From Macrostomum hystrix (taxonomy: Eukaryota > Animalia > Platyhelminthes), in contig CATNEN010000001.1 in assembly GCA_950097015.1 (NCBI GenBank), positions 3,844,001-3,908,000 on the forward strand: a stretch of DNA of 64,000 nt. Direction: 5' to 3'. Positions 1 to 64,000 of the stretch are shown here, in pieces. The notes beneath the pieces are model-generated. The model ran no database searches, was not told the origin of the DNA, and saw only the letters and a program-made list of their open reading frames with translations. The translations under genes were made by a program, and so were the position numbers. The first letter of the stretch is position 1. Every line of letters starts with the position of its first letter.

Positions 1-2055
1 TATTAAGTTTAAGTAGGGACTAGCAAGAAACTAACGACTTTTCAATAATAACGAAAATCATAGAAATACTGCAATAGCATTAGCATAGCCATAGGGGAGG
101 GCCTTGCTTGTCAGGCAGGCCTAATTAGCTACGTAGCGAAGAACTGCAATATTGCAATAAAATATTAATTGCAACAGTCTTTTACACATGCTAACGTGAA
201 AAAAATCTCATAGCTCATAGGCCTAACTGGCTGCTGAGAAGAGATCACGGTCGACCGGGCGTGTCATGTCGGTTCACTCACTGTAGTTAATGGCCAGCGA
301 AGTGCTTATATGACAACTTGGGCTCTCTTTTTCTTCTCTTTTAAACTTGCAAGTTGGCAAAATTTGGTTAAAACAAAACTTGCTAATTCTTTACACAATA
401 ATTAACAGTATAGACAAAAATATTAACTTAAATAGGTTTTATAGGAATAATTAAAAAATGTATGGCTGAAGAATGTGTTCTGTACTTTTTACGCACAGTT
501 TAAATTACTTTATGGAAATAATATCGCGTCGTCGCAAACTTCAAACTTCATACATGAACTCAAGTCATAATTAGAGAGAATTTCTCATTCAACCAACTAT
601 TTCACGACTTTGGTACTAAAAGTTTACAGAATGCGTTACTTTAAGTAGACATACTCGTATTTCAGTATATTTCTACAAACAGCGATCACATATATTTATA
701 CATTACAGTTTGGACTGTTGCAATTGTGAATGTGATATGTGTCCAAACTCCAAACTCGATACTAAGTATTTAGTAGTCCCTGGGCGGTGAAAGCCCGATC
801 AGACTCCCTCAAAACGCCCATCCACGTATTTTAATTTACGCGAATCCTTAGTACTTTATCCGAATGTTAACTTGAATTTATTTATCTCCTTAATGTAATA
901 TATTTAAGACCAAAAATTGCATAGATAATTCAGATAATTGATAAGCAAATTCATAATTAATGAGCTATTGCGCAACTATTACGGAATATCACCCCCCCGC
1001 ACCTCCCCGCAAGCTTACTGTACAAAGTCGGGTCAATCAGAGTGCGGCAGGGCTCGGTACACATCTGCGCACGGTCAAGGCTGGAATGGGTCAACAGAGA
1101 CTTTCCATCACGCTTCTCGCACGTGATGCGTAAATTCTCCCCAATATAATCTCGTCGCTATTCCTCCAAAAAAGCCTTTCGTTCTGACATCTTCAGGCGC
1201 GCTTGCCTCCCGTTGGACCCTTTCGTCCCGTTCGACATGTTCCGACGTTCCGATAACTCGGACCCGTTGAACCCCTTCGGAGAAAATTTAGAAAGTTTTG
1301 AACCTCAATATTTAAACTTTAGAAACTGCCTCAGGTAGGATTGTGTAAAGTACAAAAGAAGCGCCTATGCGAAAGACCTTGCTTCCAGCAGCTCTGACCA
1401 GGACACCCAGTAGATTCTCAGCATAGAGTCCCTCTAGCGACCAATTATTGTTTCTCTTTCTGACCTTTAGTATTAGTCGTAGGAACCGGGGTCCCTGTCT
1501 CGTCAGTAGGTTTTAGTTATGGAATCTAGAACAGCAAGGGGTGGTGGCAGAACTACTCAAAGTAGTCCCTACCTTAAAACTCCATGGCTAGATTCAGAGG
1601 ATACAAAGGGACCTTGGCCAATAGGACCACAATCCAGCTACCAACCATCACTAGGGCCGGTGTCTCTGGGAGAGTAAGGCCTTATCCCCTTCCACCTTGG
1701 GATCAGCACCGTGGGATTCCAGCGCTCGAGAGTTGAGCCAATCCCAGGGTTCATCAAGTGCAACGTGACTCAGACTCTCCGCGGGTTATTTTTAACCACT
1801 GCCGCACTGCGCAATTGATTTTCTGCTCTGCCCCACTAGATACTGTCATGGGGACAATAATGATGCATAGTTACCGATAGCGATCTTCAATCTTCTCTGG
1901 TCTTGTAAAATTATGCACCGCTACTTACAAATATTGTCCAATCAAAGAACAACATGTACCTTTTCGAGGTATGCTCTAAATTGACATTATTATAACATCG
2001 GCAGTATTTTCAAGTAGCTGTTGGCACCTGGCGTCATGAAGCGAGGAGGCCATTC

Positions 2056-2197
2056 TATCTGCTGATCCCTGATCACAGATTTTATCTGCTGATCCCTGAG
2101 CACAGATTTTATCTGCTGATCCCTGAGCACAGATTTTATCTGCTGATCCCTGAGCACAGATTTTATCTGCTGATCCCTGATCACAGATTTTATCTGC
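2056..2197. repeat. 27-bp minisatellite, ~5 copies
   Basis: Unit TTTATCTGCTGATCCCTGAGCACAGAT repeated in tandem; source of the spurious QIKSVLRDQ ORF. Confidence 0.95.
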
Positions 2198-2644
2198 ATT
2201 CAGAATTGTTTGGCATCGTCCAAATTGTCTTTCCTTTGTGGTCTTTCTGTACGAAATCGGCGTCCAATGTTTTTCAAGTACTATTAGTACGAAGTAAATT
2301 TTAAATGAAGAAAAAAGTATTATATTAATCTTTTTTAGTGATAGGCTGCTTTACGCACGTTTTACGAGCTACGATCAAGTATTTTCTCCGAAAATACAAC
2401 TAAATATCATTTTATTTAAATCATTATCATACCTTTGTAAAGTTAAAACAAATTAGGCCCGTATTATAAAGAAAAAATCACGCTTCTTGAAAGTTTCGAA
2501 TCATTTTACGGGTTAAAACTATTGTCGCAAAGCGATAGATATTTTGGAGGCTTCAAAGATGCTACGAGCTGAAATAAAATATAAAAATGGGTGATATTTT
2601 TCTGGTCAATCTGCCCTTGTGTTAATTTTTTTGCTCAATATAGA

Positions 2645-3182
2645 TTAAGCGATCAGACGAGTTGTCATGGCAACAGCGGCAACGCAAGCGAGTAGAGAGC
2701 CGGCCGTGATGGGAGCGAATTTCACGCCACCATTGCACAAGTCGCTCGAGCAGCTAAAGCAGGTGCCAAAGAACAGCGTGCTAGGGCAAGTCGATGTGCC
2801 GCAGCCCTTGACGAACTATAGAAAATAAACGAAATATTGAAATTAGTACCTTCGACTAAAAGCTTTTTTATTATTTAAACTATTAATTAATTAAGTAAAT
2901 GCAATCAAACTCACGGCGTTAGAGCTGCTGTACACGTATTTGTAGCACACAGTTTCACCTGAGGAGCAAGTGGTCTGCGTGTTGATAGTCACACCAGCTG
3001 CTCCGCTGCCGGTGTAGCACTGCAGAGCCGCGCAAGGAACTAAAAAAATGTTAAACATCTAAATTGGAGCGAAAATCTTTATCCCACTTGTCAAGATGTC
3101 GAATAATATTTTGTAGGTTACGCAACAACTCACCAGCGACACAGACCAACACACAGGCGGCGATGCTAACGATGCTATTCAT
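2645..3182 (-). CDS. Ly6/uPAR (three-finger) GPI-anchored protein, paralog 1; exons 3182-3134, 3039-2915, 2815-2645
   Basis: Manual splice at GT-AG sites gives MNSIVSIAACVLVCVAVPCAALQCYTG...TCSSGETVCYKY...FVKGCGTSTCP...CFSCSSDLCNGGVKFAPITAGSLLACVAAVAMTTRLIA*: signal peptide, LxCY start, 8 Cys, DLCN end, hydrophobic GPI signal. Confidence 0.85.
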
Positions 3183-3915
3183 TTTCTATATGATGAATTC
3201 TACTTTGCTAAAGGGTTCTATTTTTGATAGATCTCTCTTTACCTGCCGAGAAAATATCTAGCCAGGAAGAATTATTTGGATGCTTAAATACCTATTCAAT
3301 CCTGCCCCCACGCAACGCAAAGCAAGTGCTTATTTTTCCTATACCAATTTTTTCCTTCTCTATCTTTATCCAATAGGTAAAACGCTACGATTTGGTCTAC
3401 GATTTTGTACACCCAGCGATGCGCAACTCAGCATTTTGGTCTCTCCCTCTCTCCTCGTCACCTTAGCAACAATGAGAGAATGCTACAGAATCGTTTCAGC
3501 TTGCAACTGAGCGATGAGTGTGGATTACCTAGCAACCCGGCTAGGTAAGTAGGCTTAGCTGCTACTGTAGCTCGTCTAATTGCGTTCCTTTAAGCTGGGA
3601 AATTAAGCTTTCGAGTGGATATTCGAGGGGGTCAACCATAAAGGAGATTAATTCTCTTCTAACAAAGGTTTCGCAATGCGACCAATTATTGAGTGTAGAG
3701 AACCAAGGGTTGTTTAAGCTCGTAAAGTGTTATCATTCTTTTTAACGACATAAGTTTATATATATAGAACAAGAGGCTTTTAACTGAGTCCTTTTCGGCA
3801 TATCCAGTACAGAATACGGAGTTCTATAGGGGTGTAACGCCTGCAACTTTTGGGAGAGAATTACCCCTCCCTCTGGTGTTATTAGTTAACAGTGTTAATA
3901 GCGGGTGTTAACCGA

Positions 3916-4600
3916 AACCTAAATCCATTGCCGTGTGACCTAAATCCATTGCCGTGTGACCTAAATCCATTGCCGTGTGACCTAAATCCATTGCCGTGTA
4001 ACCTAAATCCATTGCCGTGTGACCTAAATCCATTGCCGTGTGACCTAAATCCATTGCCGTGTGACCTAAATCCATTGCCGTGTGACCTAAATCCATTGCC
4101 GTGTGACCTAAATCCATTGCCGTGTGACCTAAATCCATTGCCGTGTAACCTAAATCCATTGCCGTGTGACCTAAATCCATTGCCGTGTGACCTAAATCCA
4201 TTGCCGTGTAACCTAAATCCATTGCCGTGTAACCTAAATCCATTGCCGTGTGACCTAAATCCATTGCCGTGTGACCTAAATCCCTTGTGGTGTAACCTAA
4301 ATCCATTGTGGTGTAACATAAATCCATTGTGGTGTAACCTAAATACATTGTGTGTAACCTAAATCCCTTGTGGTTTAACCTGAATCTCTTGTGTTGTAAC
4401 CTAAATCCATTGTGTTGTAACCTAAATCCATTGTGGTGTAACTGAAATCTCTTGTGTTGTAACCTAAATCCATTGTGTTGTAACCTAAATCCATTGTGGT
4501 GTATCCTAAATCCATTGTGGTGTAACCTAAATCCATTGTGGTGTAATCTAAATCCATTGCGGTGTAACCTAAATCTCTTGTGCTGTAACCTAAATCCGTA
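3916..4600. repeat. 21-bp minisatellite (ACCTAAATCCATTGCCGTGTG), ~32 copies, homogeneous on the left and decaying to the right
   Basis: Direct tandem periodicity. Confidence 0.95.
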
Positions 4601-5940
4601 TGGTGGCGCGACCTAATTCAATGAAAAATCTTATTCCTTGCAGAGTGACACATATTCTCTCAATAAACACCTGGAGTATATTACGTCGATACGCAAATAG
4701 TATTGCATGATCAGTTGCTTTGCATTTTAGTGTGCCTTGTAGTCATTAATTATTTTGCCTAATTAATCCACGGAAAATCGCTATCAGTTTGATGACCATA
4801 CTAATATATTTAAGCGTCATGCTGATTAGCAAATTGTTAATTTTTGCTGTGTGCAGCTATGATACTTATACCATTTTTTCCAGCAAATATTGTCTGCATA
4901 TTAGCTGGTGGTGATGAAGTAAGACAGTTTGTGGTTTGAAATTTAATCTCGTCTCTTCATTGTATATGGATTTTATGAAAGAATTGCTTCTATAGAATAA
5001 CTTGTGAAGGTGAGGACACCGATTAAAAAAAAGAATTTTGCCTCAGGTACAATAGAGCTAGCTATACGAGAGTTTTGAACAGCTGGTTCCAGTGTGGGGT
5101 GTTTCAAAACTGGCATATTATTGATGAGAATAGAATGAGTGCTGCCATTCACGGTATAAATAGGTACGTACTGAACTCATGTACGTGCTAATTGTGTTCT
5201 CCAACTTTAACAATCTTTAAGCTCTCACATATTTATAATTTATGTTTCGTTTGAATAGTTTAATCCTGTCAACTGACAAAATTGTACCGCAGTATTTTAC
5301 TTCAACAAAAAATATCTGGAAAGAGACTGTCCTCAGAACACTTAGAATCTAAATTAATAAGCAGCAGAACAATAGAAAGATAGTTTAGCTTGAACAACAA
5401 GTCCCAGCGGGAGTCTATACACCGATGACAGAATAGCAAAGACTGTACATGGTGTTCGTGTTTTGATAACCATGCGTCCACAGTTTACCAATTGGCTAAC
5501 CATGCGTCTTTCACCTCTCATAGTTTGCGGTGGTAACGTGGGGTTTGCATTTTTAACTGAATACTCGACAGACTCTTCGGACAGTTTGTTTAAATGAGTC
5601 TAAAACGTGCCTTAGATTGACGAGTGTATATACGAGTATATACTCTGTATTATAAGTACAAGAATACATTGAACGACCTACTTCTTTATTGGCAAAGAAC
5701 CGCGCACGTGCGAGCAAATAATTAATTGAGTAAATGCTAATATTTAACTATATTTTGACGTCAAATTACATAATTAAAATGTGTACTTTTAAAATTAAAA
5801 CGGCTTTGCACGTTACAAGCTATAGTGATATTTTCTTTAAATGTCGGCGAGATGGAAAAATATCGGTATTAACAGTTATTAAATATTCGCTATTCGTTGT
5901 CTAAAATTTTGTCCGATTACATTGCGCAGGTAAGGGAATT

Positions 5941-6218
5941 GAGTGGCAGAGTGGCTAACGCGTTTGCCTCTCGCACCAAGGTCCCTGAGCTCGATTCCGC
6001 GGTGAGGCCGAATTCATTTGGGGTGCAGCCGCGGAGAGAAGGCTTGGTGACTTGTCGTGCAATTTACGCCCTTGAGGGCCAACCTCCAAGGCACAGTGAA
6101 GTGTACACTGCCTGGCGATGAGAAAGTCAGGGCAGATGTACACACATGCGTGAGTGTGTGCCTGCGTACGGTATCTGTGTGCGTGTGCGCTCAGGAGTCA
6201 ACGAAATGGCAGGATCGC
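5941..6218 (+). mobile_element. tRNA-derived SINE (family A)
   Basis: A-box-like TGGCAGAGTGG and B-box-like GCTCGATTCC; body recurs on the minus strand at 27.7, 31.2-32.4, 47.8 and 48.5 kb. Confidence 0.75.
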
Positions 6219-7384
6219 AAAGTGATATCGTCACTCATGCCTAACGTCGTTTCTTAAAAACAGATAACAAATTCAATAAACAAAAAATCTGTCTATATAT
6301 TGGCCTGCAAGTTTTACTTACCTGCGCCAAATATCTATTAATACTCTATTCTGCTTGGAAATGTGTAAACATAAATTAATTGTGCACTGAGTATGCGAGT
6401 TCACAAAACACTTTGATCATAACTGACAAGTGGCTTTAAAAGGGTTTGTCACTGGAGCTACACACTGCAGGTTCAGTTAGGCTAGCGCAGCTATAGCTAA
6501 GGTCTGCAACAGTCAAAACAAAAGTGATCCACCCCTCGAGTGTGTCATGTGTCGTGGGTGGTGAATATCTGACATTTAACAATATCCATTTACTGTACTT
6601 GACTAGAATAGCCCCTCATTAGGAGCGACCAGCATGAAACTAATTAAATTTATTAAAAAATAACATTTCTTTCCTAAGAACTGTACAGCAGAACAAAATC
6701 TACCAAACTTACACAACACATTTATTTATTACTACATTTCAGTTTCAAGGTGAAAAATCATTGCTCAAATGGGTGAGGAAACAAATACAGCTGACAAAAG
6801 TGACACCTCTGCACCGGCCTGATCCCTCCTGAAAAGGCGCAGCAGGTGATAGAAAAACAAGCAAATTGTTTTGCTTATAATCTACAAATAGCACGATAAT
6901 AAGGTGTGTTAATTGGGCACAAGTTTTTAGTTTATTTTCTTCCTAGCAGGCAATAATACTACTACGAGTAATACGGTTGGGTATGCCGATCAGAGAAAAG
7001 CGAATATTCTAGGCCCAGATCTTGAATTAACACGAAAAAATATTGAACAGCTTTTAGGAAAATGCTTTGTGAATAATTGAACCTCGGGGGCGAAAGGCTG
7101 ACCTATCTGCGCACTCACCAGGACGACCTCCGCAGCGAGACCTACAGCGGCCTGCGTGATGCACTGTTTGCTGCGGATGCAGTGCAGAAAGATGCCGAAC
7201 CCAAACACGATTTGTGTAATGTAAGACCAAAAGGCTTTCTGTAGTGGTCTCAAAGTCTCCTCATTAACGTTGAGGTATTGCTAGGTTTTGTAAATATTTA
7301 TTATACCTCACACGCGTTTGAATATATCCTTAAACAACTAAAAAACAAGAGATTTCCCAAGGATTTCCTGCCGGCCACCCTGGT

Positions 7385-8723
7385 GAATGATCTGGGCTAC
7401 CCGCACAACAGACGGTGATCTCCAGAAATGGGTGGATTCGTAGTGGAGAAGCCGTTCAAAGGCCGAAGTGTTCGCGTGGACAACCGGTGTGATAATTATG
7501 AGACCTATTGTCACTTGCTCACGAAGTTACTCCACTCAGTCCCTTAATCACTGCCTGATTCACTTATTTGTTACAATTTTTTAGGTTTGTTGTTCCCTAA
7601 AATCCTGCCCTGCGACATGGCGACTTTTGCAAGCGACTTGTTCCGGTTGTTGCAAGCGAAGGAACCGGCACAGCCATTGCAGCCCCAGTCATCTGGCGAG
7701 GCCCCGCTGTCTGGCTGGGAAACAGCAAGACCAAGATGCGGCGGCTTCGAAAGCGCGTGCCGAGATCGCTGAGTACCAATCTGCCAGTTACATTGCCCGA
7801 TGGAGGCAGTGAACAGCATTCTGAGCTTCGACATAAGAGCAGTAACTAACGGTTTACACGACACTCGGCACTGACGGCTTTCTTTAAGCTGTGCCGAACT
7901 GACGAGTTCTCTCGAAGCCTGCTCTATACTGAAGTTCCGTCTTACTTCACCTGGCAACAGAGCGCCAAGGAATGGCAGATGTTGAAGGGCATCCGTGTGT
8001 GAGGCGAAGCACCAACGTCTCGCGGATGTATACAGTCTCCCCGAGAGCAGGCGAATTGTTTTGCATGCGCCTCCTGCTGCTGCACGTGCGGGAACCCCAC
8101 AGTGTCTACGAGGCACTGCACACCGTGGATGGCGTCCTGTGTGCTGATCCGAAGGCTGCGTGCATGGCTCTCGGTCTGCTGCAGCGAGACGACCAGAGGT
8201 TCTTGGAAGAGGCCGTGGAGTCACGCATGCCAAAAGCTCTGAGGCACCTGCTGGCAGTCATTCTAATCTGGGGTCAGCCTGAGGATGGCAAACACCTGTG
8301 GAGCGGCTTCGTAGCGGATTTCTGTGAAGATCTGCAACTACCACCACCCTGACCAGAGCGCCGAGAAAGTGACCGACATGGCACTGCGCGGCCACAGTCT
8401 GCCGGAGTACGGCCTTCCTGCAGCCTCCACGGCGCCACATGATGGGCCGCTGCAGTTCGACACAGTCAAGCAGGCGAGATCGCCCAGATGCGAGTTCCAC
8501 AGCTGACTGAAAAGCAGCGGGCCGTCTATAACTGCATCACTGCGGATCTGATTGCCGGCACTGGCGGTCTGCACTTTGTGGACGCACCTGCAGCATCCGG
8601 GTAGACCTTCGTCCTAGAGGTCCTGCTGTCTTTTGTGCGCAGCCGAGGCGAAGTCGCTATTGCAGTCGCAGCGTCCGGCATTGCTGTCACCCTGCTACCT
8701 GGTGGACAGACAGCCCATTCGGC
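7385..8723 (+). pseudogene. Helitron Rep/Pif1-helicase remnant
   Basis: RMYTVSPRAGELFCMRLLLLHVR...AACMALGLL...LRHLLAVIL (Helitron inter-domain block), then Pif1 motifs FVDAPAASG*TF and AIAVAASGIAVTLLPGGQTAHS; contains stops and frameshifts. Confidence 0.85.
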
Positions 8724-8735
8724 GTGAGTTTCGTA

Positions 8736-8942
8736 TTTTATGAGTGCATTTTTGCTTAGTGGCATGAGTATTACTGTTTTATGAGTGCATTTTTGCTTAG
8801 TGGCATGAGTATTACTGTTTTATGAGTGCATTTTTGCTTAGTGGCATGAGTATTTCTGTTTTATGAGTGCATTTTTGCTTAGTGGCATGAGTATTACTGT
8901 TTTATGAGTGCATTTTTGCTTAGTGGCATGATTATTACTGTT
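8736..8942. repeat. 41-bp tandem repeat, 5 copies
   Basis: TTTTATGAGTGCATTTTTGCTTAGTGGCATGAGTATTACTG x5. Confidence 0.95.
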
Positions 8943-9304
8943 ATATACTGTTACTGTAGTGAAACTATCGAGCGGTAGCATACATTTTTGAGGGGGAAGC
9001 ATAAATTTACGAGGGGGGAAAGTATATATTACAAGGATGTAGCATCAACTATCGAGTGGAAGCATAAATTGAGGGGGTATAGCATAAAATATTGAGGGGG
9101 TAGCAGGCTTCGTCGAAAGATAACATGATTAACATGATTTTACAAGGGATAGCATGATTAATTAAAGGTTTAGCATACCTTGAGTAAACATACAAGCTTT
9201 GTTGAGAGGGTAGCATATGCTTTTTCAAAGGAGCGCACGATATATCGATGTAGATTATTGATGGAAAGCATTAACTAATAAGGGGAAGCATGGATTATCG
9301 AATG

Positions 9305-9897
9305 TGTTGTGGGTCAAATTTAAATCCGCGCTAGAAAAATATACTGTACGTATACTGGTAATATTAGCCTTATTCGATTTGTTTAAAATGTAAAAATATA
9401 CTGAGCATATATCCAGCGTACGTGGAAAAATTACTATAAATACAGCCCAGTTTCAATTAGATAGCTAACCGTTTCGTGACCATTATTAAGAAACAGTTCA
9501 ATTCTCCTCGTGAGCAATCTTAACAAAGCCTTACTTATTTCTAAAGTAAGTGGAAGCCGTTGAAACCGATCCGGGGAAGCCCGAGTACAGACTGGCCAAA
9601 GAGCCTGAGTTATCTGACATATCTGTCTGAATCACCTGAGAGCATTGCCTCCAGAACTAACTAGATTTAATATCTAGAACATTACTGGCAGAAGGCCAGA
9701 AATATCGTGACAAAGAGCCACGCTACCCAAACTATCAGTAGTTTGTATAAGTCCACCCGAGCAGGGGTGTGGTATAATGTATATGTCACTCTAAAATGAT
9801 TGACAGGCAATAAGTCAGAAGTTTAGGCCAATTACTTACAGTATGAGGAGAGTTTGAATTACTAGAAAAGTGCAATTGTAGAAGAAGCACTACAACA
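9305..9897 (+). repeat. 5' LTR
   Basis: TGTTGT...ACAACA; TATAAA near 9436; matches 14791-15383 apart from one C/T difference I could spot (9349 vs 14835). Confidence 0.97.
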
Positions 9898-9900
9898 ACT

Positions 9901-9912
9901 TGGTGGCAGCGG
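9901..9912 (+). promoter_or_regulatory. Primer binding site, tRNA-Leu
   Basis: TGGTGGCAGCGG 3 nt after the LTR, complementary to the tRNA-Leu 3' end CCGCUGCCACCA. Confidence 0.85.
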
Positions 9913-9976
9913 AAAAGGATCGGAAAAGCGGCGGAATCTTACTTAGAAATAAGCTATTCATAGTCAAATAGTCAAA

Positions 9977-11092
9977 ATGAATGCCAACGATGCAATCGCC
10001 ATGCTAGCAGAAGAACTAAGAAACCGATTAGAGCTGGGACCGACGAGACATGTCAAAATTCAAAAATTCACGCCAAATCAGGAAATCAGAATTTGGCTGA
10101 CAGCCTTTGACCAGCGCTGCGAAGCTGAAGGAATAGAGGAGGCACACAGGAAGCGCGAGCTCCTAGCCAACCTCGATCTCTCAACTGCGTTTGCCGCAGT
10201 GCAGCGTATGAACTTACCGGACGATCTAGATTACGAAGAATTTAAAGAAAGACTAGTGGAACGTTTCGGAAGAACAGGAAGCTCCGCCGAATTTAGGGAA
10301 GAATTTAGAAGCCGTAGTCAAGGACGCAACGAACCAGTGGAAAATTTCTCTGACGCTCTTATCGAACTAGCTACCAGAGCATTTCCGAATATGACCGCAG
10401 AACAGAGAGAAGAAGAAATAATAGAACAATTTATTAAAGGAGTGAAAGTACCGGCTGAAACCAGAGAGAAGCTTATTTTTGCTGCACCAGCAACTCTACA
10501 AGATGCAAGGAGAATGCTGAGACGCATGGAAACAGCGTGGAACATGTCCCACAAAGGTGTTAGTATGAAGATGGCCAAGAGTGATGAAGCTGAACAAAAG
10601 AGACAGAGCAGGATTGAAGAAATATTGCTGAGGCAACAAGAAGAACTAGAACAACAAAAGAGAACCATGCAAGAACTCATGGTCAGTGTTCAGATGGCTA
10701 CTCAGAACCTGCAGCAGCAGCAGAACTATCCGCAGCAGCAGAACTATCAGCAGCAGCAGAACTATCAGCAGCAGAATTATCAGCAGCGGCAGAACTATCT
10801 GCAGCAGCAGCAGAATTATCAGCAGCGGCAGAACTATCAGCAGCAGCAGAACTATCAGCCGAAACAGCAGCAGAACCATCAGCAGCAGCAGAACTATCAG
10901 CGGCAGAACTATCAGCAGAGACAGCAGTCAAATACTCAAGCGCAACAGCAGCAGTTGCAGAACTATCAGCAGCAGCAACAGCAGCAGGATCGCCCGCCGC
11001 GGATCTGCTTCAATTGTGGCAATAACGGGCATGTGGCCAAATTCTGCCGAAGTTCTGGACCGGCTAATTCCAATCAGCAGCAGGGAAACTGA
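9977..11092 (+). CDS. gag: Gag (capsid-like region, QQNY-rich tract, CCHC zinc knuckle)
   Basis: EFRSRSQGRNEPVENFSDALIELA (retrotransposon gag MHR-like), QFIKG, CFNCGNNGHVAKFC. Confidence 0.93.
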   Translation: MNANDAIAMLAEELRNRLELGPTRHVKIQKFTPNQEIRIWLTAFDQRCEAEGIEEAHRKRELLANLDLSTAFAAVQRMNLPDDLDYEEFKERLVERFGRTGSSAEFREEFRSRSQGRNEPVENFSDALIELATRAFPNMTAEQREEEIIEQFIKGVKVPAETREKLIFAAPATLQDARRMLRRMETAWNMSHKGVSMKMAKSDEAEQKRQSRIEEILLRQQEELEQQKRTMQELMVSVQMATQNLQQQQNYPQQQNYQQQQNYQQQNYQQRQNYLQQQQNYQQRQNYQQQQNYQPKQQQNHQQQQNYQRQNYQQRQQSNTQAQQQQLQNYQQQQQQQDRPPRICFNCGNNGHVAKFCRSSGPANSNQQQGN

Positions 11093-11156
11093 GGAGCGAG
11101 GATCGAGCAGAGAGGCCCCGATCCTCCAGAGTAACTACTAGCGAATTATTGGCCTC
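11083..11156 (+). promoter_or_regulatory. -1 programmed ribosomal frameshift signal (G GGA AAC plus predicted H-type pseudoknot)
   Basis: Slippery heptamer just before the gag stop; -1 frame is open from 11089 into ORF2; stem 1 GAGGATCG(11098-11105)/CGATCCTC(11119-11126); loop GAGGCC pairs with GGCCTC(11151-11156). Confidence 0.85.
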
Positions 11157-13428
11157 AACTAACGTACAAAGTATTATCAATTCAGCTTTGAGGTGTGAGA
11201 GATTACTCAGAGATACTAGCAGCGAAGAAGAAATCGAAGAAGAAAAAATTGTGTCAATTGAAGAAACTGAATCGGAATCTGAAGAAGCGGAAGCTAAAGA
11301 TGCTGAACTTAATATGAATGAAGTTGAACAGGAATTAATGGAAACCGAATCTGATGAAGTTGAAGCAGCAATAACTGAGTCTAATAAAGAAGGATCAAAA
11401 TCCGAATCATTAGGAGTCGAGTCTGAATCTGATGAGGAAATTTCCGAAGAAGAGACGGAAGAAGAGAGTGAAGAATTGGATGTGTCATCTGATCATTCTG
11501 TGTCTCGAGCAAGTCCTGAAGACTGGCGTCCCGTTGTTGAAGATGAAGATGAAGAATTTTACGATGTTGAAGAATCTAGCGGTAAAAATAGCCTTGTTGA
11601 GAGTGGCTATGCTGATACCGAAATTTTTGAGGACGCAGTTGAGGATATTTTCGAAGATGCCTATGATGGTGACAGTGAGGATGAAGGATTGTATGAGGAT
11701 GCGAGAGACTACTTCAACGATGAAGAGGAGGAAGTAGCTTGTCGGAAATTACTCACGGAATTTCTTCCCATGCCTGTAACTAAGGAACAGTTAATTGCAG
11801 CTCAGGAAGATGATGTTGTTATTAACCTTCTGACTCAGTGGAAGCGAGATGGAGTGAAGCAGTTGCCAGAGAACACCTCCAAAGAAATAAAAAGATATGA
11901 GAAATATTACGACCAGATGCGAATTGAAGAAAATGTACTAGTTATATATGATGGTGAAAGTTGGAAGATAGTACTTCCAGAAGAAATGGACGCAGCTGTT
12001 CTGAAAGATCTGCATGACAGTCCGCTGACTGGTCACCTGGGCCGGGACAGAACTCTGCAGAGAGTGACAAGGCGATTCTGGAGACCCGGATTAAACAGTG
12101 CTGTAGAAAGATATGTATCTGAGTGCATTCCGTGTCTAGAAAGTAAGACCGGAAATAAAATTCAAGCACCTGTTCAAACATTTCCTATCTGTGAGCCTTT
12201 CCACAGGCTGCACATTGATGTGATTGGTCCTATCTCCAAGGAAAGTAAGCGGGGACATCAGTATGTGCTCACCGTGGTTGACAGCACTACGAAATACCCA
12301 TTTGCTTTTCCTATGCGAAATCAGAAGTCCAACACTGTCATCAAATTACTCCAGGAAAGAATTTTCTGTGAGTACGGGCAGTGTGGTTGGATCCATACTG
12401 ATAACGGAAGAACCTTCACTAGCCATCAGTTTCAAGCTTTCTGCGCATTGTACAATATTAAACATACGTTTACAACTCCATATCATGCGCAGAGTAATGG
12501 CCTAGTGGAGAGATTCAATAGACAATTGAAATCTATAATCACCTGTCTGATTGACAAAGACCATGCAGACTGGGATTTGCTGATTCCTGCAGCGCTGGTA
12601 GCAGTGCGTACCAGTATAAATCAGACCACCGGGTTCACACCCCATTACTTAATGTTTGGGAGAGAAGCCGATTTGCCGATTGATCTGATTGCGAAGCAGC
12701 CAAAATCTTATAAAGATTATCCTAGCTATGTAATGGAGCATGCAGAGAGACTAACTCAGGCCAATAAGATAGTGCAGCAACAGTTGAATAAAGTCAAGGA
12801 GAGTAGAAAGAAATCTGAGAAGGAACGGAAGCCGCCTAAAGAAATTGCTGTGGGGAGCTTAGTGCTGATTAATAACCCACAAATTCAGCCAGGCGAGAGT
12901 CATAAGTTCCACAGAAAGAAGAGAGCTGCTTATCGCGTATTGAGTCAGATATCCGACACTGTTTTTCGAATTCAGAAGGAAACCGATGGAGTGCTAGAAG
13001 GACCGAAAATGATAGCGCATAGGAATAATGTCACTGCTGTTCCGAATTCAATGAGAATTGTTGAAGAAATTGTGAAGAAAAATGGCGCTCCTAAAGCAAA
13101 GGCCAAGCCCGCAGAGCAAGGTATTAAGAGGAGGCAGCCAGAACACAAAAAGCCGCCAGACAAATTGCCGGACGTGTCAGATAGTGAGTTAAGCTCTGAA
13201 GAAAGAATTAGATGGTCTGCCCGTGGCAGGGAAAGTTTTGACCCGCACGAGGAAAATGAATCGCCAGAGAGCGATACCAGTGAAAGCTCGGAGGAAAATG
13301 AAGAAATCCCCGAGGACTTAACAGATCGAGTTGCCTATAATCTCAGGCCACGCCTGACCCCACGCATCACGCAGACATGCGGTGATCTCGTGCCAAAGCT
13401 TAAGCGTGCTCGCTTTCAAAAACAATAG
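11089..13428 (+). CDS. Pol-frame ORF: ~200-aa D/E/S-rich linker plus DD35E integrase, expressed as a Gag fusion
   Basis: HDSPLTGHLG...CIPC zinc finger; HIDVIGP, HTDNG, NGLVERFN with 35 aa between D and E; degenerate GPY/F region; no D[ST]G protease, YxDD RT or RNase H motifs. Confidence 0.92.
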   Translation: MRSEDRAERPRSSRVTTSELLASTNVQSIINSALRCERLLRDTSSEEEIEEEKIVSIEETESESEEAEAKDAELNMNEVEQELMETESDEVEAAITESNKEGSKSESLGVESESDEEISEEETEEESEELDVSSDHSVSRASPEDWRPVVEDEDEEFYDVEESSGKNSLVESGYADTEIFEDAVEDIFEDAYDGDSEDEGLYEDARDYFNDEEEEVACRKLLTEFLPMPVTKEQLIAAQEDDVVINLLTQWKRDGVKQLPENTSKEIKRYEKYYDQMRIEENVLVIYDGESWKIVLPEEMDAAVLKDLHDSPLTGHLGRDRTLQRVTRRFWRPGLNSAVERYVSECIPCLESKTGNKIQAPVQTFPICEPFHRLHIDVIGPISKESKRGHQYVLTVVDSTTKYPFAFPMRNQKSNTVIKLLQERIFCEYGQCGWIHTDNGRTFTSHQFQAFCALYNIKHTFTTPYHAQSNGLVERFNRQLKSIITCLIDKDHADWDLLIPAALVAVRTSINQTTGFTPHYLMFGREADLPIDLIAKQPKSYKDYPSYVMEHAERLTQANKIVQQQLNKVKESRKKSEKERKPPKEIAVGSLVLINNPQIQPGESHKFHRKKRAAYRVLSQISDTVFRIQKETDGVLEGPKMIAHRNNVTAVPNSMRIVEEIVKKNGAPKAKAKPAEQGIKRRQPEHKKPPDKLPDVSDSELSSEERIRWSARGRESFDPHEENESPESDTSESSEENEEIPEDLTDRVAYNLRPRLTPRITQTCGDLVPKLKRARFQKQ

Positions 13429-13781
13429 GCGAACGCCCACCACCCCAGGCCAGTAAGCCAATGGGTGATGATATTGCTCACATATTCTCCGTGTATTATT
13501 GTGTAATCTGGCGATACCTATATCGCTAATATATCCTGCGTGTATCAAATTTGTATTGTTGTGTAATTCCTACGATAAGACTGCGTCACGAAAATATTTT
13601 AAATACTCTCCGCATATTATTTGGTATATCTTGTATACACATCGATATCCTCATTGCAAACAAAATCTCGGCATCCTATTGGTCAGGCACTTGCCCATTT
13701 TGTGACTATATAAAGGGCCACCTCGGAACAAGGGTTGCGCTAGCTAAGTGCTCTACTGAGACATACAGCCAACTCGCCATA

Positions 13782-14660
13782 ATGGCCGAAAATACCTCAC
13801 TGAGTGATTTCTTACAAGAACTCATTGACTGTAATGAAGTTCCAAATGAATTCACAGGAGTGAGTGTGGAAGTCCTGCCAGCAGGCAGCGAAACTGAGCC
13901 GCCAATAGGCGAGTGCAATGTGGTTGACACCACGCCACGCAACGAATTGGCCGCTCCGCTGCGGCAGGCCACGCGGCCGAAACCACCTGCCTATAGGGGC
14001 ACGGCTGTCAAGCGGATGAGAACCTCAAGCCCGCGGCTGGAACCAGAGAATCGGCCACGAGGATCGCCGCAAAGCCGAGTCTCTAGACTGCCAATATCTA
14101 CAGCCGAGATTCGTAGGCCTACAGTGCTATTGCAGCAGCCACCTGCGCATAGACCATCACAACCGACAAAGGTGGTGCAACAACCAAAGCCGCAATCAAC
14201 AGTGTACAGACCACCGTCACGCCAGCCGCTGGCTCCACGGCCTCAGAAGTTATCCACACCGGAGGATAATTGGCCACCGCGGTCTGCAGCAGCACATGGC
14301 CGGGCCGATCGGCCGGCTGCGTCAAGGATTCCACCACCCAGAATCGGGACCCGCGAAGAGCGCGTGGCCAAAGCGCAGCACAAGTTGACGCAATATCTGC
14401 TAAAAATTGTGTTCCTGCGCCATGACCAAGCACTGCCGCAGAGGGCGCACATATGGCCTTCAATTCGCTCCCTACGCAGTGCGACGGACACGGCCGGGGC
14501 CATTACGGCCATGGAGACGGTCGCCGACAGGATACGGCGAGCTCTAAATGCAGGCGACAGGCAGGCCTTCCGGACCCTACTGAACATCGAGGTACGCTGG
14601 ATCCTCATCCAGCTAGGCTGGATCCACTACGAGGAACCACCGCCGCAGTTTGAGTTCTAG
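13782..14660 (+). CDS. ORF3, 292-aa orphan protein (acidic N-terminus, P/R/Q-rich middle, helical C-terminus)
   Basis: Good-context ATG (GCCATAATGG) about 70 nt after TATATAAA at 13707; uninterrupted and GC-rich; lies between integrase and PPT. Confidence 0.7.
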   Translation: MAENTSLSDFLQELIDCNEVPNEFTGVSVEVLPAGSETEPPIGECNVVDTTPRNELAAPLRQATRPKPPAYRGTAVKRMRTSSPRLEPENRPRGSPQSRVSRLPISTAEIRRPTVLLQQPPAHRPSQPTKVVQQPKPQSTVYRPPSRQPLAPRPQKLSTPEDNWPPRSAAAHGRADRPAASRIPPPRIGTREERVAKAQHKLTQYLLKIVFLRHDQALPQRAHIWPSIRSLRSATDTAGAITAMETVADRIRRALNAGDRQAFRTLLNIEVRWILIQLGWIHYEEPPPQFEF

Positions 14661-14777
14661 AGGGATTGACTAAGTGTTTAATCAATTTTTATGGACATTT
14701 ATTTTTCTGCAAAGTGTTAATCCTTAGCTAACATCTTTTGCTAATAATACTTCACTTAATTATTCAGTATTATTATT

Positions 14778-14789
14778 AAGAGGAGGCAG
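14778..14789 (+). promoter_or_regulatory. Polypurine tract
   Basis: AAGAGGAGGCAG immediately before the 3' LTR. Confidence 0.8.
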
Positions 14790-14790
14790 T

Positions 14791-15383
14791 TGTTGTGGGT
14801 CAAATTTAAATCCGCGCTAGAAAAATATACTGTATGTATACTGGTAATATTAGCCTTATTCGATTTGTTTAAAATGTAAAAATATACTGAGCATATATCC
14901 AGCGTACGTGGAAAAATTACTATAAATACAGCCCAGTTTCAATTAGATAGCTAACCGTTTCGTGACCATTATTAAGAAACAGTTCAATTCTCCTCGTGAG
15001 CAATCTTAACAAAGCCTTACTTATTTCTAAAGTAAGTGGAAGCCGTTGAAACCGATCCGGGGAAGCCCGAGTACAGACTGGCCAAAGAGCCTGAGTTATC
15101 TGACATATCTGTCTGAATCACCTGAGAGCATTGCCTCCAGAACTAACTAGATTTAATATCTAGAACATTACTGGCAGAAGGCCAGAAATATCGTGACAAA
15201 GAGCCACGCTACCCAAACTATCAGTAGTTTGTATAAGTCCACCCGAGCAGGGGTGTGGTATAATGTATATGTCACTCTAAAATGATTGACAGGCAATAAG
15301 TCAGAAGTTTAGGCCAATTACTTACAGTATGAGGAGAGTTTGAATTACTAGAAAAGTGCAATTGTAGAAGAAGCACTACAACA
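14791..15383 (+). repeat. 3' LTR
   Basis: Direct repeat of 9305-9897, followed by TSD AATG. Confidence 0.97.
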
Positions 15384-15498
15384 AATGGAAAGCGTGAAAT
15401 ATCGAGAGGGAGATTAAGTTATATAATAGTTATATATTATAGTAAGGTAACTCGCTTTATAAGCAACAGGAAAAGAAATGAAATTGCCAACATAAGTT

Positions 15499-15548
15499 TA
15501 AAGTGCCGAAGCTTTTCGTCCTAAGCGGACATCGTCAGGGTCGATTTA
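15499..15548 (-). ncRNA. Minimal hammerhead ribozyme in the 3' pLTR
   Basis: Reverse complement of 17331-17380: CUGACGA-U-GUCC gcuua GGAC-GAAA-AGCU-UC. Confidence 0.75.
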
Positions 15549-15760
15549 TTGAAAACGAAAACACTGGTATTTAAAAGTAGGTTGTTGCACATTGTGAGTT
15601 AAAGTCCGATGGACAGGGTCGATTTATTGAGAAACGAAAACGTAGGTGTTTAAAAGGTTATTGTACATTGTGAGATAAAGTCCGATGGGCAGGTCAAAAG
15701 GCGAACCAGAGGTTGGAGAGGAGCGCACACACAACTCAGAGAGAGAGCGTGCCTCATACG

Positions 15761-17106
15761 TCAGAACACTTGGAGCTGTTGGCTTGCACCGTTCCCCGCT
15801 AATTGGACATTAAGGTTTGGCTTGAGGGCCTTGATGTACATGGCTTCAAGAATGGTCAGTTTGTAATCTTGCCTACACGTGTCAACAACTTTGAACAGTT
15901 CAAGTGGCTCCTTATTACAACAACTATCGCAACCTAGCAAATGGTCCCGGATAGCAGAGTTTTTTACCCAATGCTCCTTAGCCCTCGTGTACAAATGTCG
16001 TTTAGTCTTTCCCACGTAAGTGGTGCTCTGATCCACAGAACAATTGAATTGGTACACGACACCTGCAACAAGTGGCCTTGGAACACGGGATTTCAATCTG
16101 CTAACAAAACGGGAAATCTTGTCGGTGCGAAAGATGACCTTGATATCAGAGTCAAACCATTTACGGAAAATCTTTTCAAGTTGTTTCTTGAACATCATCG
16201 AAGGGATTCCAATAAATGGCAGGATAATCATGGGAGTGTTCAGGTCCTTATCTCTATCCCTGTCCCTCTGCATGCGACGATTAGTGAATTTGTTGTTCAT
16301 GAACTTGTTGATGTGGTAATAAATGTAGTTTTTGGGATAGCCATTGGCACCAAAGATCCTAAGCAGTTCAAGGGTTTCAAGATGGAACATTTCCCAGGAG
16401 CTACAAATCGTAAAGGCTCTCTGAAGCATGCAACTAATGAGACCTGATTTCCATTGCCTTGGGCACAGAGCGTCGAACCGTAACATGAGCCCAGTGAACG
16501 TAGATTTCCGGAACACACCCGTGGAGAAAACGCCCTTCTCAGCATCAACGTTAATGTCGATGTCAAGAAAAGGGAGGCGTCTGCCACCGCCTTCCACAGT
16601 GAACTTTATGTTCTCGTGGGTTGAGTTGATGGCTTTTAGAAAGTCCTCCCTCTTGGCCTCATCGTCAAAGATGGTGAAGGTGTCATCCACGTAGCGTTTG
16701 TAGAAGTGAGGGGCACATGGCAGCTTTAGCCACTCCTTCTCCCAATGGGTCATGCAAATGTTGGCAAGGGTGGGGGCCAGTGGGCTACCCATAGCACAAC
16801 CATCAACCTGCCGGTAATATTTGTCCTGGAACAAGAACACCCCAGAGGTAGCGTATCCAAGCATTTTCTTGAACGTCACTTTGGAGAAAGGTGGGGGATT
16901 GTTCTGAAACACCAGATCAGCGGCCAAATCAATAGCCAACTTCAATGGGATGTTGGTGAACAGCGACACCACATCGAAGCTGAACAGCTTGTCATTGGGA
17001 TTGACGGTGTACTGATTCAAGGATTTGAGGAAGGCCCCGTTAGAGTTGACACTGGCACCCTGCTCAATAAGGGGTTTGATCAAAGCATCAAGGTACTTCG
17101 CAAGTT
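15761..17106 (-). CDS. Penelope RT + GIY-YIG endonuclease (N-terminally truncated, no internal stops)
   Basis: ORF track 15761..17194; its first ~29 codons come from the inverted pLTR. Confidence 0.85.
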
Positions 17107-17330
17107 CAAGTGTTCTGACGTATGAGGCACGCTCTCTCTCTGAGTTGTGTGTGCGCTCCTCTCCAACCTCTGGTTCGCCTTTTGACCTGCCCATCGGACT
17201 TTATCTCACAATGTACAATAACCTTTTAAACACCTACGTTTTCGTTTCTCAATAAATCGACCCTGTCCATCGGACTTTAACTCACAATGTGCAACAACCT
17301 ACTTTTAAATACCAGTGTTTTCGTTTTCAA

Positions 17331-17380
17331 TAAATCGACCCTGACGATGTCCGCTTAGGACGAAAAGCTTCGGCACTTTA
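17331..17380 (+). ncRNA. Minimal hammerhead ribozyme in the inverted pLTR
   Basis: CTGACGA, 4-bp stem II GTCC/GGAC, GAAA, palindromic AAGCTT stem III, UC cleavage site, weak stem I. Confidence 0.75.
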
Positions 17381-18214
17381 AACTTATGTTGGCAATTTCA
17401 TTTCTTATATATTATAATATTATATAATAGGGTATATAGTATATAACAGAACAAATAGTATGTGCAAGATCACTGAAATCCCTGCATGGAAGTGTAATGA
17501 AAAACTCACATTATCTTTTTTTGAAAATGGAATTACCCCAATGAAAAGGTTTGTAGCATTTTTTCAACTCTAAAAATTGAATTGGAAAAAAGCAACATTT
17601 AAATCCAGTGCAATACATAAGAAATAAATATAGCCTTATGTGGTTCTGCACAATGACTATTTCCAATCACCGCGGTACTCGACCTGCCAGCGCCTAAAGA
17701 GTATGTTATTAGTAGTGAAATCGGATAGCGCGCCGATCGACAATAAAAAAATAACAAAGAAATTTAATTCACAAAAAATTTTTTTGTGGGTACATAATTT
17801 ATTGTCACTCAATTTAATTGATTAGCGTTGATAGAATCGGCGTTCACTAGTTAACGATGATAGTTATATAGTTATAGTATAAAGGTATGAGCGATATTAA
17901 AATATCTCAGAGCCAACACCAAACACATACCAAATGTTATGCAAATGTAATTATTAGTTCCTTTTTTCACGACACAGCTGTGACTTTCATTTTATTATTA
18001 TTTATTTATTTATTTCTCATTTATTTATTTTTTAGAGCTTATTTAAAATGGTAGAAATGTTAAAACTTTTAAACGACTGAATAATAGCTGTTCACAGAAT
18101 ATAAGAAAAACTACAAGAAACAGGTTAGATACAGTTTTTGAAATTCAATTTAACGTAAAAACACTTTTTAGTGCGCAGATTCCGCAGTGTTGCTCAGCGA
18201 ATTCCGTAAAACGA

Positions 18215-18528
18215 TCAATAATAATAGGGCGGCAAATAATAGTGGTAGTAACGTCGAAACCTCCTTCTCTTCTTGGCTGGTTGCTCGACCTCCTACGAGT
18301 ACATTAGTGAAGAGAATAACGAGAATTCAACTTTTAATAAACACTGACACTGAAAAATAAAACTAAATGAGAAAAAGCATGCTATCTCACCTCAGCATCG
18401 ACATCATCGTACTGTGGCTCCTCTTGAGCAATCAGGTTTTCTGAATTCGGGGCGCTTTTGGATTCCGCCACTGTGCACAAAGCCAGCAGAGCGGCTACTG
18501 CAAAAGCAATTAGCAGGCTGGCCCTCAT
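18215..18528 (-). CDS. Secreted prepropeptide A (71 aa); exons 18528-18391 and 18292-18215
   Basis: MRASLLIAFAVAALLALCTVAESKSAPNSENLIAQEEPQYDDVDAE|EVEQPAKKRRRFRRYYHYYLPPYYY*; GTGAG donor, CTAAT branch point plus TAG acceptor, TATAA ~80 nt upstream. Confidence 0.8.
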
Positions 18529-20175
18529 TTTGCAGGCTTCAGTTTTCGTCGGTTAGGCAGACAGAAGTCTTTAGGAAAAGAAGTTGATGCATTGCTATCC
18601 GATAGTTATACACATTTACTGAGTCCGTCCATCCAGGATTTTTGCTCCGATAGAACAATGGCACCTTTTTGTACTCGAGACTAGTTTGATTCATTTTACA
18701 CTGGTTTACTATCGACAATGGGCATCTAATTTTGCCTTTTTTGAGCAGCTGCTTACTTTCAAATGGAGAATATTAATTACTTTGTTGGTTTTAATCCAAG
18801 ATTTGCTCTTCTACTGACAGAGCTGTTTGAACCCCGCTACCAGAGCACGGATTTGAATTGGCCTCTATAATAGTGCTTTGTGGCAAATTTATTTTGTTTT
18901 AAATAATGTGAAAGACGTATTTTTTTGAAGAACAAATACTTCATATAATATGATATGATATAATATCATATTATGCGCTTGTAGTGTACTAAAGGGCAAA
19001 CGGCAACTTACTATACACATGGACATCGTGAAAATATCCAAGCTAGAAATAGAAATTTGATTAAATAATTAAGTATTAAAGTTGAATAAACTCAGCAAAT
19101 CAGTCAACTCATGTCAGCGTAAATCAGATTTACGTATCAAATCAGCAACCAGCAATAAATCAGTTGTACAATTTATATGCGAGCGTATTATTGTATCGTA
19201 TTTCAAATGCCCACTGTCCACTTCCCGATAGCTCCCAAACCGAATGACCGATTTTTGTGAAAGTCCAACATATAGAACAAAATTTTCCGTCCTTCACGAT
19301 TCACAAACTTTATAAGCCGTCCGACGTCAGCATCGTCGAGATATTCAGCGATTCTTGTCGAAGACCGTTGTGTCAAGGACAACTAAAATTGCTCTGTATA
19401 AACCTGTTTCGCGAATCTATGTCTGTTCAGAAATGAAAAAATGGCAATCAACACTAATAATCAACACTAATAGCAGACATGTTCACATGCTGAAATTTTG
19501 TGAGCCGAAAAAAATATTTGTTTATGTTGGTGGTTTTTGTCACCAGACACTACGACGAGAATACTTGAATATCTCGACAATTCCGATTTTTCGTGATTCT
19601 GGTGCTCTGAATTTTCATGTCGATTGGTTGAATATTTCATTCGATGATACAGAAAATTGTAAGAATTTGATATTCCCCTGTGTTATTTCTAATAATAAAA
19701 AGTAAAAAGCGACCACGCTAACAGGATGGATAGTAAGGCAATCAAATAATTCAGTCGATGATACTATTGTCTTTATTTATTTAAAACTAGTTTCAACAGG
19801 ACATGCTCGCAAATCCAGGAGTTTTATCTGACGAAAATAAATTGTTCTTTACAATTTTATTACATTTGTCTCCAGGAGATGTGCAGCTGTGCACTTTGTT
19901 TGGGTTCAATTCATCCTCGCAAAATGAAAAAAATTACTAAGCGTTTAAGCAGCGTTTTCGCCTGCTACGCTCGTATTTCTAAAATTCATATTTTTCTCAG
20001 TACACCGTCGACTTTGTGCGTACAAAACAAACAATGTATGCTTTAAATAGAATGGCAATCTCCTATACGCTTTTCGTGTCTATAAATACCAGTGACCGCG
20101 CTGCGCACCAAGTATAAGTTAAAGGTTCGACAGTTACAATTCTGACGCAGTTGTAGGACTATTCAGAGGATCAAA

Positions 20176-21254
20176 ATGCGAGTGAATTTGCTTTTCCTAC
20201 TGGCGGCAGTCCTTTTGGTGCCGCAGTTCCTTTGCAGCAGCATCTACGATGAAGACCAGCTGGAAGCCGACAGTCCTGCAGGCGAAGCACTCTCTGACGA
20301 GGCGGACGAAGAGGTGAACTGGGATGTACCACTCATGATTGTCTGCGTATTTTCGCTGGGAAATTGTTTTCAATTCGACTTAAGAAATAGGTAGAAATAA
20401 GTATTCCTGGATGACTTTTTAATTAACAGTAGGACTACCAAGCCATTTTGCCGCCCGAATGCTAACAGCGTTAGGTGGTGACTGATTAGTTGGCAGACTA
20501 GGCGATGGTGTCCTGTGGGAGGCTTGATCAGTGAAATTGGAGAATTTGTGCCAGGGTGTCCATAGTGGCCTAGTTCCACCAGTTGTTGCCCTTGAAGGTC
20601 CAGCAGTCCGCCTTGATAAAGGTAGGTAACCACTGAAGACGGAGATGATGCAGGAACATTCGGGTGACTTGTTGATAAATTTTGAAGGCCTGGCAAGGCC
20701 GCACTGACGCGCACTGCTAATTTGTGTATAGGGGTATAAAATACACTAGCGCTAATGGGAAAATCTACCTCCGGCCAGAATTATTGAATATCTCGAAGGT
20801 CTGAAGAGCTGGCGACTTGATTATTGTTTCAGAAGATGTGGAAAAAGTTGGCCTGTGTTCTTGAGTTTCGTGTGCTTGCGTTGCTCCGTTCGGGTGCAGC
20901 AAAAATTGCCAGGGAGGATTTCCCTCCAACAGTTTATTACTTCTTAACGTTACCACTGAATATTGCTTACCACTAAACAAGGCGCTGGACACACTTCAGC
21001 AGAAGTGGTGGCTGGTTAATCATGATTGGAGATACCGCAGGAGCTACTGGCGATGGCTTCGTCGTAGGTCGTATCGCCGGCCCGCGGTCGCACGTCGCCC
21101 AGTTTACGTTGCTCGTCGACCGGTCGCGAATATTCGGACAACAACGGCAACGCAGGTCGCCGTGCCACTGACCACCCCGTCGCCGTCGGTGCAGCCTCCG
21201 CGCGCTGCCATCGCGTTAATTGACCAGACCGGCTTCGAAGATGACTCTGATTGA
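20176..21254 (+). CDS. Secreted prepropeptide B (136 aa); exons 20176-20313 and 20982-21254
   Basis: MRVNLLFLLAAVLLVPQFLCSSIYDEDQLEADSPAGEALSDEADEE|ALDTLQQKWWLVNHDWRYRRSYWRWLRRRSYRRPAVARRPVYVARRPV...VAVPLTTPSP...FEDDSD*; exon 1 is 138 nt as in gene A; TATAAATA at 20081. The acceptor could instead be one of the in-frame CAGs at 20999 or 21002. Confidence 0.75.
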
Positions 21255-21662
21255 GAAGTTAAAATTAGACAGACGAATCTCCTAACGTTCCATATACTTG
21301 ATAATATCCATATGAGATTCTAAAACTATTCAGGATACCTGAGTGCAGTAATTCTCTTTATGATTAATGACAAAAAATGTGAATTGAGAACAAAACAATT
21401 TTTTCGGATTGACTCACGTGAAGAAGACTAAAATCAAAATCTGATCTGATCGTATATAACAAGACGATCTAACTTTCAGTGTGCTTATTAATAAATAACT
21501 TATTATACTCGTAGAACTTACTTATCATAGATTTCTACGAGCGTATATTCTCGTATAGAAATTATTATTATCTCGTATTGCTCGTTTGTTTAAGTCTGCC
21601 AAAATTCACTGTTAGTTTAATGAAAAGAAGTGGATTTTCCGTTTAAGATTTTCGTAGTTATT

Positions 21663-22303
21663 AGGCCGTATGAATAAAGTGAGCAATTGCTCAAAGTCTA
21701 CGAGATTCTCAATTCAGAATGAATAAATTGAGTGCTTGCTGCTGAGCAAATGCTCACCATGATTGTCTCAAGAGTTAGTGTTCACCCCTCGAGCAATTGC
21801 TCTGTGACTGAGTCGCCAATAGTCAATTACTGACACTGGCTTTCCAAGAGACTCGCGTCAGCAAGAATAAACTCTGGTCATAGACAAATGTCTGAAACAT
21901 TTGCTCGCGTTTTCTTGAGTCAAGTCGGCAGCGTGCTCAGCGCCTTATATATTCAGCATCATACTTTCCCACTGCTCTGTTAGCATAGCGAACGAAAATC
22001 TCATCGTCTTCGTCTTGAGTCGACATTTTTTCATACCACGTAGCAAATCTTGCTTGCGAGGCGAGCCTCGTTCGTTCCATTAAACATCAAAGAAGAGGGA
22101 TCACCATTTTGTCTATGGTACAAATTCGCTGAGCATCTGCTCGGGTGGCTGGGAACTTGCTCGAAGTTTGAGATAAATGATTATTCATACGAAAAGTGAG
22201 CGTTTGCTCAAACTCAGAGCAATTGCTCAGCTCTGAGCACTTGCTCAAACTCAGAGTAGGAGCATTTACTCATGAGCAATTGCTCAATTTATTCATACGG
22301 CCT
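21663..22303. mobile_element. MITE / non-autonomous DNA transposon, PIF-Harbinger-like
   Basis: ~31-bp TIRs AGGCCGTATGAATAAA(G/T)TGAGCAATTGCTCA, 3-bp TSD ATT, internal TGAGCA..TGCTCA palindromes. Confidence 0.8.
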
Positions 22304-22703
22304 ATTGTCTTCGACTTAAAGTGCTTTGTGGATTTCGCTACTGCTGCTTGCGGCAAGTCGCTTGGCTTTTGAGCAGTTCTTTAGACGGTAGATGAGAAGC
22401 AGATGCGAAGCGTCTGCAACTAATGAGTCTTGGACTTAAAGCCCAATCAGCGAACTCTATAAGGGTGATAAGACAGATCAGTAAAAATCTCGCTTGCATC
22501 ATCAAAGTTAGAAGCTTCTTTGGATGGTTTTTGGTATCAAACCACCGGATGAGAACGATTTTTTACTAGCTTAATCGCTGCGAGGTCATTGGTCATTGTT
22601 TAAGCAACTCACATGTTAATCTCGAAATTTCGAAAGCATTTTAAAAAGCTTTATTAGACAAATAGAAAATAGCCAATAAGATTATTGTTGAGTTATATTT
22701 TAT

Positions 22704-22997
22704 TTACTCTAAAAAATTGTATTGATCGTCCCAGTCGCCTAACTCAATAGGACCTGGAGGGACGGCTGTCTCAGCGGTTGTACTGTTGTCGTGGTGGTAG
22801 TCGGCGCGACTGTAGACGTGGTCGTAGTTGTTGTTGGCTTTGGAGCTCAAGTTGGAGGTAGCGATCGATTGCCTGAAGATTTGCGTCAGATAGACCAAAC
22901 GATGATGATGGTGGTAATGACGACGCCAATAATCCAGGAGCGAGACTCGTCCAGCTCGACGAGTGCGATGCGATTTCTGCACAGGCTTGTCTAGGTC
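22704..22997 (-). pseudogene. Prepropeptide family exon 2 (member C), His/Arg/Tyr-rich; acceptor appears mutated
   Basis: DLDKPVQKSHRTRRAGRVSLLDYWRRHYHHHHRLVY...TAVPPGPIELGDWDDQYNFLE*, preceded by a polypyrimidine tract and CAC instead of CAG; no intact exon 1 found. Confidence 0.5.
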
Positions 22998-23136
22998 GTG
23001 GTGATACGTGGGAAACAAGGTGAGAATACGGTAATCCTGTTGCATGCATGCTGCAGGGAATGAAATTTTAGAAGTACGATTTTTTCAACTCGTATTTTAT
23101 AGTTATTGCTCCCTGGAGCCTTTCACGCAAACGGGA

Positions 23137-23193
23137 TCACCGGTTTAAAACAAGGCGCCCGAACCAGCATTTCCTATCTTGTCGATAAAGCTC
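23137..23193 (-). pseudogene. Prepropeptide family exon 2 remnant (member D)
   Basis: TTTACAG acceptor, then ELYRQDRKCWFGRLVLNR*; same 8-aa-to-K spacer. Confidence 0.35.
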
Positions 23194-23682
23194 CTGTAAA
23201 TTGGTCGAATTTAATTCACCTTCTGAGCTAGAACAGGTAAGAAAATGGTTTGCCAAATACTAAGCAACTTACTCGTAATCAATCACGTTGATAAAACCAC
23301 TTTATTAAAAGTTGAGCAATGATATTTTATTGAATCGAAAGCTTCATCAAGCTGCTGCAGTTCACTGATCAAGGCTTAATAAGGTCCTCGGCATCATGCA
23401 TCAGAGCAGACGACCAAACACATCAGTGGGATACCGACTATACAATCTAACTATAACTATTCAACTATTTCCCAAGAAGCATGTTCAATGGCAGATAATC
23501 TGTTTATAAGAAAATGTTAAAATTTACTTGTAAAAATGTGCTTTATAGTTTTGACTAAATTCGCACGTGGCGCGACGTGCTTCCAATGCCCGTGCTTAAA
23601 ATTACTACAATAGTTTACATCGTATAGTATGTCATCAATAAAATTAAACACATTCATTCTGGCACATCTTGCAAATTATTAT

Positions 23683-24106
23683 GGATCTACAGGAACTGGC
23701 TCCACTGGCACTGGCTCCACTGGCACTGGCTCCACTGGCACTGGCTCCACTGGCACTGGCTCCACTGGCACAGGCTCCACTGACACTGGCTCCACTGGCA
23801 CTGGCTCCACTGGCACTGGCTCCACTGGCACTGGCTCCACTGGCACTGGCTCCACTGGCACTGGCTCCACTGGCACAGGCTCCACTGACACTGGCTCCAC
23901 TGGCACTGGCTCCACTGGCATTGGCTCCACTGGCACTGGCTCCACTGGCACTGGCTCCACTGACACTGGCTCCACTGGCACTGGCTCCACTGGCATTGGC
24001 TCCACTGGCACTGGCTCCACTGGCACTGGCTCCACTGGCACTGGCTCCACTGGCACTGGCTCCACTGGCATTGGCTCCACTGGCACTGGCTCCACTGGCA
24101 CTGGTT
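23683..24106. repeat. 15-bp tandem repeat (GGCTCCACTGGCACT), ~28 copies; reads (EPVPV)n on the minus strand
   Basis: Direct periodicity. Confidence 0.95.
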
Positions 24107-24423
24107 CCTCAGGCAGCGGCACTGCAGAGCCCCGGCGGTGGTGGCGGGGCTCTGCGCAGGGATATTATTAATGGTGCAAGTGCGCTGAATATTTTCAATC
24201 TTCGCCATTTCTTTACCGGTTGTTGGAATTCCTGTGAAATTTTGACAGAAGTTTTAATCCCAAAAACTGTCATATATAATCTTCAGCCTGACTTTTAAAA
24301 GGCTCGTAGTTACCAGTTAGTAACTTACTTCTTCGTCAAATCGGCTGTCACCAGTATCTTCCGTTCGCTCGTCCTCAGTCAAAGCGTTTGCAATGGCCCT
24401 CCCAGCAGTCGATCGCGATCGAC

Positions 24424-24672
24424 ATTTCCGCCTTCTCGCGCCCGGAAGTTACGGTCTTGTTGCCCATGCGGAGTGGGGCATCGGGAAGCGGCTCATGCGC
24501 ATGGCCATCAAGAGACCGGATGTTATTCCAGACCTTGCTGTCTGGGGCCCTGGCCGACAGCTTCGCCGACAGATCCCTTCTAGGCCTCTGCCTTCGCCTG
24601 TTGGAACACCCGATCGGCCGAATCGCGGGCGGCGCGGAAACCTGCGGCCGCTTCAAAGTTCTCCGCGGCGAC
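24424..24672 (-). mobile_element. Short GC-rich LINE ORF2 fragment (pre-RT region)
   Basis: KVWNNIRSLDG...PLRMGNKTVTSGREKAEM resembles the W..I..L / EKAE block upstream of non-LTR RT domains. Confidence 0.5.
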
Positions 24673-25090
24673 TCCAATACCAGATCCAATAACAGATCCA
24701 CTACCAGATCCAATACCAGATCCAATACCAGATCCACTACCAGATCCAATACCAGATCCAATACCAGATCCAATACCAGATCCAATACCAGATCCAATAC
24801 CAGATCCACTACCAGATCCAATACCAGATCCAATACCAGATCCAATACCAGATTCAATACCAGATCCAATACCAGATTCAATACCAGATCCAATACCAGA
24901 TCCAATACCAGATCCAATACCAGATCCAATATCAGATCCAATACCAGATCCAATACCAGATCCACTACCAGATCCAATACCAGATCCAATACCAGATTCA
25001 ATACCAGATCCAATACCAGATTCAATACCAGATCCAATACCAGATCCAATACCAGATCCACTACCAGATCCAATACCAGATCCAATACCA
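24673..25090. repeat. 12-bp tandem repeat (CCAGATCCAATA), ~35 copies
   Basis: Direct periodicity. Confidence 0.95.
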
Positions 25091-25570
25091 CATCTACTAT
25101 AAAAAAAGTGCTAAAAGCTAAAAATTCTCGATCAGTCTTCATTGAGTTTCTAATACAATCAGGCTCGAACCAATGCTCGAAAAAATATTATATTGTATAA
25201 AATATATTATGTTAAATTATATTATTTATATCGAAAAATTAATATTTTGAATATTATTAGAAAATTAATATTAATAGCTATGCATAACATTATTTTCTTT
25301 TAGTTTTGAATCTGATACTGCTTGCAGCTATGCTCATGAATATTTCCTTAGTTTTGTATCGAATGTAACACTCGCAGCTACACTCGAAAACACTATTCTC
25401 TTCTCACAGCGTGAAGAGTAATAATAAGGCTAAAAACTATTTGCTCTTACAGTAGCTAATCGAAAGCACTTACTATTTATACTCGAACCCAAAAATGCCT
25501 ATAAAGTTATTTTAATCAAAACCGGCAAGTCTTTAAACCAAACGATTCGGCCCAAATGTCGAGCCCACAA

Positions 25571-28354
25571 ATGTTGCGCCTTGGTAAGCTAAGAAGTTTT
25601 CTTTATTTTTAGTGTGACGAAATTAACGGCAGACAGAGTCAGGCGGAAGTTCAATATTCCAATTAGAGTCCAGAGTTCGCGTAATCTAGTGTAGCGGTAG
25701 CACTTTATCTTTATTTATTATTACTGGGACACGACAAGCAATATAATTAAAGTCAGGTGCAGGAGCTCAATGATCACGATGCAATAGAGAAGACAGCAGA
25801 TTACAGTAGTGACAAAGAGCAGTGACAAAAGGGGTGGGCCGGTTGCGGCACGGGCGGGCCCAGGGGGCCTAGTTAAATAAGCTAGCCCGCGGTAAAAACA
25901 GGGCGATCGATAATCTAGAGAACCAGAGCACGCACGCTCATTGGCTGAGAGAATTGACATTAATGCAACTGCGAGATAAGTTTAGGGATAGCGCGATGTG
26001 CGTTGGCGTTTACTTACAGTAACAATCTAAGAAATATACGGAATTGCAAAGTTGGTGACAGCGTAATTACATTTGATAAACGGCCCAATTCAGTACCACA
26101 TAAATTTAAGCTTCATAGGGGCTCTTGGAGTAAGTGACAACGTCGCATTAGCTCCTTTATTTAATTGCTTTTCGTTCTTTATCCTCTTCGTTTAATTTTT
26201 AGTGCTGCTTGTGCTGACTGCTGCGCTGGCTCAAGCCTCAGTGTCCATCACCAGCTCCAGCTTGGACGGGCCGCATCCGTCCACCATGGAACTCGAAGTT
26301 CAACTGCCGAAAACCAACAAGAAAGTCCGCATTCCGCTGACTAAGACCGAGGCGTTCGAGAATGTGCCAATGACAGTTGCCGAAAATGGCATCGAGAGGA
26401 CGTTTTCGGCGCGCCAACTTCATCACGCCAACCACGCTCACTACAGGGACATCGACACCAAGTCAGTGATCAGCGTCCGAGATCTGAACGGTCAGAAGCG
26501 CATCAGCGGTCACGTGATGCACGAAGGAGTCTCGTACTTCCTGGAGCCTACGGGCAAATCTGAGCATCGAGTCAAAAAGAACATGGCCAAGCCGGATGGC
26601 ATTGAATCGCAGATTGACAAGAAAATATTGCGAGCTGTGAGCCGCAAGAAGCGACAGTCAAATCAAGGAACCACGGAGTACGAGGTTGAGATAAGGCTGC
26701 TTGCTGATCACACTGTGTGGAACACTTTCAAGACAATCTATGGCTCCGATGACACAGCCATGACGGAGATTCTCTACTATTACACGCACATTTTGAACGG
26801 CATGGACACGGCCTTCAGAAACATCGGTTCGCCGTCGATGAGTGTCAAGTGCATCGGCTTCACCGTGGCCAAGAACCAGACAGACGCACCCTGGATGCCT
26901 CCAGCTGGTTCTGCTGACAGTGAGTGTTGGATACTTAAAATCAAGCTTGCAGTCTTTACATTCAGTATAAAGGAAAAAAGTTTCTCATTGTCAATTGGTG
27001 AGTGAGAGCACGATTAGATTCGACTTTCTTTTCCGCATTTCAGCCAACAATGCCGGCGCTATCCTGCACTACATCCAGATCTATTCGATGGACAAGGGAG
27101 CCGATCACGAGATGGCATTCACGCACACCGACATCCAGAGTCCCGGCAGGTTCGCCATCGGCGGCATGACCTACATTGGCGGCGCATGCAAGGAGTCGCG
27201 CCAGAGCATCATAAAGGACCTGGGCCTCCACAGCTGGATCGTCGCTTCGCACGAGCTGGCCCACAATTTGGGCTCCGCTCATGACAACGACGAAGATCAG
27301 TGCAAGATTGCTTCGAAGTATCTCATGGCACGCTCGGCTGGCTATTATAATCTCAGCGATGTAATGAACTCCTATCGGTTCTCACCCTGCACCGTGAGGT
27401 ACATCCAGAACTTCATTAACACTGGTAATAAACTATTAATCTACATGTCAATTTATACCTACCTTCGTATTGCACGGTCTAAGATAAAAATATTTGCAGG
27501 ATGGTTGTGGGCACTGCAGACAAATTATTTGGTGACAAAAGACCCGCAGCCAGCAAAAAAATACTGCCTGATTCCTCTGACCACTGAAACCCAGCGATAT
27601 CATCACAGAGATACTGAACATATACCCAGACTTTTCATCGTCCAGTAGTGTACTCTTTCACTAACCCTTGATGGTTTGCCCCCGCCCAAGGGCGTCGTAA
27701 ATTACACGACAAGCCCCCAAGCCTTCTCTCCGCGGCTGCGCTCCAAATAAATGTGGCTTCGCCCCGGATTTAAGCTCAGGGACCTTGGAGAGAGAGTCAA
27801 ACTTGTGAACAGCTCTGCCACTCATTCCTGAAAGTAGTTAAGACAAGCGTTGTATATTGAACTTTCCAGGAAATGCCAACTGTCTGAGGAGCCGTCAGAG
27901 CGTATCGGACACCTCCATGACTGCGGTGGTTCGAGAGGGCAGTCGCATGACTCTCGACCAGGTGTGCCGACTGACTTATCCGAGCAGCCCTGGCAAGTTT
28001 TTCCTCACTACCAATATCTTTAAGAATCCGGCAGAAATCTGCGCCAAGATCTACTGCATACCGAAAGCTGGATCCTCCTACGGTATCACGACAGGTGGTC
28101 TTCGCGCTCCGATCGGCTCGCCTTGCGGCAACAAGAAGAGCTGCAACTGGAACGGAGAGTGCGCGGCCGACGATGCGGCCCCGGCCGCCGACGAGGCCTG
28201 CTTCTGGGGCGACCTCTGGGGAGATTACTGCCCCGGCTGGTGGGTCTACATCAAGAACCTGCGTGACAGCAACGAGATAGCCGTATCCAAGAGCTACTGT
28301 GCTCGATCGCTAAGCGGCTGCTGCAGAACTCTCAAAGCTCTGTGCACGTTTTGA
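25571..28354 (+). CDS. Secreted reprolysin/ADAM(TS)-like M12B metalloprotease, copy 1; exons 25571-25583, 26203-26919, 27044-27424, 27870-28354
   Basis: MLRLVLLVLTAALAQA signal, pro-domain, RKKR furin site, HELAHNLGSAHD zinc motif, YLMA Met-turn, FSPCT, Cys-rich domain; all introns phase 1 with GT-AG. Confidence 0.9.
25613..26147. mobile_element. Solo LTR in intron 1 of protease copy 1
   Basis: TGTGACG...CGTCGCA termini, TSD TTAG; the empty site is visible in paralog copy 2 (46461-46464). Confidence 0.85.
27650..27826 (-). mobile_element. SINE family A fragment in a protease intron (shorter paralogous copy at 47828-47922)
   Basis: Reverse-complement similarity to 5941-6110. Confidence 0.7.
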
Positions 28355-28994
28355 TTGGCAGTAGACGAGAAGCTCTGAATGGATTTAATAGTCACAACTC
28401 GCCCAGTCTGGTTTGTGGTCTCTTATCCCTGCATCAGTAAATTTTTAACTGATGCCGAAAAAACGAATGAACATTGTTATTCTATGAAAAAAAAATGTTT
28501 TCAAATTACATGGGGAAAAAATAATTGGCGACCGTCTAATGGTGACTTTCTTCAATGTTTTGACTTACGAGTTACTGATGAAAATGACTGAGCGGTGCGG
28601 CAATCGGAAAAATTTCAAGGACTTATTTGTAATGAAATAGCAGACCAAATAGAAAATACGAGTATAATAACTAGCACACTAAGGGGGCACTACTGTTTAG
28701 ACAAAAAATATTGTGTAATGCAGAAGGACAAAACACGCTTGAATGTAAACAAAAACAAAAACTCATTTCGTCAGTATAAATTTCCCTGATTGCGAATATA
28801 CGTGATTGCGATTCAACGAGAATATTTGAATTCTCACAAAATAAAAAATAGTCAGTCTGAGCTCGAATACATTCTGAGACATCCGGTCTCTACACCAGAG
28901 CCCCATTGGGGCAGAGTTACACAAGTAACTTACGTTTGATACGGCTCAGCTTAATGCTACTAAGGTAAATGTGAATACTATCCAGCAGCTGAGT

Positions 28995-29740
28995 AACAAT
29001 GTCCCCCCAGCAGCAGAGAACTAATTAAATGTCCGATGAGAGAGACCGATGTTCCGTCAGCAGCAGAGAACTAATGTCCCCCAAGCAGTAAGAAATCTAT
29101 GTCCCCCCCAGCTGCAGAGAACTAATGTCCCCTCAGTAGCAAATAACCAATGTCCCCCAGCAGTAAAGGACCAATGTCCCACAAACAGTAGAGAACTAAT
29201 TTCCCCTCAGCAGCAGAGAACCATGTCCCCCCAGCAGCAGAGAACCAATGTCCCCCCTAGCAGCAGAGAACCAATGTCCCCCCAGCAGCAGAGAACCAAT
29301 GTCCCCCCTAGCAGCAGAGAACCAATGTCCCCCCAGCAGCAGAGAACCAATGTCCCCCCTAGCAGCAGAGAACCAATGTCCCCCAGCAGCAGAGAACCAA
29401 TGTCCCCCCTAGCAGCAGAGAACCAATGTCCCCCCCAGCAGCAGAGAACCAATGTCCCCCCAGCAGCAGAGAACTAATTTCCCCCCTAGCAGCAGAGAAC
29501 CAATGTCCCCCCAGCAGCAGAGAACTAATTTCCCCCCTAGCAGCAGAGAACCAATGTCCCCCCAGCAGCAGAGAACTAATTTCCCCCCTAGCAGCAGAGA
29601 ACCAATGTCCCCCCAGCAGCAGAGAACTAATTTCCCCCCTAGCAGCAGAGAACCAATGTCCCCCCAGCAGCAGAGAACTAATTTCCCCCCTAGCAGCAGA
29701 GAACCAATGTCCCCCCAGCAGAAAAGAACCAATTCCCCCC
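28995..29740. repeat. ~22-23-bp minisatellite (CAGCAGAGAACCAATGTCCCCC) with higher-order dimers
   Basis: Direct periodicity; CCAATGT and CTAATTT units alternate at 29450-29715. Confidence 0.9.
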
Positions 29741-29949
29741 AAACAGAAGAGAACCTCCATAATACCAGAATGGAGGCTACTTCCAGGCTACCAAACCCCC
29801 AGCAAGAAATATTTGCCATCTTTCTTTGACAGGAAACCATTGCCCCCAAATAGCAGAGAAACGATTTTACTCAGCCCAGCAGGCAACAAATATCTCCTGT
29901 TACATCTCCTGTTACATGTGGCACTGTTAGACTCCTTTATAAACCGTTC

Positions 29950-30480
29950 GACTCTTTAGAAAACTGTAAGACTCCATTATTAACTGTTTTATATATTTTA
30001 TAAACTTTTAGACGCATTTGGTAAAGGGGTAATTAATGGACAACAACAACAACAACAACATAGTACGCTGTCAGAGTCTAGTACAGCGTCACAGGGGTAA
30101 GGGGTAAAGGGGTAATCAATGGACACATTTAGAAAAATGTTGTACGCATTTAAAAAAACGTTGGACACAAATTCAGAAAACTGGTAAACACATTTAGAAA
30201 ACTATTGGACTCATTTAGAAAACTTTTATACAAGTTTAGAAAACTGTTAGACACATTAAAAACTGTTGGGCACATGTCTAAAACTGTTGGACACATTTAT
30301 AAATTTGTTGAACATATTAAAAAAACGTTGGACCCATTTAGAAAACACTTTGACACATTCAGAAAACTTTGGAAACATTGAAAAAACTGTTAGACACATT
30401 TATAAGACTGTTAAACACGTTTAGAAGACGTTTGGACACATTAATAAAACTGTTGGACACATTTGGAAAACGGTTAGAAA
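29950..30480. repeat. Degenerate ~21-bp repeat (TTTAGAAAACTGTTGGACACA)
   Basis: Recurrent motif. Confidence 0.75.
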
Positions 30481-31215
30481 CTTTTATCGATTAACATCGA
30501 GACAAGGTTTGCTGATTCATTTATGTTGTAGTAAGAAAGTAGTAGATGTCTCGTTAGTATTGAGCAATATTTCGTTGAATTGAAGTCTGCCATGCACATT
30601 TTACCTGTTTAAGTCCAACACACGCGGCAATGTCAGAAAAATGTAAAAATTAAAAATAAATAACGCTTTTCGCTGTGCTCGACATGTTTTTTTAGTTCTG
30701 AATCTGATAAAACTTGCAGCAATGCTAAAAATTCTAAAAAAATCCTTCCTTAGTCTGAGTATCGAATAACACTTGCTGCTACACTCGAAAAAACATATCT
30801 TTTCTCACAGCGAGAAGAGTGATAAAAAAGCAAACAAATATTTGCTTTAACGTTAGCTAAGCGCTTACTATTTATACTGGAACCAAAAAATGTCTAATAA
30901 AAAACTAATGAACAGGCACTTTACGTTTTTTACTGTTGATGATAGAAGATAAAGAAGCAGTAACAAAACTGATGCTGAAGTTCAACTGCATTCTGCCAAA
31001 TAATAAAAGTACTTTACTTCGGAGCTAGATGAAAAGAAAGCGGCACAATGATCGAAGTCGAGACAATGTTTGACAATATGAAGGCTGCAGTGTTATGGAT
31101 AGAAAGGAGGTCGAGAGGTCTCGCTAGCATTGAGCATCATAAAAGCCCAATCAATGAAATCTGCTATGTACATTTTACTCGTAATAATAACTGCAGCATG
31201 CAGGGGGTGGGCAAT

Positions 31216-32402
31216 GGAATATCATTTGGTGACACTAGACTCTCAGGCTCAGCCATCGAGGAGGCAATTCTGCCCATTTCGCTGACTCCTGAGCACATAC
31301 GCATACAGATATACTCAGCAACATTAAAAACCGCCACCCTAGAGCGAGGCGAACGGTTGATCTCAACTCACTGCCGCAAATTACGTAATGTGCACCTGAC
31401 TGCAAGGAGAGCTACCGTGGGAGAGTGGGGTGGGTAAAGGGTTATCGCGAAGTTCAAAATGGATGATTTAGCACACTCAGTCAAAATGCAGCTAACGAGT
31501 CACCAGTATTACTCGTTATCTCCAAAATGGTCCGCCACATGACCGATGGTGAACGATGGCGAGCCATAGGCATGCTTGAGGCCGGAATGTCCATCCGAGC
31601 AGTAGCCCGTCCATTCGGCAGATCACGCTCGACGATTCGCAGCCTTCTGCAGAAGTCCAGAGACACTGGCAGTGTCGCGCACGCAAGTCGTGGAGTCCAG
31701 CGTGGTCATCTGCGCAGCACAGCAATGGCTGATCGGCGACTGCTGCGAATTGTGAGTGGAAACCCCACCTTACCTGCCACATTGCTTCGACTCATCTGGG
31801 GTGAAAGAAGCAGGCGCGGGAACATCTTGAGCGCCCAAACAATTCGACGGAGAATTTGGGCGGCTGGGCTGCGCTGCCGGAAGATGCGCAAGCGCCCCCG
31901 ACTGACGCCACACGAGAGCTGTGGGCGATGCAGCGAATTCACTGGAGGCAGCAGTTATTTAATAACACACCCGAATTTCCATGCTACTGTCAGGTAGTTT
32001 GACTCTCTTTCGTTTCTCTGGTTACGGAGTCGGGGTGGGTGAGCAGAGTGCATTGCGTCATTCGCGGTTTTTCACCTCTCTCTCAGGTGCACATTGCGTC
32101 ATTTGTGGTAGTGAGTTGAGATGAATCGTTTTACTCGCTCTAGGGTGGCGGCATTTAATGTTGCTGAATGTACTGTACGAAGGTACACGCTCACACAGAC
32201 ATAGGTGCTTAGTTCTGCCCTGAATATTTTGTCATGAGTCAGTGTACATTTTCGCGGTGCCTTGGAGGTTGGCCCTCAAGGGCGTAAATTGCTCGACAAG
32301 CCCCAAAGCCTTCTCTCCGCGGCTGCGCCCCAAATGAATGTGGCCTCGCCGTAGAATCGAGCTCAAGGGACCTTGGTGCGAGAGGTCAATGCGTTAACCG
32401 CT
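31216..32402 (-). mobile_element. SINE family A, near full length, split by a Tc1 insertion
   Basis: 31216-31311 and 32171-32402 join into a colinear match to 5941-6218 and 48508-48703. Confidence 0.75.
31312..32170 (+). mobile_element. Internally deleted Tc1/mariner transposon
   Basis: Diverged TIRs (~90 bp alignable), TA TSD; ORF 31527-31997 encodes only the paired-like HTH (ERWRAIGMLEAGMSIRAVAR..GRSRSTI) with no DDE domain. Confidence 0.85.
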
Positions 32403-33335
32403 GAAAACACGAGTATATTTTAGAAGACAGAAGAGCAATAGATTTTTATCGCCTTGATCGCCTTTAGTACTTTGATAAAAATTCACGATTCAGAAAATTG
32501 TCTTGAGAGAGATATTATTGCGCTTACATCAGCCTTCGAAACAAGTCCCATCAGCTCTATTAGAGAATTCTGGTCTCTAGATGAATAGCTTATTCTGATT
32601 GCTCATTATATATATAGTCTTCTAGTCGCAACTAGAATCATCGGAGCTAGCTGGACAGGTATTTTATATTTTACTTGATAATTGGAAAATATTTTTTACA
32701 AGCTGTGACGTTCTCACGTGTTGGTGGCCCCGAGAGAGGCCGTTTTAACAATAACACGTTTGTTTAATTTAAGCCATCATTTTTCGCTTTCATTACGCGC
32801 TACTATAAGTAAACGTTAGAGTACGAACTCATATTAATTTGCTTAACGCGACCGGCCCAGGCGTACAATTTAATCAATAATTTGCAAGGTCAATGTGTTG
32901 TTTTCGTGCCAGCCAATGAGAGGGCTGTGCATATTTTATGCGTGGCCAAAATTAAGCTTCTCGCGTGCACCCACCCCCAGCCCGCTCGTTATCAGTCTGG
33001 TTTGTCGTTCGTTTGCCGCCCCCCCGTTTGCCCGCTCCGTCTCGTCCTCCGTTCCCTCCCGTTCCGGGGTCATAGCCAGCCACTCTGCCATCGCCAATTC
33101 TCGTATTGTTATCTCGTCAGCCAGAAGTACCGCCACTGCCACAGTCCACGTCATCGTCACCCTTTCTCTCACCTCGGTTCATTGTTTGGTATCATCGCCA
33201 TTTGGATTCTCACCTAGCTCTGGCAACCTCACGACATTGTTAGCCTCGCCACTTCGTCATCTTGCTAAAATTAGCTACCTATTTTTGTTGCATAGCCGTC
33301 TATTGCAATCTCAGTATTGCCATTGCGTTCCGACT

Positions 33336-33586
33336 TGTAGTGTTTGCTTCGAACTCTTTGTGTGCGCTCCGAACCCTTGTCTGCCCGTACCCAGAGTACA
33401 GTACGCTATCTTTCTCTCCCCACCCCCAAACAGGCGGAGGCATGTTGGGAAGTCTCCCCTCCCGGGAGCAAGGTAAATATAGTGGCCGCATGGCCGCGGT
33501 GAATCACGGCAAGCGAAGCTTAGCCACTACGAGGCTTCTCACGGACACACACTGTTCAGCTTTCTTATTTGGAGTCCGACTCCACG
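33336..33586. mobile_element. Candidate 251-bp solo LTR (alternatively a microhomology deletion in the duplicate copy)
   Basis: Flanked by direct repeat CGACT, starts TGTAG and ends CCACG; absent, with a single CGACT, in the duplicate at ~43395. Confidence 0.45.
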
Positions 33587-33856
33587 CGACTGATAACGAA
33601 CGGAACCCCTATCAGTGCCGACATTAATAATATACGAGAATCTATCATCACCGCGTTGTACCGCTATCGTTATACTGTGTCAATAAAAGTGCACCGCTAC
33701 ACATCTCGACTTCGTTACTTTGGGCCAAGCCCGAATACGTCACAAAGCCATTTACCGACCCGAAGCAGAATTTCGTCTGTTTCTTTTTTTTAATCTAAAA
33801 CTTTGCTAAAAACTAATGCTTAATCGCTGAGAGCAAATTCCTCGCAAGCCAGGCGG

Positions 33857-34053
33857 GGTCTACGAGGTACTTTGCCAGCCGGAAGGTTGCCAGCCGAAGG
33901 TTGCCAGCCGCAAGGTTGCCAGCCAGAAGTTTGCCAGCCGAGAGGTTTGCCCGCCGAGAGGTTTGCCAGCCGGAAGGTTGCCAGCCAGAAGTTTGCCCGC
34001 CGAGAGGTTTGCCAGCCGGAAGTTTGCCAGCCAGAAGTTTGCCAGCTGAGAGG
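33857..34053. repeat. 14-16-bp subterminal repeat array (GGTTTGCCAGCCGGAA-like), left arm of a foldback-like element
   Basis: Same arm at 43664-43805, with an inverted arm at 44203-44373. Confidence 0.8.
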
Positions 34054-34586
34054 TTTTGCTAACTTTGCTACAAAGCTTACTAGGTGAAGGCACTGAATGC
34101 TTTTATGCTTTTTATTCGTAAACGAAGGGTATACCACCCTGGCTTTGGTGTGCGAGTGACAATTGTTGTCACGCCCAACCCACCCTAAATTACACCAGCG
34201 AATGCTGTTTACCTATTCAAGGCAGTTCTATTATTTTATGAGCCTTACGCAGCCCCTACTGGATGAGAACCTTTAGACTTTTGGATTACCGAAACACAAA
34301 AATGCTGATACGAGGTAGAAAACGAGCAAAGAAAATTACCCAATTGCTCCCTGATTCGCATTAAGGCGGTGAGAGCTCTGCCTGTGCTCATTTTTGCTGG
34401 TGGACAAGCCAGATTCATTGTTTCGCCAAGTGCGAAGGCTTCAAGGCTGGTGTCTACTGCACGTGCGGCACTAATAAAGACTACGATAGGTAGCCAGGTT
34501 GACGATAAAAAGTGCGACAGAAAGTTCACATGTGGAAGTGACATGATAAATTCAGACGTCTACCTGAGTGAGGGTGAGGGGTCTAA

Positions 34587-34890
34587 TTCCCTTCATACTG
34601 CTGTGACACCTGCCTGACAGGTGGTCTGATTCCCTTCACACAGCTGTGACACCTGCGTGACAGGTGGTCTGATTCCCTTCACACAGCTGTGACACCTGCG
34701 TGACAGGTGGCCTGATTCCCTTCATACAGCTGTGACACCTGCCTGACAGGTGGTCTGATTCCCTTCACACAGCTGTGACACCTGCGTGACAGGTGGCCTG
34801 ATTCGCTTCACACAGTTGTGACACCTGCCTGACAGGTGGTCTGATTCCCTTCACACAGCTGTGACACCTGCCTGACAGGTGGTCTGATTC
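34587..34890. repeat. 43-bp palindromic E-box-rich satellite, ~7 copies
   Basis: TTCCCTTCACACAGCTGTGACACCTGCCTGACAGGTGGTCTGA. Confidence 0.95.
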
Positions 34891-37513
34891 CACTCACACA
34901 CTAAAAATGCATTTTTTCATACTTTAAAACTTTATACTATTTAATTTTTAGACCTATTGCTACCGTGGTAAAGACACAGAAAATTGAGAGCGACTATAAA
35001 ATAACTAAAATTAAACGCTGTGGTTGCGAAATGTAAGTATCGATTGGAATTACACCGCGTTACTTTATTAGCTACATTAAAAGACAAAGTACAAAAGACA
35101 ACAAAAGACAAAAGACAAAGAGAAAGAACTTTCCATTCTAAATTGTGCGGAGCGATGATGAAGGTACCAGTCTCAGGGGCCACAGAGGAGTGCACGCTGC
35201 TCAGCGTGCCGTTCCAGCGGACAATGGCCCTCAATTCAAGTTAATTTAGTCGAATCTTACAGAACGTACTACTATAAGTAGACATCGTACAAGTTGACCT
35301 CAATTACTCCCGTTCGTCTGAAATTTTCGAATCCAAATTTTTGCATGCGACTCAACCCACTCGCTGGTAATTCTTAACCGACTGTTTAATTATGTTTCTG
35401 CTCTGTCACGATAGAAGTTTTAAGATATGGGATTGAGGTCAGCATGAGAATAAATCCCCAGAGCCGAAGTACTAGTCTTTCCTTGCCCTTTAGCGTGCGC
35501 ACATACGTCACCTTGCGATCTGCTATTTTGTCTGGTACAATTTTAATATCTCTCCATCTACCCGAGCGAATTTCCGAGAGCATGTACTCGGAAGACACAT
35601 GTACTCGACTTTTCGCCACATGGCAACTATTTGGGACTCTAGTTGCACTGGGTCAGGTGCATCTTACATAACGATGTAAAAACAAAATTGTGAGACATTT
35701 AATTAGTTTATTCCATGAACTGTTATCTGCGAATTTGTCACGAACTTGTATATTCAAATTGAGATTCCCAAATGATGTCGGGTGTCCAACTCTTTGCGAG
35801 AGATTCTATTGCCGAAAATAACGAAGACAAGACGATTCAAAAGTCTAAGCCAAACAGCTGATACTTGAAGCATTTAAGTATTAATTAGTTAATAAGAGAA
35901 GGGCTATGAGTGATTAATTCCCCTGGCAGCGCCATTTCCGTCCCCTGCCAGGTACTGTACTTAATTCAAATCGAGGCACAATTCGCACTGGTAATTTACT
36001 TGACAAAATCTCAATAAATTCAACACAAGAACAACAACGCGAACTCTACTCGATAATGCTCTGGATGATAACAAGAACTCACGAAAATAACACGACAATT
36101 AACACAAATAACTCCTGGACAAAAAAAAATAGTCCCTACAACAAAACAAGACAAACAACGAGGCCCAATAACACGAAACCTAACCCAAAGTCCCATGTCT
36201 GAAACCGAGGCGACTGAGGCGACCAGGCGACCAATTCGACGGCGTCCCACCGATGTTTGTCGGCGATATGGAGAGTACTTCCGTGCTTCCCAATCCCTGT
36301 CTAACACTCCGTCAGCAGTTGGCCAGACGTACCGAGCTCAGCGCAAGCTACTTACTGACGTGGCGTTGAGTGTGGGGTTTTCTCCGACTAGCTAGTTGGA
36401 CCGGTTTACCTGTCCCGGTATCTATTACTATACAACGACAGATAGAATGCGTAACAACACGGAAAAGAGAAGGAAGACAACAATAGAACGCCTTTACAAC
36501 GCAATAGTCAGTTATTTAGTCAAACGCCCGCCCCAGCCTCCATCAAAGCCTGGGTGCTGGCCGCGCCGTTTGTTCCACTGCCAGGTCGACCCTGCCGGCT
36601 AACGAACTGGCCGCTGATTGGCCCGGCCCGGGGTGTCGCGCTTAAGTAGGGTCTCATCAGATTGGCTAGCCGTCTTCCTATTGGCCGGGCCCACCAGACC
36701 GGGGTTGGTCCGATGCCTTGGCTGTAGAGCAGGGTGACCGGCCGATCGCGTGCGTAGGCCTGGCTAGGCGCGCATGCACTAACAACTAATTACTAACCTA
36801 TAACATACATTATATTTATAATAATTCATTAATATTGACGTGCGCGAATAAGTTACTTCAAGTAGAAATATAAGCATTTTATATCAGTAAAATAAACATG
36901 CCGAAACTACAATAAAAAATACACACAGAACTCGACTTTTCATCGCATGGCGGCTGTTTGGGACTTTAGATGAGCTTGATTACATATAAACGATGTCAGC
37001 ATAAATATTGAGACATAAATAAGTTCATACCATAACCTGATAGAAACGATTTTGTTAAACTTAATATTCGGCAGCGAAATTTTATAATATATTTGATTCA
37101 TATTGTCGTTTCCTATATTTTATCCGAATCTAGGTGTATTGTGTTTGTGTCCTTTTAAATTTAGTTCATTTTAGGGAAAAATTAACTTCTTTTTCGTGTG
37201 TACTATTTCCAAAGTTGAAAGGAATATTCTTCCTCTTACCTAATAAATCACCAAATTTATTTTAATAACAATCACAAAAGCGAAAGTAGTTTTAAGCCAT
37301 TTTTTTAAGTCTAGTGAGATTCTTCAATTCTAATGCTCAAACGTAGTGAATTTTATAGGGTGTGTAGCTTTGGATAAAAATGATAGAAACTAGAAGCTGC
37401 AAGGATAATTCGAGTAGAAAGAGAGTACGAGTAGAAAGAAAGAAAAAGTATGGGTGGCATTTTTCTCGGCATGTTAAATTTCAGTTCTCTAAATTCTTTC
37501 TTTGCTTCAGAAA

Positions 37514-38042
37514 TTAAGCGATCAGACGGGTTGCCATGGCAACAGCGGCAACACAAGCGAGTAGAGAGCCGGCCGCAATGGGAGAAAATCTAACGCCACC
37601 GTTGCACAAATCACCTGAGCAGGTGTGACAGACGCCATTGCTCAGAGTTGGACAAGACGAGCCGCAGCCCTTGACGTACTGAAAGATAAATAAATAACAG
37701 TTGAATCAATTTCCTTGTAAAGCTTTTTCAGGTCTTACGAGTATTATAAAGCGCATGCCTTCAAACTCACAGATTCGTGGCCGATGTAGTAGTAGGAGGA
37801 GTATTTGTAGCACATTGTTTCATTTGAGGAGCAATCGGTCGCCAAGATATCACTACTGATGAAGCGTTCTCTGAAACCGACGTAGCATTGCAGAGCAGCG
37901 CACGGAACTATTTTGTACAAAATTGAAGTTGAAATCATCATATTATATAGATCGATTTATACAACTATATTTAAGAGGCATGCAGCAACTCACCAGCGAC
38001 ACAGACCAGCACACAAATAGTGATGCTTACGATGCTATTCAT
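37514..38042 (-). CDS. Ly6/uPAR GPI-anchored protein, paralog 2; exons 38042-37994, 37907-37771, 37678-37514
   Basis: MNSIVSITICVLVCVAVPCAALQCYVGFRERFISSDILATDCSSNETMCYKYSSYYYIGHESYVKGCGSSCPTLSNGVCHTCSGDLCNGGVRFSPIAAGSLLACVAAVAMATRLIA*. Confidence 0.85.
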
Positions 38043-39906
38043 TTTCAAGGTTTAAAGATTTTTTGCTAAAAGGTAGCTAGGTCAATAACCGACAAAAAAT
38101 CTTGCTATGAAAATGACCCTTTTTATACCGCTGTATAATCCGCTCTTTGATCGTTTTCGTCATTGTCCTGTAGGAAACTCTAAAACGTGGCATCACGCCA
38201 CTTCTTTCGTCTCTTTTTCGCCAGCTGAGCAACAATGAGAGAACAACTCTAGAAAATCGTAATGCAGTCGACTTGAGCAATGAGTTTGAACTATGTTGTA
38301 ACTTAGGTTGGCTAACTAGACTGAGCATTTTTATATGCAAACAATTACCTTCGTTTCAGCCAAGAAATCTACATAAGAATATTTTGATCTAGTGTAGTTT
38401 TGAGTGGCCAAACATCAAATATAGAGTAACTATTTCCTTACAAAAGTTTTGCGATTGAACCCATTGTGCCGCCACCTAAATCCATATGGTGTCAACCTAA
38501 ATCCAAGGTGTCACAACCTAAGCCCATTGTGTAACTATCTAAATCAATTTATGTTGCTCTCCAAGTCTATTGTATTGCCACCTAAATCTATGATGGCGCA
38601 ACCTAAGACGTCTATGGTGATGCGGTCTAAGTCGACGGTGGCTTAATCTAAATTCTAAATGTCGCCACCATATTGGGGCCTTTTCATTTTACGATTCTGT
38701 AATGAAGTCTCAGATTAGGTTGTACTTTAGTGTATGTTAGAAACAATATCTCTCAATAATATATATGTTTAAGTGTTACGTTTCCTTATTTCAAACAAAA
38801 AATTGCGTTTATTGGCCCACAGAAGAATTTGTTGCATCCTTAATTTTTGAGTGCCATAACGATTTAGAAATAAATAATTGTTGCTGATTACGAACCAACA
38901 ATGCGATGCTCTATTCTTTAATATTTTTGAGCTAGTCAAACAGTGGTTTTATTGCTGGAGCCAGATTCAAGACTGCCATGTATTACTCATAGTTTCTGGC
39001 TACCAAATAGATTTCAACTGTAAACAATCCATGAAAGAATTGTTTCGAGTAAAAAACGAGAACGAGGAACAAGTACTCCTGTTCATTATACGACTCGAAG
39101 AAGTAAAGATCGGTACACTAGAGCTTGACAGTCTTGAAAAGCGAGTTCCCAGAGGGGTTGTGCTCAAACTGGCATAATAACTACCAATTTATGATAGTTA
39201 TTTCGAGTAAAAAAGCCTAAATGAGTTATAGAGTTATAAGGGTCGGTACAATAGAGCTTTTACAGCTTTGAATGGCCAGTTTTAAAGAAGGCTGCTAGCA
39301 AAACTGTCGTGATAAATGACAGGCAACGAACGCTGCTATAATGCTAACTGTGTTACATTCTGCGTGCAATACTCGTAGCCGCTCTCACGTTGATATTTAT
39401 ACATTTCAATTGAAACTGAATCATTCCAATGCGCACGTTTGTTCTCAGTATTCTTTGACAGAAAATTATCTGTAATGAATGAGATGCTTTTCAAATGAAT
39501 TTCCAGTCTGAATGGATAAACATCAGAGAATAATAGTATGAATACAGTAATAGCCACTGATGCAAAGACTTAGAAAAGTTATTTTATTTTCTTCGAAAAA
39601 AATTACTTGGGTCAATGGCCTATGGCAGGGCTGTATGCGTCTAACTACCTATAGCTCTTATACTCGTGGTCTTGCATTTTCTATTGAATGCTCGACTCGT
39701 TTTCTGAATAAAAAGTTTGCTTAAGTGAAGTATTAACTCAAGGACCACTAGAAGAAGAAGGACAAGACACTTCGCTTCTTGGAAAATTTATTTAAGGCAG
39801 ATTTTCACGCAAAATTGCACTAGCGAGACAGGGAATTTTCACGGTTTTGACATTAAAATGTTGGTGACATTTTATTGGAAGCAGATCAAATGCTGTTCTT
39901 TGCAAA

Positions 39907-40249
39907 TAATATTAATTAATTGATTACACCTGCCCCAATTGGGTCAGATGTGCAGCCAACAGCACAGCCGCAGCTATTGCGCGGCGCATCTGAAGGCTGC
40001 GTACAGCTGTTCAGTCCATGGACTGGGGGGACGCCACACCCACCTTCAATTATCCCAGCTAATGCTGGTACCCGTTTAACAGCTGGGTGAACTGAAGCAA
40101 TGCAGAGTTAAGTGTCTTGCTAAAGGGCACAAATTGCTCCAGTGGAGTCGGGAATCGAACCCCCGACCTTCAAGTCGGAAGTCCAACGCCCTAACCACTA
40201 GGCTACAACCTCATACTAGGCTACAACCTCATACTAGGCTACAACCTCA
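39907..40249 (-). mobile_element. tRNA-headed CORE-like SINE (family B)
   Basis: A box TAGCCTAGTGG, B box GTTCGATTC, CORE-like GTGCCCTTTAGCAAGACACTTAACTC, (TAAT)n tail, 10-bp TSD TCTTTGCAAA. Confidence 0.85.
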
Positions 40250-40827
40250 TCTTTGCAAAACATGTTGCTTCAACGAATTTTAGAAAGCTTCATTTATGAA
40301 TAATGAATATTTATTTTATTTTCGTTTATTCGTCTTGGAGCCCAAGAGCAACCAAGCAGACATCTCATAAAATTAGCCTATATTGTATGTACTGTCAGCA
40401 TTTTTGCCCTTCTATCTCCCCGTGTTATTAGTCGGTGCTTATTTTGTATTTTAGACGCGTGTTTTTTTAGTTAAAAGTCACCCACGCCAAGCCGGGCCGG
40501 ACCAGCCGGGGGAGCGGGCGCCCACCACCCCGCGAGCGCTACCCCTGGGCTACAGTCCCGGCCAATCAGCGAACGACCCGGCCTCACTACCTGTCGACCC
40601 TCGGCAAGAAGCCACCCCGGGGATCAGAACGTCGGTCGCGAGTCTACTGTGATTTGTCGCCTTGGCTCAAGCTACAGCCTGGCATCCACCTCGCCGATCG
40701 ACCTAATTTGGGGTTAAAATGACTATAAAAGAAAGCGTGTTTTTCAGTGACTTTTTATCGTTCTCCGCAATTCGCCTCACACTGTGAGAAGCATGTGCAA
40801 GCTAGTCCACTTTGTTTTGTCTCTCTC

Positions 40828-43299
40828 CGCCCCTGGAAAGGATGGCATCCTCCCAGCATTTCTGCAGAAACTACAAGACGAATGCCGGCGGGCGCTTTTG
40901 ACTCTGTTGAACAGGAGCTGGCGAGAGGGGAGAGTCCCCTCAGCGTGGCGCACGGCCATCATTTGTCCAATCGCTAAGAAAGACAAGCCGACCCACGACC
41001 CAGCCTCCTACCGCCCAGTCTCTCTGCTGAGCTGTGTAGGCAAGACCCTCGAGGCCATGGTCAACAATCGCATGAATGCCTGGGCCGAAGAGAACGGCCT
41101 GATCCCGATGAGCAGTCAGGCTTCCGAGCGGGTCGTAGCACCCTCGACGCCGTGGCCCAGCTGGCTCAACCAGCATTCGACTCTCTTCAGACACGGCCAA
41201 TGACAAGGACCTTGCTTGCCGCGTTCGACTTTCAAGCGGCGTTCGATCGCACTTGGCGCCTAGGGGTCCTGCGTGAGCTCGCTCGGGCCAGAGCACCGGC
41301 CAGCTGGATGCGGTGGCTTCGATCGTTTCTGGCTGACCGGCGCGCCTGCGTCCGCTGGGGAATTCAGTCGGCTCCGAGTCCTAAAAGAAGGCGTACCGCA
41401 AGGCAGTCCGCTCTCGCCTCTGCTCTTCAACATCGCCACTCGGACCCTGCCCGGGGCCATTCAGCAGGCGGCACCCAAGTGTAGGCCCATCCAATACGCG
41501 GACGACCTCACTGTGAAGATATCAGACGCCTCCCCGGTGACGGCTACAGTGCAGATGCAGGCCGCGATCGACGCGGTGAGCGGCTGGTGCGAGGAACACC
41601 ACTTCAAGCTGGCGTCGGCGAAGACTGAAGCCATCCTTATCAGTACCCACCCGGCTGAGCTCAACGGCAAGTTCGGCGGCACTCTGCAAGCCGGCGGACA
41701 CACCGTCTCCTGCATGCGCGAGATCAAGGTCCTGGGAGTAACGATCGACTCGCAGCTCAATTTCGCTGAACAAGCAAAGAAGTCTCTCGCGGCGCTGCAC
41801 AGGAGGCTCGCGGCTCTCCGCTGCGTTGCCGCGAGATCCTGGGGTGCGAGCTTTGAGACTCTACACCGCCTCTACTGCAGTTACGTTCGTCCGGCAGGGC
41901 TATACGGGGCTGAACTTTGGTGGCCGTTCCTGGCCCCCACCCACCGCAAACGTCTCGAATCCGCCAACTATGCCGCTGCTAGGATCATCACAGGGGTCGG
42001 CGCCGGAGCCCGGGCCCGCGCCCTAATCTGCGACGCCGGCCTCCAGCCGTTCAACACCATCTGCCGGCAGAGGGCCGCGGAGCTGCTCCTGCGCTGCCAG
42101 CAGTTCCCTGAAGGGCATCTACTCCGCGATCTGGCCAGCCCGTCCGCCACCCGCACCAGACTCAAGGCGAGGACCGCGGGCACCCGAAGCTCTTGGCGCG
42201 AGTCGGCCATCGAGATACTGAGCACTGTGGAAGGAGGCCGCGACCGGGTGGAAGGCCGTATTCCCCCCACCTGCTTTCGTCGCCCCTGGTCCCGCAGTCT
42301 CCCGACCTGCTTCGTCCGTGTCGAAACCAGCCGCGACGAGGCACCACTTGTTCGGAGGACAAGAACCCTGGAGCTGCTAGACCGCCTGAGGCAGGAAGAC
42401 CCACCAGACCTGCAGATCTGGACCGACGGCGCAGCAGAGGAAGGCATCCGTAATGGAGGAGGCGGCTACCTGATTCGGCAGCGGGCCCCAGGGAGCCGGG
42501 ACATCAGAGGCAGTGTCCCAGCGGGGCACCTAACCTGCTCAACGACCGCGGAGGCCGCTGCGGCCGCAGCTGGTCTTGAGGCGGCCCTGGCCAATCTCCA
42601 CGGACGCCCCAGCATGTCCGTCTGGCTGCTGTTCGACTCCCAAGCGCTCTTCGACCGGCTCCAGTCACAGCGTAAATGCCAGACAGACCACGCAACTGCA
42701 CAGGCGTCCATTCTGCTGGAGCAGCTTGCCACGGACCACCGGCCTACTGTAATCTGGGTACCGGGCCACGCCGGGCTGGCGCTCAATGAGGAAGCCGACA
42801 TTCTGGCTCGCGGGGGCTGCTCGCTCCCGCAAGAGAACATGCCAACACCGGTCGCGGCGCTCAGAGCTGCTCTCAAGCGGCAAGGTCAAGCGGAAGATGA
42901 CCGAGCCTACAAAGACCTAGTCCCTCTGGACCACCCACACCGACTCAGCGGCGGCAAACGGCTGCAGGTCGGCCGTGCCTGGCCTCGTGCGGCGGAGGTG
43001 GCGCTGTTCCAACTCAGGGCGAACCGCGCGCCTTTCCTACAAGCCACTCTACACCGCTGGGGCAAGGTACCCGCTGCGTCTTGCCCTCACTGCAACGCTC
43101 CCGAGGAGGACACGCGGCACTTCCTGCTTGAATGCCCCAGGTGGGTCGATCAACGCCGCAACCTCCTCCATTCTGCTGGCTCAATGTCCCTCCTGTGGGA
43201 GGACCCGAATCGGGTGCGGATCTTCGTCGAGGCGACGGGCGCGCTGGCGCACCCCTCATATGCCTAGCGAGGGATCCGTACGCCAACAACAACAACAAC
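40828..43299 (+). mobile_element. 5'-truncated LINE with RT, RNase H and CCHC finger (I-group-like), two frameshifts, (CAA)n tail
   Basis: APGKDGI, YRPVSLLS, FDFQAAFD, GVPQGSPLSP, QYADD, IWTDGA, DSQA, WVPGHAG..NEEAD, CPHC..EDTRHFLLEC. Confidence 0.93.
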
Positions 43300-43663
43300 A
43301 TTTTTATCCTCGCCACTTCGTCATCTTGCTAAAATTAGCTACCTATTTTTGTTGCATAGCCGTCTAGTGCACTCTCAGTATTGCCATTGCGTTCCGACTG
43401 ATAACGAACGGAACCCCTATCAGTGCCGACATTAATAATATACGAGAATCTATCATCACCGCGTTGTACCGCTATCGTTATACTGTGTCAATAAAAGTGC
43501 ACCGCTACACATCTCGACTTCGTTACTTTGGGCCAAGCCCGAATACGTCACAAAGCCATTTACCGACCCGAAGCAGAATTTCGTCTGTTTCTTTTTTTTA
43601 ATCTAAAACTTTGCTAAAAACTAATGCTTAATCGCTGAGAGCAAATTCCTCGCAAGCCAGGCG

Positions 43664-44373
43664 GGGTCTACGAGGTTTGCCAGCCGGAAGGTTGCCAGCC
43701 GAAGGTTGCCAGCCGCAAGGTTGCCAGCCGCAAGGTTGCCAGCCAGAAGTTTGCCAGCCGAGAAGTTTGCCAGCCAGAAGTTTGCCAGCTGAGAGGTTTG
43801 CCAGTTTGTCCCATTCCCCCCATTTTTCAAGAGTTTGACTCAAATCCCTCTCCCCTCCATTTAACCGTTTCAGCGTTGATTACTTTCAGGTAGACAATCA
43901 GGAAAGCCAGACGTGACTAGTCAGAAAAACATTCTCCGTTCTATTTCCAGATCAGCTAGTTGCTCAAAAAACTTCAACGAGCCAGCCGAGTCCCCAAGCC
44001 CTTATTTCATATTGATTTCGATTGAGAGGACGAAATTATGCTGCAGAAATATGTAACAGTAATTATCTTCAGGAACTCAGAACCCCACCCCCCATCGTGA
44101 GTTCCCAAAAACAAATAAGACAGAAAATTGTATTACACATTATTACATACTCTAGTACAAAACTATTATTACTGCTTTATTACTACGCTATTACACATGA
44201 TGACAACCTTCCGGCTGGCAAGCCTCTCGGCTGGCAAACTCTCGGCTGGCAAACTTCTGGCTGGCCAACCTCTCGGCTGGCAAACTTCTGGCTGACAAAC
44301 CTCTCGGCTGGCAACCTTCGGCTGGCAAACCTCTCGGCTGGCAACCTTCCGGCTGGCAAACCTCGTACTACCC
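43664..44373. mobile_element. Foldback-like non-autonomous DNA transposon with inverted subterminal repeat arrays
   Basis: Left GGGTCTACGAGGTTTGCCAGCCGGAAGG vs right (reverse complement) GGGTAGTACGAGGTTTGCCAGCCGGAAGG; no clear TSD. Confidence 0.65.
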
Positions 44374-44377
44374 TAAT

Positions 44378-44850
44378 TTCCTTCGAACAGCTGTGACACC
44401 TGCGTGACAGGTGGTCTGATTCCCTTCGAACAGCTGTGACACCTGCCTGACAGGTGGTCTGATTCCCTTCATACAGCTGTGACACCTGTCTGACAGGTGG
44501 TCTGATTCCCTTCATACAGCTGTGACACCTGTCTGACAGGTGGTCTGATTCCCTTCATACAGCTGACACCTGCCTGACAGGTGGTCTGATTCCCTTCACA
44601 CAGCTGTGACACCTGCCTGACAGGTGGTCTGATTCCCTTCACACAGCTGTGACACCTGCCTGACAGGTGGTCTGATTCCCTTCATACAGCTGTGACACCT
44701 GCCTGACAGGTGGTCTGATTCCCTTCACACAGCTGTGACACCTGCCTGACAGGTGGTCTGATTCCCTTCATACAGCTGTGACACCTGCCTGACAGGTGGT
44801 CTGATTCCCTTCATACAGCTGTGACACCTGCCTGACAGGTGGTCTGATTC
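44378..44850. repeat. 43-bp E-box-rich satellite, ~11 copies
   Basis: Same unit as 34587-34890. Confidence 0.95.
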
Positions 44851-45999
44851 AATTGACGCACTAAAAATGCATTTTTTCATACTTTAAAACTTTATATTAT
44901 TTAATTTTTAGACCTATCGCTACCCTGGAAAAGACACAGAAAATTGAGAGCGACTATAAAATAACTAAAATCAAACGCTGTGGTTGCGAAATGTAAGTAT
45001 CGATTGGAATTACACCGCGTTACTTTATTAGCTACATTAAAAGACAAAGTACAAAAGACAAAAGACAAAGAGAAAGAACTTTCCATTCTAAATTGTGCGG
45101 AGCGATGATGAAGATACCAGTCTCAGGGGCCACAGAGGAGTGCACGCTGCTCAGCGTGTCGTTCCAGCGGACAACGGCCCTCTAAACAACTTAATTTAGT
45201 CGAACCCTACAGAACGTATTACTATAAGTAGACACCCGTGTGACACTCTGTAAAGCCAATTCTGCGTTACAATCCGAGCCTTCAAAGCCAATGCAATGCT
45301 TTATTGTAAGGGTAGTCATCTAGGTGTTTCTACAAATTTTGGCTCATTCTTATGCTTCCCCTATCCTTAGTATACGTACACAGTCATTATTTCATTTCCA
45401 GCAAGTCACGTGACCTGGCCTGAGGTGTACTAAATATCGTGCAATGACAGCGAACATACACTCAAATAAAAGTACATCTAAAATGTAGTTTAATGACACC
45501 AAGCGCCGCGCTCCGTTAATCCGCTCAAAAGTTACAGGCTAAAAAGCATGTGCGATATGCAAGCCCCCGTACTGTCGTTAAAGTACATTTCTGTACCGGC
45601 AGCGACTTCAATAAACTAAATTTCAAGATAAAATTGCGCTGACGCGTCACCTTTGAGCTGCGTCAGTTAAAAGTTGAAAAAATGCTTACTTTTCGACATT
45701 TGAAAAACACACTTTTACATAATTATACCCGTCAAGGTAAGCATTTAGAGGAAAAACACCAATCAGTGTCTTGTAGGTCCAAAAATTCGCCAAAAGTTGG
45801 GTTCAATCAATTTTTGACTCCATATTGTGAATCCTTATTTGTTGAAATTCAAGATTTCGACGAGTCTCAAAAAAGTCACTTTTTCGTTGCCATGGCAACC
45901 AAGATGCGTTGCTATGAAAATTTTGTCGCTTTTCTTGTAGCCCTAAATGTTTTACATCCATAGAGGGGTCACACATGGTTTTATCTCAATTTGTTTTTT

Positions 46000-46258
46000 A
46001 TTCTGCATCAATTTTAGTTTCTAAAACGTTGATTTCACGTTGGGGGAGTCTCCGGGCAATCTTATCTCGGTCTCGTTTGTCGAAAAAATTGCCAACGAGG
46101 CAATTTTTTTGGGACTGAACTTCCACCTATTCTGCATCAATTTTAGTTTCTAAAACGTTGATTTCACGTTGGGGGAGTCTCCGGGCAATCTTATCTCGGT
46201 TTCGTTTGTCGGAAAAAATTGCCAACGAGGCAATTTTTTCGGGACTGCACTTCGACCA
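46000..46258. repeat. 130-bp tandem duplication
   Basis: TTCTGCATCAATTTTAGTTTC... starts at both 46001 and 46131. Confidence 0.9.
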
Positions 46259-46422
46259 ATTAAAGCAAACAAATATTTGCTCTTACAGTAGCTAATCGAA
46301 AGCACTTACTATTTATACTGGAACCCAAAAATGCCTAATAAGTTCTAATAATCAGACTTCTATTAATCAAAACCGGCAAGTCTTTAAACCAAACGCTTCG
46401 CGCCCAAAAGTCGAGCCCACAA

Positions 46423-48346
46423 ATGTTGCGCCTTGGTAAGCTAAGAAGTTTTCTTTATTTTTAGCTCCTTTATTTAATTGCTTTTCGTTCTTTATCCTCT
46501 TCGTTGAATTTTTAGTGCTGCTTGTGCTGACTGCTGCGCTGGCTCAAGCCTCAGTGTCCATCACCAGCTCCAGCTTGGACGGGCCGCATCCGTCCACCAT
46601 GGAACTCGAAGTTCAACTGCCGAAAACCAACAAGAAAGTCCGCATTCCGCTGACTAAGACCGAGGCGTTCGAGAATGTGCCAATGACAGTTGCCGAAAAT
46701 GGCATCGAGAGGACGTTTTCGGCGCGCCAACTTCATCACGCCAACCACGCTCACTACAGGGACATCGACACCAAGTCAGTGATCAGCGTCCGAGATCTGA
46801 ACGGTCAGAAGCGCATCAGCGGTCACGTGATGCACGAAGGAGTCTCGTACTTCCTGGAGCCTACGGGCAAATCTGAGCATCGAGTCAAAAAGAACATGGC
46901 CAAGCCGGATGGCATTGAATCGCAGATTGACAAGAAAATATTGCGAGCTGTGAGCCGCAAGAAGCGACAGTCAAATCAAGGAACCACGGAGTACGAGGTT
47001 GAGATAAGGCTGCTTGCTGATCACACTGTGTGGAACACTTTCAAGACAATCTATGGCTCCGATGACACAGCCATGACGGAGATTCTCTACTATTACACGC
47101 ACATTTTGAACGGCATGGACACGGCCTTCAGAAACATCGGCTCGCCATCGATAAGTGTCAAGTGCATCGGCTTCACCGTGGCCAAGAACCAGACAGACGC
47201 ACCCTGGATGCCTCCAGCTGGTTCTGCTGACAGTGAGTGTTGGATACTTAAACTCAAGCTTGCAGTCTTTACATTCAGTATAAAGGAAAAAAGTTTCTCA
47301 TTGTCAATTGGTGAGTGAGAGCACGCTTAGATTCGACTTTTTTTCCGCATTTCAGCCAACAATGCCGGCGCTATCCTGGGCTACATAAGGACCTATTCGA
47401 AGGACAAGGGAGCCGATCACGTGATGGCATTCACGCGCACCGACATCCAGAGTCATGGCAGGTTCGACATCAGCGGCATGACCTACTTAAGCGGCGCTTG
47501 CAAGGAGACGCGCCAGAGCATCATCGAGGACCAGGGCCTCCACAGCTGGGGCATAGCTTCGCACGAGCTGGCCCACAATTTGGGCTCCCATCATGACAAC
47601 AACGAAGATCAGTGCAAGATGGGTTTGAAGTATCTCGTGACACCGTGGGCTAACCGTTATAATCTCAGAGATGTAATGAACTCCTATCGGTTCTCACCCT
47701 GCACCGTGAGGTACATCCAGAACTTCATCAACACTGGTAATAAAATATTAATATACTTGTCAATTTCATACCTACCTTCGTATTGCACGGTCTAAGATAA
47801 AATATTTGCAGGATGGTTGTGGGCACTCCGTGGCTGCGCCCCAAATAAAGATGGCTTCGCCCCGGATTTAAGCTCAGGAACCTTGGAGAGAGAGTCAAAC
47901 TTGTCAACAGCTCTGCCACTCATTCCAAAAAGTAGTTAAGGCAGTGTTCTATATGGAACTTTCCAGGAAATGCCAACTGTCTGAGGAGCCGTCAGAGCGT
48001 ATCGGACACCTCCATGACTGCGGTGGTTCGAGAGGGCAGTCGCATGACTCTCGACCAGGTGTGCCGACTGGCTTTTTCGAGCAGCCCTGGCAAGTTTTTC
48101 CTCACTGACAATGCCTATAAAAATCCGGCAGAAATCTGCGCCGAGATCTTCTGCATACCGAAAGCTGGATCCTCCTACGGTATCACGTCAGGTGGTCTTC
48201 GCGCTCCGATCGGCTCGCCTTGCGGCAACAAGAAGAGCTGCAACTGGAACGGAGAGTGCGCGGCCGACGATGCGGCCCCGGCCGTCGACGAGGCCTGCTT
48301 CTGGGGCGACTCTAGGGGCAATAGCAATGCCTGCACCTCGCAATAA
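46423..48346 (+). CDS. Reprolysin M12B metalloprotease, copy 2 (C-terminally shortened); exons 46423-46435, 46516-47232, 47356-47736, 47967-48346
   Basis: Same exon structure as copy 1; HELAHNLGSHHD; Met-turn reads YLVT; ends FWGDSRGNSNACTSQ*. Confidence 0.87.
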
Positions 48347-48507
48347 TATAACAAGATTAATGAACATTGTTGTTCTATGAAATAAATAATGTTTTCAAAC
48401 TACATGGGGAAAAAATAATTAGCGATCGTACAATGGTGACTTTTTTTCGACTTATGAGTTACTGAATGAAAATGACTGAGCGGTGTGGCAATCGGAAAAA
48501 ATGTCAA

Positions 48508-48703
48508 GGAATATCATTTAGTCACACTAGACTCTCAGCCAGCGAAGAGGCAATTCTGCCCATTTCGCTGACTCCTGAGCACACAACAGATGCTGTACGA
48601 AGGCACACGCTCACACAGACACAGGTGCTTACTTCTGCCCTGAATTTTCATCATCAGGCAATTTACACTCTCTCTGTGACTTGGAGGTTGGCCCTCAAGG
48701 GGC
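48508..48703 (-). mobile_element. SINE family A, 3' half
   Basis: Matches 31216-31310 plus 32172-32283. Confidence 0.7.
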
Positions 48704-50253
48704 ATTCACCTCGCCGATCGACCTAATTTGGGGTTAAATTGACTATAAAAGAAAGCGCGTGTTTTTGCAGTTTTTTGTCTCCGTAATTCGCCTCACACTG
48801 TGAGAAGCACGTGCAAGCTAGTCCACTTTGTTTTGTCTCGCCCCGCCCGACCACGCTCCGCTTGTTCAGTTAGCTCGTAGGTACTCGTAGCTTTCGGCGC
48901 TACGCGTCTTGAGAGTGCGCCGCTGACATGGGTGGTCTAGATAGGCGCTTGTTGTCGAAGTCAGTACGTGCTCCCTTCGGAGACTCGACCATCAGGCAGA
49001 AGGAGTGCCAACCGATAGGATCTGTCGGGGCAGCACTTAAAGCTGCGACAAATTAACCGGAGCCTCTCGGGAAGAGAAGGGCGCGGATTAGGCCAGTTAA
49101 GTAAATTTTTTATATTAAATTTCCCCGGACCAAATTTTGCTTTTCGCTACATTTTTTGTCGCCTGAATGTCCTCATACCTATTCCTTATATCCTCAATTC
49201 CTATTCTTATCTGGAGTCGGCGAGTCTAGAAATAGATTAAATCTCTCCCCATTCAAATTCTTCGAGTCTTCGTGTTCATACTGTGTTATTATTTTTTCAT
49301 TGGGAGTTTCGCCGAGGCGGAGGACGACCCTCGGGTCTCATCGCAATCTATTCTGCTTCGCTCGCTACCCCAGTCTCTTAATGCTGTTTATTTTCAGATT
49401 TCCCCTGCTGCTATTGAAACGATTGGTAGAACACCGACCCCGGTGAATAGTGAATAGTCGCTAGCTTTAAATTCCTCACACTCCAGCTAGGATATTCGTT
49501 GTATTAAATATATAGCTTGTCATGGTCTACAGATTTTTCATTAAAAAATTCGAAAAAATTATCGTAAAACTTAATTCGACAGTGATTGTAAAATTGAGTT
49601 AGTCACGAAATAGCTTTTGACTGGCTATTGTGCTTCATGATGCGATGCTTCATGCTTCATGAATGCTTTTTGCACTCGTCTATGAGAGATAGCACACCAC
49701 AAATGTAAAAAAATTGAATCCATTGTCTAGCAAGTAAACAATCTTTTTTTAGTTTTTTTGCAAGACAACTGCTTTGCCTTCTAGCTTTGCCTTCTGCTAT
49801 GGACTATTCTGAAATAATTACGAGGGGTGTCCAAAAATTCTTAGGACTTTTTCACATAGCTCTTCTTTTAAACAGCTAGCAAGAGTAACAACAACAAATT
49901 TATTTTATAGCGGCTTTATTTGCAAATGACACAGTTAAAGCATTTTGAAAATATCACGAACTGTTCAAAAACTCCGCAAAAGTGTAAATGTCCGTACACC
50001 TTTCCAATTAGAAAACTTGCAGTGAAAAGCTGAGTTTTCGGTGTATTGTCACCCAGCAATCCGCGAGTCCACAGCGAGTCATCGTCCAAAGCCGTGATAT
50101 GGCAGCCGCTTACTCCCATTGATATTGCCATCCTTTACGGTCTCGCGCATAGCAGCATCCAATGCGCGTCGCGTCGCGGTGAACTCTGCATCTATCCAAA
50201 TCGAGAATGTCCGCTTGAGGGTGTATACATGTGTAGTGTTTTATAGTGTTGAA

Positions 50254-50900
50254 TCAGCTGACCAGATCTTTAAGAGTGCCAGGCGGGAACTGATCACCGT
50301 TTTCCTTGCAGACTTTAAAAACGAAGAATTGGAGCAGGTGATTTATATCACTCTTTGACAGATCTTCAATAGGTTTGATCACCATAAGCCCCGTTTGATT
50401 GTGAGTTAGTTGATTTTGCGGACGTCTCTCTTTCCAGGTAGAAACCGGTAGACTTTCATCAATTCTTTTTTGCAGGTCCGATTCGTTCAGCAACTCAGCA
50501 ACTCTCAGCGAAGGCTGCAAGGAATTTCAGCGGAATTCAAAGGACCAAGGGACGCCCATAAGGCATCAAAGTTGAAGTCCTGCAGTGTCAGGATGGAATG
50601 GGCGTGACTTCTTCTTACGACCAAAGATGGCCGGTGCTGCGGACAGCGTTTTGTAATACAAGACTCCTCTGGGTGTCAACACGCTTGGACCAATGTTGAA
50701 GACTATCTCAACCAACGCCGGATTGTCAAAGGTTTACACGCCTCACAGTATTCGTGCAACTGTGGTGACGGAGCTTCACGAAGGTGGCTTCAACCTAGAG
50801 AGTATCGCAAAAGTCACCGGCCACAAAAATGTCGCGTCAGTGCAGCGCTACATCCGCCGCGGTAGAAAGCGAGACTCCGAAATCACAAAGATGAGTGGCC
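50254..50900. pseudogene. Crypton-type tyrosine recombinase remnant with an internal inversion
   Basis: Plus strand YTPHSIRAT...IAKVTGHKNVASVQRY (HxxR/H/Y); minus strand INHLLQFFVFKVCKENGDQFPPGTL (upstream DUF3504-like block). Confidence 0.75.
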
Positions 50901-51059
50901 ACTTGACAACAGCTCTGAGCCCTGGTATCGAAGGGCAATCCGAGGTCGCAACGGCGTTAGGTAGCTCTAGTGTATCGGTGTCGGATTCTGCACAAGCCAA
51001 CTGTGTCACGTCGGAGTATGTTTGCCGCGGGTCCAAGAGTTTGAAGATTCGGGCACATG

Positions 51060-52500
51060 GCGACCAGCCATCGATTTGCTATTGGTGCCAACATCTGCTC
51101 GGCCAAGCGTCAGACAATCATAACAAAACTGCTCGAACATTGCTCGCAATAATGTTGAAGCCATTGTTCGGCGGTAAGCCATTTGTTCTAAGGCTGATAC
51201 CGATTTTTCTTCTTTCCGCCGACTTTTTTTACCACCAGCTTCGAAAGTGCATTCAAATTATCAATCAACATGGAGGCTACAGCGCTTCAGGTTTGATGCC
51301 TCACCCCACTTTTAGTGTGTTATTACAGAGGCCTCGTGTGTGACAACCATCCCACAAAGAGAAAGTGCTTCTCGATGTTTCCTGCTCAACAGACAAAACC
51401 TTGGATCGGCAGATCTGAATCCCAGGATTCTACTTTCTTTTTGCTCCATGATGTTGTGCACCTTTTGAAGTCAATTCGGAACAATTGGCAGTCTGAGTCT
51501 GATGGAATGCTAACAATACGTTTGCCCGAATCTACAACAGTCGTCACGGCTAGGTGGTCAGACATTGTAGAGCTGTATAAATCTGAAGCGTATCACATTG
51601 TTAAGCGTACAGGCATTACATTCGAAGTGTGTTTCCCAACAAATGTCCAAAGTACTAAAGTCAATTTAGCTCTTCAAGTTTTCTTCGACAACGTTGTTGT
51701 CGCTAAAATGCGACGGGAACAATGTAACCGCTGCATCCATTGACGTTATTTCAAAATTCTGGAAAATTATGAACTGCAAGAACCCGCGCATCTTCATGTT
51801 AGACTTAATGACCCAGACAGGCGGGCTGTCTATTCAGTTCAAGATTCAAACATCAAGTTCCTGCGCGCGCATTGCGAATCGATTGAGGAGATAAACAGTG
51901 GAAAGGGAAGAACAAGACACCAATCTCTGACGTCAGAGACGAAGAGGTCATTCGCTTAAACTATTCATTAAATCATAGAACTATGCGAACGACTGCTCTG
52001 CGAATCTGGTGCAGCGTAAATTCTCATAGCGGAGTTGCAAAGTGATCCTCTGGAAGCAGAATTTGGTGTTTATCGCCAAATGAGCGGATGCAATTACTTT
52101 ATTTCAGTAGAGCAAGTTCTTCTCAGCGCGCGACTCCGACGAATGAAACTTTACACAGTGTTAGAGCTGGGTGGATTCGTGCACAACAAAGGACTTTGCT
52201 GCGACACGCCCCTTTCAGACGAAGAACTTTCAACGCTCGATGACTGCTACGTCAAAGCTGAGAGCCTGTTCAATTTTGCTTGCCTCTGTTTCGGATGCTT
52301 CCTTTCGCTGCGATCACCGTCATGTGCTTTGCGAGTGCGGATATTGTTTGCTGGCGTTGGCGAGTTTTACTTACCTGAAGCAGATGTTCTGGTGTGCGGC
52401 GTGCGCCTCACCAACTGTTTCTTCAAGGGTTATGTTCAACGAGGAACAAAGAGCGCTCCTTCGCCTGATAAAGAGCGCGATAGAAATATACTGAAGCTGA
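51060..52500 (+). pseudogene. P-element/THAP9-like transposase remnant
   Basis: VCDNHP, HDVVHLLKSIRNNW, ARWSDI.ELY, KVNLALQVF, QSDPLE.EFGVYRQMSG.NY; several frameshifts and stops. Confidence 0.8.
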
Positions 52501-53009
52501 GTGGACAGTGCGCGAACCTGGAGCAAACACTTCTCTATTTATCATAGTCAGCTCTTGTCCCGTTCCGTGACTGTTATTTTCCTCACTGTTTTTAGTTCAG
52601 ATGAAGAAAGAATCGTACATTTTTTTCGAGCTTCCTCATACATGTGCTGCATGTACAGCTTTCCCATTGTGTATTTTCACGATGTTTACTTTATGAAATA
52701 AAACTATTCAACATTAAAGAAAACCGACCCTGCAGCCGCCTTCTGACTGCCTATCAAAAAGTCAAATATGATACGAGTATACGAGTATACGAATGGGCCT
52801 CATACCTTTTTCGCCATGAATTGGCTCGTTTCCTGTCCTTAGTTATCAAGTTGTCCTTGCTTGCACTTGCATCAAATAAGAATGCAGGTTCTGTGGTCTA
52901 ACTAACTAGGTTTGGAATCCTAAGACTTTAAGCCTGAGGGAAGAGCGTTTAATAAACTGCTTAGCTCGATTAATTATAGTATATGGCCATAGGAGAGTGC
53001 TGCAGCTTG

Positions 53010-53945
53010 GAATTCTCCACTCACAACTGCTGCCCTGGTCTCCTGGTACAGGGCCATCACAGCCGTTACCAGCTGGTCAGGCACATGGTACGCGCGCAGG
53101 ATCATCGGGATGACCCATCTCGACACCGAGTCGAAGGCCTTTAGAAAGTCCACGAAGATGCAGATGACCGTCGACTGGTGGATGCGGGTCTTCTAAAATG
53201 CGGCGCAAAGCGAGAATCTGGTTCACCGTGCCCCTACCTGGCCGGAAGCCGTTTCGCTCTCGCTGGAGGAACGGGTCCAACACAGGTGGCAGCCGCGTCA
53301 GCAGTACCCTGTTGTACAGCTTCGCGGCGCAGGACATTAGAGATATTCCGCGATGCTCTTCAACCTTGATAGTACCGGGCTTCTTCGGGATCCCGACGAT
53401 GTGCGCCGTCCGCCATTCAGCGGGGGCGGGACCTCCAGCCAGCACGCAGTTCATCACTTGCGTGACTACTTGCGTCACCAGCGGGAGGCGCAACACTTCG
53501 ACAGGCACGTCGTCAGGTCCGGTGGCTTTGCCGCCCGGTGTCTTCTTAGCGAGCAGATCAAGCACCTCGTCAATGGTGATAGGACTGGTGTTGAAAGAGC
53601 TTTCTTCTGGCAGTGCGACCTCCGCGGGCAGAGACATGTCGTCTCTTGGCGGCGGCGGAGACGCGTTAACGATACCAGAGTAAAAGGCTTTCAGTTCGTT
53701 TCGCCTCTCTTCGGGTGTGTCCCCAGACTGGTTCAGCGTACTGCGCCGTTTACGACCTGTCAATTGGTTTACAACAGACCAAACGGCACAGGGCTTTTTT
53801 TCGGGGCCAGCATCAGTAATTTCTTGGATTGCGGCCTCAACAGCGGCGCGTTGCCGGGCCTTAAAAACCTCTGCTAAGGCCATCTCAGCTTCCTCTGCTG
53901 GCTGTCCGCTCCTCCGCAGTCTTTCCACAGTTTACTGGGCCTGTC
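53010..53945 (-). mobile_element. RTE-like LINE RT fragment
   Basis: KATGPDDVPVE, HRGISLMSCAAKLYNRVLL.RL, NGFRPGRGT..QI.ALRRILE, then a frameshifted FVDF.KAFDSV. Confidence 0.85.
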
Positions 53946-55895
53946 ACAGTATCGCTATAGATACAAACATTTACGAGCAAATTTTATAGCAGCACACAAG
54001 GACATACAAACAATGGGAACGTGAACGTGCAGTAGTACTAGTAGTTCTAGAATGTCCTGTGTTTTTACAGCTGCCAATCATTTTGTTGAAAAAGGCTTCA
54101 ATGAAGAATCGAATTACTTTGGCCAGTTGATGTGTTAAAAGCTGAACTGTCTGTCTCAGTAACAGAACCCATCATATTGCTTACAATTGTCATTTAAGTA
54201 TTTAAATAGGCTTCTATTAAGTAGTTCGGGCCTATGCTGCAGAACGATTCTGCTGCCACTCGATATTCAGGTCGGTGATCGTTAGCTAAACCCTCTACGA
54301 GTTGCGGCGGGCAGTTGTACGCATACGAAGTGCAATTAAATGTGCATATTTCGCGCAATGTCGGCGCGACTCTGTTAGCTTGTTAAACTACTTGCATTTT
54401 AATGCACTCTTAGTATGCAACAAAACACAGTCTTGACTTTTCAATAGTGTGCAACACTACTCAGTTTGTAGCTTAAAAACAGAAATTATTTTAAACGAAA
54501 AACTTAAACTGATCAATAACGCAAGTATTATTGATTTATAGGTTCTTATATATATATATTTAGGACGACAAACAATGGCAGCTCTTGCAGCAATAGGAGA
54601 TATATTAATTATTTAATAAAACAAAATCCATATCCATAAATAGACGAGTATATGCAAACAAAAAATATTGGCGAATTAAAAATAATAAAGAAATACATGT
54701 CTGAGTTCATGCAGTACAAGCAGAAATAGCAAGAAGAATTAACTAAATACAAAAGTACACATACATAAAAAAACATCCTATAACTTTAAAAATACATAGG
54801 CTAAAACCAAGCATGATAGCGGTTAGTTCACGGACCTACTTCAACGTAGCTCGTAGCCAAGATGGCAACCCGATTGTTACCATCCCAATGACGATTGCGT
54901 CGTCGTAATCTTCTTGCAGACCAACAAGATAGCACTAAATTAGGTTTTCTTCAATACTTAAACCGCTAAATACCTGCGCAAAAATACATTAAAGTAGACC
55001 TATTGAAATACGTCACTACATCTGCCAAGCTCTTAAGAGGTCGTAGACATTGTAAAGTTTGCCACCACTTAGCCAGAATGCTTGTTAGCTGAACTTTGTC
55101 ATGAAGGCACGACAGCACGTGTAGCAATGAAACCTGCAAGCATGACTGACCTTGTGAGGTTAGTAAAAGAGCATAGTGGTACACGATCTTATAGGCAAGC
55201 AGCCGGGCGAAATTGAAGTTAGTTTGAAATAGAGGTTGAAAACCAATAATGTGCTCACTATAGTTGCGCGATCTTTCGGTTTCCCGCGGTAAACTATTTT
55301 AATTTGAATTGGTGCCATATCTGTTCTTGTACAGCTTGTAAAATTTTATGCCCCCTAAAGGATCTAGGTATATACCTTACATTGAAACTTTCTTAAAGTA
55401 TAGAAACGTATGAAATATAATATTTAAAGATGCAATCATGCAAATTTGGAGCCTAAAACTGCAGAATATTAGATTTGGCGCTAATTCAAATAAAAATGAT
55501 TTACCTACTTAAGGTAACCGAAAGATCCTTCTAAGTTCCATCATACATTCAATTCTTTACTTTGGTTTGTAGCATGGTTAGTTAAAATTATGAAATATAC
55601 GAATTATTTTTCGATGACGTAACTGCCCTCCATGCAGGCTCCAAAATTAAGTCACATAACCAGCTGACATTTTGGAGTAGTTTTTCTGAAACAAACTGGT
55701 AGTCTGGACTCTAGTATAAATATAATAAAGGCCTAGAATAATAGTCAAAGCTAGGCCTATCTATCAGTTAAGAAATATAATGAACATATGTGGGAGGCCT
55801 CTTTCTCTATTCTAAAATCTCTGTCTAAAATATATATGTATATGTATATGCATATGTATTGTATTCACTTTTGCCAAATCAATGTGATTTATGGC

Positions 55896-56386
55896 AGTTG
55901 TTATTTGTCTGGTTAACCAGTTAACCAGACAAATAGCCATTTGATTATTCGTCCGGTTAGTGATTTTATTGTTAATTTTAGATTTCATACTAAATTTCTG
56001 CATTAGAAGGAAGGCACCAAACTATTCATGTCGGAAGAGATCTTCCATTTAAGCCAAATTGTTTGTATCTACTAATGTCTGTTTGATTTGTAATTTTATC
56101 CAACTAAAGAGTATCCTAAGTTCCTTTGAAGCATGAAGTTGTAGCGACTCATTTGAATACTTCTACAAAGTGAACTGGGTCACCAGCAAAGGACAATAGG
56201 CCCTACCCAGATCAACAGCGAGGACCACAATTTCAACTCCTTAATAGGCTTTCCTCTTGAGTGATTAACTAAGTTATAATGGGTTGTAGCGCTACCAGGA
56301 GAACCTCTATCATTTGTAAGATAAAATAATTAACCAGACAAATAATCAAACGGCTATTTGTCCAGTTAACCGGACAAATAACAACT
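55896..56386. mobile_element. MITE-like element with ~60-bp imperfect TIRs
   Basis: AGTTGTTATTTGTC(T/C)GGTTAAC... at both ends in inverted orientation; no TSD seen. Confidence 0.55.
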
Positions 56387-58113
56387 AGGCCTACCATGAT
56401 TTATATGTACTTGTGCAAATTGCCTGAAACAAATCTCTAGGTAGGGGCCTAGGGTATATTGACTGTCCGAGTGGCAAGACACTCCAATTATTATCCTCTA
56501 ACCATTGGCAATCTATTCAGTCCTTTAAGGCTCCCAATGGACATAAATTGCCTAGTCTCCATGCACCAACATGTATGCATACATGCATACTGGGGTTGGG
56601 TGGGGTCCTGAGATTGTGACTGGTGGAGAGAAATTCAACTAATCCAGGCCTCGACAAGTTCGGACTCCAGCTATTTTGGCTTGAGGAAGGGTAAATTCTA
56701 GCCGAACAGTGTTACACTGGGTCTCTGCATCCTATTCTGCTTTCTGATTCAATTCATTGCACTTGCACTGGTTTGGACCTGGTCCAGCTGTCTAGTCCAG
56801 TCTATGAGGACCATGACTCAAGTGAGTTGAGTGACAAGTAACTCACTAAAATGGAACTGGAACCCCTAAGGCTCATGCAATAACCCTCAAGACTGGAATG
56901 AATCACCAGAATTTGCCTGAAGTTTTGTACTTGCTACACTATCTCTAATTTCCTAACATGGATTAAAAAACAATTAATTCATTTCTTTCAAAGAAACTGA
57001 ATGCCAAAAAAATTTGAGACATCAAATTTTGGGGGTATCAGCCAATATACCAATACCCCCTTATATATGCCACTGCTATTGTTCCATTTTTAGGTTGAAC
57101 TACGTAAGATATTATTTGTGAGGTGGCTGTTCAAATAGCAAAATGACTAGGCCTATTCATATGGTGCCCAGCTCATACGAATGGCAAAATTGTTATTCAT
57201 ATGGTGTATTTACATTAAACAAAATAATTATTCATGTGATGACAATGATAAATGTCAAAATCTATCATTCAGTATTGTACAACCATAGTTGTCATGTTAT
57301 TGTTAGGCCGAACTGTTCTTGTGAGACTTACATTTTTACTTTACAGGGTAATTAATTGATATTATTTTTTTTGCCACCACTCCTATTCCTACAGTCACCA
57401 TGTAATAATAACTAAAAGTCTTGTTTTATAGTGGTAATGATGTTAGATAAAGATGTTCATTTAAAACCATACAAACAAAAAAACATATATTCACATGATG
57501 AAAATGATAAAAAGCTGAAATATAGTTATGTCCTAATAATTCTTATTGGAATTTGCTGCTTGAAGTCATTGAAATTCAGGTTGTGGGGATGAGGGCAGAA
57601 ATAATTAAAATTATTATACTTCCTAATTTTTAGCTGCTTCTCAGCTTAGCTAAATCATATTTTTAACCCATATATACAAATGTTTAAAAGTCAAATGATT
57701 TTTATATTTATATGCAAAAATTGTTGAATAAAAACTTATTTAACAATGGTCACGACATAAATAACAATATATACATATTTAGTCTAATTAAAAATATGTT
57801 TGCTTGAAAACACTAGAACCTTTTTGATAAGATGTTTTTAATTTTAAAAATCCATTTTCAGTCTGATTTTGTGTTAAGTTTTAATGTGAATCTGGTTGTT
57901 TACAATTTGCCTATTTTCTATAAACAAAGTCAACTTGTTGGAACATCACTGGAATCCTATCTATAGACTAAGGGAGTCCCTTGATTACTTACACTAGTCC
58001 TTTTCTAGCTAAACAACAAGTTTATCAAGCTATTTAAATAGTTCAATTCTTTTTCCTTAAAAACATTCCACAGAAAGTGTTTATATTCATTTAGCACAAT
58101 ATGTCACTTTCAG

Positions 58114-59871
58114 GCTGACCGCAGTGCTAGTTGCAGTGCTAGCAGTGGCAGTGACGCTAAAAGCAGGTCAAGGCCGCATCACAGCAGGAGAAGTCATAAT
58201 CAATCTCATCATTCTAATAGTGGCAAGCAAGGCAGTACAGAAAAATGCCGCAAATCTAGGTCTCGTTCAAGGTCTAGATCGCCCAGTCACCGATATAAGC
58301 ATCACCAGCAACGTCATCACAGTCACGACAATGTTAGCCACAGTCATTCGGCTCAAAAACCTTCTGGCACTGATGGATCGGCAGCTAATCGTTCCCAGAT
58401 ACCTGAGCCTACTCCTACTCAATCACAGCCAGCCATCAGTGTTTGCGGCCCTGATGCCAAAACCGCCGCCCTGGCTGCCGCTAAAGCTGCCGCCGCCGCC
58501 GCAGCCGCAGCCGCCACGGCGTCAATTATCGGCGATAAGCGGCAGCAGCTTTGGTCAAGAGCTGGTGAAAATCGACAACGAACTGCGCCTGTATGGGCTC
58601 AGCAGGCGGCCGCTGTGGATGGCGGCGGCGGTAGGGAAGAGAAATTTCGCAAGCTAATGGGATTGCCCACTGACACAGGATCGACGGCTAATGGTGAATG
58701 GAAATATCCAAAAAACAGTGCTATTCTCGCCTGATCCTCAAACTGCCATGCTATTCTCGCCTGATCCTCAAACTGCCATGCTATTCTCACCTGATCCTCA
58801 AACTGCCATGCTATTCTCACCTGATCCTCAAACTGCCATGCTATTCTCGCCTGATCCTCAAACTGCCATGCTATTCTCGCCTGATCCTCAAACTGCCATG
58901 CTATTCTCGCCTGATCCTCAAACTGCCATGCTATTCTCGCCTGATCCTCAAACTGCCATGCTATTCTCCTCAGATCCTCAAACTGCCATGCTATTCTCCT
59001 CAGATCCTCAAACTGCCATGCTATTCTCCTCAGATCCTCAAACTGCCATGCTATTCTCCTCAGATCCTCAAACTGCCATGCTATTCTACCCTGATCCTCA
59101 AACTGCCATGCTATTCTCCCCTGATCCTCAAACTGCCATGCTATTCTCCTCAGATCCTCAAACTGCCATGCTATTCTCCTCAGATCCTCAAACTGCCATG
59201 CTATTCTCCTCAGATCCTCAAACTGCCATGCTATTCTCCTCAGATCCTCAAACTGCCATGCTATTCTCCTCAGATCCTCAAACTGCCGTGCTATTCTCCC
59301 CTGATCCTCAAACTGCCATGCTATTCTCCCCTGATCCTCAAACTGCCATGCTATTCTCCTCAGATCCTCAAACTGCCATTCTATTCTCCTCAGATCCTCA
59401 AACTGCCATGCTATTCTCCCCTGATCCTCAAACTGCCATGCTATTCTCCTCAGATCCTCAAACTGCCATGCTATTCTCGCCTGATCCTCAAACTGCCATG
59501 CTATTCTCAGATCCTCAAACTGCCATGCTATTCTCCTCAGATCCTCAAACTGCCATGCTATTCTCCTCAGATCCTCAAACTGCCATGCTATTCTCCCCTT
59601 ACCCCTACTATCCTTCTTAGATTCCCAAACCAATATTTCTTTTTTGCCAGTTTCGACCCTTTATTGACACCTTTATTGTGTAGATTGTAATTTTTTATTT
59701 CTTCCAGAAGAAGAGGCTGTCAGAGAAGAGCTGCAGGCTAGACAGACAGATGGCGACGGTCAGACAGCAAAAAAGCAACAGGAAGCCATATTTAATAGAC
59801 TAGAAGAGGACTATTCTCACGCTAGAACTGCTCCGCGCGGCGTCGGTTTTGGTTATTCTTCTCATAGTTGA
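58114..59871 (+). CDS. RSRC2: RSRC2-like RS-rich SMAP-domain protein (last two exons, 58114-58693 and 59708-59871; 5' exon not located)
   Basis: RSRSRSRSPS, poly-Ala, KRQQLW...W...EKFRKLMG | KQQEAIFNRLEEDYSHAR..RGVGFG matches the SMAP-domain pattern; the phase-1 intron is consistent. Confidence 0.72.
58719..59600. repeat. 30-bp intronic minisatellite, ~29 copies
   Basis: CTATTCTCCTCAGATCCTCAAACTGCCATG. Confidence 0.97.
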
Positions 59872-60179
59872 TCCACAGTTATAAACTTGTTTTCCACTTA
59901 AGTTTCATAATTTATTCTGTTAACAATGTCAGTAGCTTTGTATGGAAGTTTATTATAAACTCGTATATATCATCTGCTCCTCTGTCATAACTGAATTATC
60001 ACCTGTTCCGAGATATTTTTTACCTATCATTTAACAAGTTTTTCTAAAATATAATCGTTTTACTTGTATAAGCTTTGCTTACTATTTAAGCCCAGTCACA
60101 ACGAGCTCGCATTATTCCTATTGTATTTTTTGCACTAACTTTTACCTTCTGTTATCCTTAGCAGAGCAGAGCAGAGAAT

Positions 60180-60405
60180 ATTGAGCACAGCTGACTATTC
60201 ATCTTGAGCACAGCTGACCCATCCATCATCTTGACCACAGCTGACTATTCATCTTGAGCACAGTTGACCCATCATCTTGAGCACAATTGACCCATCATCT
60301 TGAGCACAGCTGACTATCTTGAGCACAGCTGACCCATCATCCAGAGCACAGCTGACCCATCATCCAGAGCACAGCTGACCCATCATCCAGAGCACAGCTG
60401 ACCCA
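60180..60405. repeat. ~22-bp repeat (GAGCACAGCTGACCCATCATC) directly upstream of RTF2
   Basis: Direct periodicity. Confidence 0.85.
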
Positions 60406-60428
60406 TTTATCTGTCTGTTGCAGCCAGC

Positions 60429-62008
60429 ATGGGCGGAGACGGCGGAAGCATTCCGAAGCGCATAGAACTGGTTCGCAGTCGCCAGAAACCAGAACAGGTG
60501 ACCAAGGAGGCTGAACTAGCTGCCAAATGGCGCCACTGTCAGTTGTCTCAGGAGCTGCTGATGCGACCAATCGTATCCTGCCAGCTTGGCCGAATGTACA
60601 ACAAAACTGCCGCCTTGGAGTTCCTACTCGATAGGGAGAAATTTGGCACCTCGGCTGCAGCCAGCGGCGCTTTTGATCATATCCGATCGTTGAAGGATTT
60701 ACGAGAATTGCGGCTGGCTGACAATCCGGAAGGACAGGTTTGTCTGATCTTAAAATAATATTTTTCTCATTCTTGTTCATTTCTTTCATTGTTCTCAGAA
60801 TACAACCTCGATTCTAGGAATATCAGATCATTCTTAGAATTGCGATCCTGATTCTTAAAATATCTGTTTCCATTCTTAGAAGGACAGTCTCGATTCTTAG
60901 AATGACAGCCTCGATTCTTAGAATGACACTCTCAATTCTTAGAATGACAGTATCGATTCTTAAAATGACAGTCTTGATTCTTAGAATAGCAGTCTCGATT
61001 CTTGGAAGGACAGACTCGATTCTTAGAATGACAGCCTCGATTCTTAAAATGACACTCGTGATTATTAGAATGAAACTCTCGATTCCTAGAATGACACTCT
61101 CGATTTTTAGAATGACAGTCTCGAATCTTAGAATGACAGTCTCGTTACTTAGAATGGTGGTCCTGATTCTTAAAATTGCGGTCCCGATTCTTGGAATGGC
61201 GGTCCTGATTTTTATAATGGTGTCCTGAATCTTATAATAGCGGTCCTGATTAAAAAAATGGTTTTTCTGCTTTCTAGAATGACAGTCTTGATTCTTATAC
61301 GACAATTGCGCTAAATTGAATTAGTGCATAACAAATTACTGTTTGTTATGACCGGCCTCTGTAATCTCCCCTGTCTTCCAGGAGAAGGCGGCTTCGTCGT
61401 CGGCTGCTGGCGCCGGCTCAGCCGCCGCCTCGGCCGCCACACCCTACGCCTGCCCGCTGTCTGGCGTCGAAATGAACGGCCGATTTCGCTTCGTATTTCC
61501 CTGGTCCTGCGGCTGCGTTCTGGCCGAGAAAGCTGTCGATCGTCTGACACTGTCTTCGTCTTCATCATCTTCAAAGAAGCCATCAGCTTGTCCAGTCTGT
61601 CAGAAGCCGGACGCAATGTCCGATCTTGTCGTACTGAATCCGACTAGCGAATCGGAAATAGCCGCTGCTGCCGCTGCTATGGCAACCAGAAAGCGTCTTG
61701 TAAAACAGCAGCGCGCCGATGATTCTAAGAAAGCTTCTAAGGCGTCGTCTAGTGCGGCCGCTTCATCTTCATCTACTACTAATAGTAGCGGTAAGCGAAA
61801 GCAACAATCAGAGTTGCCAGCTTCAGCAGCTTCAAAGATTGCCCGGCCATCGGCTGCTTCAGCTTCAGCTTCTACTTCTAGTAGTAGCAGCATTCAGAAT
61901 GACCCAAACGCTTCTGCCGCCTTAAAATCGCTGTTCACCAGTTCCAAGGAGGCCAAATCGCAGGCCAAAGCGCACTGGGTCACCTTCAATCCGGGCTATT
62001 TTCGTTGA
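60429..62008 (+). CDS. RTF2: Replication termination factor 2 (311 aa); exons 60429-60737 and 61382-62008
   Basis: MGGDGGSIPKRIELV, W.HC.LSQE.L..PIVSC.LGR.YNK, HIRSLKD, YACPLSGVEMNGRFRF..W.CGCV..EKA, CPVC, SLFTS, HWVTFNP. Confidence 0.95.
60795..61300. repeat. Degenerate 21-bp intronic minisatellite (GATTCTTAGAATGACAGTCTC)
   Basis: Direct periodicity. Confidence 0.9.
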
Positions 62009-62632
62009 CCAAATTTAGTGTTTTTTTATAATTATTCTTATTCTAATCTAACTACTATGCTTATTAATTAGAATATGCTGCGTTTTTATTCAGAACAGAA
62101 TGTTCTTGCAAATATGTTTTAATAATGCTTGTGTAATACAGTTTAAACGTACTTTCATGCTGTTCACGCTGATGTTGTTCATTTAACGGTAATTAAACAA
62201 CCCAGGTTTGAAAAATAAGTTCCGTAACGATCTACTTTCGTTTTTTGCTATTCAAACAAAAATACGGGTAAATATATTATCTAATTCTTCAGTCTTGTGT
62301 TTTTGCCACTTAGAAAGTCATAACTTCAAAAGTGCATATTTTTAACACTAGCAGGTGTCGTCCAAATTGCGCACCTTATTGGCCAAAAATGAATTTAAAA
62401 AGTGAGAGCGGGTAAAATATATATTTCATAGATGAGACCGGGAAAAGAGAACATGTGAGAAGAGGTAATAAAGGAAAGTAAAGGCACGGTACGGAAGAAG
62501 TGACAGGTGATTGTAAGTGTTGGAGGATGCTAGGTGTTGAAATGGAGGGAGAGTAGAAGCGATAAAAACAGAAGGGTAAGAGGGGATTAGAGGGAGAATA
62601 AAATAGTAAGAGGACACTTTAATACCGAATTA

Positions 62633-63180
62633 TTCGTCCTGACAGGTAATACTTCGTCTTGACAGCTAATAGTTCGTCCTGACAGTTAATAGTTCGTCTT
62701 GACAGTTAGTACGAGTACTTCGTCCTGACAGTTAATAGTTCGTCCTGACAGTTAATAGTTCGTCCTGACAGTTAATAGTTCGTCCTGACACAGTTAATAG
62801 TTCGTCCTGACAGTTAATAGTTCGTCTTGACAGTTAATAGTTCGTCTTGACAGTTAATAGTTCGTCCTGACACAGTTAATAGTTCGTCCTGACAGTTAAT
62901 AGTTCGTCTTGACAGTTAATAGTTCGTCTTGACAGTTAATAGTTCGTCCTGACACAGTTAATACTTCGTCTTGACAGTTAATAGTTCGTCCTGACAGTTA
63001 ATACTTCGTCTTGACAGTTAATACTTCGTCCTGAGACAGTTAATAGTTCGTCCTGACAGTTAATACTTCGTCCTGACAGTTAATACTTCGTCTTGACAGT
63101 TAATACTTCGTCTTGACAGTTAATACTTCGTCCTGGCTGTTAATAGTTCGTCCTGACAGTTTATACTTCGTCCTGGCTGT
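62633..63180. repeat. 20-bp minisatellite (GACAGTTAATAGTTCGTCCT), ~27 copies
   Basis: Direct periodicity. Confidence 0.95.
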
Positions 63181-63689
63181 TATTTACAATGAACGGCAGA
63201 CGAAACGACCGTCAACACGATTTAGGTTGGTTTAATTGTAAAATTTCTTAAAGAATAAAACTTTTTTGTTATATTTCAACATCCTCGAAGGTCCACTCAA
63301 AATCTAGATTTGTAGTTCTATATACTCGTAGTTATATTATGTAGCTTAAGCTCATCGCTCAAGCCAGCTGAAACTACGAGTATTCAAAAGCGGCCTGTCC
63401 TTTCTTATTGTTGCGTTTTGTGATCATAAAAGAGACGAAAAGTGTTGTGATCGTGTGATGTTACCATCGTAGCGTTTCGTATATTGGATAGTGACAGAAA
63501 TGCTAAAAGAGAGGATGATAAAGCGGTATATAACCGGCGTCGTAGCCAGACTTTTTTGTGTTATATGAGAGTTTTGCAGCCAAGCCTTTGCTTTTCTACT
63601 GTTGTCAGTAGTCTGAATTGTATCTCTCACAAACTTAGAAAATACTTTTTTAACGGAAAGGAATTCATTTGTTTTGCTTCTATTTTTAG

Positions 63690-63860
63690 CCTGTCAAGGG
63701 CTGCGGCACTAACACTTGTCCTAACTATCTGTACTTTGGCACTTGTCACATCTGCTCGACCGATTTTTGCAACGGTGGCGTTAAATTTGCACCCATTGCG
63801 GCCGGCTCTCTACTCGCTTGTGTTGCCGCTGTTGCTATGGCAACCCGTCTGGTCACTTAA
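63690..63860 (+). pseudogene. Ly6 paralog 3, last exon only
   Basis: TTTTTAG acceptor, then PVKGCGTNTCPNYLYFGTCHICSTDFCNGGVKFAPIAAGSLLACVAAVAMATRLVT*; promoter-like homology at 63428-63560 but no exon 1 or 2 in between. Confidence 0.7.
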
Positions 63861-64000
63861 TCTCTTGAACAACGAACAAAAATTGAGAGAACATAATTTT
63901 AACTTGCGAACAAAATGAACAGAAATAGTTCCGCATCCTTTTCTCTAGTAGCCTGTATCCTTTTTATCCAGAGCCACACACCTTACAAAACTCACTAACT

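Follow-up and report, generated by a model that had tools for sequence, protein, structure and literature searches.

An intact Ty3/Gypsy LTR element of Macrostomum hystrix without protease, reverse transcriptase and RNase H

Non-autonomous forms are common among LTR elements, and the described ones that we found keep gag alone or decayed pieces. In the available parts of the respective reports, the plant elements RLG_Quinta, RLG_Sabrina_SA and TR-GAG keep gag and cis signals intact, have neither reverse transcriptase (RT) nor integrase and require a helper, the Quinta lineages show a diverged coding part between well-aligned flanks that is attributed to recombination, and partial decay is reported for sugar-beet families that retain pieces of integrase, RT or RNase H (RH) (PMC11302176, PMC9744471, PMC13570524). 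Mouse IAP 1-delta-1, according to the portions of the papers at hand, is a deletion form in which an in-frame internal deletion yields a Gag-Pol fusion that helps its own RNA in cis, the element being mobile with help in trans (PMC6466679, PMC7411935); integrase complementation in trans is known for Ty1 (PMC7459421, in part). The accessible sections on the bdelloid LTR elements Vesta, Juno and TelKA report a family-specific, non-envelope ORF3 after pol, which the non-autonomous TelKA2n, without the gag end and most of pol, still retains (PMC5408684). An intact family with gag and integrase and without RT is not described in the open-access texts covered by literal phrase matching.

The window analyzed here, a stretch of 64,000 nucleotides from M. 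hystrix, contains an intact Ty3/Gypsy LTR element without protease (PR), RT and RH. It shares an intact gag, intact cis signals and the missing RT with the plant elements but, unlike them, has an intact integrase, a frameshift and an ORF3. Its features are as follows.

9301..9304 (+), left target-site duplication, AATG
9305..9897 (+), 5' LTR, 593 bp, TG...CA; TATAAA at 9435
9901..9912 (+), primer-binding site TGGTGGCAGCGG, which we take to be that of tRNA-Leu
9977..11092 (+), gag, 371 aa
11068..13428 (+), ORF2, 786 codons stop to stop, without a start of its own
11083..11126 (+), putative -1 frameshift signal: GGGAAAC, 8-nt spacer, hairpin 11098-11126
11127..13025 (+), middle unlike the commoner family form, 1899 nt; joins at 11126 and 13026
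11157..11289 (+), interval of the putative deletion junction, about residues 31-74 of ORF2; without similarity to protease, RT or RNase H
11290..11739 (+), acidic tract, ORF2 aa 75-224, exceeding that of the M. lignano relative P0050 by about 57 aa
11740..13032 (+), integrase: H316 H323 C353 C356, D384 D445 E481 (D,D35E), GFTP motif, C-terminal domain
13429..13781 (+), intergenic stretch; TATATAA at 13707, CCAAT boxes at 13458 and 13678
13782..14660 (+), ORF3, 292 aa
14778..14789 (+), polypurine tract
14791..15383 (+), 3' LTR, 593 bp, TG...CA
15384..15387 (+), right target-site duplication, AATG

The two LTRs differ by a single mismatch (C at 9349, T at 14835; divergence 0.17%), and the insertion is likely to be recent. 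GGGAAAC at 11083-11089 is in register at the gag end, with ORF2 in the -1 frame, and the hairpin that follows (-14.3 kcal/mol) is matched by 31 of 500 shuffles, a weak signal on its own; we infer that ORF2 is expressed by -1 frameshifting. Three frames are open, those of gag, ORF2 and ORF3. The first-pass annotation had described a young copy with 593-bp LTRs one mismatch apart, an AATG duplication, a primer site, a purine tract, a frameshift site and three open frames, and all of these were recovered here with the same values or located by coordinates, the copy being at least young-looking. No tRNA gene was found within the window, and a heat-shock-element pattern is absent from the LTR.

The TG...CA LTRs, primer site, purine tract and short target duplication are those of the Ty3/Gypsy lineage, and Gypsy-type Gag and integrase are both present. 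Ginger DNA transposons have terminal inverted repeats instead of LTRs and no gag, and are excluded by the direct 593-bp LTRs and the gag gene. Gag comprises a capsid-like N-terminal half, a Q/N/Y-rich repeat (about 10709-10990) and a CCHC knuckle (11003-11050; Pfam zf-CCHC E 7.5e-4, just under the cut-off), and resembles the Gag part of the Gag-Pol protein P0063 (phmmer E 8e-11 among 140 proteins). It has no sequence match in PDB, and a single-sequence structure model was unusable (pLDDT 44). Neither gag nor ORF2 or ORF3 has an exact match in the protein collection searched. Q-rich and acidic repeats lie close to the junction interval.

In ORF2, a spacer is followed by a linker, the integrase and an acidic/basic tail. 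Integrase_H2C2 and rve are its only Pfam matches above the cut-off, the scan having covered 6 ORFs out of 35 listed. Motifs of RT, protease or RNase H were not detected in six frames, tblastn matches of two autonomous Pols are confined to the linker and integrase, and a search with 86 segments each of RT and RNase H gave no match at E<=1e-4 on the + strand. The reported absence of these domains is upheld, as is the claim that the element is non-autonomous and must borrow all three activities; the order PR-RT-RH-IN that defines an autonomous Ty3/Gypsy pol is not found here. A Gmr1-like order (PR-IN-RT-RH) was rejected, there being no RT or RNase H 3' of the integrase in the window and the RT-RH of the nearest relatives preceding the integrase. 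The putative deletion is clean, with no stump of protease or RNase H: a profile of 31 protease starts scored behind the frameshift no better than 206 of 1000 shuffles, and candidate remnants of RNase H or other pol parts in ORF2 aa 8-75 were equalled by 286 to 1129 of 2000 shuffles.

Given that the genome is repeat-rich and that repeats occur near the junction, one could suppose that PR-RT-RH was dropped by assembly collapse. However, among the short-read contig sets of separate runs (X1, X2, X3 and X5), X1 record 4 (11097-12507) and X2 record 14 (11097-11445) run across the junction and show no difference from the window there. It is present in the DNA itself, and a collapse, which the first-pass annotation had named as a possible refutation, appears highly improbable, even though one of the two runs may derive from the window's own sample.

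P0050 (PAA49551.1), which represents a cluster of 10, is an autonomous Ty3/Gypsy Pol of Macrostomum lignano, compared as protein only, that carries protease, RT and RNase H, and resembles the window ORF2 in its integrase (69% across 431 columns and 82% within the core), in an acidic linker with an identical motif before the integrase and in a similar tail. The linker start (ORF2 aa 75-124) aligns to P0050 727-776 and the linker end (aa 182-220) to P0050 773-809, in both cases with 0 of 2000 shuffles as good. The P0050 linker, with 27 D/E in 50 residues, is the only very acidic one of normal length among the 48 of 101 proteins that were measurable (10 cluster mates dropped). These alignments identify the acidic tract as the native RNase H-integrase linker, and they overturn the earlier proposal that the missing domains were replaced by new low-complexity sequence. 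A unique copy whose relatives carry PR-RT-RH plus the same acidic tract had been named as the mark of a simple deletion; the part of this expectation that concerns relatives holds for P0050. Descent of the linker from the acidic tail by copying (1580 of 2000 shuffles as good) and a recent tandem duplication (matches of only 11-26 nt) were rejected as alternative origins. Because both ends of the tract align with the native linker, about 2.2 kb would have been removed between two spacers with the frame preserved.

The window integrase is sister to that of P0050 (support 99/97) and shows no decay at the protein level, in agreement with the earlier description of an intact element with open frames: 14 of 156 conserved sites are changed, vs 10 of 152 in the autonomous P0050. 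A single integrase protein query gave no match in metagenome and viral contigs, and an alignment query gave 59 distant loci there at 18-44%, none close. In the 38 of these 59 loci that were usable, with at least 1.3 kb upstream and several of them redundant, RT or RNase H precedes the integrase in 35, and among the loci without RT are one short insertion and one decayed piece.

The copy is a mosaic. Single contigs depart from the window at 11126 and rejoin it at 13026, in X1 and X3, so that the 1.9-kb middle differs from that of a commoner family form, about 10 times deeper, which has the same gag end, tail and ORF3 and another, related middle. The first 30 letters of the departing contigs match the window in register at 18/30 and 19/30 (by-eye count; P between about 1e-3 and 1e-4). 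X1 contig depth, a rough hint and no measure of copy number, is 82.6 for the flank, 77.9 for the middle, 735 for gag and 762-815 for the ORF3 region; the comparison rests on X1, the left flank having no contig cover in X2, X3 and X5. X3 records 19 and 20 cover 834 and 1096 nt of the other middle, respectively, and if they are adjacent, with the 30-nt overlap seen between neighboring contigs in the same table, it measures 834+1096-30 = 1900 nt vs 1899 in the window. The window middle has 632 open codons, the other two frames carrying 40 and 76 stops. Parts of the window integrase are also present in another element, a second X1 contig matching 12478-12959 with 3 differences. A search for the Pol of the commoner form through the common tail returned P0001 as the sole match among 374 candidates, and a search among longer proteins gave 81 matches, none above 35%.

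Two scenarios follow from the commoner form: (i) if it is autonomous, the window copy is a rare helper-dependent derivative, or (ii) if it is also without RT, the window copy belongs to a stable satellite family with Gag, integrase and ORF3. A rare, recently mobilized in-frame deletion derivative, copied by a putative complete relative, appears to be the most plausible explanation, one that we hold with moderate confidence. About 2.2 kb of pol would have disappeared from between the linker start and the spacer that follows the frameshift; template switching at two places, near 11126 and near 13026, would have combined the middle with the LTRs, gag, integrase tail and ORF3 found in the commoner form. 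The LTR would drive a genomic RNA that yields Gag and, via the -1 frameshift, a Gag-linker-integrase fusion; both would co-assemble with the helper's Gag-Pol, the helper protease would release the integrase by cutting at the conserved stretch preceding it, the helper RT would copy the RNA using the primer site and purine tract, and the element's own or the helper's integrase would insert the DNA, giving the 4-bp duplication, with ORF3, as an accessory protein of the family, possibly expressed from a promoter of its own. The derivative would share with IAP 1-delta-1 the in-frame deletion, the fusion and the need for help; the latter, in the parts of the reports available, differs in being retroviral, with a deletion that begins inside gag, a high copy number and experimentally proven mobility.

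The homology of the linker to that of the complete P0050, the sister position of the two integrases, the junction spanned in two runs, the flank-level X1 depth of the middle, the contigs that depart and rejoin at the two joins, the precedents of IAP 1-delta-1 and of Ty1 integrase complementation, the 35 of 38 loci in which integrase travels with RT and the chance of 1/3 that a single junction falls in frame all count for the deletion derivative, and the intact frames are compatible with it given that LTRs 0.17% apart leave little time for decay. Counting against it are that no autonomous helper with the same LTRs was observed, the missing stump, the length of the other middle (too short for PR-RT-RH if the X3 contigs are adjacent), the three events required (one deletion and two switches) and, weakly, the unbroken X1 contig at the junction, which an undeleted parent should split, contigs showing presence rather than absence. 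Alternatively, a complete copy of a minority subfamily could have inserted here and been stripped of PR-RT-RH later, with no movement of the short form. This would also fit the depth of the middle, and near-identical LTRs date the insertion and not the deletion. It appears unlikely: both an insertion and a clean in-frame deletion must have happened while a single LTR mismatch arose, and it calls for a complete parent that has this linker and integrase, of which X1 gives no sign, a weak argument.

Under the second scenario, the whole multi-copy family would be without PR-RT-RH, with Gag, integrase and ORF3 kept under selection, RT and protease borrowed from, for example, the P0050 family, and two linker-integrase middles, diverged to roughly 60% at the edges, swapped by template switching. 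The near-equal lengths of the two middles, the in-register likeness of both edges, the long open frame, the undecayed integrase, the missing stump together with the unsplit X1 contig, and the second contig with 3 differences are all in line with this scenario, which we consider the less probable of the two but a serious alternative. The 1900-nt sum presumes adjacent X3 contigs and is out of frame by one, the flank-level depth implies no spread of the window version in X1, and the acidic tract is an inheritance rather than an innovation. A possible parallel is P0003 (PAA79347.1) of M. lignano, with at least 283 residues without RNase H before the zinc finger, longer than in 46 of the 48 measurable Pols; its integrase branch, like that of the window, is about twice that of its autonomous sister (0.41/0.19 and 0.16/0.072, respectively). 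However, P0003 is a partial gene model, known as protein only, and its N-terminal part aligns with neither the window linker nor the P0002 linker.

It is conceivable, if doubtful, that such elements form a long-lived Ty3/Gypsy satellite class that has kept capsid, frameshift, working integrase and accessory gene, outsourced protease and reverse transcription, exchanged linker-integrase cassettes by template switching and arisen more than once (the window family, perhaps P0003). RT-seeded surveys could not detect these elements, and the published M. lignano survey, seeded on RT according to the available part of its text (PMC12801592), would overlook such a family; the gene ids of the relatives are absent from its supplements. 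A whole family without RT would mean that RT-seeded annotation has a gap in a genus that includes a transgenic model animal, whereas a single such copy would be an ordinary though tidy product of deletion and recombination. The intact integrase behind the frameshift raises the question why an integrase that could be borrowed is kept; candidate gains are target choice, recognition of the element's own LTR ends and a cis advantage as in the IAP fusion.

ORF3 was previously considered an orphan; in fact, it has 3 homologues in M. lignano. It consists of a conserved N-terminal motif, a Pro/Arg-rich middle and a conserved C-terminal domain (14337-14657) predicted to form four helices, and represents a separate small family, different from the bdelloid ORF3s, which the accessible text lists as env, GDSL, DEDDy, coiled-coil or membrane proteins (PMC5408684). 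An envelope-like ORF3 was rejected given the lack of a membrane segment (highest 19-residue hydropathy 0.94, N-terminus -0.28, 2 Cys), and, with neither signal peptide nor membrane anchor in ORF3, the element is not errantivirus-like. No Pfam or NCBIfam family and no Atlas match was obtained for ORF3, nor any Foldseek match of the domain at E<=0.001 in PDB or the viral library, empty results that show neither absence nor novelty; the best VIA Z of 7.5 (CUL3 chain, rmsd 3.5, 101 aligned) is tied with unrelated helical proteins. The stretch 13429..13781 may be an internal promoter of ORF3, its boxes being consensus matches only. With its conserved four-helix domain and possible promoter of its own, the ORF3 family is a small separate lead.

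The Ty3/Gypsy element at 9305-15383 is real, intact and helper-dependent. Its placement and signals were confirmed as given in the first-pass annotation and are listed here with its three reading frames, all of which are open and uninterrupted.

9305-9897 and 14791-15383: LTRs, 593 bp, TG...CA, one mismatch
either side of the element: target-site flanks, AATG
9901 (start): primer site
9977-11092: gag, 371 aa
11083: putative slip site, GGGAAAC, with a hairpin 3' of it; ORF2 is in the -1 frame
11068-13428: ORF2, 786 codons
13782-14660: ORF3, 292 aa
14778 (start): purine tract

Taken alone, the frameshift hairpin is weak, being matched by 31 of 500 shuffles. Gag is akin to the Gag portion of polyproteins of the Gypsy type (E 8e-11 in a set of 140 proteins) and its C-terminal end is a CCHC knuckle (Pfam); its Q/N/Y repeat (10709-10990) is long, prion-like in composition and differs in length between copies, with many contig joints located there. 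In ORF2, Pfam recognizes no domain other than the zinc finger and core of the integrase, in which HHCC and D,D35E are both complete. The reported lack of protease, reverse transcriptase (RT) and RNase H was upheld by Pfam and by three further searches of the element: no motifs of these domains were detected in the six frames, none of the three was found by tblastn with two autonomous Pols, and a panel of 86 RT and 86 RNase H segments revealed neither RT nor RNase H.

The top three protein matches, at 62, 45 and 44%, are from Macrostomum lignano, and the remaining 41 of the 44 matches are at 25-42%; together with the M. lignano homologs of ORF3, this fits a Macrostomum flatworm as the host. In a tree of 22 rows, the integrase is the sister of P0050 (PAA49551.1), an autonomous M. 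lignano Pol with the order protease, RT, RNase H, integrase (support 99/97); the two fall in a Macrostomum clade of four members (100/100). The P0050 linker between RNase H and integrase comprises 91 residues. ORF2 residues 75-124 match the start of this linker (P0050 residues 727-776, beginning six residues past the RNase H end) without gaps, and residues 182-220 align to its end, each match beating 2000 of 2000 same-composition shuffles. Given that both ends align, the acidic tract ahead of the integrase is the native linker, approximately 57 residues longer than that of P0050, which thus carries both the same tract and the three domains. Compared with P0050, residues 1-726 (about 2.2 kb) are lost, and the deletion junction lies between about 11157 and about 11289, where some 45 codons match no pol domain. 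The deletion left a clean, in-frame join, and no sequence took the place of the lost domains. The earlier proposal that new low-complexity sequence replaced them in frame is accordingly abandoned and, once the tract is read as inherited, the main argument against a random deletion falls away.

The junction exists as DNA. Among contigs of four of the eight listed short-read runs, all from one study and one possibly from the sample behind the window, a single contig of run X1 spans 11097-12507 and contigs of run X2 span 11097-11445 and 11668-13055, all with zero differences, which largely refutes the suspicion of a collapsed assembly. The depth of X1 contigs is 82.6 in the left flank and 77.9 in the linker and integrase, versus 735 in gag and 762-815 in the ORF3 region; contig depth is not copy number, and this roughly tenfold ratio is a hint. 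Individual contigs of X1 and X3 depart from the window at 11126 and return at 13026, and one X5 contig also departs at 11126; the 30 letters at each join match the window in register at 18 and 19 positions (by eye; P 1e-3 to 1e-4). There is therefore a commoner form that has the gag end, integrase tail and ORF3 in common with the window copy at 98-99% and carries a related, strongly diverged middle. Another X1 contig matches 12478-12959 with three differences, so parts of the window integrase are present in another element. The window copy is a mosaic. Template switching between co-packaged RNAs yields patchworks of this type, and a comparable pattern is described for RLG_Quinta (PMC11302176). 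In X2, the gag contigs fall into two versions, one with 10 differences over 478 nt (depth 33) and the other with 39 (depth 28), versus a depth of 10 for the ORF3 contig; the family may include further subfamilies or gag-only forms.

On balance, we lean towards the element being a rare product of deletion and recombination. The alternative, that the commoner family is itself a stable RT-less lineage, as in the satellite or bipartite element originally proposed, is less likely but has a substantial probability. Two X3 contigs extend 834 and 1096 nt into the commoner form's middle; less a 30-nt overlap, as seen between neighboring contigs, these sum to 1900 nt, versus 1899 in the window (11127-13025). 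If the two adjoin, as this sum presumes, the commoner form also has no room for the three domains, and we estimate that the coincidence shifts the weight towards an RT-less family by a factor of two or three; however, 1900 nt is out of frame by one. The X1 contig is unsplit at the junction, where a parent that shared this linker and integrase but lacked the deletion would be expected to split it, which argues weakly for a stable family, but the window's middle shows no spread in X1, and chance gives an in-frame junction one third of the time. The integrase is altered at 14 of 156 conserved sites, versus 10 of 152 in that of P0050, a further hint of a stable family, although so young a copy has had little time for decay. 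The M. lignano protein P0003 (PAA79347.1), a partial gene model whose N-terminal part aligns with none of the linkers tested, carries no RNase H over a stretch of at least 283 residues ahead of the zinc finger, which exceeds 46 of 48 measurable Pols and hints at RT-less forms; against this, RT or RNase H lies upstream of the integrase in 35 of the 38 distant loci with enough upstream DNA, a subset of 59 partly redundant loci. Counted to the integrase start, P0003 has at least 185 non-RNase-H residues and is a possible second RT-less form. At locus L002 (2864-3814), RT is located 3' of the integrase, which is the Gmr1-like order.

Whether as a deletion product or otherwise, the element would require a helper: Gag and the -1 frameshifted Gag-linker-integrase fusion would co-assemble with the helper's Gag-Pol, protease and RT would be supplied in trans, a conserved stretch ahead of the integrase could serve as a putative cleavage site, and integration would produce the 4-bp duplication. 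As precedents, the IAP 1-delta-1 fusion is reported to aid its own RNA in cis and to depend on trans-supplied Gag and Pol (PMC6466679, PMC7411935), and Ty1 integrase can be complemented in trans (PMC7459421). TR-GAG, Quinta and Sabrina, as described, resemble the window element in their semi-autonomous working but lack integrase, which places it outside these groups (PMC11302176, PMC9744471, PMC13570524). Literal-phrase matching in the open-access literature found no intact Gag-integrase family without RT; a survey of M. lignano was seeded from RT and, in its accessible text, mentions no non-autonomous forms (PMC12801592).

ORF3 is common to the commoner form and not peculiar to the deleted copy. 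It had been called an orphan, a label that no longer holds: three homologs, two of them from M. lignano, were found among 1.84 billion representatives, plus one further cluster member. The homologs have in common an N-terminal motif, which supports the ATG at 13782 as the start, and a second, short motif further inside; their C-terminal domain, invariant at 23 columns across 5 sequences, is modeled as four helices (pLDDT 86). A consensus match to a TATA box lies 75 nt 5' of ORF3. Our best guess, held with low confidence, is that ORF3 is transcribed from an internal promoter and encodes a family accessory protein, an adaptor whose basic arm is disordered. An envelope function was ruled out because sequence-based prediction found neither a signal peptide nor a membrane segment in ORF3.

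Several other features accompany the element in the window. A Penelope-like element that appears very young (15473-17406) begins 90 bp past the 3' LTR; its RT and GIY-YIG ORF (15761-17200, minus strand) is flanked by arms, at least 300 nt long, that complement each other perfectly. Two gene copies (26148-28220 and 46461-48320), 94-96% alike and with frame breaks or introns, presumably encode a secreted metalloprotease (HELAH zinc motif); a Pfam search with one exon gave no match. A Tc1/mariner-type transposase fragment (31310-32172) is flanked by 108-nt inverted repeats, an ORF of a non-LTR retrotransposon (41264-43267), encoding RT and RNase H, is broken upstream, a tyrosine-recombinase fragment (50657-51343; Phage_integrase, E 5e-11) is perhaps Crypton-like, and 61352-62008 is an exon of the host gene Rtf2.
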